Origin: Callorhinchus milii
Lineage: Eukaryota
Length of the DNA stretch: 64,000 nucleotides
Assembly: GCF_018977255.1 (NCBI RefSeq)
Contig: NW_024704742.1
Location: 85,376,001-85,440,000 of the forward strand
Direction: 5' to 3'
Shown here in pieces: positions 1 to 64,000 of the stretch (position 1 is the stretch's first letter; each line of letters begins with the position of its first letter). Below the pieces are notes generated by a model. The model was given only the letters and a program-made list of their open reading frames with translations, searched no databases and was not told the origin of the DNA. The translations under genes were made by a program, and so were the position numbers.

Positions 1-187
1 TCAATGCCTTGAACCATAGCACTTTACAGCAGAGAAACCGGTCATTCGGCCCATGTTGTCTGTGTTGGCTGTTTGAAAATGCAATCTGTTCAGTCCCATT
101 TCTCTGTCTTTCCCCTGCAACTCGTTGCTTTTTAGATATCTATCTAGTGCATTCTTGGAAGCTAAAATGGATCTACCTCGACCACGC

Positions 188-403
188 CTAATAATAATCC
201 CTCCAAAAACCCAAAACAATAATAAATTGGTCATTTTCAATCTATGACTGTTTGTGGGACATTGCTGTGCGCAATTGGCTACCGCGTTGGCCCACAAATA
301 TACAATCAATTCACTTTACAGTGTGTTCTGTGAAGCGCTTTGGGATGTCCTCCCGACGTGAAAAGCGCTATATCAAATGCAAGGATTATTATTATTATTA
401 TTA
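188..403 (+). mobile_element. tRNA-derived SINE, 3' part
   Basis: Shared SINE body aaattggtca...tgtttgtgggacattgctgtgcgcaattggc... ending gcaagg(att)n. Confidence 0.8.
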
Positions 404-1724
404 CTGTGCCTGGAAGGGCATTCCACATCCTAACAACTTTCTATGAAAAACAATTCCTCCTAATCCAACTTTGGTTCAAGTGTTATCCTTTGGCATGACT
501 GCAAAGCAACCCTCTATTGATCTCAGTGCCTGAGTACCTCATAGCCCACGTTAGAGCTGTCACCGACATCAGTGGAGAAAGTTTGTAAAGGTTTATTAGC
601 AGTTGCTAATTGGGATGTTTGAGGCAGAGCTGCATGATATGGAACCAGAGAAGACTTATCCAAAAGCATAACCTGGTCAGGGTGGTCAGAGGCCTGCAGG
701 TCCCAGACTGATCTTGTAATGTAAAAGACAGTTTGGTGCTAAAATTAAATATTACGTGTGACATTTAGTCTTAGTTTGGAAGCCAGTTTTTTAATTACTG
801 TATTAAAACTCTACATTAAAAATAGAAGAATTTTCCATAAATTTTTCATGATCTTAAACCTTAAGACAAAGTGGACTTATAGGCTTAAACTGAGTGGATT
901 TATGAGACTCAAGAGTTAGTTACTCACTGCTAAATGTGGCATTTTAGGAGGTTTTAACAACAACAATAAATAACATGTATATAGCGCATTTCACATTGGG
1001 AGGACATCTCAAGGCACTGGACAGTCAAGGGTTTGCGGTGGGCTGCAGTCAAGAGGGCAAGGTGGGGGAGGGTGATGGGAAGATGACCAAAGGTGAAGTC
1101 GTCTCTGATCATCTTCCCACCACCTCCCTTGTCAACTCTAGACAGAGCTTGCAGAAGGTTTGCTTTATATTTAGGATGCATTAAAGCCTTATCCTCGAAG
1201 CATGAAGTGGCCGGGTGATTGGAAGAGACTCACTGAAGTGTATGTGTTGGAAGTGGGGGGGGGGGGAATCAGTTACCTTGCATTGATGGGGCCACATAAG
1301 ATGAGTGACTGACAGCGACTGTCACAGTGGAATAGTGAGAACGCAAGCCCAGGCAGGCAGTGACAAGGAAAGCTGTCAGCAGCACCAGCCACACTGATTT
1401 ACAGGATTCACTGCCCTATTCTGCCCTTTGAGGACACATTGCTCTGAGGTTTCTGCCTGTCACAGAAACATGATCTTACTCTCAAGTAACACAAACATTG
1501 TAGTGTAAGTAGAGCCAGGTACATAAATATCACTTGCTTGTATTTGTTGCATTATATCTTGCTCATCCCTTCAAGTCAATGGTTTTTCAGGAATCGCTGA
1601 GTGAAAGTTATAAAATTAGCTACAACTATGCAATAACTGCACTCATCTGAATTCTGGCCGTAGTCTATCAAGTTAAACAGCACCATTATTTCAGCAGCCA
1701 AAAGCTCTTCAAAAGACATATAAA

Positions 1725-2120
1725 TACAACAACAACTTGTATTTGTATGCCGTCCCTCACACAGGGTAGCCTCGCAGAACGCTTGACAGTGGTGGAGCAC
1801 GATGTCCAGCCACAGGGAAGGGGGAGGTGACCGTAAGCACCGTCGAAAAGGAAGGTTTTCAGACCAGAAGATGGGGAAGGAGGGGGCAAGGTGGAAGGAT
1901 TGAGGGAGTGTGTTCCATAGTTTCAGGGTGTAGTGGCTGAAAGCAAGGTATCCGATGGTGGATGGGGGGCAAGGGGGACAAGCTGGAGGTTGGAGTCAGT
2001 TGATCAGAGGCAGAGACAGAGCCAGGGCATGAAGAAATTTGTAGACAAGTGTGAAGATCTTGAAATCAATCCGTTCGGTGTTAGGGAGCCAGTGGAGCCT
2101 GGCAAGAACTGGTGTGATGT
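1725..2120 (-). mobile_element. L2 LINE 3' fragment
   Basis: Minus-strand LKTFLFDGAYG and (ttg)n tail as in the other L2 copies. Confidence 0.65.
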
Positions 2121-2139
2121 GGGTACCACACCCCCATTG

Positions 2140-2230
2140 TTCCTACCCAGCAAAGTAGGAACCCGGTTGTTAGTCAATTGGTGGATCGCTTTTCTGGGGG
2201 TAATAATAATCCGTTTTTTAAATAAATAGA

Positions 2231-2311
<81 letters not shown>

Positions 2312-2645
2312 GGACGGACGGACGGACGGACGGACGGACGGGCGGGACGGACGGGCGGGCGCGGGCGGGCGGGCGGGCGGGCGGGCGGGCGGGCGGGCGG
2401 GCGGGCGGGCGGGCGGGCGGGCGGGCGGGCGGGCGGACGGACGGACGGACGGACGGACGGATAAATAAATGAAATTGGTCATTAAATCTACGACTGTTTG
2501 TGGGACACTGCTGTTCGTAAGTGGCTGTTGTATTTCACCCACAAAATATTCAATCAATTCACTTTACAGTATATCCTATGAAGCGCTTTGAGATGTCTCG
2601 AACATGTGATAAGGCACTATATCAAATGCAAGGATTATCATTATT
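2140..2645 (+). mobile_element. tRNA-derived SINE body containing a compound microsatellite
   Basis: agtaggaacccggttgttagtcaattgg... [microsatellite] ...aaattggtca...gcaaggattat. Confidence 0.8.
2221..2470. repeat. Compound tetranucleotide microsatellite TAAA>TAGA>CAGA>CGGA>CGGG>CGGA>TAAA
   Basis: Read directly from the sequence. Confidence 0.97.
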
Positions 2646-3319
2646 ACAGAGTTTAAAGAGCTTTAAAAAGGGTGCCATCTGAATGAAATTATGCCTGGCG
2701 TACTAACACTCATTCACTAATTAATTCATTTACATTCATTCAGTGTAATGGCTCCATCACCCTGAACAGTGGCATCATGATGAGAAAGAACAATTGACTC
2801 AGAACTCTCTCGCTCTGAAAATAGGTTTGGCCAAAGACTTTCACATGATGACAGCGTCCCTTTAAACCGACCAATAACTGAAAGTCTTGTGTACGGCATT
2901 TTGCTGCACTAGGATGTATTCCTTTCAGTTATGACAGTTATAATCTCTCCAGGTAAATGAAGCTCCACAAGAAATGCATGAATTCTTAATAAGAAATGTG
3001 TGATTTTTTAAATTGCCCTTACATTGACCTATAAAAACACATAGTCACTACACTTTACAGTATATTCTGTGAAGCGCTTTGAGAGCCTCTCCCAACATGA
3101 AAGGCGTGATACCAAAGACATGGATTTTTAACAATTATTTTAAAGAAATATGTTAAAAAATATCACAAACTAGACTCAATTATTGAGTAATTCTCTATGT
3201 GCCAAATTTTTTGCTGAGTAGAAAGCAGGGTCCTCCACCATCCCTGCAGAGTATTTGTGATAAAGTGAAAATGTAAGCTATATGCAGTGTTCTGTCAAAT
3301 GAAATTAGGTCACCTTGTT

Positions 3320-3640
3320 ACTTTAACAACTATTGGTGGGTTTCAACATCCGCTGACATCCCCAAGAGTGAGCATGTAGATCAGAAAGAGGAGAGGTCAG
3401 GAGGACAAGGAGGCAGAGGGAGCCCTGGTCACAGATAGAGAGGTTGTCGTTTGTGACTTTCACAAGCGCAGTCTCTGTACTGTGGGCGGAAACCGGACTG
3501 GAGGGGTTCGAAGAGGGAGTGGGAGGAGAGGTGTGCACGGAGTTGATTGGCAACAATGCATTCTAGGACTTTTGCGAGGAAGGGCAGGTTAGAAATGGGG
3601 TGGTAATGGCTGGGTTTTGAGGGATCTAGGGAAGGCTGCA
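3320..3640 (-). mobile_element. L2 LINE RT fragment
   Basis: YHPISNLPFLAKVLECIVANQL...EPLQSGFR / [12 protein letters not shown]. Confidence 0.85.
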
Positions 3641-4574
3641 CATAAAACAAACCAAGCAAGAATAGCAAGCAAGAAGCCCAAATTTCTCACAGTCCTGGTC
3701 TTCAAATGGTTATCTCAAAGATTGCACACAATTTTATAAAACTTTTATTCAAGCGATTCAAAAGATTAGAGTTTGGCTCAAGGAAGGATCAGACACAATG
3801 GGACAGATCATGCTGTCTAAAGCCATACTTTCTTATGATTGTACTAATGCAGGAAGGTATTTTGTTGACAGTGAGAAGCACTATTTCCCATGTGTACATC
3901 TCATACAGGTAATGGACATAGATTTAGGAGTGGACAGCAATCTCACTGAACAGATAATAATAATATTCCTTGCATTTGATATAGCATCTTATCACGTCAT
4001 TGAGACATCCCAAAGAGCTTCACAGAATATACTGCAAAGTATAGCGACTGTGTAAGTTGGGGATGAAAGATGATCCATACAAACCTTGTAAAGCCATTGC
4101 CTTCTTGTCTCTGCACTGAATAAATCGCAGCAGTAAACAAGAGTTTCGGATCTTATTCTGCCCCTGTGTTTAAAACAAACCAAAAATAGAGAGATGATGA
4201 TCTGTTGAGAGTTATAAACTGTTCCTGACATCCTGGCAGAGTGGGGTAATGTTACTGCTCATTTACTGCTGATGGTGCACGTTACAATTGGCTGAAATCT
4301 GACACTGTTCGTACTCAGCAACATTCAGGTAACATTAAATGCCGTTTTGACTAAATAACTTAAGAAGTTTTCCATGGATTTAGCCTTAAGATCATTAACG
4401 TGAAATTGAAGAGTGTGATAAAAATTCATAAACTCAGTCTTAATTTGGAAAAATGTTTCTTCAAAATGTTTTTAGGAAAACTAGCCTCCAGGTTAAGGTT
4501 AAATATGCCCAAATTTTACATTTTAAGAGAATTATATTAAAGCTAAGACCAAAATAGTTTTTGGGTCTATGTCT

Positions 4575-6116
4575 GGGGTGTAGTTGGGCCTTAACAAGGA
4601 AGGTTGCAGATTCAATCCCTCGCCTGCCCTATCTATCTTTAAATCCCATTTTAAGGCCTATCTCTTCGACCACACCTATGGTTACCGCCCCCACCCTTCC
4701 TCCTAGCTCAGTGTCCAATCCCTTTACTGTGAAGCTCTACGAGAACATTATGGTGCTATATATATAGATATGCTGTTGTTATTTCTCTGAGTTAGCTATT
4801 TTCAGACGGGGTAGTAGTTGGGGTTGGTACAATTGACCTCAGTCAGGTTCCTGCTCCTGATCACTGTAGAGTGGCAGGTGGACCTTTACAGGACAGCTTG
4901 TGACATGTCAGCCACTTTGATGTTCTCAAGATCTAAGTCCAATGCCGTGTACCAGGTTTACTCAACACCAGCTGTTCAATCCAGGTTCTCAAGAGAGGCC
5001 TTGGCAAATAGATGCCCGCCAGATAACTGATGAGGAATCTCGGAGGTTTGGTGTGACAACTGCTGGAAGGCGTTACCTGGAGTCCGATTCGTAGTCACAC
5101 GTGATCCATCACATGGAATCCACCTTGGCTGGCCTGCAGAGATGCAGGCAGCTGCAGCTTAAACTCCGCACCTCTAATTGGTGGAACCATCGCTCAATGC
5201 AAAGGAACGTGTGCCCAACCTGTGGACAGGAAGACGGCGGCAATGCTCTCACCCATTTCATGCCATGATGTGTTGCCCACCGGGAAGCTCACAGGGTGTT
5301 CCTGGCATTTACCATCCACCTAGTGAGGGCTCAAACCCATGCTTGTCAGATGTCGAACGACCAACTGGTGACTATCCTCTTGGGGAGGGGGGGGGTCTCC
5401 TTGGAGCTGAACTGGCTCCAAGGTGATATGCCTGGCAATGGAATGTCAGAATCAAACCAGCCTTTTGTGTTGGTCTCGGTAGTCTGGTTCCTGAGCCAGG
5501 CAGGATCGCACATTCCAGGGCACCGCTGATGTCAGCACAGTTTGCATGGCTCATTGACATGACCTGGAAGGGCAGACCAATGACTGGAGGCAGGGAGTCA
5601 GCACACTCAGCTCCTGTTAACCCTGCAAGCCAAAGCCCCAACAGGTCAGATGGTCCTAGCTGGACAAACAGTGGGAAAGTTTGCCGGACAGTAATATCAA
5701 TGGCAAGCTATGTGGTTTTAGCTGGTTAGACTCCAGCAGTACCCCAATGCATACTCTTGGGGTTCCCAAACCTTGGCTCTTGCCAACTTGCACCTAATAG
5801 TTTCCGGAATTAGGTAAGCAGGATGCATCCCTTCAGGGAGAGAGTGCACATTCCATTCCAACAATCTATCTCTGGGATTCTCATGTGTAGGTGGGATGCA
5901 TGGAAATCACGTAAGCACAGTGATGGGTTTCCGCATGTGTCAGACACCCTGCTGACCAAAAAAAATCACTGTCAAGTGGTTCCCTGCTGAGAGTGGGTGT
6001 GGGTATCAGGTGAAGACAGGATCAGGCTTAATCGTGATGTGTCCTGTGGTCAAATAGTCTGTCAGTGTTCATTGCTGAGACTCATGGTGAAATAAAGCCG
6101 TTGAAGTAAGATACTG
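4575..6116 (+). mobile_element. AmnSINE2-like ancient SINE split by an L2 tail (~4630-4782) and a 1.1-kb non-LTR insertion
   Basis: Segments ctgagttagct...ggttcctgctcctgatcact and ccctgctg...ggtgaagacaggatcaggct...gtgatg...ggtcaaatagtctgtc match the recalled AmnSINE2 consensus and a second copy at 51905-52132. Confidence 0.6.
4868..5964 (+). mobile_element. 5'-truncated non-LTR retrotransposon with a degenerate C-terminal CCHC zinc knuckle and long 3' UTR
   Basis: 8-bp TSD ATCACTGT (4860-4867 and 5965-5972); A8 tail; frame-1 translation KLRTSNWW...CPTCGQEDGGNALTHFMP*CVAHREAHR at 5161-5295. Confidence 0.75.
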
Positions 6117-6210
6117 TAAGTTAATGGGTCTATTTAATAAAGCATTTGTAAAGTGGAAGGACTAATGTCTTGCATGTGACAGGTGAAAAGCGCTATATAC
6201 CAACAATTGT

Positions 6211-6517
6211 TATAATAATCCTTGCATTCATCACATCGTTAAGACGTCTCAAAGCCCTTTACAGAATATTTGGTAAAGTGAATTGACTAAGTATTTTGTG
6301 GGCGAAACGTGGCAGCCAATTGAGCACAGCAATGTCCCACAAACAGTCATGGATTGGGGGGAAGGATTATTACCCCCAGAAAGCAATCCGCAAATCGACT
6401 AACACCTGGGTTCCTACTTACTGCTAGGTAAACAGAGGTGTGTGAAGTAAAGAAACTTGCCTACAGTTTCGCTTGGGAGGAGAGTGCTCTAACCATTATG
6501 ATACAGGACTCCATTGT
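6211..6517 (-). mobile_element. tRNA-derived SINE
   Basis: Reverse complement of the SINE consensus with a degraded head. Confidence 0.75.
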
Positions 6518-7061
6518 TGTTGTTGTTGGATTACTTTCAGGGTTAGAAGCAATTTCAAATGGGTGATTTGATTTGTAATATGGTAAAACGACCCACATAG
6601 TTGTGAAGATGGAAGCCAGTTTAATTGAAGGTGATGACAGCAAGCTGAAGACATGTCAATTATAGTTTTGTTGCCAGAGACTGCGTATCACATGCTGAGC
6701 ACCAAAGATAGTGAGCTTTCCATTCCTCGGTTTTAATAGGAAATCCCATTATAAACAAGACACAAAAAGATGGGTATTTTTAGCAATTTTCAAGTGATAG
6801 AAGCAAATGCTGTGATCAGTTGTTTTTTCTTTTTCTGTTTGAACAGCTATACTTAAATTCCTCCAAATCTTCTTATTTGGGATGTGTGACTGGGTGGAGA
6901 TCAGAGCTATCTGCACTGAGGGAAGCATGGAAGTATACAGCACAGAAAAAGGCCATTCAGCCCACCATGTATTTGTTAGCTCTTTGAAAGAGCAATCCAT
7001 TCAGTCTGATTTACAGCCTTTTCACCATATACCTGAAGATGATTCCTTTTACATATCTATC

Positions 7062-7200
7062 TACAGGGATTTTCCAGAGTCATGTTACCTCCATGGTGTT
7101 TTTTTCTACAGTGCACTGACCAACAACTGAAACATGTGGAATAATGTTGATAATTGCATTTAGATATACTTAATTGTATTCAGCATAAGTGTTTAACATT
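7062..7200. mobile_element. Partial mariner-type MITE (same family as 50825-51144)
   Basis: tacaggg...gtcatgttac...gaccaacaactgaaacatgtgga... Confidence 0.6.
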
Positions 7201-8638
7201 TTGGGAATCCACTTTTTGGAACCGTTCCTTAAAATCACTACAGTACAATACAATACAAAATTACATTTGTAAAGCGCCTTTCATGTCAGGAGGATGTCCC
7301 AAGGCACTGGACAGTCAGGGATTTGGACCCGAGCTGGGATCGGGATCAGGGAGGGCGGAGGACAGGAAGGGTAGGAGGGTGGCCGAAGGCTCGGAGACAT
7401 CCTCACGCTCAGGATGACTAAAGCAGAGCCCCGTGATGACAGAATAGGCAGTCAGACTTGGCAGAATTCCCAAAAGACCTTTGTGCTGATCAAGAGGGGG
7501 TGAGCTGGCAATTGGCAGATTTCTTTGTGGGGTTAATAATCCCTCCCCCCAATCCACCACTATAGGGAAATAATTCCAAAGGTTAGAGGGGTAGAATCTG
7601 AAGGGTTGGCCACCAATGATGGTGCAGGGAGGTCCAGCAATGTGCAGATCTTATCCTCTGATCTTATCTGGAGGATTGTCAGCCAGGAACCGTCATTGTT
7701 ATTGTAGACATAATACAACAATTTTACATTTTACAGCGTATTCCATGTCACTACAATTGACAATAATTCTTTACATAGAATTACGTGGAATTACAAAGGA
7801 CATTCTCCCAGTGTAAATTTATTCTGTAGCACTGAACTAGATCATCTGGTCCAACTAGTCTGTGCTGGTACTTAGACTCCACGTCAGCCTCCACCATCAT
7901 AATCCCCTTTTCCTATGTGCCTCCTGTACCCTACATTCCCTTCTCTTTGTCATGTTTCAATGTATAAGGCACTATCAACATACTTTATATGGAATTTTTA
8001 ATGTTCACTGGAATGGGTAAATCGAAGCTTGGTTTAATGTTTCATCAGAAGGATGGCATCTCGTTCAATGTAGTGGAGGTTTCCCTATGTCTACATTAGA
8101 AGGCCAGCCTAAGCTGCCTAACTCAATCCTCACTTTTCCGCATACAAAGATTACAAAGACCAAATGGTGACTCATGCTTTTAATGAGGTTTCTACTCATC
8201 CATTCACATACGACCGAACAACAATAGCTCCCATCTGTAACTAAACCTCTGTTGATGACTTTCCCACTGTGGAGCAACTGGAAATTGGAATTAAATGGTT
8301 CTTTCATATGCTGACCAAATTTATAATTAAACAGTAGCCATAGAGACAGGTGCATGATGACCGAAACTTTTGTGAGGGAAATCTTTTCATCAGGCTCGAG
8401 ATGTGTCTGTCTGGCTAATTACACTAAAAATTAATCATTGCATTACCCAGGAGATATTCAGTGGTGCTAATCAGTGTCACAGCAAACATTCATTTGCTTC
8501 ATAACAGCCTAAACGCTTCACAGGAAGAATAGAGATCCCCACCACACACACAGACACTTCCATGCCTGAAATGAACAAGTTTCAGTCCATGAATGTAATT
8601 CAAGGTTATATCATCCATCAGAACACAAACAAACAAAG

Positions 8639-8995
8639 GTGGACTCCTGTAGCTCAGTGGTTAGAGCGCTCACTCAAGCGAGATTTCTGGGTTTGATTCC
8701 TGGCAGGGCGAAATGTTGGCCAAGTTTTTCCACACGCCTCTGTTTACCTAGAGTAAGTAGGAACCCGGTTGTTAGTCAATTGGCAGATCACTTTTCCGGG
8801 GGTAATAATTGCTTTTTAAAAATAAGTTGGTCACTCAATTGACCTGCTTGTGGACACTGCTGTGCGGAATTAGCTGCCACGTTTCGTCCACAAACTATAC
8901 AGTCAATTCACTTTGCAATATATTCTGTGAAGCACTTTGAGACGCCTCGAAGATGTGATAAGGCACTATAACAAATGCAAGGATTATTACTATTA
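8639..8995 (+). mobile_element. Near full-length tRNA(Ala)-derived SINE
   Basis: A box tagctcagtggttagagc, B box-like gggtttgattcc, body, (att)n tail. Confidence 0.85.
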
Positions 8996-9259
8996 AACAG
9001 AAAGTCAAAGTTGAACTGAGATAGGCTCCAGCTGATTATAATATAATAATCCTTGCAGTTGAAATAGCACATTATCACGTCATTGAGACGTCTCAAAGCG
9101 CAGCATGGAATGTATTGTAAAGTGAATTGTATATTTTGTCAGCGAAACGCAGCAGCCAAACACAGTGTCCATTGTTTCTAACTAACTTTTTGGGGGTGTT
9201 GGGAGGTTACCCTCCCGGTCCGAATCAGACCAAATACAAAGAATCCAGTGTCTTAACCC

Positions 9260-10682
9260 ATCTTCTCATTGTATATCAAACACACTGTAAATTCCTTACT
9301 CCCATCCCCCTAAAGACAGCTGTCATCATCCTACCCTCAAAAAACCTTCCCTTGACTCATCTCTGCTCTCCAACTACCATTTTAAACCTTCCTTTTCTAT
9401 CAAAGTTCATGGAACGAGTCATCACTTTGCTCTTTCCTCTCCCAGCATTCCCTCCATGAACCTCTCCAATCCGGGTTTCGTGCTGCTCACAGCACAGAGA
9501 CAGCCCTGGTCAAAGTGAAAAATTATATTCTGCCCATCTGCAACCAGGGCTTTCTCTGTCTCCTCATCCTTCTCAACCTCTTGGCCACTTTCGATACTGT
9601 TGACTACGGCTTCTCCTTTAGCCCCCGCACTATCATGTGAGGCGTCCCTCAGGGTTCTGTCCTTGGTCCCCTTCTTTTCAATCTATACATGCTCCCGCTC
9701 GTCGATTTCATTCGCAGGCATGGGGTCAATTTCCACATGTATGCACTCAACGCTATCTCGCCACCTCCACTCTCGATGCCAGGACCGATGAAGTCCTGGC
9801 TAATTGTCTCTCTTACATCAACTCCTGGACTAGAGCCAACTTCCTCCAGCTTAATGTTGGCAAGACAAAGGGCCTCCTGCTTGGCTCCTGTCAGCGCCTC
9901 CTCACCTCAGCCGTTGACACTATCAGCGTTCATGACTGTACTCTTCACCCACCGAGCCAATCTGAAATCTCGGTGTCATTCGTGCCATGACCTGCTTTGC
10001 CTTTTTACATCTCCGCAACATTGTCCGCCTCCACCGCAGCCTCTCACCGCAGGGCGCCGAGACCCTGATCCATGCTTTCATTACGTCCTGGCTTGACTAC
10101 ACCAACTGCCTGCTCACTGGACTTCCCAACTCTTCCCTCCACAAGCTGCAGATTCATTCAGAACTCTGCACCTCGTGTCCTCTCCCGCACCAGGCTCCGG
10201 GAACCTATCAGCCCCATTTTTGCCCGGCTTCAATGGCTCCCAATCCCTCAACGAATTGAGTACAAAACCCTTGTCTTACTTTCAAGGCCCTCCATGGTCT
10301 TGCTCCCCCCTACCTCTCTAACCTCATAATCCCATATCAGCCTGTTCGCTACCTCCGCTCAGCAGACACCGATCTGCTTCAGGTTCCCAGCACTTCCCGC
10401 CGTACCATTGATAGTCAGGCATTCAGCATCTCTGCCCCCACACTCTGGAACTCTATCCCGCAATCCATCCGCCTCACCCCTTCTCTTGCTTCCTTCAAGT
10501 CCTGTCTAAAGATCTTCCTCTTCAACCATGCCTTTAGCCAGCCCCCCACCCCAACCCCCACTGCCCTCAACCCCCCCTGACCCCAACTCCCAGCTCGGGT
10601 CCAAAACCCGATTGTCCAGTGCCCTGGGATGTCTTTCTGATGTGAAGAACACTATACAAGCGCAATTTGTTGTTGTTGTTAT
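9260..10682 (+). mobile_element. Degenerate L2 LINE (RT and 3' end)
   Basis: [51 protein letters not shown]; (ttg)n tail. Confidence 0.9.
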
Positions 10683-10904
10683 TCAAATTCTAGCACCCCA
10701 AACAACGTAGAGGCAGTGTATGCTCCGATTCCGGCTGTAACCACACCATCTCCATATGATCATAATAGCGGATTGACCTGACAGAGTAGATGTGCCCGCT
10801 TGGCTCAGTACATGTTAATCTGGCTCAATTGGTAGCACTTTTGTCTCTGGATCAGAAGATTATGGACTCAAACTCAAAATTGGCTTGAGGTTCACTCCAA
10901 AACA

Positions 10905-11402
10905 GTGTAGGTCTGGAATATTCTAGGGAACTGCTGATATTCGAGGACACTGTTGATGACAGCACAGCCAACCTGGCTCATCAGCAGGACTTGGAAGACC
11001 AGACCAGTCACTGGGGGCAGGGATTCTTCCCACTCAGCTCCTGTTAACCCTGCAAGCCAAAGCCCTAACATGTAGGGTGGTCCCAGCTAGACAAGCAGTG
11101 GGAAAACTTGCCGGACAGTAATATCAATGGCAAGCTATGTGGTTTTAGCTGGTTAGACTCCAGCAGAACCCCAATACACACTCTGGATTCCCCAAGCCTT
11201 GGCTCTTGCGAAACTGCGCCTAATACTTTCCGAAATTAGAAAAGCAGGATGCATCCCTCCAGGGAGAGAGTGTGCATTCCATTCCAACAATCTATCTCTG
11301 GGATTTCCACGGGTTGGTGGGATGCATGGAATTCTCAGCTTGGTTTGGATACTTTTAAGCATGGTGACGAGTTTCCACATGTGTCAGGCACCCGGCTGAC
11401 CA
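10905..11402 (+). mobile_element. 3'-UTR copy of the CCHC non-LTR family
   Basis: Colinear with 5490-5957; ends cacccggctgacc plus an A-rich tail. Confidence 0.8.
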
Positions 11403-13499
11403 GAAGAAATATATATAACAGTGCCCGTGCTGGCTGATGAAGCTCCTGATCAACATGTAAAAGTGGCACAAAAGTCAAGTGATAGGTTGTTGTTGAATTA
11501 CCCAATCACTACCGAGAGCCTTGCTCGATCTATATACAAATTAATTACAACCTCATTAAAAAGAACAAGCTGGAAAGGCATGATGTTGGCACTTCAAATG
11601 CATGTTGTGATGTTAATATGGTGCAAGGCTATTTTCTGGCTTTTCTCTGGCAAATGAGATTTACACTTTTCTTTCAGCTCCGCTCTCCTCTTCTCTCTGA
11701 AGCGGCAGTGCTCTGTGGATGGCAGCACCCGTGTGACTCATCAGCTGTGGTAATGAGATGGGTGATGGAGAGTGACAGCACAATACTCCAGCGCTCTGCT
11801 TGTGCATAACATTTGCATCAAAATACACTGAGCGGTAAAAACAGATAACATTTCCATGCCAGTCAGCATTTTTGCTCCTCTTTATCCATCCCATGCCCAC
11901 GCCTGTTGCCTTCTTCCTTCCCATGCCCAGGGTTCCTGATCATTTCATAACACTTAGCTCAGGTCAACATTAAAGATCCCATGGCACTATTCGAAAAGAG
12001 GAGGGAATTCTCCCGGTGTTCTGGCCAACAACCCTCCAGATAAAACTGGTCATTCACATCGTGGCTGTTTGTGGAACATTACTGTGTGAAAATTGGCCAC
12101 CATGTTTGTCCACAAATAGACAGGGACTTCACTTCACAGTAGATCCTATGTCGTCCTCGCAATGTGAAAGGTGCTATACCATATGTAAGGATTATTATTA
12201 TTTAGCCTCCTCACCTCTAAGGTTAGTGAGGAATTCTGCATTCACTTCATTTGCTCATTTTCCTTACTCAAACTCACTATTAAAATCATAAAAAGATGGA
12301 AATGCACAGCAAGTTGATCAGCATGTAAAAGAGAAAACAAGTTTTACAGTTTTTTTTGTGTCTCTTTATCATAGCTTTATTTGTACTTTTTGCACTACAG
12401 TTTGCACAATTGGCTATTTTTACGTTTTATTTCACAAATCTATAACTAATGAATTAAATGCTATAGATCTTTAACATCCTTCTGAACAGGCAGGTTTGGT
12501 TATAATAATAATGCTTGCATTTGATATAACGCCTTATCACGTCTTCCAGACATCTCAAAGCGCTTCACAGAATATACTGTAAAGTGAATTGACTGTATAT
12601 TTTGTGGGCGAAATGCGGCAGCAAATTGTGCACAGCAATGACATTTTTTAAAAAAGAGATTATTACGCCCGGAAAGCGATATCCCAGCATCATTTTGTTT
12701 GGTCAGCCACATGTCTGTCACACGTGGAAAACCATCACCATGCTTAAGAGTATCCAAACCAAGCTGAAAATTCCATGCATCCCACCTCTACATGGAAATC
12801 CCAGAGATAGGTTCTTGTGAGGGACCTTGACAAATACAGGTGCCCACTGTGAAGTCGAGTCCATCTCCAGAGTGCTTAGCGACAGGTCATTACCAGAGTG
12901 CCCTTCACCCTCTTCTCATCTCTTCTCAGTCCTTCAGGACAGTGTCCAGGTTGAAGCTGGCATCCACCATGAGTCCATCTGATGGATGATACAACTATCA
13001 AAAGGCTAAGATCATGAGAAATTTCTGGGCCCAGGCATCTCCTTACTTTGGGGTAGCTGTACCTGACTGAGTGAGGTGTTACATCGTGTAATACGGCATA
13101 AAAATAAGTTATTACTAGGGTGAGCATGCGTCCCTGATTTCTGACGACAGTAGGATGAGGAATTTTGTCCCTGGGGCCAAATTTATCATGTCTTGAGTTC
13201 AATAACAAACGGAGGAAGAAGGATAAAATTCTAAAACAGATACACTCCTCAGAGATTTTTTTGGCAGCGTACATTTTAAATGGTAGCAGACATGTAGTAA
13301 TGAGATGGGTGATGGAGAGTCACAGCACAATGCTCCTGCACTCTGCTTGTGCATCACATTTGCATCAAAATCCACTGAGCATTAAAAACAGTCTGCTAAC
13401 AATGACCGATCAGCCATTAATCCAACAAGCTTCTCCAGTGCTGCCAGTATCAGGAACTATAGTGAGTTCAATTTTTCTGTATACATGTCCCTGGATTTG

Positions 13500-13980
13500 G
13501 TTTACAAAATATGATCACCCTACTATTAAGCCCAACCAATCCACACCAGTATTTTTGCTCCACATAAGCTTCCACCCCTACTCTTCCCCTCTCCCATACC
13601 CCACGATTCCCTTCTCCCCCTTGTATGCATCAAGTTTTCTCTTAAATATGTTGATGCTATTTGCTGCAACCAAAGTTTCTGGCAGTGAGATCCATATTCT
13701 CACCACCCTCTACGTGAAGGAAATCCTCCTAAATTCCCTGATGGGACGTCCTTCCGACGTGAAAGGCACTCTATAAATGTAATTTTGTTTCTGTTTGTTG
13801 TGTTAGAGCTACCACTAATTGTCATATTTATGCCCTCTAATTTTGGCCTCACCAACAAGTGGAAACAATGAATCAACATCCACTTTATCGAATCCTTTCA
13901 TCATTTTGAACAGCTCTATCAGATGTCCTCTCAATCATCTCAACTCTAGGGAGAAAAGCTGTAATCTATCCAATCAGTCT
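13500..13980 (-). mobile_element. CR1-like LINE 3' fragment (interrupted by an L2 tail)
   Basis: ggcagtgagatccatattctcaccaccctctacgtgaaggaaatcctcct is typical of the CR1 3' ORF in antisense. Confidence 0.55.
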
Positions 13981-14000
13981 TGATAGCTTTAGGAGAGTAT

Positions 14001-14018
14001 GTAGTGCCATCTGCTGGC
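14001..14018 (-). promoter_or_regulatory. Candidate CTCF site
   Basis: Minus strand GCCAGCAGATGGCACTAC matches the CCASYAGRKGGCRS consensus. Confidence 0.45.
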
Positions 14019-15449
14019 TTGATAAGTATTATTTTTTGGACAGGAATCTCAAATATCATGAAGGCCTTTCAGCAAGTTTGGCTTTGTTTCCTGGTAAACC
14101 TTAGCATGTTGCAATTTCTTTCTATAGTTAAATTTGGAACACAAATTTACATTGTGAATGCGAAACCTTTTTCATAAACTGCACTAAGCGCTCCGAGACA
14201 CTAGCCCATGTGAAGGGCACTATATAAATACAAGTTGTTGTTGTTGCATATTACAAGTGGTACTTTATACAGAGTTTTTCACCAAGTCCTAGGATAAGGT
14301 CTTAAGGCACTTTACAGATACAATGTGATTCACTGGGCAAGAAGGATATTGACCAATATCACCAACAAAGAGATAAGTGCTGTAGATTTTGTACTGTAAT
14401 TTGGTAGCTTATTTGGTTCTTGATCAAGCCAATTTACTGGATACTCTAGGATGGACAGGTTTAATACACATTAATTCAACACGTTCTTGCCTTATCCCCC
14501 TTCGTTGTTTCATCCCATGATGAGACTGGATGCAGGACAGAGTGGATTGATTTTAAGATTGCTGTTGTGCACCACAGGCAAATGATTTGGCATGTTAGCC
14601 TAGACTATGTGATTTCAAAGCCCAACTTGGGATTTGAACCAGCAACTTTCTGACTCAAGAGGCAAAAGTGCTACCCCAGCACTACACTGACATCTAGCTG
14701 TACATGAGCAGATGCACAGTTTAATAAAAAAAACTTGCATTTGATATAGCACCGTACCATTTCATTGAGATGTCTTGAAGCGCTTCACAGAATATATTGT
14801 ATTTTGTGGGCAAAACATAGAAGCCAATTGTGCACAGCAGGGACCTACAAATAGTCCTGGATTGAGTAACCAATTTTTTAAAAGTTTCTGAAAACTGTCC
14901 ACACTGATGCACAATAACGGTTCATTCTTCTCAATCAGATGATGTCCGCTCTTGTGCCAAAGCTATATCTTGCAAAATCCAGTTCACCTCATAATTCTAA
15001 TGGTAAGTGCCTGTTCAAGTGGACGTTAAAGATTCCGACACACTATTCAAAAAGAAAAGGCAGTGTCCTCAAGATAGAATTAGTCATTCATTTCATAGAT
15101 GTTTGTGAGAAGTTGCTGCTGTCTTTGTCTACAATAGCCGCAACACTTTGCAGTAATTACTCTGAAGAGCTTTGAGATGTTTCCATTTAATAAGATGATA
15201 TAAAAAGTTCTTTCTAGGTGGTCTAGACCTGCTCATATAGGAGTTTCCAAAGACTTGCACCTATAAGAGTTTGCATAGATCTACCAGCAGATCTAGATTA
15301 AGGTTTAGGGGCTCCCAGTGATATAATTCTATATCTGACTGCCTGTAGCATTCCCTCTATGTGTAAGATGTATGTTTTTGAACATGGAATCGGGCCTCAG
15401 TTTTTGGGGCCTAGGTTTTGGATGAAAAATAAAAGTTTGCTGTTCTTCA

Positions 15450-16250
15450 GTATCCTCTCCCGCACCAGGCTCCGCTAACCAATTACTCCCATCCTTGCCC
15501 GGCTTCATTGGCTGCCCATCTCTCAGAGAATCGAGTTCAAAACTCTTGTTCTCATCTTCAAAGCCATCCAGCGTCTTGCTCCCCCCTACCTATAATATAA
15601 TAATAATCCTTGCATTTGATATAGCGCTTTTCATGTCTTCTAGATGTCTCAAAGCGCTTCACAGAATATGCTGTAAAGTGAATTGACTGTATATTTGTGG
15701 GTGAATATTGACTGTATAATTGTGGGCGAATCTCTGCGATTTCCTAACTCTATATCAGCCTGCCCACTCCTTCTGCTCAGCGGCCTGCTTCAGGTTCCCT
15801 GAACTTCCTGCCCCACTATTGCCGGTCGGGCATTCAGCATCTCTGCCCCCACTCTGGAACTCTATCCCGCAATCCTTCCGCCTCATCCCCTCACTTGCGT
15901 CCTTCGTCCTGTCTAAAGACCTTCGTCTTTGACCGTGCCTTCGGCCAACCTTCCACCCCCACCTCGAACCCCCCCACCCCCTCTGCCACCTCACCTGACC
16001 CCAACTCCCAGCTTGGGACCAAACCCCTTGATTGTCCAATGCCTGGGGCGTGAAGGGCACTGGAATAATAATAATCCTTGCATTTGCTACAGCTCTTTTC
16101 ACGTCTTCTAGACGTCTCGAATCGCTTCACAGAATATACTGTAAAGTGAATTGACTGTATATTTGTGGATGAAATGCAGTAGCCAAATTGCGCACAGCAG
16201 TGTCCCACAGACAGTCGTGGATTGAAGTGACCAATTTATTATTTTTTTTG
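15450..16250. mobile_element. L2 3' fragment (+) interleaved with minus-strand SINE pieces
   Basis: [27 protein letters not shown] tails at 15595-15730 and 16066-16250. Confidence 0.75.
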
Positions 16251-16447
16251 CTATACAGTGTAATTTGTTTTTGCACGGCCCAGCACTGTATCAGCCTCCA
16301 TCTGGTTCTGCATTGGCTTCCTGACTCCGTCACTCAACCACAGACAGTATTGTTGACAGCGATATATGGTGTGTGAATATGGGCATCTCCACCAGAAAGA
16401 GAGAGACTCGTCTTGACAGCAGTCGTCCCAGATTGACAGCGGTCCTC

Positions 16448-16989
16448 CCAGACTGACACCCCAATCCTCCAGACAGACACCACTCCAGACAGACATACAC
16501 ACCTCCTCCTCCCCCCCCCCCCCCCCCAGACAGACACCACTCCTCCAGACAGACACCACTCCTCCAGACAGACACCACTCCCCCAGACAGACACCACTCC
16601 TCCAGACAGACACCACTCCCCCAGACAGACACCTCCTCCCAGACAGACACCTCCTCCCAGACAGACACCACTCCTCCAGACAGACACCACTCCCCCAGAC
16701 AGACACCACTCCCCCAGACAGACACCACTCCTCCAGACAGACACCACTCCCCCAGACAGACACCTCCTCCCAGACAGCTACCATTCCCTCAAACACCACT
16801 CCTCCAGACAGACACCTCCTCCCAGACAGACACCTCCTCCCAGACAGACACCATTCCCTCAAACACCACTCCTCCAGACAGACACCACTTCTCCAGACAC
16901 CACTTCTACAGACACCACTCCCCCCCCAGACAGACACCACCACCTCAGACACCACTCTACCAGAGAGACAGACAGACAGACAGACAGAC
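16448..16989. repeat. Minisatellite of 18-19-bp units (CAGACAGACACCACTCCTC) upstream of NDUFB6
   Basis: More than 20 tandem units read directly. Confidence 0.95.
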
Positions 16990-17161
16990 CTACTGCAGTC
17001 GCTCCCCCAGTCAGTCCTCCAGTCAGCAGGGGTCGCTCTCGGGGTTGCGCGGTGTTGGTGCCGCTGGTTGTGGCAGTTGTCGGTGTGAGTGTCGGTGTCG
17101 GTGTGAGTGTCGGTGTGGGGGTCGGTGTCGGTGTGGGGGTCGGTGTGAGGGGACCGGGGAG

Positions 17162-17341
17162 ATGCCGTTGGGTTACACGGCTGATGAGAAGCTGCGCACT
17201 GAGCAGTTGTCGGGGCTGCGGCGGCGATGGCTGAAGGACCAGGAGCTGAGCCCCCGGGAGCCGGTGCTGCCCCCACAGCGGGGCCCGATCAGCAGCTTCT
17301 GGGACGGTTTCCTGAAGCCCCGCAGCCTGTGGAGGGTCTAC
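17162..17341 (+). CDS. NDUFB6: NDUFB6 coding exon 1
   Basis: ATG at 17162, 60 codons, donor TAC|gtgagt at 17342; CpG-rich. Confidence 0.95.
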
Positions 17342-20300
17342 GTGAGTCCGTGTGTCTGTGTGTGTGTGTGTCCCCGGGAGGTCATGTGTGTTATTGTAAA
17401 CCAAGCACTCTCAGTCCTGGCCATTGCAGGCGTTAGAGGTCATTACAGCCCATCAGAGGTCGTTACAGCCCATCAGGGGGGCGTTATAGCCCATCAGGGG
17501 GCGTTACAGCCCATCAGGGGGCGTTACAACAACAACAACAACAACAAGATTCCATTTATAAAGCGCCTTTCACGTCAGGAGGACGTCCCAAGGCGCTGCA
17601 CAGTTGGGTCATGACCCGAGCATTGGGGGGAAATGGTGAGGGTGAGGGGAGGGAAGGGAGGGAGCGAGGAGGGGGGAAATGGTCAGGGTGAGGGGAGGGA
17701 AGGGAGGGAGCGAGGAGGGGGGAAATGGTCAGGGGGAGGGAAGGGAGGGAGCGAGGAGGGGGGAAATGGTCAGGGTGAGGGGAGGGAGGGAGCGAGGAGG
17801 GGGAAGAGAGTCGAGAGGGGAGCTGAAGGCACGGTCAAAGAGAAAGGTTTTGAGACCGGCCTTGAAGGAGGAAAGGGAGGAAGCGGCGAAGGCACTGGGG
17901 GATGGAGTTCCAGAGCCTCGGGGCTGAGAGGCTGAAGGCCCGACCACCGATGGTAGGGCGGTTGGGGCGGGGGATGTGGAGCAGACCGGAGCCAGAGGAA
18001 CGGAGGGTACGGGCAGGTAGGTAGGGGGATAGTAGGTTGGAGAGGTAGGAGGGAGCGAGGCCGTGAATGGCCTTGTAGGTGAGGATGAGGATCTTGAAAT
18101 CAATCCTCTGGGGGATGGGGAGCCAGTGGAGGCGAGCGAGGGTGGGAGTGATGTGGTCCCGAAGCCTGGTGCGGGACAGTACACGAGCTGCAGAGTTCTG
18201 AATGACCTGCAGCTTGTGGAGGGAGGTGGCGGGAAGGCCGGCGAGGAGAGAGTTCCCATAGTCCAGCCTTGAGGTGACAAAGGCGTGGACCAGAGTTTCA
18301 GCAGCGTGAGGGGTGAGGTAGTGCCGTAGTCTGGCGATGTTCCGGAGGTGATGGAAGGCGGTGCCAGTTGTGGTGCGGATGTGAGGGAGAAAGGACAGCT
18401 CAGGGTCGAACAAAACGCCGAGGTTCCTGACTGCTTTGAGAGGTGGAGAGTGCAGCCTTGGATGCTGATGGTGTCAGCGCCTGAGGTGCGGAGGCGCTGA
18501 CGTGAGCCAATCAGGAGGGCCTCGGTTTTTCGCACGTTGAGCTGAAGAAAGTTGTCTCTCGTCCAGGACTCGATGTCGGACAGGCAGCTGTCAGGACATC
18601 GGTGGTCGTGGAGTTGAGAGTAGAGGAGGAAAGGTAGAGTTGGGTGTCATCCGCATACATGTGGAAGTTAACCCCATGTCTGCGGATGATGTCACCGAGG
18701 GGGAGCATATAGAGGGTGAAGAGGAGGGGACCGAGGACAGAGCCCTGAGGGACACCACATGAGACAGTGCGGGGGGTGGAGGAGAAGCCATTCGTCGAGA
18801 CAAAGTGAAGACGGTGAGAAAGGTACGACCTAAACCATTCAAGGACAGTGCCTTGAAGGTTGAGGTGGGAGGACAAGCGGTGGAGGAGGATAGCGTGGTC
18901 GACCGTATCGAATGCGGCCCATCAAGGGGTGTTACAGCCCATCAAAAGGTGTTACAGCCAATCAGGGGGCATTACAATATGACAGGGCATTACAGCACAC
19001 CAAGGGGCATTACCACATTACCATTACAGCACATCCAGGGGCATTACAGCACATCAGGGAGCATTACCATAAGACAAAGGGCATTACAGCTCACCGGGGG
19101 CTATTACAGCACATCAGGGGGCATTATAATAAGACAGAGGGCATTACAATAAGATAGAGGGTATTGCAGCCACTTTGCGGGCACTGTAATAGGTGAAAAG
19201 GAGAGGGATGGGTTTTTACCTTCAATTTCCTGTGATATTTCCACTATCGGCAGGCGGGCCTTCCGTCACTCTGCACCGCCCTCTGGAACTCCATCCCACA
19301 ATCCCTCCATCTCACTCCCTCCCTCTCTATCTTCAAGACCCACCTCAAGACCCTCCTCTTCGACCGTGCTTTTGATCTCCCTGCTTCCCCCCCCCCACCC
19401 TCCCCTGTCCCCCACCCCGACCTTCAGCTCGGGTCCGAAACACTGTCTGTCCAACGCCTTGGGACGTCCTCCTGATATGAAAGGCACTATATAAATGTAA
19501 TTTTGTTGTTGTTGATAGAAATTAATCACAATAACCCTTGAATTTGATATAACGCCGTATTACGCAGTCGAGATGTCTCAAAGCACTTCACAGAATATAC
19601 TGTAAAGTGGGTTGAGTGTGTATTTTTTTATGTGGGTGAAACTCAGCAGTGAGTTCACGCACAGCAATGTACCCACAAACTGCCATGGAGTGAGTGACCA
19701 ATTTTACTTCGGAGATTGTTGGCCAAGACACTAGGAGAAACTTCCATCTCTTTTCGCGTGGGATCTTTAACGTCCACCTGAACAGGCAGATGGGACCTCA
19801 AGTTTGATGTCTCACCCAAGGCACAGCACCAGCACTGCAATGAAGTGTCAGCTTAGATCATGTGATTCCAATTCCTGGCATTGGGCTTAAGCCCACAACC
19901 TACTGACTGAGACGCGAGAGTGCTACCAACTGAGCCAGGCTGACAAACAGCGCTGGGGAAGTGACTCGGAGCAGGGTATTTTATCCTGATGTTTCTTTTT
20001 CAGACTTACAAGGCTTGTCAAGCAGCTGGGAAGACTATCACTTGGTTACTAATTCCCGCCTGGCTTGCTCATTACTACCTGAAGTACCATATTGAGGTGA
20101 GTATCAAGACAGTGACTACAGAAGGAAACCTAAATAGACGAGAATTGGATGTGCTAAAATTTTACTTGCAATTTGGGGATCTATTCAATTTTTGACCTAT
20201 TGCAACAATATGTTGGGAAGAATACAACTAACCACTCTTAATTTCCATTCCACAGGCTAAGCCATTCGGCACAGTGGCAGTAAAGCCCAGGATATTCCCA

Positions 20301-22862
20301 GTAAGTTGTCATTAACATATTGCTTTTTCAAAGAGCAGGCACAGAAATAATAAGCCGAAGGGCTTTCTTCTGCACTCTAAAATTCTATGGTTCTGCACAG
20401 TCACCACAGTGTTCATATATTGCCAAAGTAGTGGCTGTTGCGCTGTTTGTGAATTCACATACCACTGAACAGTTTCAAATTGCACATTGAAATGTGGCTT
20501 TTTCTCATAAAATAGCACAGTCTATCTAAGTTCTCAGTGCAGTATCTATGTTTAGCCCTTTGGAGACTATTTGGACCATTAAAACTATTGAAGTTTAAAA
20601 CTTCCCATATGTCACTGTGGGTGCTCATATATTGCATCTTATGAAAACTAACTTTACCCGTTGCAGCTTCGTTTGCAACCAAAAGATCCAATGTGGAATG
20701 CAGATTGAAATACAGACAGACACACTTACTTATCCTTGAAAGGTTCGATTTTCACTTAGGCATCTTTATAATAATAATAATAAATGTATAATTTATAATC
20801 ACTGGGACGTCCTCCTAGCATGAAAGGCGATTTTAAAATGTAATTTTGTTGTTGCCGCAGCTTAGCTTCATCTGTGTTCTATATTTTGTTCCCACCACTA
20901 CATGTGTGCTCTGACACAGGATGCCACAGCTCCATGGTCAGCCGGCCCGGCCACCAGGTGCAACTGCACAATGCCACAGCTCCACTTGGACTCAACGGCC
21001 ACCAGGTGTAATTGCAGCAAAAAACGCAAAACTGAAATACATTTTAGGTCATACCTCACGAACGATAGGAAATACCCGAAAACAAACATGCCCACGTCAC
21101 TCCCAAGTGCAAGACCTTTTTGATGAGGTATAAATCGTGTCTCTACATCAATCAATTATTGAGATCCTCCTTGAAGCGCAGACAGACAGGCATTGTCGTT
21201 TTATTAGTACAGAAGATAGAAAACGAACAAACTGATGGTGGATCTTACTTCTATAGGATTCCATGAAACAAACATGATTCATGGGATCCTATAGAATCAT
21301 GAATAATTGTCACATCTGATGCAGACTAGTTGGTCTTAAAAGAAGCTTATATAAACTTTCAGTGGTTCAAATATAATCTTTTGCTCTTCTTTGGAGATGA
21401 TATTCTCTTCGTCAGCACCCCCACGCCTCAGGCACTGACAGCATCACCATCCATGGTTGCACACTCCACCTTACTAAGCCAGTCCGCAACCTTGGCATCT
21501 TGTTTGACCCTCAACTATTCTTTCTACCCCACATCCCTGCAATGTCCCGCTCTGCCTTCCCTGCCTCCCAGCTCCACCACTGTCTCACAACGCAGGCTGC
21601 CTAGACCCTCATACACACATTCATAACATCCAGGTTCAACTATGCAAACTCCCTGCTTGTCGGCCTCCCCAACTCGTCTCTCCATAGGCTGCAGATCATC
21701 CATCACACAGAGCATACAGTTGAAGATCCTGGTCCACACCTTCAAAGCCCTCCATGGTCTTGCTCCCCCTACCTCTGCGACCTCCAATCTACCCACTCCC
21801 TCAGCGAGCTCCGGCCTGCTTCATGTCTCCTGCCTCGCTCACCCCACCATTGGCGGACAAACCTTCAACCACTCTGCCCCCACCGACTGGAACTCCATCC
21901 CACAGTCCCTCCACCTCACTTGCCTCCTTCAAGACCTGTCTCAGCACCCTCCTCTTCGACCGTGCCTTCGATCACCCTCTTTTCCCCCCACCCCCCCAAC
22001 CTTCCCGATCCTGCCCCCAGCTCGAGTCCGAACCACTGATTGTCCAGTGCCTTGGGACGTCGTCCTGACGTGAAAGGTGCTAAACAACTGTAATTTTGTT
22101 GTTGTTGTTAATACCCATGGATATTGTTTTCTTAATACTGTGGAATTTAGAGTATTTTATTCCATTTGAGACCCTTTGTTCCCTTTGCTGTGCAAACATG
22201 GATAGGGAACAACAATAACACAAGGATTTATATACACAGGATAATGTTTTGAGGTGCTTCACAGTGACGGGCTTGGGGTTGGATGCTGAGCAAGAGAGCT
22301 TGGGGAGATGGTAGAGGCCATAAGCGTGGTCGAAAAATGAGGTTTTGAAACAGGACTTGAAGAGCTGGGTGTGGGGAGTGGTGGGGGGAAGTGAGAGGAG
22401 GGAAAGAGGGAGGGAGATCCAGAGGTTATGGGTGTAGAAAGCTCTGCCAATTAATAGGGGTTCCGATGATTGGGACGGGAATGTGTAGCAAGCCCACGTT
22501 TGGCAAGCAGAGAAATGGGGGAGGAGGAAATCAGAGAGATAGGGAGGTACCTGGGGATGAAGGGACACTAGTTCTGATGTGACAGTACCGATGGTGAAGG
22601 ATTTATTATTATTAATAATCTTTGCATTTGATATAGCGTCTTATCAAGTTATTGTCTCAAAAGTGCTTCACAGAATATTAAGTGGATTGACTGTGTATTT
22701 TGTGAATGAAATGTGGTAGTAGCAGCATATATTTACCCATTTATTAAAGGACTTGCCCCAGCTTTCATTTCCTTTGATTCATTGCTCCAGGGTGACACCA
22801 TCATGGAGACAGGAGAGGTTGTTCCAGCAATGCGAAAGGAAGCACATCAGGAACATCATTGA
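17162..22862 (+). CDS. NDUFB6: NADH:ubiquinone oxidoreductase subunit B6, spliced CDS join(17162..17341,20004..20096,20256..20300,22791..22862), 129 aa
   Basis: Spliced translation [129 protein letters not shown] carries NDUFB6 hallmarks (GYTx[25 protein letters not shown], HYYxKYH, RIFPGDTIxETGEV). All introns are GT-AG, phase 0. Confidence 0.97.
17436..19172. repeat. ~20-bp tandem array (GGGGCGTTACAGCCCATCAG) split by an L2 insertion
   Basis: Units at 17436-17527 resume at 18917-19172. Confidence 0.85.
17525..18912 (-). mobile_element. Young 5'-truncated L2 LINE in NDUFB6 intron 1
   Basis: [42 protein letters not shown] through the C-terminus with only frameshifts; ~46-bp 3'-UTR unit repeated about 4x (17625-17800); (caa)n tail. 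Confidence 0.95.
19250..19512 (+). mobile_element. L2 3' end
   Basis: IGRRAF...LWNSIP...KTLLFDRAF; gggacgtcctcctgatatgaaaggcact tail. Confidence 0.85.
19530..19945 (-). mobile_element. Deu-domain SINE
   Basis: Minus strand: tRNA head tggctcagttggtagcactctcg, Deu core caggtggacgttaaagatccca...gtgtcttggccaaca, shared SINE tail. Confidence 0.75.
20004..20096 (+). CDS. NDUFB6: NDUFB6 coding exon 2 (TM helix)
   Basis: tttctttttcag| acceptor, 31 codons, GAG|gtgagt donor. Confidence 0.95.
20256..20300 (+). CDS. NDUFB6: NDUFB6 coding exon 3
   Basis: ttccacag| acceptor, [18 protein letters not shown]|gtaagt donor. Confidence 0.95.
20648..21216 (-). mobile_element. Non-autonomous Helitron-like element
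   Basis: 5' A|TCTTCTGTACTAATAAAA...(GTCT)n; 3' hairpin gttgca...tgcaac then gggtaaagTTAG|T; inserted between A and T with no TSD. Confidence 0.65.
21400..22110 (+). mobile_element. L2 3' fragment
   Basis: [36 protein letters not shown]2 tail. Confidence 0.85.
22791..22862 (+). CDS. NDUFB6: NDUFB6 coding exon 4
   Basis: attgctccag| acceptor, [23 protein letters not shown] then TGA; ATTAAA at 22951-22956. Confidence 0.95.
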   Translation, partial: GDTIMETGEVVPAMRKEAHQEHH

Positions 22863-24310
22863 TCAGAGGAAAAAGGCAGCAGCATTGAACTAAATGTCCG
22901 GCGGAAACTGCTGAAAAATTAACCTTGTAGAAAAATACATTTTATTTATCATTAAAACACGGATTTACTGGAATACAAAAGATTAATGTATTCTCATTTA
23001 TACACTTCACAGACCAACATTGACTGGTTGGATTCTCTCCTTCATCATCCATGCCCACCCCCCCACCCCAACTGTGTGCTGGATTCCTCGCCACACACTA
23101 TAATGGCGTCCCAGTCTCAGCTGGATGGTGGTAAGATTTCCAGGTGCCTGGCCTGTGAGTGGAGACAAGACAGTGATGCCTTAAGAGCTGACCTCCCAAA
23201 GTGTCCAAAGGACTACAAAAAATTTCCACACGGAAAAGAACTATTAAAGAGAAAGTACCAATTTTCATAAGAGAGGCCATGAATTTTTACAAATAGTTTT
23301 TAAACAGTTTATAAAAAGGTATAGGCCAGTATCCAACCCCGATCTCTAGGTTGATTACACAAGGTTTCCAGTCTGAGTTTGTGCTAAAACTACAAGTTGA
23401 TTAATTGGGACTTTTTTAAGAATGATCAAATTATACGGAATGCATTGGTATCTTGACAAAATGTGATCAGAAAATTGATCAAAATGTATGAATTTAGATT
23501 ACCATTTCTTCCTTTTAGGGTATTTCTAAAATGTTAGGTATTCAGAAAAAACCTTGACAGATCGAATTATGTCAAACTTTTGAGCTTGTGTATACAAAAT
23601 GACTCTTCATTTACATGTTAATTGTATACTTTAATTTGTTGGTAACAAAACAGAAGAAATAAGGAATTAAAGATTAACAGTAATTATATCAAAGAATGTA
23701 TATTTAACAACAACATCAGTTTGCATTTATATAGACTTGTCACATCGGGAGGACGTCCCGTTGGTTTGGAATTAAGAGAGGGGTGGAGAGCAAGGGGGGT
23801 GGGAGTGGGAAGATGACTGAAAACACAGTCAATGAATCAGGTCTTGAGATGCATCTAGAAGGAGGCAAGGGAGGGTGCAAGGCAGAGGGACTCCGGAATG
23901 GAGTTCCAGAGGGTGGGGCCAGAAAGACTAAAGGCCTGACCCTTGGGAATGTGGAGCAGGCCAGTGCTCACTGAGCAGAGGGAACCTTTAAATCCCCCAA
24001 CTTAATATGGCTCATTCACTCCAAGGCTGTTTGTGGGATATTGCTGTGTGCAAATTGTCCCTATTTTCACCAGATGTAGACATTCTTTCGAGAAGGATTT
24101 GTTGTCAGTCTTCAAGCACTTGATACATTCCACGAAAGTACTGAATATTAACTTGGTATGAAGATTTTTTAAAATCCTGTGATCATTCTGCTGTTTCCGA
24201 TTGCTGTGCAGATGTTTTCTTTGTTTCTCCCAATCCAAAGATAAAACACGCGATATTTAGTGTGTGTGTATCTCGCCATTTCTCAAGATTTGTCAATCTG
24301 TTAGAGAATG

Positions 24311-24439
24311 TTAATTGTCATTCAAAATCCTAGTCTGTACTGATGTGGGAACCTTCAGATTTTCCAGATACCACAAAGATGCGAGTCTGCATGCGTAAAC
24401 GACAAAGCCCCAGGAGAGGAGGACAATGGCCAGTAATAT
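24311..24439 (-). CDS. SMIM27: SMIM27 coding exon 2 (TM segment)
   Basis: 42 codons plus TAA; hydrophobic ILLAIVLLSWGFVVYA. Confidence 0.85.
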   Translation of the reverse strand: MLLAIVLLSWGFVVYACRLASLWYLENLKVPTSVQTRILNDN

Positions 24440-25923
24440 CTGTTCAGGAAACAAAGACACATCAAGGTAAATGATAGAACCAGTGAATAACTTCATCAAA
24501 GCCTGCTAACTGTACCTATAGTGTTACCCCTACTTTAATAATTGCAAATAGGCTGTCTTTTTTAATTATTACATTTTATCATACAGTGTGCCATGTGCGA
24601 CATTACACCTGTGTGGATCATTAATCAGACTATTTATGGGTAGCACATTGCCATTTCACTTCTGGCTTGAATCCAGACCTGACTGAAAAGTCTTCTCTGT
24701 CTGTCTCCTAACTAAAATAAAATTGTGTAACAATCTTTGTAGTTGCGGATCCACTGCTAAGAACTCCTTGACTGAAACTCTGCGGCTATTCTTCACTAAC
24801 TTTGTTTCACTTACAGCCCAGCTCCCTGATGAAGTCATGGCTCATCATCGGCACCAACTATTCGGAGGCTGGAAACAAACTGAGCAGCTGATCACAGGGC
24901 CAATCAGCAAAGCACCCAAACTCACCTCTGGCTTCCAGACAGGTAGCATTGCTGGGGACGCCTACTGCATTCAACTGCTAAGTAATTTATCTCTCAATCC
25001 AGGCTGCAGACTACATCACTCTGTCCAGTCAAGGAGTGTTAAACAGCTCACTGCGCGGCCTGTTATAGTAAGTACAATTTGCTAAGTACAGCCATAAAAA
25101 GACCTTTTAACTCAATTGCTGTCCAATGTCAGAAGGTATGATCATCAGCTAAACATTTTAAGCAACAATAACAGGAAAGAAAGAACTTTCATTTTTATAT
25201 TGTTTGAGTGCTTTGCAATTACTGTATTTAATAATAATGCTTGATATAATATTTGATATAATAATCCTTTTGCATTTGATATAGCGCTTTTCATGTCTTC
25301 TCGACGTCTCAGAGCGCTTCACAGAATAGACTGCAAAGTGAATTGACCGTATATTTGTGGGCGAAACGCGGCAGCCAATTGCGCGCAGCAGACATAGCGC
25401 CTTATCACGCCTTCGAGACGTCTCAAAGCTCTTCGCAGAATATATTGTAAAGTGGATTGAGCGCATATCGTGTAGGCAAATATGTTAACGATTTCACACA
25501 GCGCGATCCCACCACAGCGACGTCTGTCAGGACATCAGAAGAAACCCTCTACTCTTTTTTCCAATAGTCAGGCCATCTTTAACGTCCGCCAAAGGAAGTG
25601 GTCTCACCTCCTCCCGCAAAATGAGGTGCTCCCCCCCCTCCCTCCCCCCCCCAGCACCGCAGTCCCGCCTGCCTGCCTGCACAGGGGGAAGGTTAAAGAT
25701 AATGTGTCGCTCCCGGGGTCCCTGGAGAACGACCCCCCCAACCCCCAAAAATTGGGTCACTCAGTCCACGGCTGTTTGTGGGACACGGCTGTGCGCACAC
25801 TGTGCGGTAGGTTTTCCCGCAGGTGTGGCGGCGGCTGTGCTGCACGTGACTCCCGCTGCCTCCCCTCTGCCGCCCACTCACCAGACTGTACACGCGGTCC
25901 AGCGCGCGTCTGCTCACGTACAT
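24311..25923 (-). CDS. SMIM27: Small integral membrane protein 27 orthologue, complement(join(24311..24439,25882..25923)), 56 aa
   Basis: MYVSRRALDRVYSL|ILLAIVLLSWGFVVYACRLASLWYLENLKVPTSVQTRILNDN*. Resembles human SMIM27 as recalled (MKPVSRRTLDWIYSVLLLAIVLISWGCIIYA...). Canonical CTG|gtgagt donor and ttcctgaacag| acceptor; syntenic position head-to-head with TOPORS. Confidence 0.88.
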
Positions 25924-26500
25924 TATGTCGGTTCCATTCACTATGGCAACCGGACAGGACCGGCGGCACAACGGTCAGGGCGGCGGTCTTCCAGTATCCC
26001 GGCGGTCTTTGCGTGCCAGGCTTTCCCGTCCATTTCCAAGGCAACATAGAGGGGCGGGGCGAGCCGGGGAGGGGAGGGGCCATGGACCGGAACTGCATCA
26101 CTAAATTACGCCTTCCTGTATCCCAGAGGCTGCCGGGATTGCTGCAGCTGCTTGGCGGGCTGGTCCTCCAGTATCCCGGAGGGCAGTGCGGCGCCGTCAC
26201 CCACCGTGCCTGTGTGATGGTGTAAACAGCCTCACAGCGGCGCAGGCAGGGGCCGGCCTCAGGCTCAGGCCTCAGCCTCAGGCCTGTCACAGGGGCGTGT
26301 GGACACTGAGTCAGGCAGTCACGTAGTTCACCAGCCGGGACGAGGCTGCAGTTGGCCGGAGCGGCGGCAACTCTCTCTGGAGCGTGTGATGCGTGAAGTT
26401 GGCGGCCGAGCAGGTGCCGGAGTGAGCGGCCCCGGAGGCTGCAGGTGAGAGGCCCAGAGCCCAGGCAGAGGGCGGGGTCGGGTTGCAAACTCCGCTACAG
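25780..26500. promoter_or_regulatory. CpG-island bidirectional promoter for SMIM27/TOPORS
   Basis: Dense CpG and GC; GC box GGGGCGGGGC at 26051-26060; three ZNF143-like and two X-box-like motifs; candidate TOPORS first-exon donor CAG|gtgaga at 26445. Confidence 0.75.
25882..25923 (-). CDS. SMIM27: SMIM27 coding exon 1
   Basis: ATG (cat at 25921-25923), 14 codons, gtgagt donor. Confidence 0.85.
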
Positions 26501-26514
26501 CCACAGCTACAACA

Positions 26515-26822
26515 TCAGCATTTTTTGTTGGTCAGTCCGGTGTCTGCCACGTGCCGACACCCGTCACCATCCTGAACAGTACCCAACCCGAGCTGAGGTT
26601 TCCATGTGTCCCACCTACACATGGGAATCCCAGAGAGAGATTGTTGGAATGGGATGTGCGCTCTCTCCCTGGAGGGACACATCCTGTTTACCTAATTCCA
26701 GATAGTATTAGGCGCAGGTTGGCAAGAGCCAAGGCTTGGGGACCCGGAGTGTGCGTTGGGTACTGCTGGAGTCTAACCGGCTAAAGCCATTGCTTGCCAT
26801 TGATATCGCTGTCCGGCAAATT
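26515..26822 (-). mobile_element. 3'-UTR copy of the CCHC non-LTR family at the edge of the TOPORS CpG island
   Basis: Reverse complement of 5680-5957; A-rich tail; possible TSD acagct (26503-26508 and 26823-26828). Confidence 0.8.
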
Positions 26823-29579
26823 ACAGCTTCAGTACAACCATAGATGAGCCTTCAGTCACTGACTCAAACACACCCTGACAAGCTGATGAGCTCAGCGCAG
26901 TCAGCAGCGCTCTCACTTCTGAGTCGGAGGGATACCCCCCAGGTCGGGACTTCGAATCACACAGTATAGGCTCAGTCCAACAACCACCACCACAAACAAG
27001 CAACAAATTGCATTTGAGCTGGGGGTTGGATTCAAGAGGGGTGGACAGCAAGGTGGGTTGAGGAGAGCGGATGACTGAAGGCACAATCAAATCATGGTCA
27101 CGGTCTTGAGATGAGCCTTAAAGGAGGCAAGGGAGAGGGCAAGGTGAAGGGAATGTGGGATGGAGTTCCAGGTAGGCAGGATGTGTCACTTCAGGAGCCA
27201 GTCATCATATTATGTTGCGGTCAATGTTCTGATCCATGTGATATTAATCACGTAAGTGGCTAGAGCACCAAAATTGGAATTTGTGGCCTTCATGTGCTGG
27301 TTAGTCGGATACTGGCTTTTTAGAAAAATCAAAAAGCAGATACCCAGCTAACCTACAATAAATGTAGGCCGAACAGTGGAAGGGTCAAAAGTCCAATGCT
27401 GTGATCTCGGCTTTTCTGACTTCAACGCTGAGAAAATCACATGAACTACATTATCTAACGATGAACCTGCCCAGGTTCTCAGCTCCAGGGACCAAGTATC
27501 ACATAAACATTTAATAGATAAATGTGACTGAGCTCTTGAGTTGTACAACTACATCAATGCAGTAAATCGTGTGAAACACTTTGAGACTTTAACAAATTGA
27601 TAAGGATTGTTATATTTATTTAGGTTCATTACATGTATCGATCAAATAGAGTCTCTTGGTCCTAACCTCTCATTTGGTGAATACTCACTTTTATGTATGG
27701 GTGCTGAGAGATGCGGTGTCCGGTCTCCACCATATCTAGGTTTTTTCACACCACCTTGCAATGACGTTCTGGCTGCAGCATTGAGTAGTTTAATTATACC
27801 TAAGAAAGGAAAAACCTACAGAGAAACTTAAAACTGTCTCCAAGACAAGTTTTCAGAGACACCCACAAGACTTGACCAGAAAGTGTGGCTTCTTTGTTGA
27901 GTGATTTACGACAAGCTGGAAACTGTGATCCCCAGTCTCTTCACTTTAATATTGATAATGCTGGGAAGAGTTCAAAATACTGGAGTAAACGTCTTGAAAA
28001 AAAATCTTGAGATGAAGAAAAGTTCTCAATGTAAAAGGAAATTCCCTTAAAACAATTATTTTTTTCCCTTCCCTCCCGCTCCCTCCCTTCCCTCCCCTGC
28101 TCGGGTCCCGACCCAACTGTCCAGTGCCTTGGGATGTCCTCCAGACATGAAAGGCGCTCTATAAATGCAACCTTGTTGTTGTATTTTGTATCTACAGCAA
28201 GGATAATGTAGTCTTTCAAGGTCTGAACAACAATCCTCTCCATGAAGAGAGTGTTGCTTCAGACTGGCAGTCTTGTACACTGTGTGGCAATGTAAAAAGG
28301 TTGCATTTAATCTGAAGGTTACATTTTACACTGACATAACTTCCTATATGCTGCGTGCTATAAGCACCTTTTGTGTCACTTCCCATATGCTTGTGAACTG
28401 CAGAGGAAGAACTATTAATGCCATCTCCAATGCACTGTTGCCTTGCAACTCGCCAGAAGCCAGTGCCAGATGTTGCCGTACTTAACATAACCTGACTACG
28501 CTATGAAAAGATTTGGGCTAAATGGACCTTGTGTTATATTGGGGCGCGTAATACTTGCATCCTTCATCTTGATGAACACACAATTAGAAGAGGGGAAAGT
28601 TGGTTCAGATGCACCTGCATTATTATGGTGTTTGTAATGGATCTGTAATGTCCTGAGCTTTTAGTGTAACAGGTAGTGCAGATGGATCACATAACACCGG
28701 AGGCAGCAACAACAACAACGTGCATTTATATTGTGCCTTTCATACGAGGTAGGAGCCAAGGAGAGGGAGGTGACCATAGGCGCGGTCAAAGAGGAAGGTC
28801 TTCTGGTGTGCGCTGAAGAAGGGCAAGGCAGCGGGAATAAGGGAGGAAGTCCTGGAGTTTTGGGGTATAGTGACTGATGATGGAGCAGGGTGGGGTGGGT
28901 GCACATTCATGATCCCAGGACAGGGATCCAAAGACAGCAGGGCTTGAAAAATATTGTCAGCTAGTCATGGCCAACTGGAAGTTAAGCAGCAAGAGGCAAC
29001 ATCTCCTTTGCTGCTTCCAAGGCCGTTGTGACCAGGAGCGCAGAGGAAATTACCCTTTGAGTCAATTGCTGGTGCCTTTGGTAGGTACATCGTCCTTCAC
29101 TTCATAGGACAAATGCAGCTTCAGAGAAACTGAACTTTCTGTGGCCTATAGAAAATCCGAGCTCAGGATCCCAAGGGATTTTAAGGGATATCAAGAAAAG
29201 GTAGGAAAATGGATTAGGGAGTTGCCATAAACTTAATGGCAGGGCAGACCTGATACATGGGATGGCATACTACTACTCCTGTTCAAAGTCACCACTAAGC
29301 AGCGGTTAGAATCACAGCACTAGCAACACAGGCCATTCGGTCCAGATAGTCAGTGCCAATGTTAATACTCCACCTGAGCCTTCACCAATTCTAATGCCCT
29401 TTTCCCTTCTCTCTCATCACTACATTGATTTCTCTTAAATACATTGATGGTTTTTAAATAGTTTATGGTGCACTAAATTACTGAAGTGATATACGTACAA
29501 CAACAACAACAACAACAAGATTCCATTTATAAAGCGCCTTTCACGTCAGGAGGACGTCCCAAGGCGCTGAACGTAGTTA

Positions 29580-29990
29580 ATTCCTGCATTTGATATAGGA
29601 CCTTATGATGTCAAAACGTCTCAAAGTGTTTCACAGGATTTATTGTATAGTGTAATTTATAGGCAAACCCAGCAACAGATTTGTACAAGCAATGTTCCAC
29701 AAACAGCCATAAGGTAATTACCCATTTTATTTATAAACGGATTTATTGGCCAGGATACTGGGAGAAATTTCCTTACCTTTTTGAATAGTGTCATGGGATC
29801 TTTAACGTCCACCTGAACAGGTAGTCGTGACCTTGGTTTAACATCTCAAAGTACCTACAACAATGCAATATACCCCCTTTGCTACATTGGAATGTCAACC
29901 TGGATTATGAGTTCAAAGTCCCAATGTGGGACTTGAGCCCACAACCTTCTGCCTCAGAGGCGAGAGTGCTACCAACTGAGCCAAGTTGAT
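29580..29990 (-). mobile_element. Deu-domain SINE (preceded by a young L2 tail at 29497-29570)
   Basis: catgggatctttaacgtccacctgaacag...gcgagagtgctaccaactgagcca. Confidence 0.75.
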
Positions 29991-30913
29991 ACCTGTGGTA
30001 GAATGGGCAGGTTTAGGAACGCCTCTTTCCAGATTCCCTTATTTAAATATTTCACCCAAAGTACAGATTGGCTTTCGTGCACTTCACTTGGACAAAGTGA
30101 CCTTGCCAATTTTCATCTGGGCCCGAGATCTCTTACCAATGTCTTCTCTCTGTGAGAATTTGCTGCTTGAGTTTCTCAGAGGAATGTACAGTATTCAGAA
30201 ACCAAATTGAAATCAGAATCTTGAAGCTTGATGGGTGGAGAGGTACCAAAAAGACCCTGAAACTAGCCACAACATTGTTCTATCAGGGTCAGTTTAGAAA
30301 CTTCCTCAGGCTGCTCAGAGGCTGTTTATCCTCTGCTGGCTTGACAAGGTGCCCAGGTGGGCTGTGAGTTTAAGAGAGTTTAAAACCGTGTCCTCTCCTG
30401 TGTCAGAAAAGGTATCAAGTGCTGCATTTTAAACTTGATTTAAAATATTTTGTAACGCACCATAAATTACATATTTCTTTTTACAGAATTATATCGTGGA
30501 TTGTGAATTTTGCAAACTGAATACAAGGTACAGTATTTTTTTGTTCTATGATGTTGTTGGTGTGAATTCAGTCTGAGAACCGCGGTTGTATTACAGTGCT
30601 TCAGAATTTTTCAAATTCAAATCCTATTTCCTGAAGGGCCGTGATGACTTCATATTTTGGCTCATTGTTCCTAATACCATACTCAATAACATTGCCGGGT
30701 GCTTTATTTCTGTTCAAAATTTGGGCTTCTCTGTCCTTGGGTAGGGAGGGTGGGCTGGGGAAGGAAGAAAATATGAAAAGCTTTACTGTGTGTAAGCTGA
30801 ATAAGTATCCGAGTCATAAGTGTAGAGCTTTCATTCTGCTTCTGTTGTGTGATCGGACAAAAAAGGTGAAGAATATCAGAGGAATATCAGCCACCTGTAT
30901 ATGACCAGAACTA

Positions 30914-31014
30914 CAGTGGAAGCCGCTTTAGCCGGACCCAGGTTAACCCTGGACGCGAGGTAAATCTGACAAAACGGTTGTCCCTAATGTGTCCAGCTTA
31001 AACGGCTTCCACTG
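30914..31014. mobile_element. 101-bp MITE with CAGTGGAAGCCG TIRs (pogo/Tigger-like)
   Basis: TA|cagtggaagccgctttagccggac ... gtccagcttaaacggcttccactg; a further end at 52955-52986. Confidence 0.7.
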
Positions 31015-32069
31015 TTATATAGTCTATGTCGCTGAAGTGAATCTAGACACCAGGTTTGTGCGATGAGAACATTCACGAACAGTGACACATCTTTGACATG
31101 TTCAGATATCCAACGATGTGAGTTCAAGAGTAGTCATCCTCATGACCTCTGCCCTCTTGCTCCGTACTGTATGCAAGTGAGATTTGTGAACCCAATGGCA
31201 AAGCTTTTTTTTTNGCCTTTGCTGGATGGAGTAGGTTGCTCCTGAGTAGTTTATCCTTTTAAAGAGTAAAAAAATGGTGTTGAGTCTGTTTTTAAAACTC
31301 AAAAGATTGCTGGAAAGAAGTTGAATACAAACATTGATGGTCTTTCATACATATTCTCACACAGACTCTGCATTGTGGAGGTTAGTGTCCCTCATATAAA
31401 GAGAAGGGAGTTTCTCCCGGTGGCCTGGCCAACAATCCCCCAAATAAAATTTGTCATTCACTCCATGACAATTTGTGGGACATTGCTAAGCTCAAATCGC
31501 CTGCCACTTTCGCCCACGAATGGCACAGTCACTGCAGTTAAATCCTACAAAGAGCTTTGGGAAATCCTTCTGACGCGAAACGAGCTATACCGAATGTAAG
31601 AACTATTATTATTTTATTATACAAGAGGTGTGCAAATGGTAAAATCATTGCATATATTGCTCAATGAGGTTTTGCATTGCTGTATGAATGCATGCATGCT
31701 GGGACAGAACAAGGACAGCAGCAAAACAGCCATAACTGGTTCAAGAGAAGTCTGAAGATGATAGGAGGCCTTGCTTTTGACCCTGGCATTTTCTCCCATT
31801 TGCTCGCTGCTGTCATGCTTTCTAGGACTGTATTTGCTATATACATTGCTGGCGTCCGTGACTGTCACAAGATTACATAATTTGTGACGAGAGCTCTGAA
31901 TGACCATTTTATTTGGGGAAAAGGTAGATGGGATCTCAGTTTAACGTTTCATCAGAATAATGACCACTCCGCTGTAGTGGAGGGTACTCTCGACTATATC
32001 AGCTTAATCCCACAACCTCTGACTTGGGGGTAACAGTGCTATCAACTGAGCCAGTCTGACACTCGGTTA

Positions 32070-32850
32070 CTGACAGAAGTCAAGGAGAATCTTGGTCTTG
32101 TCAACATTGAGTTGTAGAAAGTTAGCATTTCCAAGACTTGGTATCTGATAGTCAGTTGGATAGAACAGCAGTGGTCCTGGAGTCGAGGGTAGAGGCATAG
32201 AGATAGAGTTGAGTGGACCCTTGCCTCTGCAACTTGTTACCAAGGGGGAGCATATATAATACAAATTGACATTTATATAGCACCTTTCACATCGGGAGGA
32301 AATCCCAAGGCAGATAACAATCCTGGCTTGGCACCTGATCTGGGAGTGGGAGCCAAGGGTAGATTGAAGGGGAAAGATGACTGAAAGTGCAGTCCGAGAG
32401 GTAGATCTTTAGTCAGACTTTGAATGAAGTGAGGGAGGTGTGTGTGTGTGTATGTATGTGTGAGTATATGTGTGGTCCGTATAAGAGGAGATGCCTGAGG
32501 CATAGAGTCCTGAGGAACACGTGTTGACTTCGGGGGCGGGGGGGGGGGGGGGGCTGAGATGGGTAAAGGTCAAGCCAGAAAGGACAGGCATGGAAGGAGA
32601 AAATGAGGAGAAATGGTGGAGAAGGATACAGTAGTGGATGCTATCGAAGGCAACAGAGAGATTGAAGCGGCAAAGGAAGCTTTGGTGGCAGGAGGAGAGA
32701 ACATCATTGATCAGAGCAGTCTCGGTGCTGTGGGCAGATTGAAGGGGCTTGTAGAACGAATATTCGGAGAGGATCGAGTGAAGTGGGGAGGTGACGACTT
32801 GTTCCAGCTCATTGGAGAAGAAGCACAGGTAAAGTGTTCTCAGGAATTCC
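32070..32850 (-). mobile_element. Degenerate L2 fragments
   Basis: [26 protein letters not shown]. Confidence 0.7.
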
Positions 32851-33043
32851 CCTTGGAGAAAATCCCAGTATGGTAACATTAACCACCAAATGCTTATCGA
32901 AATGAGCAGCACAGTGCGACTTTTGTTGTTGTTATAAAGCTTTGTATCTAAATTTATATTCCTTTGCAGCAAATGTTGAGATTTCTGCAAAAATCTTTTA
33001 ATTTTTTTCTGTTGGTGGAGCACTATCACATTCCAATCACAGG

Positions 33044-33468
33044 TGTCAGCTTAGCTCAGTTGGTATCACTCTAACCTATGAGTTTCAAGGTTGAGGGTTC
33101 AAACCACAAATTGGGATTTGGAATTCATATAGTCTATACTGACACTCCAATCCAATGCTTGGGGTGTACTGCTATTGGAGGTGTCATCCTTCAGATGAGA
33201 CGTTAAACTGTGGTACTTTCTGCCAGGTTGATGTTAAAGATCCCATGGCACTTCTCAAAAAGAAAAGGGAGTTTCTCCCGGTGTCCTGGCCAAAAGTACC
33301 CCAAATAAAATTGGTCACTTACTTCATGGCTGCTTGTAGGACATTGCTGTGCGGCAATTAGCTACTGAGTTCAGACAACCACACCACTTTTCAGTACATC
33401 TTGCGAAGAGCTTTGTGATGTCTCAATGACATGATAAGGTGCTATATCAAATGCAAGGATCATTATTC
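33044..33468 (+). mobile_element. Deu-domain SINE
   Basis: agctcagttggtatcactct head; gatgagacgttaaac...gttaaagatcccatggcact...cccggtgtcctggcca; tail. Confidence 0.8.
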
Positions 33469-34064
33469 CTGACGATGAGTGGTGGTTGCTGACCTCCGCT
33501 CAATGTGGTACTTGAAAGGATTTGCAGACAGCAGGCGTTTAGCTGCATGTAGCTATGTGAGTAACTGGTGGGGAAATGGGGCTCAGAAGAACCAAATGTA
33601 AACAAAGTCCTTTGAGGAACCGCAATCTCCTACACATCGGAAAGTATTGAACGGTACCCTTGCATTGCTTCCTCAATCTTTCTACTGCCTCTGATACCAT
33701 CCACCACTCCATCCTTCATCATCTCCCCCTGCTCCACATGAGATTACTGAAAGTAAATCTGTCTGTGTATTCCAAACTGTACAGTAAGTGAGAGCATCAA
33801 TGTGAAATATTGGTGCTGTTAATGTCATTATAGTGTTAGGCATGTGTACATGTTCAGCTGATCTCTTTAATTTACTTTTTTAGACATAGTTCAACCATTC
33901 TAAGCTTGTTATGATGCACACTCCGTTTTCATATATCTGATAATGCAGCTATTTATCAGTATCAGTGCAGTTTGAGTACAACGGGGGGACTGCTGGGTAC
34001 TTTGATAACTCATATTAAAGCCAAATTAAATCTTATTCCTGATCTTATACACGTGGACACTACA

Positions 34065-34395
34065 GGCAACCTTAGGAAAGCTTCCTTACTCCACACATCT
34101 GTTTACCTAGGAGTAAGTAACAACCCGGGTGTTGGTCAATTGGCGGATCGCTTCTCAGGGGTAATAATTCCTCAAAAAAAATTGGTCACTCAATTCACAA
34201 CTGTTTGTGGCCCACTGCTGAGCGCAATCGGCTGCTGCGTTTTGCTAACAAAACACACAGTCAATTCACTTTACAATAAATTCAGTGAAGCGCTTTGAGA
34301 TGTCTCGAAGATGTGATAAGGCGCAATATCAAATGCAAGAATTATTATTATCTCAACGACATGATAAGGCGTTATATCAAATGCAAAGATTATTA
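34065..34395 (+). mobile_element. tRNA-derived SINE (headless, duplicated tail)
   Basis: ttccttactccacac...gcaagaattattatt plus a second tail. Confidence 0.8.
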
Positions 34396-34897
34396 AGGTA
34401 CATGTGCAAGCTATGATTTTTCTTCCTTGGTTACAAATCTCTGTAAATCCAGAATGCCATCTGCAGTGTCAAAAATCCACTTTAGGTATAGCTGAGGCTG
34501 GCAACCCCCTAATATTGGCTTGGTTTCTGTCAGTATTTTGTTGTTCACATTTATGATGGGATTTTCCTCTGAAGGTGTGGAATGCAGTAACATTGTGTAA
34601 TATTTCCCCACCCACAGTAGTGGTTGAGAATTTGGAAGTTGTTAAGAGAATCATGCAAGTCTGTAAGTGAAAACTGTAGGTTTGAATGGGGGAAAATTGA
34701 GCTATTAGTTTGATTTGTAAAGTTTGTGCTCTTTAAGATGGTCTCATTTCATGCACAGGTGTCCGTATTTGAGAAATACAGTTCAGCCCTTCAGGGTGTT
34801 AGTCAGCTGATGCTGTGCATTCATATTGCAGGGTGAGTCAGCCATTTTTGCAGGACTCTGCATACATTAACGCCTCAAGCAAAAGGGAAATTTGAAA

Positions 34898-35176
34898 CGG
34901 GTAGTGTGGTCCTAGCTGGATAAGCAGCGGGAAAGCTTACCAGATGCAATATCAATAGCAAGCTATGTGGTTTTAGTTGGTTGGACTCCAGCAGTACCCC
35001 AACGATCACTCTGGGGTCCACAAGTCCTCCCGAGGTGAAAGGCGCTTTACAAATGTAATTTTATATTGTATTGCATCCGAGTGTAGGTGGGATGCATGCA
35101 ATTCTCAGTTTGGTTTGGATCCTTTTGAGCATGGCGATGGGGTTTCGCGCATATCAGACACCCGGCTGATCAAAAA
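34898..35176 (+). mobile_element. 3'-UTR copy of the CCHC non-LTR family (with L2 tail insert), ~110 bp upstream of the TOPORS main exon
   Basis: ggtcctagctgga...gcaagctatgtggttttag...cacccggctgatcaaaaa. Confidence 0.75.
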
Positions 35177-35284
35177 TAGGCTATTATGAAATAGGAGTTG
35201 TGATTTTTACACCAGTTTTATAGTAGATCCATATTTTGTATCTGAATCATACACATTGAGGCATTTGCTTGTGCTTTTCAGATA

Positions 35285-38200
35285 ATGGCGTCTGCTGCGG
35301 AGGATTTGACGATGGATAGCCAATTTTCACCGAAAGCAGGAACGAGCAAAATTCCACAGGGTGTGCAGGCAGACGCATCACCGGATGCAAAATGTCCCAT
35401 CTGTCTGGACAGATTTGAGAACATGTCCTATATTGATCGCTGCTTTCACAAATTCTGCTTCCGCTGTATTCAGGAATGGTCCCGCAACAAAGCGGAATGC
35501 CCCCTGTGCAAGCAGCCCTTCAGTTCCATCTTCCACAGCGTCCGAACAGAAAGTGATTTTCAGGAATATGTACTTAAGGCAACAGAGAATGGTTCCTTTG
35601 GCAGTCCTGATGGGCAGAGGTTTAGATACAGGACAACACTGACCCGGGATCGGAGGATGACGTTTCAGTCTCGCAGGTCTCTGGTGACCTCATCGCTCCC
35701 TGATAACGGGGTCGTGTTTGAGGGACTTGGACGTCAATCTCGATCGCTCCAGGGACGCAGCTTACGGCGCATGATAGCGAGACTGGGAGCAAGGAGGAGA
35801 GCACAGTCCGAGGGCAGGTCAGTGAGGATCTTCCAAGAGCAGGAGATGGTCAACTTCAGACGGGAGCTGTACCGCTCGGGAGTGCGCGTCAGAAACGTGC
35901 AGGACGGTGGTCGCTACCGGGACATCTCGGCGGAGTTTTTCCGCCGGAATGCGGCCTGTCTTCACAGGCTGGTGCCCTGGCTAAAGCGCGAACTCTGCGT
36001 CTTGTTCGGCTCCCATGGTTCCGTGGTCAACATAGTGCAGCACATCATCATGTCTAACATAACCAGGTACGACCTGGAAAGCGAAGCTTTTCAAGAGGAC
36101 CTGAGGCCCTTTTTGCTCAGCCGCACTGACCATTTCTTGCACGAGTTCATAAGCTTTGCCCGCGCCCCGTTTAACATGGAAGCATACGACCAGAGAGCTA
36201 ATTATGACTGTCCAGCTCCCTCCTACGAGGAAGAAAGCGACTCCGATTTATCTGTCATAACTATATCGCCCGAGATGGAGAACATTCAGGAAGAAGATCG
36301 ACCAGTCCCTAATCCTTCAGAGATGGCTCTAAGCCTAAGTCAGACGGCCTGGGATGACGAAACTCCTGGCCCCTCCTATTCAATTGCAGAAACAGTGGAG
36401 CAGGGGGATTCCTCTCCCGCCGAGACGACTGTATCTATAGAAACTCCCCCACAGGCTGGCCCATCCTCACAGAGCATATTGATAAAGACTGACCCGGGCT
36501 CGAATGAAGAAAGCGCTAACCGTTCGGGTGACGACTGCTTGATAATGGGTTATGTGAAGCCTCTTGCTGAAAGGACACCCGAGTTGATTGAGCTAAGCTC
36601 AGATACTGAGGCTTCAGTTCCTGACACTGACAACAAGGTAGTCAAGCATCCTGTGCATTTACGGTTCCATAGCAGCCAGAGTAGCAGCAGCAACAGCAGC
36701 AACAAGATCAGCGGATTTTCCTCTTCCTCCACTCCCTCCTCTCCCTCCGCTAGATCTTCTGAGTCCAAAGAACAATGGAAAAGGAAAAAAAACAAGAGGA
36801 GAAAGCACGGTCGATCAAAAAGGGAGGAGCACCGAGGTCACAAGAAAAGCTGTCACTCTGGGGACAGTACTTCCTCCTCATGCAGGGACAGGACAAGGAT
36901 TTCGAGCCGGAGTAAAAGCACTTCCAAAGGTAGATCCGTGTTACGTTCGCATAGCAGAGACGGGCACGATTCCCAGAGGCACCAGCAGGCGAGGAGCAGA
37001 GATAGAGGTGCACTGACCCACCCTGAATCCAGCCGAGATGGACACAGGGACAAGGGTTGGAAAAGAAGGAGCAACCGAGATCGGTCTTCCTCACGGGACC
37101 ACGCAGGATCGGGGAGTAGTGATAGTCGGACGCACTGGAACTGGGAGCAGCGGAGGAGAAGGTGGAAGGAGCGAGACAGGAAGTCCTCTGGGAGAAGTCT
37201 GAAACAGCCACGGCACAGCGACAGCCTGGTCTACAGGCCCAGGGATAGATCGCGGTCTCGGAACAGGGGCTATGCTATTGCAAGGGAAGAAAGGAGGTCC
37301 AGGAGTAGAGAGAGGATGTACAGTTACATGCGAGAGTACCAGGAGAGGAGCCGAGGTTATTCCTACCAGTGGGAAAAGTACAGCTACCACAGCAGAACCA
37401 ATGATGGTCACGACTCTGTAACCAGGACCAGAGCTCACTATAGGAGAGGCTCTCCCAGTTCAGATTATAGGATTCAATCCAGCTCTGAGAGCACAAGCTT
37501 TAGAAGCCCAAGTAGCCACAGGGAAGATGTTTTCTACCATTACGGGAGTTATAGGTCAAGAAGCCCATCGTCTAGGTTTAGAGTCACTGGTAGAACTGAG
37601 AAAATGAGGCAAGAAAAACCTGGGGGGAAGAGAAAATATAAAACCCATTATTTAGAGAGTTCCTCTAATAAACGCAGTACTAACACAGCTTTGCAGGTTA
37701 CTAATGTATCCGAGGGACATGCGATACCCAGAAATGAGAGCGCTTCTCCTGGGCGTCTCTCACAATGCAGCAGCAGTCGTAAAAGTAGTCATCGTGAGCC
37801 ACATGCTGTGCCAGGCCACCAGGCCCCATTGAACAGGCTCAGAGAGAAGGACAAGAGGAGCTCGAGTGTGGAAATAGTGTACGAGGGAAAGGTCACGGAA
37901 GCCAGCAAACGGCACAAAAAGAGGAAGAAGCACAAAAAGAAACTGAAGAAGGACCAGAGCAGTGAGGAGTGCGCAGAACGGGCCCCCCGCTCCCCTATCA
38001 TCATAACCATCGACAGCCACAGCGACAGCGACGCGGTGGTAGTATCTAGTGCGCAATACGACACCAGCGATTTGGGGCCAGCCGACACTACCCTCAGGCC
38101 GACTCAGTGTGAAACGTGTGAGGACAAAAGCACAGCAGAGCCAGAAGAGGACAAGGATTCCCTGAACACAGCTGTCCCAGCCTCCAGTCAGATAAGCAGT

Positions 38201-38473
38201 GAGTCTTTGGACATCTGCAGTTTGTCCACAGACTCTGACTTTGGTCCTGAAAATCCAAGTGCGCAGGTTTGCAGCGACCAAGAGGATGTGGAGCCAGCTT
38301 CAGATACTGATACCCATCGGAGTATGGGAGTGCAGGAGCAAGAGCACGAGTCCCATTCAAATAGAACACCTCTTCCCAAATCATCTCCAGACAGACCACC
38401 TTTGATACTAAAAATCCCAAAGAGGTTCCTAAACAGGACCAACTTGTTTCACCAATCTGCTGGAAACGCATGA
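35285..38473 (+). CDS. TOPORS: E3 ubiquitin/SUMO ligase Topors (large terminal exon, 1062 aa from ATG 35285)
   Basis: C3HC4 RING CPICLDRF...CFHKFCFRC...CPLC; conserved GGRYRDISAEFFRRN.ACLHRLVPWLKREL; YVKPLAERTPEL.ELSSD; RS-rich region; EKPGGKRKYKT; SIM-like SVEIVYEG and PIIITIDS. Acceptor cttttcag|ATAATGGCG at 35281/35282. Confidence 0.97.
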   Translation: MASAAEDLTMDSQFSPKAGTSKIPQGVQADASPDAKCPICLDRFENMSYIDRCFHKFCFRCIQEWSRNKAECPLCKQPFSSIFHSVRTESDFQEYVLKATENGSFGSPDGQRFRYRTTLTRDRRMTFQSRRSLVTSSLPDNGVVFEGLGRQSRSLQGRSLRRMIARLGARRRAQSEGRSVRIFQEQEMVNFRRELYRSGVRVRNVQDGGRYRDISAEFFRRNAACLHRLVPWLKRELCVLFGSHGSVVNIVQHIIMSNITRYDLESEAFQEDLRPFLLSRTDHFLHEFISFARAPFNMEAYDQRANYDCPAPSYEEESDSDLSVITISPEMENIQEEDRPVPNPSEMALSLSQTAWDDETPGPSYSIAETVEQGDSSPAETTVSIETPPQAGPSSQSILIKTDPGSNEESANRSGDDCLIMGYVKPLAERTPELIELSSDTEASVPDTDNKVVKHPVHLRFHSSQSSSSNSSNKISGFSSSSTPSSPSARSSESKEQWKRKKNKRRKHGRSKREEHRGHKKSCHSGDSTSSSCRDRTRISSRSKSTSKGRSVLRSHSRDGHDSQRHQQARSRDRGALTHPESSRDGHRDKGWKRRSNRDRSSSRDHAGSGSSDSRTHWNWEQRRRRWKERDRKSSGRSLKQPRHSDSLVYRPRDRSRSRNRGYAIAREERRSRSRERMYSYMREYQERSRGYSYQWEKYSYHSRTNDGHDSVTRTRAHYRRGSPSSDYRIQSSSESTSFRSPSSHREDVFYHYGSYRSRSPSSRFRVTGRTEKMRQEKPGGKRKYKTHYLESSSNKRSTNTALQVTNVSEGHAIPRNESASPGRLSQCSSSRKSSHREPHAVPGHQAPLNRLREKDKRSSSVEIVYEGKVTEASKRHKKRKKHKKKLKKDQSSEECAERAPRSPIIITIDSHSDSDAVVVSSAQYDTSDLGPADTTLRPTQCETCEDKSTAEPEEDKDSLNTAVPASSQISSESLDICSLSTDSDFGPENPSAQVCSDQEDVEPASDTDTHRSMGVQEQEHESHSNRTPLPKSSPDRPPLILKIPKRFLNRTNLFHQSAGNA

Positions 38474-41357
38474 GAACTGTTCAGTACAGAGGTGAATTTT
38501 TTGGGTTGAAATGGGAAAGCGACTCCTTTTCCAGGGGAGATTTATTAAGTTCATACAATAGCACTGAGAAAGGATTTACAAAGGTGCTGTCAGTCACCAA
38601 GCTAGTATCAAATGTAGAGAATTGTGTTTTTTTTTAAATAAATACAAAAATGCTTGTGAATGGTTGCTACCACTGTACAGATCATTCAGCTGTTCAGGTG
38701 CCTGTGTGACAAGATGTTACTGTATGTTTTTAAAAATATGTATATTGGAAAGTTTCTAAACTTGATTGTGTTAGGGACAGCTCTGAAAATGTTAACATGT
38801 TTTTTTCAGCTGTTTTTGTTATCATTTATTTTAACATAGCCAAAGTACATCATACAACCTTTGTTTTGCACTAGGCTATCTGTAATCATGTCCAAACTGA
38901 TGGACATCACCACCATGAACCAATACAATGGTACCTAGGGTTGTGTAAAGAATTGAGGTTCAGAAATAATCGCCAACTGTATGGAATATTTCCTCTATTT
39001 GTGAAGCTTTACAGAAAAAGTTAACCATAGCTTGGTGGATTGCCCTGAGGCAATGACAGCAGATTGTACATTTACTCTCTGAGCTGGTAGGCACAAGAAA
39101 CAAAAATTAGAATAAAGGCAATTTGAACTTGTTGAGGTCTTGATAGAAGTCCTTGCTGAGGAACAACTATAACAATCAACAGGTCTTGGCACCTCTTGCA
39201 CCTCTGAAGAATGTCTGGCCCAAAGTTTTTGAGTAATTTTTATAAAGTAATTTTGATGATTTTTAATTTTGTGCTTCTAATCGTGAGGGAAGTTATTGCT
39301 GGGAAATGGAACCCTGTCGGATTTTGGACACCCTGTTTCAGTCTCAAGTCCTCCCAGATCAGATGTAGCAAAGCCAACTGCAGAGTAAAATTCCCTTTAT
39401 TAAGACTTCAGCAATTGCCTTACTCAACCTCAGAAGAGCACCCCTATATGTACCATATTGACATTTCTGTCCCCCAGGCTACTCTTGATAAGGAGTGAGT
39501 TCAGACCGCCCACAGATCCTTACAGCAACCAAACCAATGAGAATTTTCCAATCTGTCTGGGTTAAACCGAAGAGTAGGTGCTTCTGATTGGTGAAAATTG
39601 GAAAAATTCGGAATAAAATCTCTCAACTAAAATCACGATTGGAAGACAGCTGGAGATTTCAACGTGCTGTGGATTTGTGGTTATGAACAAACACATTTTG
39701 TTGTCTCGAGTCCTGGTAATAGTGACAGGCTATATTTAGTGCCACCTTCATATTGGGGATAAACAGTTATGTTTCTCATTTTGTAAATATTTGGAAGAAT
39801 GAGGTGAAATGTACCAAAATACCTACCCTTGCCATTTACCATTACAGCTGTTTCTTAAATGAATCAAGTCAATTGCAGCTGCTGATTTCCAGTCATTGAT
39901 AATGTTTACTATCATTTGTGTAACAGGACGGAATAAGTCCATTTACATTTGGTGCAATCTACACACGGTGGCCAGAGGAAGTGCCTAGCCTTTCTCTTTG
40001 ATTTTATTTCTTTTTCTTTATTTTCACTCTTTGTCCTACTTCCACTGTTCTTGGCAGGTCTTGATTAAAATCCTATTTATGATTTTTGTTTAAAAAAACA
40101 AAATCTAGTGTTTATATATATATATACATACACTGCCTTAATAACAGACGGATGAGCAAGTGTGAGCATGTTCCATTCTCTGGGTTATCAGTCAGGACCT
40201 CCCAGGAAGTAAGAATTCTGTGTTACTCCTCTGCAAGCTAGTTGCTGTACATAATATTTAACAGATTTTCAGTTATTAACATCTTTCACCTTGGTTAAAA
40301 CTTTCAACTAAGGAGATAGGTTAAGGAAGACTTAAGTTTTTCTACTTATTTCCTATTTACCCAGGAAATGCATCCGTCACACATCAAGAGCAGTATTGTT
40401 TTGGAGCTGTATTTATTCAGTATTTAATAATAAAAAAAACATTTTTGTATTACATCAGAGGAGTTTGCAAGGGATGTTGGGGAAATATTTGGGTAAGTAG
40501 CAGGCAGAAAACCTCAGCATGCTGGTTTTAACACATGGTCAAAATCAATGATTTAATGCGCCAAATGACTGCCCTCTGCTGTAAATTTCTATGGTTCCAT
40601 GTCAAAGGAGGAAGCTTTTGTATTTAATTCAGTGCTCTGTGTCATACAATTCTCATTTGAACAGACCACAGGAGTATTGAGTATATTTGAGTGCAAAGGC
40701 CTTAAACTCAATTTACAAAGTAAGCCTAGTTTGCACAGTAAAATATATCTCTATAAATGGGAGACTTCACTAGATGATTGTGTGAGTGTCTATTTCAGCT
40801 TCCATTGCACTGAATTGATTCAGCAGTAAATCCATTTACAGAACCCCCTGCATGTTCTAGCCACAGTATCACATGGAAGACACCTTTTTAAAAAAAGGGC
40901 AATATTAATGAAATAAAACATTTGGTAAAATACCCTGCTTTGTAGAATTCAATGAACTATATTTTGGTCTATAATTGGTGAAGGCATTTCTTCATGGAAA
41001 AAAATAAGTCAGCAATAATATATTTAACAAAAGTATACATGAAATTGAATAAAATACATAAAAACTGAACCGTTTTATGTCATTGTATTTAAATATGAGT
41101 GGGAACTTATTCAAGGGAGACTGACATAAAACTTGCGTGAAGGTGAGACTTTTATAAATTAAATGGTATACATAGGACACAACATAGGAGCAGGATTTTT
41201 AGCCATAGTTAAGATATTGGGGCATGTAGTTGGGTTGGAGCATACATGAGAGGCAATTATACTGAACACGAGCACTGATCTGTTACCACCTGAGATGATG
41301 GGAATGTTCTGGTGTATTACAATAAGCATGTCTTGGCGGGAGAGAGTACAGTGAAGA

Positions 41358-41711
41358 TTATTAATAATAATCCTTGCATTTGATATAGCGCCTTATCACA
41401 TCATCGAGACATCTCAAAGCGCTTCGCAGAATATACTGTAAAGTGAATTGACCATATTTTGTGGGCAAAACACTGCAACTATTTGTGCACAGCAGTGTCC
41501 CACAAAGAGTTGTGGATTGAATGACAAAATTATTTTTTGTGAAGAAATTATCACCCCCAGAAAAGCGATCTGCCAATCAACTAACACGTGCTGCTTAGGT
41601 AAACAGGCGTTTGGAGTAAGGAAACTTGACCAACCTTTCGCCCTGCTGGGAATCGAACCCAGGTCTCGCTTGCGAGGCAAGTGCTCCAACCACTGAGCTA
41701 CTGGACTCCAC
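41358..41711 (-). mobile_element. Full-length tRNA(Ala)-derived SINE
   Basis: Minus strand gtggagtccagtagctcagtggttggagcacttgcctcgcaagcgagacctgggttcgattccc plus body and tail. Confidence 0.88.
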
Positions 41712-41999
41712 AAATACCTATTAATCATTGTTATTTCAGTATTATTGCTACTAATTAAGTAAATAAGTAGCTGGTATTAAACACCTGAGTTACAAGGAGA
41801 AATAGTGGAAGTTGTGAATGGTAACACGTGACACCTCCCCACCCCACTGCCTTGGAGTGTCAGCCTAGACTGACTTCAATGTCCTGATGATTTCCTGACT
41901 TGAGGGTCTACCAACTGAACCAGGCTGATACACATCTGCGATCATATTGAAGTGTTTAAGAAAATAATCGTAATTTGAAATTGAGCCTTATCATTGCGC

Positions 42000-42865
42000 T
42001 TTTGAAGATCCCATTCTTTGGATGAGATGTTATGCTGAGGTCCTGTCTGCTTGCTCAGGTGCATGTTAAAGTTCCCTTGGCATTGTTTGAAAAGAAAATG
42101 GAATTTCTGCTGGTGTCTTGGCCAATAATCACCCAAATAAAATTGTTCATTCACTTCATGATTGTTTGTGGAACATTGCTGTGCACAAATCGGCTGCCAT
42201 GTTCACCTACAACATACACAGTCACCTCACTTTACATTCTGTAAATGACAGTATATCCTGTCAGTTGGGCACTCTCTGGGTCAGAAGGTTGAGGGTTCAA
42301 GCCCCACATCGGGACTTTGAGGTCAGTCTAGGTTTGCAGTGCAGTGCTTGGGGGAGCAGTGGTTGTTGAAGGTGATGGCCTTCAAATGATACATTAAACT
42401 GAGGTTCTATTTGCTTGTTTAGACAGAGATTAAAGAGCTCATGTCACTATTCGAAAAGAAAAGGGAGTTTCTCTTGGTGTCCTGGCCAACAATCCCCCAA
42501 ATAAAATTGGTCACGTCATGGCTGTTTGTGGAACAATGCTATGTGGAGTCCTGTAGCTCAGTGGTTAGAGCACTCCCTTTGCAAGCGAGAGACCTGAGTT
42601 CAATTCCCGGCAGAGGGCGAAACCTTGGGCAAGTTTCCTTACTCCACACACCTAATAATAATCCCTCCCCCAAAAAATAAAAATAATAAATTGGTCATTT
42701 TCAATCCATGACTGTTTGTGGGACACTACTGTGTGCAATTGGCTGCTGCGTTCGCCCACAAATATACACTCAATTCACTTTACAGTATATTCTGTGAAGC
42801 ACTTTGGGACGTCTAGAAGACATGGAAAGCACTATATCAAATGCAAGGATTATTATTATTATTAT
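42000..42865 (+). mobile_element. Deu-SINE fragments with a nested tRNA(Ala) SINE (42543-42863)
   Basis: Deu core twice; the SINE head gtggagtcctgtagctcagtgg interrupts the Deu-SINE body. Confidence 0.75.
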
Positions 42866-44123
42866 GTGCTAATTAGACCCGCTTGAATGGCTCCAGTCTC
42901 CTGCATATCCCTCGTGCACTCAATTCTACCATTGTGAGGAGCGCTATATAATTTCAAGTAGTTGTTGAGTTCATCTACAAAATAGTCACTACACTTTGCG
43001 GTACAATCCTACAAGCATTTTAAAACATTTTGAAACGTTTTAACAATGTGGAAGGCGCTGCATCAAATGCAAGGATTATTATTTATTATTATTGAGGGGT
43101 GTATAATTTCTTTTTTACTTTAGGACTGGTTGGTTTGCATTCTTGTGTAAATGCAGATGATTAAAACAAAGCTGCTCTGATATTTGCACAAAATAAAACT
43201 GAAACAGTAACTTCAAGACAATCTTTTATTTCAACTAAATTTTGCTTTCCCGTGATTCTTTTAATTAGAGTCCACAATATTATAGGAAGATTAGTAGCTC
43301 AGTATTTCACAACAGGTGGAAGTTAATGACATTAAATAAATGCTATGTGACCAGCCAGAATTGCCATCTCCAACAATCAGAATTACAAACATCGCTTTTG
43401 TTTATTTCTGCATTGAATTTTTAGGAGGACGACAAAGATCTTATGACACATGAGTGTACCCTCCAGCCAAATTGCTCATCCACATCAGGGTTATTGGACA
43501 TTGCTGTCTTTGTGTTCAATGCCACCATGGCCTCACCCATCCTACCTCTGCGGCCCTACTGCCACAATCCATCTCAAGATCAGCAAAAATTGTCTTGCTT
43601 CATATCCCCAGCTTACCATCCAGTGCCTTGTGATAAGACACTTTTATCAAATGGAAGGATTATTATTTAATATTGCTTTGCCAATACAGGTTCCATGTGT
43701 TTTGAAAATGCACATCACGACTTTACCCCGTTTGAAGGGTGCTATATAACTGCAAGTTATTGTTGTTGTAAAAGCTACTGACAAATGCAATCTACAACTG
43801 TAAAAAGTGAGCATTTCTTTTCCATCAAAGGCAAGAAAACCTAACCCTTTTTTACTTAAACATCTCAAAGCTCTTGAAAATATAGCAGCACACATCGAGC
43901 TAGGAAATGTTAGCTCGGATGTTAATCAAAGCACCATTGATGAGAGATGTTTTTAGGTTTATGAAGGTAAGGAGAGAGATAGCAAGGCAAAACAGTTTTG
44001 TAAGAGAGGTTCAAAGGACTGGGATGTGGTGGCTGTAGGCCTACAATAGAAGAGTGTGGCTGACTGAAATATAGGGTTTTAGTGCATTGTGTAAATGGGG
44101 CAGAGTAGAACATGGAGGGAATG

Positions 44124-44690
44124 GATAAGGCGCCATATCAAATGCAAGGATTCTTATTACTATTATTATCACATCATTGTGACGTCTCAAAGCGCTTCAC
44201 AGAATATACGGTAAAGTGAATTAACTATATTTTATGTGGGCGAAATGTGACAGCTAATCGCCCTCAGCAGTGCCCCACAAACAGTTGTGAATTGAGTGAC
44301 CAGTTTTGAGGGATTATTACTCCCGGAAAGCAATGTCCCACAAATAGTCACGGATTGAGTGACCAAATTATTTTTTTGGAAAGCATTATTGCCACCAGAA
44401 AGCGACCTGCCAATCGACTAATATTTCACCCACAAAATATAAAGTCAATTCACTTTCCAGTTTATTCTGTGAAGCGTTTTGAGACATCTCGGAGATGTGA
44501 TAAGGTGCTATATGAAATGCAAGGATTATTATGATTATTATAACAATGGATTCCTACTTATTGCTAGGTAAACAAACAGATGCGTGTGGAGTAAGGAAAC
44601 TTGTTTAAGGTTTCACCCTGCCCGGGAATCGAACTCGGGTCCTCTTGCTTGCGAGGCGAGTGCCCTAACCAAATGCTACAGGACTCCACT
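44124..44690. mobile_element. Nested SINE cluster (minus copy with a plus-strand SINE 3' end inserted at ~44422-44540)
   Basis: Alternating orientations of SINE body segments. Confidence 0.75.
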
Positions 44691-45434
44691 AAAGACTCTC
44701 TCTGACCAGTCAACAAATGTAACTGGTCAACAAATGTAACCAATTTGATCTGCTTTTCTCCTTCTGTCTGCACTGCACTGATTTCAGGCCTCTGGCCGTA
44801 TTAAGGCAGATTTTCTTCCTGGTTTATTGGCAATAGTCCTCCAACTTCAATGTTCCGGTTGCCCTGACCATATTGTTGTATTATTACACTATGCCTGGTG
44901 GTATTTTTACTGAAAGCTCATCTACTAGGCTGCACAATACTGTTATACCATTGCACTGTATCACTATGTGCTTCTACCTTGTTATTTAACAAAAGTTTTG
45001 AAATGAAATCCTTTCTCTTTTCAAAAGAGAACCTCAGACAATCTGACCCATTACTCAGTCTTCACAAAGGTTACAGTTCGAAAACACAAGTAAACAGTTC
45101 TTTACATTGAAAGTTAATGAATTGTATACTGGGTGTCAATCACACCGATCAGAAGAAAGTTATCTTAATTTAAAGTGGTAAATGTTTAGTGATCGATTTA
45201 TGACTGATAACCTAACTAGTGTTGTTTGTAGAGTGACGCTGCTTTTATATAACAGCACCTTTGTCCACGACCAACGCTCAAGTAGAGCTGCTTATTGTTC
45301 AGCTGCAGTTCTTACATTTGAAATTCCTTTGTTTCTCTTTCTCTCCCCTCCAACTCCCACCATCAATCACTACCAAAACATTGGTAGCTGAGGATGGGAG
45401 TATGGTTTAAAATACTCAACAGAATTTTTTGTGT

Positions 45435-46035
45435 AGACTGACGCGGCAGCCAATTTGTGGACAGCAATGTCCCACAAACAACCATGAAGTGAACAAACAA
45501 TTTTATATGATAATAATAATAATCCTTGCATTTGATTCAGCACTTTTCATGTCTTCGAGATGTCTCAAAGCGCTTCACAGAATATGCTCTAAAGTGAATT
45601 GACTATATTTGTGGGCGAAACGCGGCAGCCAATTGCGCACAGCAGTGTCCCACAAACAGTCGTGAATTGAAAATGACCAATTTATTATTGTTTTGTTTTG
45701 GAGGGATTATTATTAGGTGTGTGGAGTAAGGGAACTTGACCAAGGTTTCGCCCTGCCTGGAATTGAACTCAGGTCTCTCACTTGCAAGGTGAGTGCTCTA
45801 CAGGAGCTACAGGACTCCACAAATGGCACAGACTATCCACTAAGTTATGGGGATTGTTAGTCAGGACACCAGGAGAAACTCCCTTCATTTTTTGAACAGT
45901 GCCATGGGATCTTAACGCCACCCTGAACAGATAGACGGAGCCTTGGTTTAACATCTCATCTCAAGGACGACACCTCCAGCGAAGCAGGGCAACCTCAGCA
46001 CTGCCTTGAAGTGTCAACCTAGACTATGAATTCAA
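45435..46035 (-). mobile_element. tRNA(Ala) SINE (45510-45821) nested in a Deu-SINE
   Basis: Reverse-complement consensus matches. Confidence 0.78.
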
Positions 46036-46614
46036 AATCCCTATGATCTTATTCATAGGTTTTTTCCCCAGTTCCACTACTGTCATTTTTGATAGCAGCA
46101 ATTGAAAAAATCCACTCCAAATACTCTGCATGTGCCTCAAATGCAAACCGTGGACCGCTGAGAATTTACCTATGGAATTGCTGGCTACAGCAGAAAAAAC
46201 GACCCAGAAGGATTCAGTCATGAGGGACTCGAGGTCGATCAGTATTTTTACATTATGGTCATCCTGCGATGGCAATACAGTCGCCAGCAGATCTGTGATA
46301 TAAAAATAGTCAAAGAGTTGGTTGAAAGATCCTTTTTGTCTGAATTGAGTAAATTTGCTAGTATTCTCTCAGCTTCGCAACTTGTGTCCTCCAACCCACA
46401 ATTGGAGGTTGAGCTTTTAGCTTCCCTCAAACGCTGAAACACCCTCCCAAAATCTATCTGCCTTGCACCCTCCTTCCCTGTCTTCAAAACCTTTCTAGAA
46501 ACCTACCCTTTCAACCATGTCTAGGGTCACACCTCCTTCCCACCTTGCGTAACTTCCCACACAATCCCTGTAAAGTGCTTCAAGACATTATCCTATGGAA
46601 AGGACATTTAACTC

Positions 46615-46960
46615 ACACAGTCTAGGCTGACACTCCAATGCAGTGCTGGGAGTTTGGTGCATTGTCGCAGGTGCCGTCCTTTGAAGAGACATTAAACCGA
46701 GGTCACATCTGCCAGTGCAGATGGACCTTAAAGATCCCATGGCACTGTTCAAAAAAAGAAGGGAGTTTCTGCAGTATCCTGGCCAACAATCTCCCAAATA
46801 AAATTGGTCATTTATTTCATGGGTGTTTGCGGGACAATGCTATGTGAATTGCCTGCTGTGTTTGCCTACAGAATGCACAGTTACTCCACTTTAAATAAAT
46901 CCCGTGAAAGGCTTTGATTCATCCTCCTGATGTGAAAGACTAAGTTCAATTATTGTTATT
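46615..46960 (+). mobile_element. Deu-domain SINE
   Basis: ggtgccgtcctttgaagagacattaaaccgagg...ttaaagatcccatggcact. Confidence 0.75.
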
Positions 46961-47295
46961 TTATTTTAGTTTAAAATGATGAGAGAATTTCATGGTGCAT
47001 TATCACCTCTGGGGCAGAACATTGTAGATTCAAACCCCACATTGGGGCTTTGAGCCACAGTCTTATCAGGGGAGATTCCAGTGCAGTACTGGGGGAGTGT
47101 CACATTGTCACAGGTGACAATGAGACAGTCGTTCTTTGCTGAGATGAGATGATCTGGAGCCTGGAGTCATGACCTTCTGATCCAGAAGCAAGAGTGCATT
47201 GGATGGATACTATTGCTCGGGCTGACTCCGATATTAGTCTGGGGACCCCAAACCTTGGCTTTTGCCAATCTGCACCTAATTATTGCCAAGGTCCA

Positions 47296-47670
47296 GTGAA
47301 TTCCTGTAGCTCAGTGGTTAGAGCATTTGCCTCGCAAGTGAGAAACCTGGGTTCGATTCCCGGCAGGGCAAAACATTGGGCCAGTTTCCTTACTCCACAT
47401 GCCTCTGTTTACCAAGCAGCAAGTAGGAACGTGGTTGTTAGTCGATTGGCAGATCGCTTTTCCGGGGGTAATAATTACTTTAAAAAAAAAATTGGTCACT
47501 TCAATCCACGACTGTTTGTGGGACACTGCTGTGCGCAATTGGCTGCTGTGTTTCGCCCACAAAATATACAGTCAATTCACTTTACAGGATATTCTGTGAA
47601 GCGCTTTGAGATGTCTCGAAGACGTGATAAGGCGCTATATCAAATGCAAAGATTATTATTATTTTATTAT
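47296..47670 (+). mobile_element. Full-length tRNA(Ala)-derived SINE
   Basis: A box, ctcgcaa loop, B box ggttcgattcc, complete body and tail. Confidence 0.9.
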
Positions 47671-48534
47671 AAAAGCATATCAATTCCATGACAGGCATCC
47701 TTGTTTTCAAACACTTCCACAACCTTGCTCCACCCTCCATGTCTAATCCTCTCTAGTGCTGTGTAAATGCAAGTGCTTGGCTAGGGGAGGAGGGGCCTGG
47801 GTTTCCATGGAGTGTGAGGAGCTGACACTATGAAGGGCATCAGGAGGTGCTATTGATGCAGCTACCCAGAGACTAGGTGGAGGACATTGCATCTTTATAA
47901 AGGGAGGGGGTGGGGGTAAGGATTAAGGGTGTGCGTTCTTGGGATGGGGAGAAAATTATAATCCTGGAAGCCGAAGATGGAAGGTCATTGGAAGAGATTC
48001 ATAATAATGTTTATACTGTACTCGTAATCAACAACAACAACAACAAATTAGATTTGTAAAGTGCCTTTCAGGTCGGGAGGATGTCCCAAGGCACTGAAAA
48101 TATAATCATGTATATATTTCCAACAACAATAAAAACAAATTGCAATTAATATGCAACGTTGTGATGTCCAAAGGCGCCGATTTACAATTATGCTTATATT
48201 CCCCTTGTATTCCCCTCGATGCCTTCTTGTCCTTTGCTGCTGTGCAGATAATAACGATAATCATAGTATATGATATAGCACCTTATCACGTCGTTGAGAC
48301 GTCTCAAAACGCTTTACAGAATGTATTGTAAAGTAGACTGACTGTATGTTTTGTGCGCAAAATCCACAGCAGTGTCCCACAAACAGTCATGGAGTGAATG
48401 ACAAAAATTATTATTATTTCTTCTTTTTGGAGGGATTGTTACCCCCTGGAAAGCGATCTGCAAATCGACAAACAACTGGGTTCCTACTTACTAGACTAAC
48501 AACTAACCTATCGACCAACAACCGGGTACCTACT

Positions 48535-49823
48535 TCCTGACCATCTGTGACCAGGCCTCCCTATGCCTCTTCGTCCTCGTCGACCTCTCTGTTGCCTTCG
48601 ATACCGTGGAATACTCTATCCTCCTCCACTGCCTCCTCCTCTCACCTCAACCTTCAAGGTTCTGTCCTTGAATGGTTCAGGTCTTATCTCTCACACCGTC
48701 TCCAATTTGTCTCCCCCAACGGTTTCTCTTCCAGACCCGCACTGTCTTGTGTGGTGTTCCTCAGGCCTCTGCCCTCGATCCCCTCCTCTTCAACCTCTAC
48801 ATGCTCTGCATTGGTGACATCATCCGCAGACACGAGGTCAACTTCTATATGTAAATGCATGACACCCAACTCTATCTCTCTGCCATCACCCTTGACAGAC
48901 TGAGGTCCTGACAGACTGGGACTTGATGTCTGTCAGGCATCAAGTCCTGGATGAGAGCCAACTTTCTACAGCTGACATGTCAGCAAGATTGAGGCCCTCC
49001 TGATTGGCTCGCACCAATGGCCCTCAGGGACTAGTAGCATCAGTACCCACAGTTGCACACTCCACCTCACCAAGCCAGTCAGCAACCTGGGCGTCTTGTT
49101 CAACCCTCAACTGTCCTTTCTCCCCCATATCTGTGCCATGACCTGCTCTGCCTTCCCCCACCTCTGCAACATTGCCCGACTCCGCCACTGCCTCACCCCT
49201 CAGGCCACCGAAACCCTCACACATACCTTCGTCACCTCAAGGCTCGACTCCGGAAACTCCCACCTTGTCGGCCATCCCAGGGCTTCCCTCCACAAGCTGC
49301 AGGTCATCCAGAACTCTGCAGCTCGTGTCCTCTCCCGCACCAGGCTCTGTGACCCCATCACTCCCACCCTCGCCCGACTCCACTGGCTCCCCATCCCCCA
49401 GAGGATAGAATTCAAAATCCTCATCTTCACTTTCAAGGCCCTCCGTGGCCTTTCCCCCTCCTACATCTCTGACCTGCTGACTCCCTATCAACCTGCTCGC
49501 TCCCTCTGCTCAGCGGGCTCCAGCCTACTCCATGTCTCCCGCCCAACCTGCCGTACCATCGGCGGTCGGGCTTTCAGCCTCTCTGCCCCCACCTTCTGCA
49601 ACTCCATCCCACAATCCCTTCGCTTTGCCCCCTCTCTTGCCTCCTTCAAGGCACGACTCAAGACCCTTCTTTTCAACCGTGCCTTCAGCCACCCTCCTAC
49701 CCCCTCTGCCCTCCCTTACCCCAACCCTGCCCTCCACGCTCGGGTCCTGATCCCCCGACTGTTCGGAGCCTTGGGACGTCCTCCCGACGTGAAAGGCGCT
49801 TTACAATTGTAATGTTGTTGTTG
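48535..49823 (+). mobile_element. 5'-truncated L2 LINE immediately upstream of the DDX58 promoter
   Basis: 238-aa L2 C-terminal ORF (49096-49812), degraded RT upstream, gggacgtcctcccgacgtgaaaggcgct tail. Confidence 0.92.
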
Positions 49824-49874
49824 AGTGTGCAATAAGGAAACGGTTTGGAATATTAACGGGTGTTTCTTTGTTGC

Positions 49875-49932
49875 AGTTTCTATTCCTGGCAAAGGCTGGT
49901 TGGCTCTGAGATAAGTTTCACTCTCTGTTTCC
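49875..49932. promoter_or_regulatory. ISRE/IRF-like motifs upstream of DDX58
   Basis: AGTTTCTATTCC (49875-49886) and AGTTTCACTCTCTGTTTCC (49914-49932) resemble AGTTTCNNTTTC; 310-370 bp upstream of the ATG of an interferon-stimulated gene. Confidence 0.55.
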
Positions 49933-49986
49933 TGCTGGGGAGCAGCAGCCAGAAAGGGAGCATGTGATTTACTGGAAGTGGCGTAG

Positions 49987-50187
49987 GCAGTGAGGGGCGT
50001 GAGTCTGTGAAGCAGTGAGGCTGTGAGGCTATAAGGGAGTGAGGCAGTGAGGGAGTGAGGGAGTGAGGCTATAAGGGAGTGAGGCAGTGAGGCTGTGAGG
50101 CAGTGAGGCTGTGAGGGAGTGAGGGATTGAGGCTATGAGGCAGTGAGGCTGTGAGGCAGTGAGGGAGTGAGGCAGTGAGGGAGTGAG
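49987..50187. repeat. 8-bp tandem repeat (GTGAGGCA/GTGAGGGA/GTGAGGCT) in the DDX58 promoter/5'UTR
   Basis: About 25 units read directly, ending ~57 bp before the ATG. Confidence 0.95.
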
Positions 50188-50243
50188 CGCCTCTGCACTG
50201 AGGGCTGAGCGCACACAGCGCCGGTGTCGCACACGGTGGGAGA

Positions 50244-50349
50244 ATGAAGGAAACGGATAAGGATTTGCTGCGCCTCTACAAAACATACATCACCGGCATC
50301 GTTCGCCCCTCTTATGTCTTGGCCCATCTCGTAGACTTTATTTCATCCG
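50244..50349 (+). CDS. DDX58: DDX58 exon 1 (CARD1 start)
   Basis: [36 protein letters not shown]|gtatgt. Confidence 0.85.
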
Positions 50350-53300
50350 GTATGTGAGCTTTTGTTGCATTTGCTGGTTTTGTTTGTTTGGGGGTTGAGA
50401 GCTGCTTTTATGGGGTTGAACAGCTGTTGCTCAGGGAGTTGTTTTGCTCAGTGCTGATTTTGTGTATCATTGTTGGTAATAAGTTGTTGGTGTGGAGTAA
50501 ATCGACCCCAGAACAGCACAGGTTTTCAAACAGCATTTAAACCACGGGTTTGTTGTCTTATACCATATTTCAATCGACTGATTCAGATACAGGGCATTGT
50601 TTTCATTTAAAAGTTTTCAATTACATTTTAAAATCTTGCAAATAAAAGCAATGCATTGCATCTGAATCGACCAGAAGGGGAGAGGTCGTGTGTCACCTGT
50701 TTTTATTACTGTATGTGGTCAGGGAATCAGGTAAATAAGCAGATATCTCTCTCCAGGAAGAGAGTGTGCATTCCTTCTACATGTATGGATATTTGCATGT
50801 TCATGTGCTGGTCACAGAGCTGTACAGGGTGTCCACAAAGTCCTGTTACCCCCAGGATTTTTTTTTTGACCCAACAACTGAAATATGTGGAGAAATATGA
50901 TGATTGTATTTAAGAGTGGTTTACTATATTCAATACAAGTGTTTTGTTGTATTTAGACATCCAGAGGATCAGTGTGTGTGAGCGCCATCGCTTTCATGGC
51001 ATTTAATGATCCGTCGCCATGCTTAGTGATATATCTTCCATAACATGGATAGAGTGACGAGGTGAAATGCATCTCTGACAACTTGTGTCAGCTCTTCCAT
51101 AGTGTTATACCACTGTTTTGTAACAGGATCTTGTGGCCACCCTGTAGTTTGGTTTGAATGCTCTTAAATATGATGATGAGGTTTCGCTCCTGTCAGACAA
51201 CCAACAGTATAAAAGCAATGAAATATCCTAAACCGTTCCCTTCTGAATGAGCAACAAGGCAGTGGGTTCACAGAGATTTCCAGTCGGTCAAGGGAGATTT
51301 ATTCACTGTTTCTATTTGCTGTGTTGTAACAAGGAGTGCCACTGGGATTGCATAAAAGCAGTTTCTTTCCTTGCTGACATGCACATTTTGTTTGCCTAGA
51401 CATTCCATCTCTACTGTTTGGATGTATAATGTTAAACTCTCTGCAATCCTCTCTTATTCCCAGCTGACATTGAACAGATTCGATCAGAAGAACAGAAGTC
51501 AGTCACCACCTCTGCAGAGCTCTTTCTAGACTGTCTGTTCAAAGTGGAAGAACAAGGCTGGTTTCAAGGATTTTTAGATGGACTTACAGCAGCAGGTTAG
51601 TGAGACTTTTATTATGGCTTTAAAGCAATAGGTATAATACATAATGATCATTATTTTACTTCCAATTTAATATTTTATTTAATCTAATCCTAACAATGGG
51701 AGACAACAACAACAACAACAACAACAAGATTCCATTTATTGAGCGCCTTTCACGTCGGGAGGACGTCCCAAGGCGCTGTACAACTGGACTCAGGACCCGA
51801 GCAAGGGGGAAATGGTCAAGGTGAGGGAAGGGAGGGAGCGAGGAGGGGGTAGAGAGTCGAGAGGGGAGCTGAAGGCACGGTCAAAGAGACGTGGTATTTT
51901 ACTGGAGTCCCAGCTTATGGACCAGGAAGTTGGAACTCCAGTCCATGCTGAGTTTAGATATCCGGAGGATCGGGCTGTATGGGGAGGCTAGATTGGATCT
52001 CGTCTTCCTAGGATTCCTGGAATGGTCCTTTTACACCACCCGCTACTGGTCCTGTGTGTGTATGGCAGAGGGTGGGAAAGGTCAGGCTTGGCTGTGTTGC
52101 CCTCCATAGTCGAGTAGTCTGCCAACAGTCACCTACTCTTAACTGAGGGGATACATCCCGTAATTGACCTCTGTCTTGGGTTCTATGCTATCCGCTATTG
52201 ACGGGTCCTTTTTTTTTCCCTTTCCACCTTTTGGTCAAATGTCTCCACTCAGCAGATAGCGAATACTACCAACCTATTCAGAATGGAAACTTAGTCCTAT
52301 CATTCAGTTCCCTGTTCTCTCTTTTGGTCCCACAACATTGATTGCTGCCCTGACAGCATTTAGAGGCCGTGACATAAGCTGGATGGCGAGTAAAGTGTTG
52401 TGATGCTCTGCACCTTGTGTTTGCAGGTTACACTGGTTTGGCAGAAGCCATTCAAATGGCTGACTTTTCCGAAATTGAGAGCCTTAAAGGACACAAGAAG
52501 CTTTTAGAACGTGTCACGCCAACTATTATTAACAATGTAAAACCTCACGAAATTCTTCCTTATATGAACTCATGTCTCCTGCCCAGGGAATGCGAGGAGA
52601 TCCAACAGGTACCTCCTAAATAATCAGATTGCTTTTCTCTTTCTCTGTCGCACATAAAGTGAAAATTTCAAGACACTACCCTGTGTGGAGGGCTCTATAT
52701 AAGTGCAAGTTCTTGTTAGCATTTATTCCGTGTAGTACCTGTCAAGTGATTTGAGGAAGAGAGAGAGGGGTTAAAAGCACAAGACATGGAGAATTTTCTG
52801 ATGGGTGTCTGGAGGTTTATGCAGTAAAACACGAGACATGTTTAAGAGATTTTAACAGCTGTGAAATGTAAGGAAGAGAGAAGTTTTACAAAGCCGATGA
52901 CAAGAAGAGAAAAAATTAAAAGAATTTTGGAATTTTAGGGCTCAAATTGCATTACAGTGGAAGCCACTTAAGCCAGACACATTGGGTTTCCTTTCTCCAC
53001 TCGCCTCTGTTTACCAGCAGTAAATGGGAACTTGGTTGTTAGTCAACTGACAGGTAACTTTCCGGCAGTAGTAATCCCACCCAATAAATAAATAATAATA
53101 ATTTGGTCATTCAATCTACGTCTGTTTGTGGGACATTATTATTATTATCTTAGACGCAGATGCAGCTACTTCTAGTTCTTCATGCAGATTTACACAAAGG
53201 TATGAGGGAAGCTTTGCCTTTCTACAGCACCTTCACCTTCCGCTTGTCACAGTTCCGGGTTTGAAAATGTGCCAAATGCGGTGTTTCCTACCGTTTCAAA

Positions 53301-56300
53301 TGCTCGCCTTATTGCACTGAAACCAAAATGAACAGCACTGACTTGATTCAACTCATTTGTGTAGCTCACAACAAACAAGGGCAATGCTGCTGGTGCGGAA
53401 AAGCTACTGGAGTGTTTGCAGAGGTCGGACAAAATGACCTTCTACAAAACGTTTACCCTGGCTTTGGAGATGTCCGACAGTGTGGCAGTCACTGACCTGC
53501 TGTGTGTAGATTCAGGTAGACTGAAAATGTTGACGGAAAAAATAGTTAAATAATTCAAATTGGTTCCAATCTCTCCACCTGGGGGCTCTTTTCCCCCTAT
53601 CCTAATCCCAAATGACACTGGCGATCTGTGCATGCACCAGTTTGTAGCATTCGCCAATAAAACACACAGTCACTACACTTGACAGTAGCCTGGAATTCCT
53701 CAGTCTGGACACGCTTGCTGGCATTACCCAGGAGCAGTGTTAACCTGACACTCTCTGTGCCCAATGCCACTGATAGTGACAGATAGCTCAGAAGAGGAGC
53801 TAGCCATTCTGTCGGGGCAGGATGGCTGAAATTCTGACCTATCGCCCAAGTTCCCGCCTCTTTCTTTATTTTTAAAACAAAATGACAATCTTTTGCTAGG
53901 GTCATTGGAACATCACCCAATGTTTTGCCCAGTGTTCCTCCCTCATCCCAATAAACGCTACCTGCTTGTTCCCTGCTGCTGGTGGGATATGTCTGGGGAG
54001 GATCAACTACGACAGGAAAGGCACTGTACAAATCTATGTTTTGTGTTGTTTCCTTTAGATGAGATGAGCACAGAGCCTAGTGACTGTAGCAGTTCCTTGA
54101 TCCATGAACAAGAAATTCACTACATGGAGCAGACAGGCAAGGACGACGCGTGTGAAGCTCCGTATCCAGGCAGGTCTCCCCCGTACCTGCTGTGCCGTGT
54201 GTTAGTTCTCGGTCACTCTGCTACCTAGGATAGAGCTCTGTGTCAGTCAGTCTCTGACACTCCCACATACTCAGGGCAGTGATGGAGGGGAACAAGCACA
54301 GCCTCAAAGAGAAATATTTTCCTTCATAGATTTTCTTTATTGACGAGAAAATCCACACAGCTTCCAACAGGTCGCTGTGCATTAATGTCCCCCACAGTAA
54401 CCACACTCAGCACTGAGCTCAATAATACATCTATGTACAACAACAACAAGATTGATTTATAGAGCGCCTTTCAAGTTGGGAGGACGTCCCAAGGCGCTGG
54501 ACAGTTGGGTCAGGACCCTATCAGGGGAGAAATGGTCAGGGTGAGGGGAGGGAGCGAGGAGGGGGTAGAGAGTCGAGAGGGGAGCTGAAGGCACGGTCAA
54601 AGAGAAAGGTCTTGAGACCGGCCTTGAAGGAGGAAAGGGAGGAGGCGGCGAAGGCACTGGGGGATAGAGTTCCAGAGCCTCGGGGCTGAGAGGCTGAAGG
54701 CCCGGCCACCGATGGTAGGGCGGTTGGGGCGGGGGATGTGGAGCAGACTGGAGCCAGAGGAATGGAGGGTACGGGCGGGTAAGTAGAGGGATAGTAGGTC
54801 GGAGAGGTAAGAGGGAGCAAGGCCGTGAATGGCCTTGTAGGTGAGGATGAGGATGATGTAGATGGGGGAGGGTTGAAAGATCCAGATTGGGGGCCAAAAA
54901 GCTAACCACAAAGTATTCACCAATCCACGGCACTTCTAAACATTTAAAATTTCATCTTTACCCCAACTTTCACTCAGTGTGCCCACAAAATATACACTCA
55001 ATTCATTTTACGGTATATTCTGTGAAGCGCTTTGAGATGTCTCAAAGACGTGATAAGGCACTATATCAAATGCAAGGATTTTGTAAATTATTAAGAGAAT
55101 TTCTAAAACAAACCTTGTTGCTCAAACCATAGCAGTGTGTGCAGCTGCTTCTGTCACTGGGTGCTGCAGGTGCTTTATAAACTACAGTTTTCTTTCCCCC
55201 TGCTTTTTTGGACTCGCCCACTGAGGTTTTAGATAAATGTATTGTTTTATTATTATTATGCTAAACGACAGCAGTGCCCCCAGTCCACATTCTGGGATCA
55301 CATCCTCTTCCCCTCCCCAAACCCTAGCTCTTGCCAACTAAGAGCCTGATACTTTCCGGCACCGAGGAGAGAATGTGCACTGCATTCCATCCCAGTTAAG
55401 GACATTTCCATGCAAATGTGGAACTGGCATTAGTTCGCCTTGGGTATGGAGTTTCTGCATGGCGATGGAGTTTCTACGTGTGTAGGACTCTCACACCCAC
55501 ACACAAACACACATGACGGCTCTCACTACCCAAATGTAAGTAACCTTTCCCCTCTTCCTTACACCGCATCTTAGGTATGAAAGAGGTGATGACTGACTCT
55601 ACTTCGCTGAAGACACCTGGTAAGTTCCAAAAAAAACATCAACAAACAGCCATGTTTACATGCCCCCTTTCCCGGCTTGGTTAACCCTTTCTCTGCCTCC
55701 TGTCATTCCCACAGAGAGACACCAGAAGAACTCCTCTGACGTCAAGGATATGAAGCTGAGGGAATACCAGAAGGAGCTGGCCAGGCCGGGGATCGAAGGG
55801 AAAAACACAATCATTTGCGCTCCGACAGGTACGCACTGGGGTGAACAAGCTGCTAAGTGCAGGAGCTGAGTCCACATTTTACATTCACTTCACTTAATAT
55901 TAGAGACTACTAGCCACCAAGCAAGGATCAAATGAACGTTTTCGATTCTACTGGTGGTTAAATACCTCTCAGTATCTTCTAGCTGTTCACAAAGTCCTGT
56001 TACCCCCATGTTTTTTCTTACAGTGCTGACCAACAACTGAAACATGTGGAAGAATAATGATAATTGTATTTAGGAGTACTTCACTGTGTTCAGTACAAGT
56101 GTTTAACTGTATTTAGACATGCAGAGGATCAGTGTTTGAGCGCCCTCGTTTTCATGGCAGATAATGATCCGTCACCATGTTTGGTGCGACATCTTCCATA
56201 ACACGATGGAGTGAGGAGGTGAAATGCATATCTGACAACTTGTTTCAGCTCCTCTGTAGTCTTGTATCACTGTTTTGCAACAGGGAGTAACAGGACTTTG

Positions 56301-59300
56301 TAGACAATCTGTCTACCTAAATACCCTTTAAATACATTTGACTCTGTTGAAGTCCTTCCCTGTATTATTGATGGAAGAGAAGTGTGTTTGGAGAGTGCCT
56401 CGTACTATTCAATCCTTGTCGTGTTCTGTCTGGGCAGGAGGTGGGTAAGTGACCCACTCCCATACCCTCTGCCTGGAATCTCACAGTCCAAACACTGCGT
56501 GAAGCTAGGGACCTCTTTTCCTCTCCCACCCCCATCCGCCCCATATCCAGCGTGGGCACATATCCTTCCACCCTGTTCCACAGCAGGTTGCCATTCACAC
56601 CCATCGCCACTGTTCTGCTCTGTCCTATAAAACCTTTCTGTCATGAGCAAGAAAGGACACGATGAGTACACAGGATGGATTTAACTCGAGCATCAATTAG
56701 TCTTGGCTCGTTCACTCCTCCCCAAGTACATCAACGTGCAGTTACAACACGGGCACTTTTGTACAAGTGTAAACTAAATGGTTTTATTTCATCCATTTAT
56801 TGATTTTGTGAATTTGCTTTTGAAATGACAATCCAGGCTGCGGCAAAACACTAGTCGCCCTGACCATCTGTGAGCATCACCTGAAGGACATGCTCGAAGA
56901 GAAGAGGAAGGTTGTCTTCCTGGCAACCACAGTGCCCATCTACCAGCAGCAGAGCCGCCTGTTCACTGACTACTTCCAGAACACCAGGTACCACCTGAAC
57001 ACAACCCCGCCTGAGCGCAACCCCCCACCCCCCGCCCAAGCGCAGCCCCCCCCACCGGCCGAGCGCAGCCCACGCCCGCAGCCTTGGAATCAAACCTGAT
57101 TCCTCTCGCTTGTGAGCCGAGCACTGTAACTAATCCCAAAGAATGATATAATATTGATACGTTGCTTGCCAGAGACCCAGCTGACCAAAGGAAAAATTAT
57201 AGAGGAGTCTTGTTTGAAATGATCGCACCTTAGAACTCAATGTGCCTGAATTACCTGTGTCTCTGTCTTGCAGTTACAAAGTGGCTGGGCTGTGTGGTGA
57301 GTCTGCGGAGCATGCTCCCGCGCAGATGTTAGTCGAGGTGAACGACATCCTGATCTTCACGCCTCAGATCCTCTTAAACTGTCTCAAGACCAGCACCATC
57401 CCATCCCTGTCCATCTTCACCTTGCTGATATTTGATGAATGCCACAACACGGCTAAAAGTCACCCCTACAATGTCCTAATGCAGCAATACCTGGACGCCA
57501 AGCTCAGTACAGACTCGGAGCCCTTACCACAGGTGAGTGTCGGCCTACACTCGTGCTTGTTCTGCTCAGCACTGAGCGGAGGTGAAGAAACCGCAGACTC
57601 CACTTAAAAGAGAGAAATTATGCCGTTGAGAAATTTTGAATAGGATCGTGACTTAAAGTACAAAAGTCAAATAAATAAGGAAAATCCTGAGGAATCTTTC
57701 AATGTACAATATTATTGTATATTTAAGGTCTTTCCTCTTTGATCGTGCCTTTGGTCTTTCCCGCCCACAACCCCCACCCTAACCCCTCCCTTGGCCCCCA
57801 GCTCGGCTACAAACCTGGACTGTCCAGTACTTTGGGATGTCCTGCTGACCGGAAAGGCGCTGTATAAATGTTTATTGGTTATTGTATGCATAAATTTTAA
57901 TGCACGCTGTTCTTTGGTATATTCTGAAATCTATATTTCAAGCTTCACATACCCTTCACATACCAGTATATTCCATGTGAGGGAGGATAGCCTGGGGGTA
58001 CGTGATCTTGAAATATATTACAGTATTTTTATTATCCTGTAGATCGTTGGATTGACTGCATCGATTGGAGTTGGTGATGCCAAAACTGTCCAGGAAACCA
58101 TGCAACATATTTTTCAAATTTGTGCCAACCTTGATATGGAAACCATATCCACTGTGAGAGAGAACTTGACTGAGCTGGAGAAGTTTGTCTTTGTTTCAGA
58201 GAAACGTAAGTGTATTACTGCGCAATCCTGCTGAAAGTCTGGACTCTTGTCTGGCTACACTGCTGTGAGACGCCTGGGAGAGGTGCAATGTGTGATGCCC
58301 CTGAAATCTTGCCCATCAGCCATTTCTGCTCCTGCCCTCTGGCATTCCATTCGGGGTCCCTCCTTCCTCCCTCCTCACCTTGAAAGCCTGCCTGAAAGTC
58401 TTACCTTTTCAACTGTGTTTCCAGTCATCTTTTTCCCTCTCCCCCTGCCTCCCCTAACTCGGTTGCCCAGTTAAGTCAACTGTGTGAGCCTTTTAGCCAT
58501 ATTATCATTATTATCCTCTCAGTGTGAATATAAACTGTGTTGTTTAAAACCTTTTTCCTTCTCTTCCTGAGCAGATATTCGAGAAATCGGCTGTCGTGTG
58601 AAGGATCCTTTTGCAGATATTATTTTTGGGATCATGGAGCGCATTGAGGAGATGGCCAGGAGTGTCTATAATATTGGTAACTGATACCTTCCTCTGACCC
58701 ATTCACTTGTGAAACTGCAAATGACAGAGTCCTTCTCAGCAATGCTTCAAATTGAGGATTAATTGCGTAAATAAGCAAAATGTACCGTATTGTTGTTGTT
58801 TGAGGGATTGCAGGGTCAAAGATTCCACTCCCAGAGTAACATATCCAATGTGTCGATTAGCGGTTTGTGGTAATCCTTTAAAAAAAAGGTCACTCAATCC
58901 ATGACTGTTTGTGGGACCCTGCTATGTGCAATTGTTGCATACAGCGTTGCTGTGTGAAACGCTGCCACATTTTGCCCAGAAATATACAGTCAATTTGCTT
59001 TACAGTATATTCTAGGAAGCGCTTTATGACGTTGTAAATTCGTGATAAGGCGCTATATCACGGAAACTGCTCTGGTCAAGGTCACAAATGACATCCTGAC
59101 CAGGGTTCCCTCTGCCTCCTCGATCTCTCCGCTGCTTTTGACACTGTGGACCATTCAATCCTCCTCCACTGCCTCTCCTCCCACCTCAACCTCCAATGTT
59201 CTGCCCTTGACTGGTTCAGGTCCTACCTTTCACATCACCTCCACTTCGTCGCAGCAAACGGCTTCTCTTCCAGCCCCCTCACTGTCTCGTGTGGTGTTCC

Positions 59301-62300
59301 TCAGGGCTCTGTCCTCGGTCCCCTCCTCTTCACCCTCTACATGCTCCCCCTTGGTGACATCATCTGCAGACATGGGGTAAATTTCCATGTTTGCGGATGA
59401 CATCCAACTCTATCTCTCTGCCTCCACCCTGTTAAGAAAAAAAAACCTTTTCGAGTTCCAATCAAACACAGCCACTGTTTGCAACCAGAGTGGTGTTTAT
59501 TAAACTCCAGGATCCGTCCAAGTTCCCGATGGGCGTGGGCAAGTAAGCACAATCAATCAGTTCACTAACAGAACAATACTACCGCATAATCCCTCCTCGT
59601 GGTCGTCTACTTCTGACTTCTAGCTCTCAGTCTTCCATCCACGATAGGTACTGTCCTGGGCGTGCCGATCTTGGTCTGGCACGGTGTCTTAAGCTTGTGT
59701 CCTTCCAATCATGGTGCGGACATTAGGTCACTGGGCCAAAATCATGCTGGGTTCACGTGAACACCCCATGGGGTGTACGTGCCTCAGCACACATACACAT
59801 TGTCCTTAATTGTCTAAGATAGAGGATTGATCAGTTTAGGGCTGTATCTGGTGCTCATTATTTTGTGGTGTGGGATCATTAGTGCATTCCTTTTAAGTGA
59901 CTGGTTATTCCTTATCAGTATCCCGGGATGGTACCAAGGTCCTCCAGTTTAAGCAACTTGCTCATTAGTTGCTATTCTTAAGGGTTGCCTTCTGTCGGTT
60001 GGCTGGCCCTGTCAGAATCTAGCGACTTATTGCTCAGTTGAGATCCTGTGTTGACCGGTGCCTTGGACCGTTACCTCTGTGGGCTTGTTGTCATTTACTG
60101 ATAAGAGGTGACCCCCTGCCCCTGTCCATTATTCTTTCAAAAACAGAGAAAACCAGATGTGTCCTATCCCATGACTGTCAGTCCAGTTGCCCCCCACACT
60201 TAACTTAAAAGTTAACCCATTCGCAACATCTATTATGATTCTAACATTATACAAAAAGTTAAATCCTAACAACCCTCAACTCCAGGACTACTGGCGTCCT
60301 GACCGACTGCCTGTCCAACATCAAGTCCTGGACGAGGGACCACTTTCTCCAACTCATCATCAGCAAGACACTCCTGATTGGCTCACACCAGCGCCTCCGC
60401 ACCTCGGGCGCTGGCAGCATCAGCCTCCACGGCTGCACATTCAACCTCACAAAGCCAGTCAAACCATGTTTGACCCTGAACTGTCCTTTCTCCTCGACAT
60501 CTGCGCCATGACCGGCACTGCCTACCACCACCTCCGCTACATTGCCAGACTCTGCCACTGCCTCACCCCTCAGGCTACCGAAACCCTCACCCACTCATTT
60601 GGCATATCAAGACTCGATTATGGAAACTCCCTCCTCATTGGCCTTCCCAAGTCTTCTCTTCACAAGCTGCAGATTGTCCAAAGTTCTGCAGCTGATGTAC
60701 TCTTGCGCACCAGACTCCGTGACCCCATCATTCCCACCCTCGCCCAACTCCACTGTCTCCTCATCCCCCAGAAGATCGAGTTCAAGATCCTTATTCTCAG
60801 TTTCAAGGCCATCCATGGCCTTGCCCCCTCCAACCTGCCCGCTCCCTCCGTTCAGTGTACTCCGGTCTGCTCCATGTCTCCCGCCCGACCCACCCTACCA
60901 TGGTGGCCGGGCTTTCTGCCCCTAGACTTTGGAACTCCATCCCACGGTCCCTTCGCCTCGCTTCCTCCCTTGCCTCCTTCAAGGTCGGTCTCAAGACCCT
61001 CTTCGATCATGCCTTCGGTCGACCTCCCACCTCTCTGCCTTCCCCTACCCCATCCCTCCCCCATGTTTGGGTCCTGACCCCTGTCTGTCCAGTGCCTTAG
61101 GACGTCCTCCCGATGTGAAAGGCGCTCTATAAATGTAATTTTGTTGTTTATCAAGTGCAAGGATTATTATTATAAGTTGTTATTTGTTATTGTTGTATTG
61201 TCTTTAAATGTAATATCGCACAGAATTGTGGAAATCTTTTAATTCAGCCTTAATTTGGAAGTCCGTTTTCCCCAGTTCATAAGCACGACAATGTAACCAG
61301 CTTTAAGCAAATCAAAGGGAAGAAGATAATGTAACAATGTATACTGGAAGGATCAGATCAAATGCAGTTTGCTATTGACAAATTTATATCATTGAACTAC
61401 AAGCACCCAGAGGCCTGAAATTTCTAATTTTCTTCACCTTAAGATCATTATTTTGAAATTTCAAGTTGTGCTCATAATTGGGAAGTTCTTAAATGCAGTC
61501 GTATTTTGGAAGCTGTTATTCCAGAATTCTGTGTAATCTAGAATTTTAAGCCAAAACGATCTCCGGGCTAATACCAGGTTGAGTTCCATTATTATTATTG
61601 TTGTTATTATATCTCATCTGCACGTGAGTGGCAAAGCACATTGGTCTTGGTGCAGCTGGGGTTGCTGCTTGGAATACAGTTTCATCTTTCACACTGTACA
61701 CCTTGTTTGACCTTGCAGATACGCTGTCAGGCATTCCCAATCGATCCCGGGGGACACAAAAATATGAGCAGTGGATTGTCGAGATTCAGAAAAAATGCAA
61801 AGTGTTGCAAATGGCAGATGTGGAAGAAGAGAGGCGGATCTGTAAGGCTCTCTTCACTTACACTGAACACTTGAGGGTGAGCGAGTTTTCCTTCACTGTA
61901 ATCAAAGTGTGATCTGTGTCTGCCTGTTCAGTCGGATGCAGTTCAGCAAACCTTGTATTTGATATTGTGCCATCCTTGGGCAACTCAACTTACCCTCCTG
62001 CAGCTAACCTCTGTCTCTCCTCTGGCAGTATAATCCCTCCCCCTTTCAAAACCCCACCTTCTCAAGAAACTCTCCCTCGACACCTGCTACCAACATCTCC
62101 AGCTACCAACTCATCTCCAATCTGCCCTTCATCTCCCAAGGTGCTGGAGCAAGTTGTTGCCTCCCAACTTCACTCCTTCTTCTTCCACCACTCCCTCTTC
62201 AAGTTCCTCCAATCCAGCCCACCCACAGTACTGAGTCTACCCTGGTCCTGTGGAGTCCTGTAGCTTAGTGTTTAAAGCACCCGCCTAACAAACAAGAGGA

Positions 62301-63292
62301 CCCAGGTTCAATGCCCAGGGTGAGCGAAACATTGGGCAAGTTTCCTTACTCCACACGCCTCTGTTTATCTATCAATAAATAGGAACCCGGTTGTTAGTCA
62401 ATTGGCAGATCACTTTCCCGGAGTAATAATCCCTTAAAAAAAGAATGTTAAAAACATTTGGTCACTCAATCCATGACTGTTTGTGGGACACTGCTGTGTG
62501 CAATTGGCTGCTACGTTTTGTCCACAAAATATACAGTCAATATATATTCTGTGAAGCGCTTTGTGATTCTTGAAGTAATAAGACTCTACATCAGAGGCAA
62601 GGATTATTATTATCTGCGGGGGACAGACCTGAGCTTGAAGATCAATTGGATTCACTGTAGCAATGCATTCATGTTTTGAACTGTTTTGGTGGTGGAATAC
62701 AGTGTGACAGTGACATTATGTGGTGGTGCTGGAACTCTCTGAGTCAGAAAGTTGTAGGTTCAAGCTCCATGTCAGGACTTAGAACTTCTACTGTCTAAGA
62801 CGACACTGGAGTGTGCCGCATTGTTGGAGGTGACATCCTTTGGATGAGATGTTAAACCAAGGTCTCGACTCCCGTTTAGAAGATGTTAAAGATCACACAG
62901 CACAGTTCGAAAAGTTAAAGGGGTTTCTCTCTCACGTGGGCCTGGCCAACAATCCCTCAGATAAAATTTGGTCACTCGCTTGTTGACTGTTTGTGGGACA
63001 TTACTGTGCACAATTGGCTGTCGCATTTCGCCCACAAATATACACCGTATCTTCCTTGAAGTTGCTTTGTGACGAACTTCTGATGTGAAAGGTGCTATAC
63101 CATATTTAAATATCATAATTATTATTGTTTGGAAATGTATTGTTTCCTCAACACAGAAATATAATGACACTATGATTATCAACGAGGACGCTCGGACCAA
63201 AGACGCAGTCGAGTATTTGGACCAATTTATTAACAATGTGAAGGGAGGCGGGTTTGATGAGACTGAACGGGAACTTACAGCACTATTTGAAG
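50244..63292 (+). CDS. DDX58: RIG-I / DExD/H-box helicase 58, 5' part (2 CARDs, Hel1, Hel2i); continues beyond the window
   Basis: join(50244..50349,51464..51595,52427..52608,53365..53515,54059..54169,55575..55619,55715..55828,56837..56987,57274..57532,58043..58205,58575..58676,61719..61876,63157..63292). Motifs [50 protein letters not shown] (Walker A), [34 protein letters not shown]. Exon phases join in frame; syntenic with TOPORS. Confidence 0.95.
50825..51144 (-). mobile_element. 320-bp Tc1/mariner deletion derivative (MITE)
   Basis: TA|CAGGGTGTCCACAAAGTCCTGTTAC ... GTAACAGGATCTTGTGGCCACCCTG|TA; minus strand encodes a transposase-like C-terminus [13 protein letters not shown]...[20 protein letters not shown]. 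Confidence 0.85.
51464..51595 (+). CDS. DDX58: DDX58 exon 2
   Basis: [43 protein letters not shown]; cag|...G|gttagt. Confidence 0.92.
51705..51890 (-). mobile_element. Young L2 3' end
   Basis: Near-identical to the 3' end of the L2 at 17525-17840 (single 3'-UTR unit). Confidence 0.88.
51905..52132 (+). mobile_element. AmnSINE2-like SINE remnant
   Basis: ggtcaggcttggctgtgttgccctccatagtcgagtagtctgccaacagtcac; homologous to 6000-6075. Confidence 0.55.
52427..52608 (+). CDS. DDX58: DDX58 exon 3
   Basis: [17 protein letters not shown]...[12 protein letters not shown]; ttgcag|...CAG|gtacct. Confidence 0.93.
53365..53515 (+). CDS. DDX58: DDX58 exon 4 (CARD2 end)
   Basis: [35 protein letters not shown]...; gtgtag|...G|gtagac. 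Confidence 0.92.
54059..54169 (+). CDS. DDX58: DDX58 exon 5 (linker); 3' boundary uncertain, probable GC donor
   Basis: Strong acceptor tgtttcctttag|; [37 protein letters not shown]; a phase-1 exit is best met by CCAG|gcaggt. Confidence 0.65.
54437..54860 (-). mobile_element. Young L2 3' fragment
   Basis: [21 protein letters not shown]...[21 protein letters not shown]; near-identical to the NDUFB6 intron copy. Confidence 0.9.
55575..55619 (+). CDS. DDX58: Candidate extra 45-nt DDX58 linker exon (5b)
   Basis: Pyrimidine tract plus cttag|, (G)[15 protein letters not shown]|gtaagt; symmetric phase 1-1. Confidence 0.6.
55715..55828 (+). CDS. DDX58: DDX58 exon 6 (Q motif, start of Walker A)
   Basis: [37 protein letters not shown]; cccacag|...G|gtacgc. 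Confidence 0.92.
55985..56312 (-). mobile_element. Second mariner MITE copy
   Basis: Colinear with 50825-51144; cacaaagtcctgttac ... gtaacaggactttgtagac. Confidence 0.8.
56837..56987 (+). CDS. DDX58: DDX58 exon 7
   Basis: [18 protein letters not shown]...[15 protein letters not shown]... Confidence 0.93.
57274..57532 (+). CDS. DDX58: DDX58 exon 8 (DECH)
   Basis: ...[10 protein letters not shown]...[26 protein letters not shown]...PLPQ|gtgagt. Confidence 0.95.
58043..58205 (+). CDS. DDX58: DDX58 exon 9 (motif III TAS)
   Basis: [14 protein letters not shown]...ICANLD...[15 protein letters not shown]|gtaagt. Confidence 0.95.
58575..58676 (+). CDS. DDX58: DDX58 exon 10
   Basis: [33 protein letters not shown]; gcag|...G|gtaact. 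Confidence 0.9.
59060..61150 (+). mobile_element. L2 LINE fragment in DDX58 intron 10, split by a solo LTR
   Basis: [41 protein letters not shown]2 tail. Confidence 0.9.
59430..60271 (-). mobile_element. 842-bp solo LTR
   Basis: TGTTA...TAACA termini; 4-bp TSD ACCC (59426-59429 and 60272-60275); AATAAA on the minus strand (tttatt 59496-59501); interrupts otherwise contiguous L2 sequence. Confidence 0.85.
61719..61876 (+). CDS. DDX58: DDX58 exon 11 (Hel2i)
   Basis: [52 protein letters not shown]|gtgagc. Confidence 0.95.
62250..62612 (+). mobile_element. tRNA-derived SINE
   Basis: gtggagtcctgtagcttagtg head, body and tail. Confidence 0.82.
62720..63125 (+). mobile_element. Deu-domain SINE
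   Basis: ggatgagatgttaaaccaagg...gttaaagatc...cctggccaacaatccc. Confidence 0.7.
63157..63292 (+). CDS. DDX58: DDX58 exon 12
   Basis: [46 protein letters not shown]|gtgaaa. Confidence 0.93.
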
Positions 63293-63439
63293 GTGAAATC
63301 TTCTATCAGTTTAATTACTCCTGATATTTCACATTTTCATTTATATGTAAAGAAAAAATACACATTTAGGGTTTCCCCGTTGATGTAATACATAAATGCG
63401 CCTCAGTGTGATACTGATCCAGGCAGCTACAATGGAGCC

Positions 63440-64000
63440 CTGTGATAATTAATGGTCAGGATCCAGAAGATCCCACAAGGTCACTGCTTTTCTCCATTTA
63501 TATAAATGCTTTGGAGTCTATTACAGATGATGGTAGAAGCTTACTGATGTTATAAACACAGAGAGGGTCACTGAGAGTGAAGATTGTAACTGCAACTTCA
63601 GGACATAGACTAGGAGATTGGGCAGAGAGGTGAGGTTAACCTACATAAATCTTTAAATCTGGTATCGTTGTAGGACACCTCCGCATCCTGTCCATGGCTC
63701 TGACATCCTTCCTAAAGTGGGATGACTAAAACTGAACACAGTATTCCAACTTCAGTCTAACTAATGATTTATACAAATGAAGAATTACCTCTCTGTTTTA
63801 TTTTTTGCCCCTATCTATAAAACCTAGGATCCCATGAGCTTTCTTCAAGGTATTGTCCCCCTGCCTTCCCACCTTTAAAGATATTGTATGTTAACCCCTT
63901 GTTCTCTCTGCTCTTCTACTCCTTTTAAATGTTACGATTTAGCGTTCTATTGCTCTCATTGTTATTCCTCCCATTACACATCATCTGTCATTTCTTTGCC
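63440..64000. mobile_element. Degenerate CR1-like LINE fragments (both orientations)
   Basis: ctgcttttctccatttatataaatg (LLFSIYIN) and aactgaacacagtattcca (EYCVQF in antisense). Confidence 0.5.

Follow-up and report, generated by a model that had tools for sequence, protein, structure and literature searches.

A two-exon SMIM27 orthologue between NDUFB6 and TOPORS in a cartilaginous fish

Does the interval between NDUFB6 and TOPORS in a cartilaginous fish hold a spliced gene for a membrane microprotein and, if so, is that gene SMIM27 and what might its product do? We addressed this question in a 64,000-nucleotide stretch of Callorhinchus milii DNA (the window), in which a first-pass annotation, made from the letters alone, had joined two small open reading frames into one protein and likened it to human SMIM27. 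The locus is almost certainly the cartilaginous-fish orthologue of SMIM27. It is an ordinary orthologue of a known vertebrate gene and no new kind of gene; what is new here is transcript support in a further lineage, the gene itself being already known, with a reported function, and named in one shark. Taken as a whole, the evidence is best explained, and we hold this with good confidence, by a spliced SMIM27 orthologue that encodes a single-helix membrane microprotein between NDUFB6 and TOPORS.

The spliced open reading frame has 56 codons on the minus strand, with exons at 25923-25882 and 24439-24311 joined in phase 0. The coding part of exon 1 (42 nt, 14 residues) begins with an ATG at 25923 and ends at the donor CTG/GTGAGT; that of exon 2 (129 nt) encodes 42 residues and a TAA stop codon, the stop lying at 24311. 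The intervening GT-AG intron is 1,442 nt long, and its 3′ end consists of a pyrimidine tract followed by CAG. Coordinates, strand, and the 56-residue protein were all identical to those of the first-pass annotation, which had predicted a two-exon, phase 0 splice with canonical sites.

Transcript evidence came from the contigs of four of 13 runs, which were compared with positions 22500-35700. None of the 13 runs is recorded as RNA, and the contigs give neither strand nor expression level; X1, X2, and X5 are RNA by guess, and X10, for which the kind is not recorded, has DNA-like contigs. The joint 24439/25882, with CT..AC ends, was found in one contig each of X1, X2, and X5, that is, in all three RNA-like runs, which belong to three studies, and the shorter side of these contigs measured 29, 119, and 102 letters, respectively. 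No contig in the DNA-like run X10 carried the joint, and two of its contigs (24030-25287 and 25768-26628) cross both SMIM27 exon edges unspliced. The junction that had been put forward earlier as a check on RNA was thus recovered. Transcript-supported contig pieces span 26000 to 23623 (Table 1). The leader length is a lower bound, as the transcription start cannot be read from contigs. We infer the 3′ end, where an ATTAAA at 23635-23630 is likely the SMIM27 polyadenylation signal; no poly(A) loose end was present at this 3′ end among those listed for these runs. A third coding exon for the divergent tail was considered and rejected: the contigs extend beyond exon 2 to the 3′ region, and L39 and P45 are in frame.

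Table 1. Coordinates of SMIM27 and neighbouring features, counted from the first letter of the window.
Feature	Position	Strand	Evidence or remark
SMIM27 5′ leader, at least 77 nt	25924..26000	-	X2 contig to 26000, X5 contig to 25983, neither with additional letters
Four-codon upstream open reading frame; last base of its TAA is the first base of the main ATG (TAATG)	25923..25937	-	ATG at 25937, other frame
Coding part of SMIM27 exon 1 (residues 1-14), with the basic N-terminus and the beginning of the long helix	25882..25923	-	Profile rank; X2 and X5 contigs
SMIM27 intron, phase 0, with repeat-element fragments (families D1, D6)	24440..25881	-	Joint in 3/3 RNA-like runs
Coding part of SMIM27 exon 2 (residues 15-56, then stop), with the LLSWG- and YA-bearing transmembrane helix and a short tail holding conserved L39 and P45	24311..24439	-	
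SMIM27 3′ untranslated region, about 690 nt, with repeat-element fragment	23623..24310	-	Contigs end at 23623 (X1), 23638 (X2), 23734 (X5)
Candidate shared promoter: G+C-rich stretch between the two first exons	25991..26180		GC 0.62-0.67, CpG o/e 0.64-0.76
Putative non-coding TOPORS first exon, left edge approximate	26075..26444	+	Donor CAG/GTGAG at 26445
TOPORS coding sequence, 1,062 residues, one exon, divergent neighbour	35285..38473	+	RING domain; best 120 matches TOPORS or unnamed
NDUFB6, convergent neighbour	17162-17341, 20004-20096, 20256-20300, 22791-22980	+	Pfam PF09782, E 3.2e-19; exons read by eye

A HMMER search with exon 2 against 1.84 billion representatives returned one match only, axolotl SMIM27 (E = 2e-4; 21 of 31 residues identical). 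When an alignment of axolotl SMIM27 and the two window exons was used for a profile search, 30 of 38 candidates passed, from amphibians, turtles, squamates, mammals, and one shark, and 28 of them are named SMIM27 or SMIM27-like, with 2 unnamed; the profile scored mainly exon 2, and the window exons themselves fed that search. A profile of 26 orthologues, which are the 30 relatives minus four with odd N-termini, scored the spliced product at 69.5 bits. None of 1,000 whole-sequence shuffles reached this value (maximum of 9.0), nor did any of 500 shuffles of exon 1 only (maximum of 58.6). Exon 2 alone obtained 47.0 bits with the family profile and, at 46.6 bits, was the best among 3,489 six-frame pieces of the window, and the exon 1 segment ranked first with the family N-terminal profile among 74,351 six-frame 12-mers of the window, with 32.2 versus 8.1 for the next. 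The axolotl match, the 28 named relatives, and the profile scores support the orthology to SMIM27 that had been proposed, with the significant similarity that a BLASTp or HMMER comparison had been expected to give.

Several searches were less informative. A word-index search with exon 2 alone gave no match, which is a limit of sensitivity, since the later matches share words with exon 2. Pfam had no family for exon 2 or for axolotl SMIM27, the ESM Atlas provided no usable match for SMIM27, and no structure was found among PDB sequences with a 29-row SMIM27 profile; a weak match to a VP3 chain in the PDB sequences (E = 0.25) was rejected as chance. The protein collection returned TOPORS as the window's own protein and did not return SMIM27, an absence that is expected for a short unannotated gene. 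One cartilaginous fish was present among the 30 SMIM27 matches versus ten named species for TOPORS, which suggests that SMIM27 is under-annotated and may also reflect a weak search.

The protein has one hydrophobic helix; Kyte-Doolittle hydropathy, averaged over 19 residues, peaks at 2.38 for residues 13-31. Twelve alignment columns do not vary among the 30 relatives, and the window protein agrees with 11 of them: nine fall within residues 16-30, and the other two are L39 and P45. These relatives were collected by shared five-residue words, so that conservation of the helix is overstated. The claims of a single transmembrane helix and of retained motifs, here LLSWG and YA, were upheld, and the claim of a divergent C-terminus stood in part: the tail is 6/22 identical to that of the shark protein, yet the conserved Leu and Pro are kept. 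Departures from the family comprise S35 (A in 30/30 relatives), V44 (Y or F in 30/30), and Y38 (Q or H in 28/30), together with a one-residue insertion before the Pro and a start that is one residue shorter, before VSRR. Near-invariance around the whole helix (S23, W24, G25, Y29, and A30, small and aromatic residues) would fit a helix packed in a membrane complex. The charges of the two flanks are similar (net +2 and +1), so that membrane orientation is not fixed by charge. An AlphaFold2 model of the shark relative consists of one helix (residues 6-43) broken near the conserved Pro, with a mean pLDDT of 77 and a pTM of 0.39.

Four database SMIM27 models with odd N-termini (P0122, P0129, P0143, and P0150) cease to match the family at residue 14/15 or immediately beside it, and one of them shows what looks like read-through of a pyrimidine tract. 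They probably carry wrong or alternative first exons. Because these models part from the family at the exon boundary, they would point to an exon break shared by SMIM27 relatives, in agreement with the earlier statement that the break is retained.

Across the family, identity to the window protein was 29/53 for the shark, 28/50 for a snake, and 31/50 for a caecilian protein (53 to 62%), and 25/53 each for a lemur and a hyena protein. The window protein resembles known SMIM27 in length (most relatives have 50-55 residues), in its basic N-terminus, in LLSWG, YA, L39, and P45, in the apparent break after the N-terminal segment, and in its place between NDUFB6 and TOPORS. It differs in the shorter start, the insertion, and the three substitutions given above, and in an overlapping upstream open reading frame (uORF). 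R10 and F26 also set it apart and are shared with the shark protein. The agreement with this protein, the SMIM27-like XP_078071445.1 of Mustelus asterias, amounts to 10/14 residues in exon 1 and 14/17 in residues 15-31, and the difference between the two is in the tail.

NDUFB6 and TOPORS flank SMIM27, and both are encoded on the other strand. The TOPORS coding exon starts 9.3 kb from SMIM27, and sharks and rays come first among the best 120 matches to its product. In a tree of TOPORS proteins (19, selected among the 120 listed matches), the window sequence joined the cartilaginous fishes (100/100) and branched off outside ten sharks and rays (99/98); its branch was flagged as long, and a chimaera is the likely source. 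Because TOPORS of the window branches outside all ten, SMIM27 of the window comes from a lineage other than that of the shark copy. On the other side, some 640 nt separate the end of NDUFB6 from the 3′ end of SMIM27; NDUFB6 has exon 3-4 loose ends in X1, X2, and X5, and X2 shows its poly(A) at 22980. Two mammal gene models (Fukomys and Camelus; P0078 and P0083) fuse NDUFB6 to TOPORS, and therefore the order and strand of these genes are the same in mammals; the fusions are most likely gene-prediction errors that skip SMIM27. SMIM27 and TOPORS occur on equally long contigs in six of the seven species common to both match lists (Ascaphus differs; the lengths agree in Mustelus asterias), and equal contig size shows the same chromosome only. 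Human SMIM27 presumably also lies between NDUFB6 and TOPORS, and the human gene name TOPORS-AS1 is consistent with a place antisense to TOPORS.

Further along the window, an exon at 57218-57607 on the plus strand has a weak match to DEAD-box helicases (E = 2.3e-4, below the Pfam cut-off); we take it to resemble RIG-I (DDX58), the gene after TOPORS in humans. Many short interspersed repeats are spread through the window, one of them within the SMIM27 3′ untranslated region, and fragments of a LINE-type reverse-transcriptase family were recognized by eye in the list of open reading frames (17835-18941, 48976-49812, 59030-61077, and 9622-10580). NDUFB6 intron 1 contains a tandem array of 20-nt units (19022-19170), and low-complexity repeats (16250-17160) lie directly upstream of NDUFB6 exon 1.

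The first-pass annotation placed SMIM27 head-to-head with TOPORS. That the two are neighbours on opposite strands was confirmed; the head-to-head arrangement holds only if the first exon of TOPORS ends at 26444, as several observations suggest. An X1 contig carries 367 letters upstream of the TOPORS coding exon, and of the runs compared only X1 shows depth both in the bin 26028-26468 and in TOPORS. A strong donor at 26445 follows Leu-Gln codons, and TOPORS models of Scyliorhinus begin with MLQ-IMAS, matching the end of this exon. The fit is imperfect: the corresponding joint is absent from the listed joints, the start of the X1 match lies one base later than this exon alone would give, and the depth of the bin is 24.4 where about 27.8 would be expected. 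No support was found for extra TOPORS exon candidates between 26446 and 35270. TOPORS would have a putative non-coding first exon, with the entire 1,062-residue frame in one exon (35282-38473), and, if this first exon is right, the 5′ ends of SMIM27 and TOPORS are under about 100 nt apart. From this layout, the two genes may share a putative two-way, G+C-rich promoter; their co-regulation, put forward in the first-pass annotation, stays a hypothesis. Three of the four window copies of the motif C[ACT]GTATCCC[AG]G (family D13) lie within 190 nt between the two first exons, at 25992, 26116, and 26169 on the plus strand.

The SMIM27 leader holds a four-codon uORF, in the part covered by the X2 and X5 contigs. 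Position -3 is T for its ATG and A for the main one. Because the context of the upstream ATG is weak, the overlapping uORF probably lowers, rather than blocks, SMIM27 translation, as far as the layout indicates. Its first three residues are similar to the MEP start of some mammal SMIM27 proteins, a similarity taken as chance; shark and amphibian starts differ.

As to function, the first-pass annotation described human SMIM27 as almost uncharacterised, a description that is out of date: a table row in a 2026 review assigns SMIM27 to the ciliary transition zone and the MKS complex (PMC13143143). With that one row as its basis, a ciliary role of SMIM27 in this fish appears likely, and the protein would belong to the MKS gate at the ciliary base as an accessory membrane subunit. 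If the review entry carries over, SMIM27 would be similar to the known MKS membrane subunits (TMEM231, TMEM216, TMEM107, and others) in being a small transition-zone membrane protein, and different from TMEM231, a two-pass protein, in having a single helix and about 55 residues. The review's entry probably goes back to a CRISPR screen of cilia by Sun et al. in Dev Cell in 2025. Literature on fish SMIM27 was not found in the one library searched.

Other readings of the locus would change this picture. It is unlikely that a true SMIM27 has its main job in this fish outside the cilium, whether as a general small subunit in another membrane complex or in regulating inflammatory signalling. Such a job would be in keeping with the two CRISPRi screens, for NF-kB and for monocyte differentiation, in both of which SMIM27 scored (PMC11145268), with the second-hand nature of the ciliary evidence, a review table (PMC13143143), and with a fish tail that differs at several family positions. 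However, the screening paper itself cautions that, at a two-way promoter, dCas9-KRAB can shut off both transcripts (PMC11145268), so that TOPORS could explain the screens, and the putative partner-binding helix differs very little between mammals and this fish. We consider it very doubtful that the gene is a weakened copy, spliced yet poorly translated through the overlapping uORF and under relaxed selection. The uORF stop does overlap the start codon, the protein is changed at S35, Y38, and V44 and has an insertion, and SMIM27, unlike TOPORS, was missing from the protein collection; against these points stand the open frame, the canonical splice sites, the 11 of 12 invariant columns, the identities to shark, snake, and caecilian proteins, the weak context of the upstream ATG relative to the main one, and the expectation that a short unannotated gene is missing from such a collection.

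The remaining alternative is that the TOPORS promoter gives rise, in the divergent direction, to a transcript that does not code for protein and acts as RNA, with the open reading frame incidental. Human SMIM27 was first classed as a lncRNA antisense to TOPORS, a history borne out in the literature, in which TOPORS-AS1 has been studied as a lncRNA binding hnRNPA2B1 (PMC8021562), and the SMIM27 transcript of the window starts beside the putative TOPORS exon 1. Yet both exons hold family-specific protein sequence in one frame over the joint, none of the exon 1 shuffles reached the score of the real product, and the named protein orthologues number 28 and range from a shark to mammals. A lncRNA would have no conserved coding frame, whereas the frame here is conserved over both exons, and this alternative is, on sequence grounds, largely refuted and scarcely credible; the earlier proposal of a protein-coding gene is supported by the same observations. 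The preferred reading thus remains a coding SMIM27 orthologue.

The proximity of the two genes also raises a medical question. If SMIM27 and TOPORS, both linked to the cilium, had stayed head-to-head since the jawed-vertebrate ancestor through co-expression, part of the ciliopathy assigned to TOPORS might be SMIM27 disease, a reading that we regard as quite improbable. TMEM216 and TMEM231 are MKS-complex genes that cause the same syndromes as TOPORS p.Pro10Gln; TOPORS itself is found at the basal body, which counts against a role for SMIM27. The p.Pro10Gln change is a human oral-facial-digital VI/Joubert allele that lies on a shared homozygous stretch (PMC8361718). SMIM27, being next to TOPORS, must lie within this stretch. 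All 13 cartilaginous-fish TOPORS models lack the N-terminal extension in which human Pro10 lies, and the N-terminal extensions of amphibian and bird TOPORS differ from the mammal type. Among mammal-type extensions, 21 of 23 keep Pro10 (a sloth has Leu and a lemur Ser), and SMIM27 as the disease gene is improbable because of this conservation. Later functional work reportedly supports TOPORS as the cause of the p.Pro10Gln ciliopathy. Because of the tight linkage, SMIM27 and TOPORS may nevertheless be mistaken for each other in CRISPRi, lncRNA, and patient studies of this locus.

With a transcript-supported SMIM27 from a lineage outside sharks and rays, the gene, the two-exon structure, and the location between NDUFB6 and TOPORS can be traced to the jawed-vertebrate ancestor; the shark annotation had already implied most of this. 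The divergent fish sequence marks residues that appear indispensable (L16, V20, L22-G25, V27, Y29, A30, L39, and P45), and this list may be used for mutating the interface of SMIM27 with the MKS complex.
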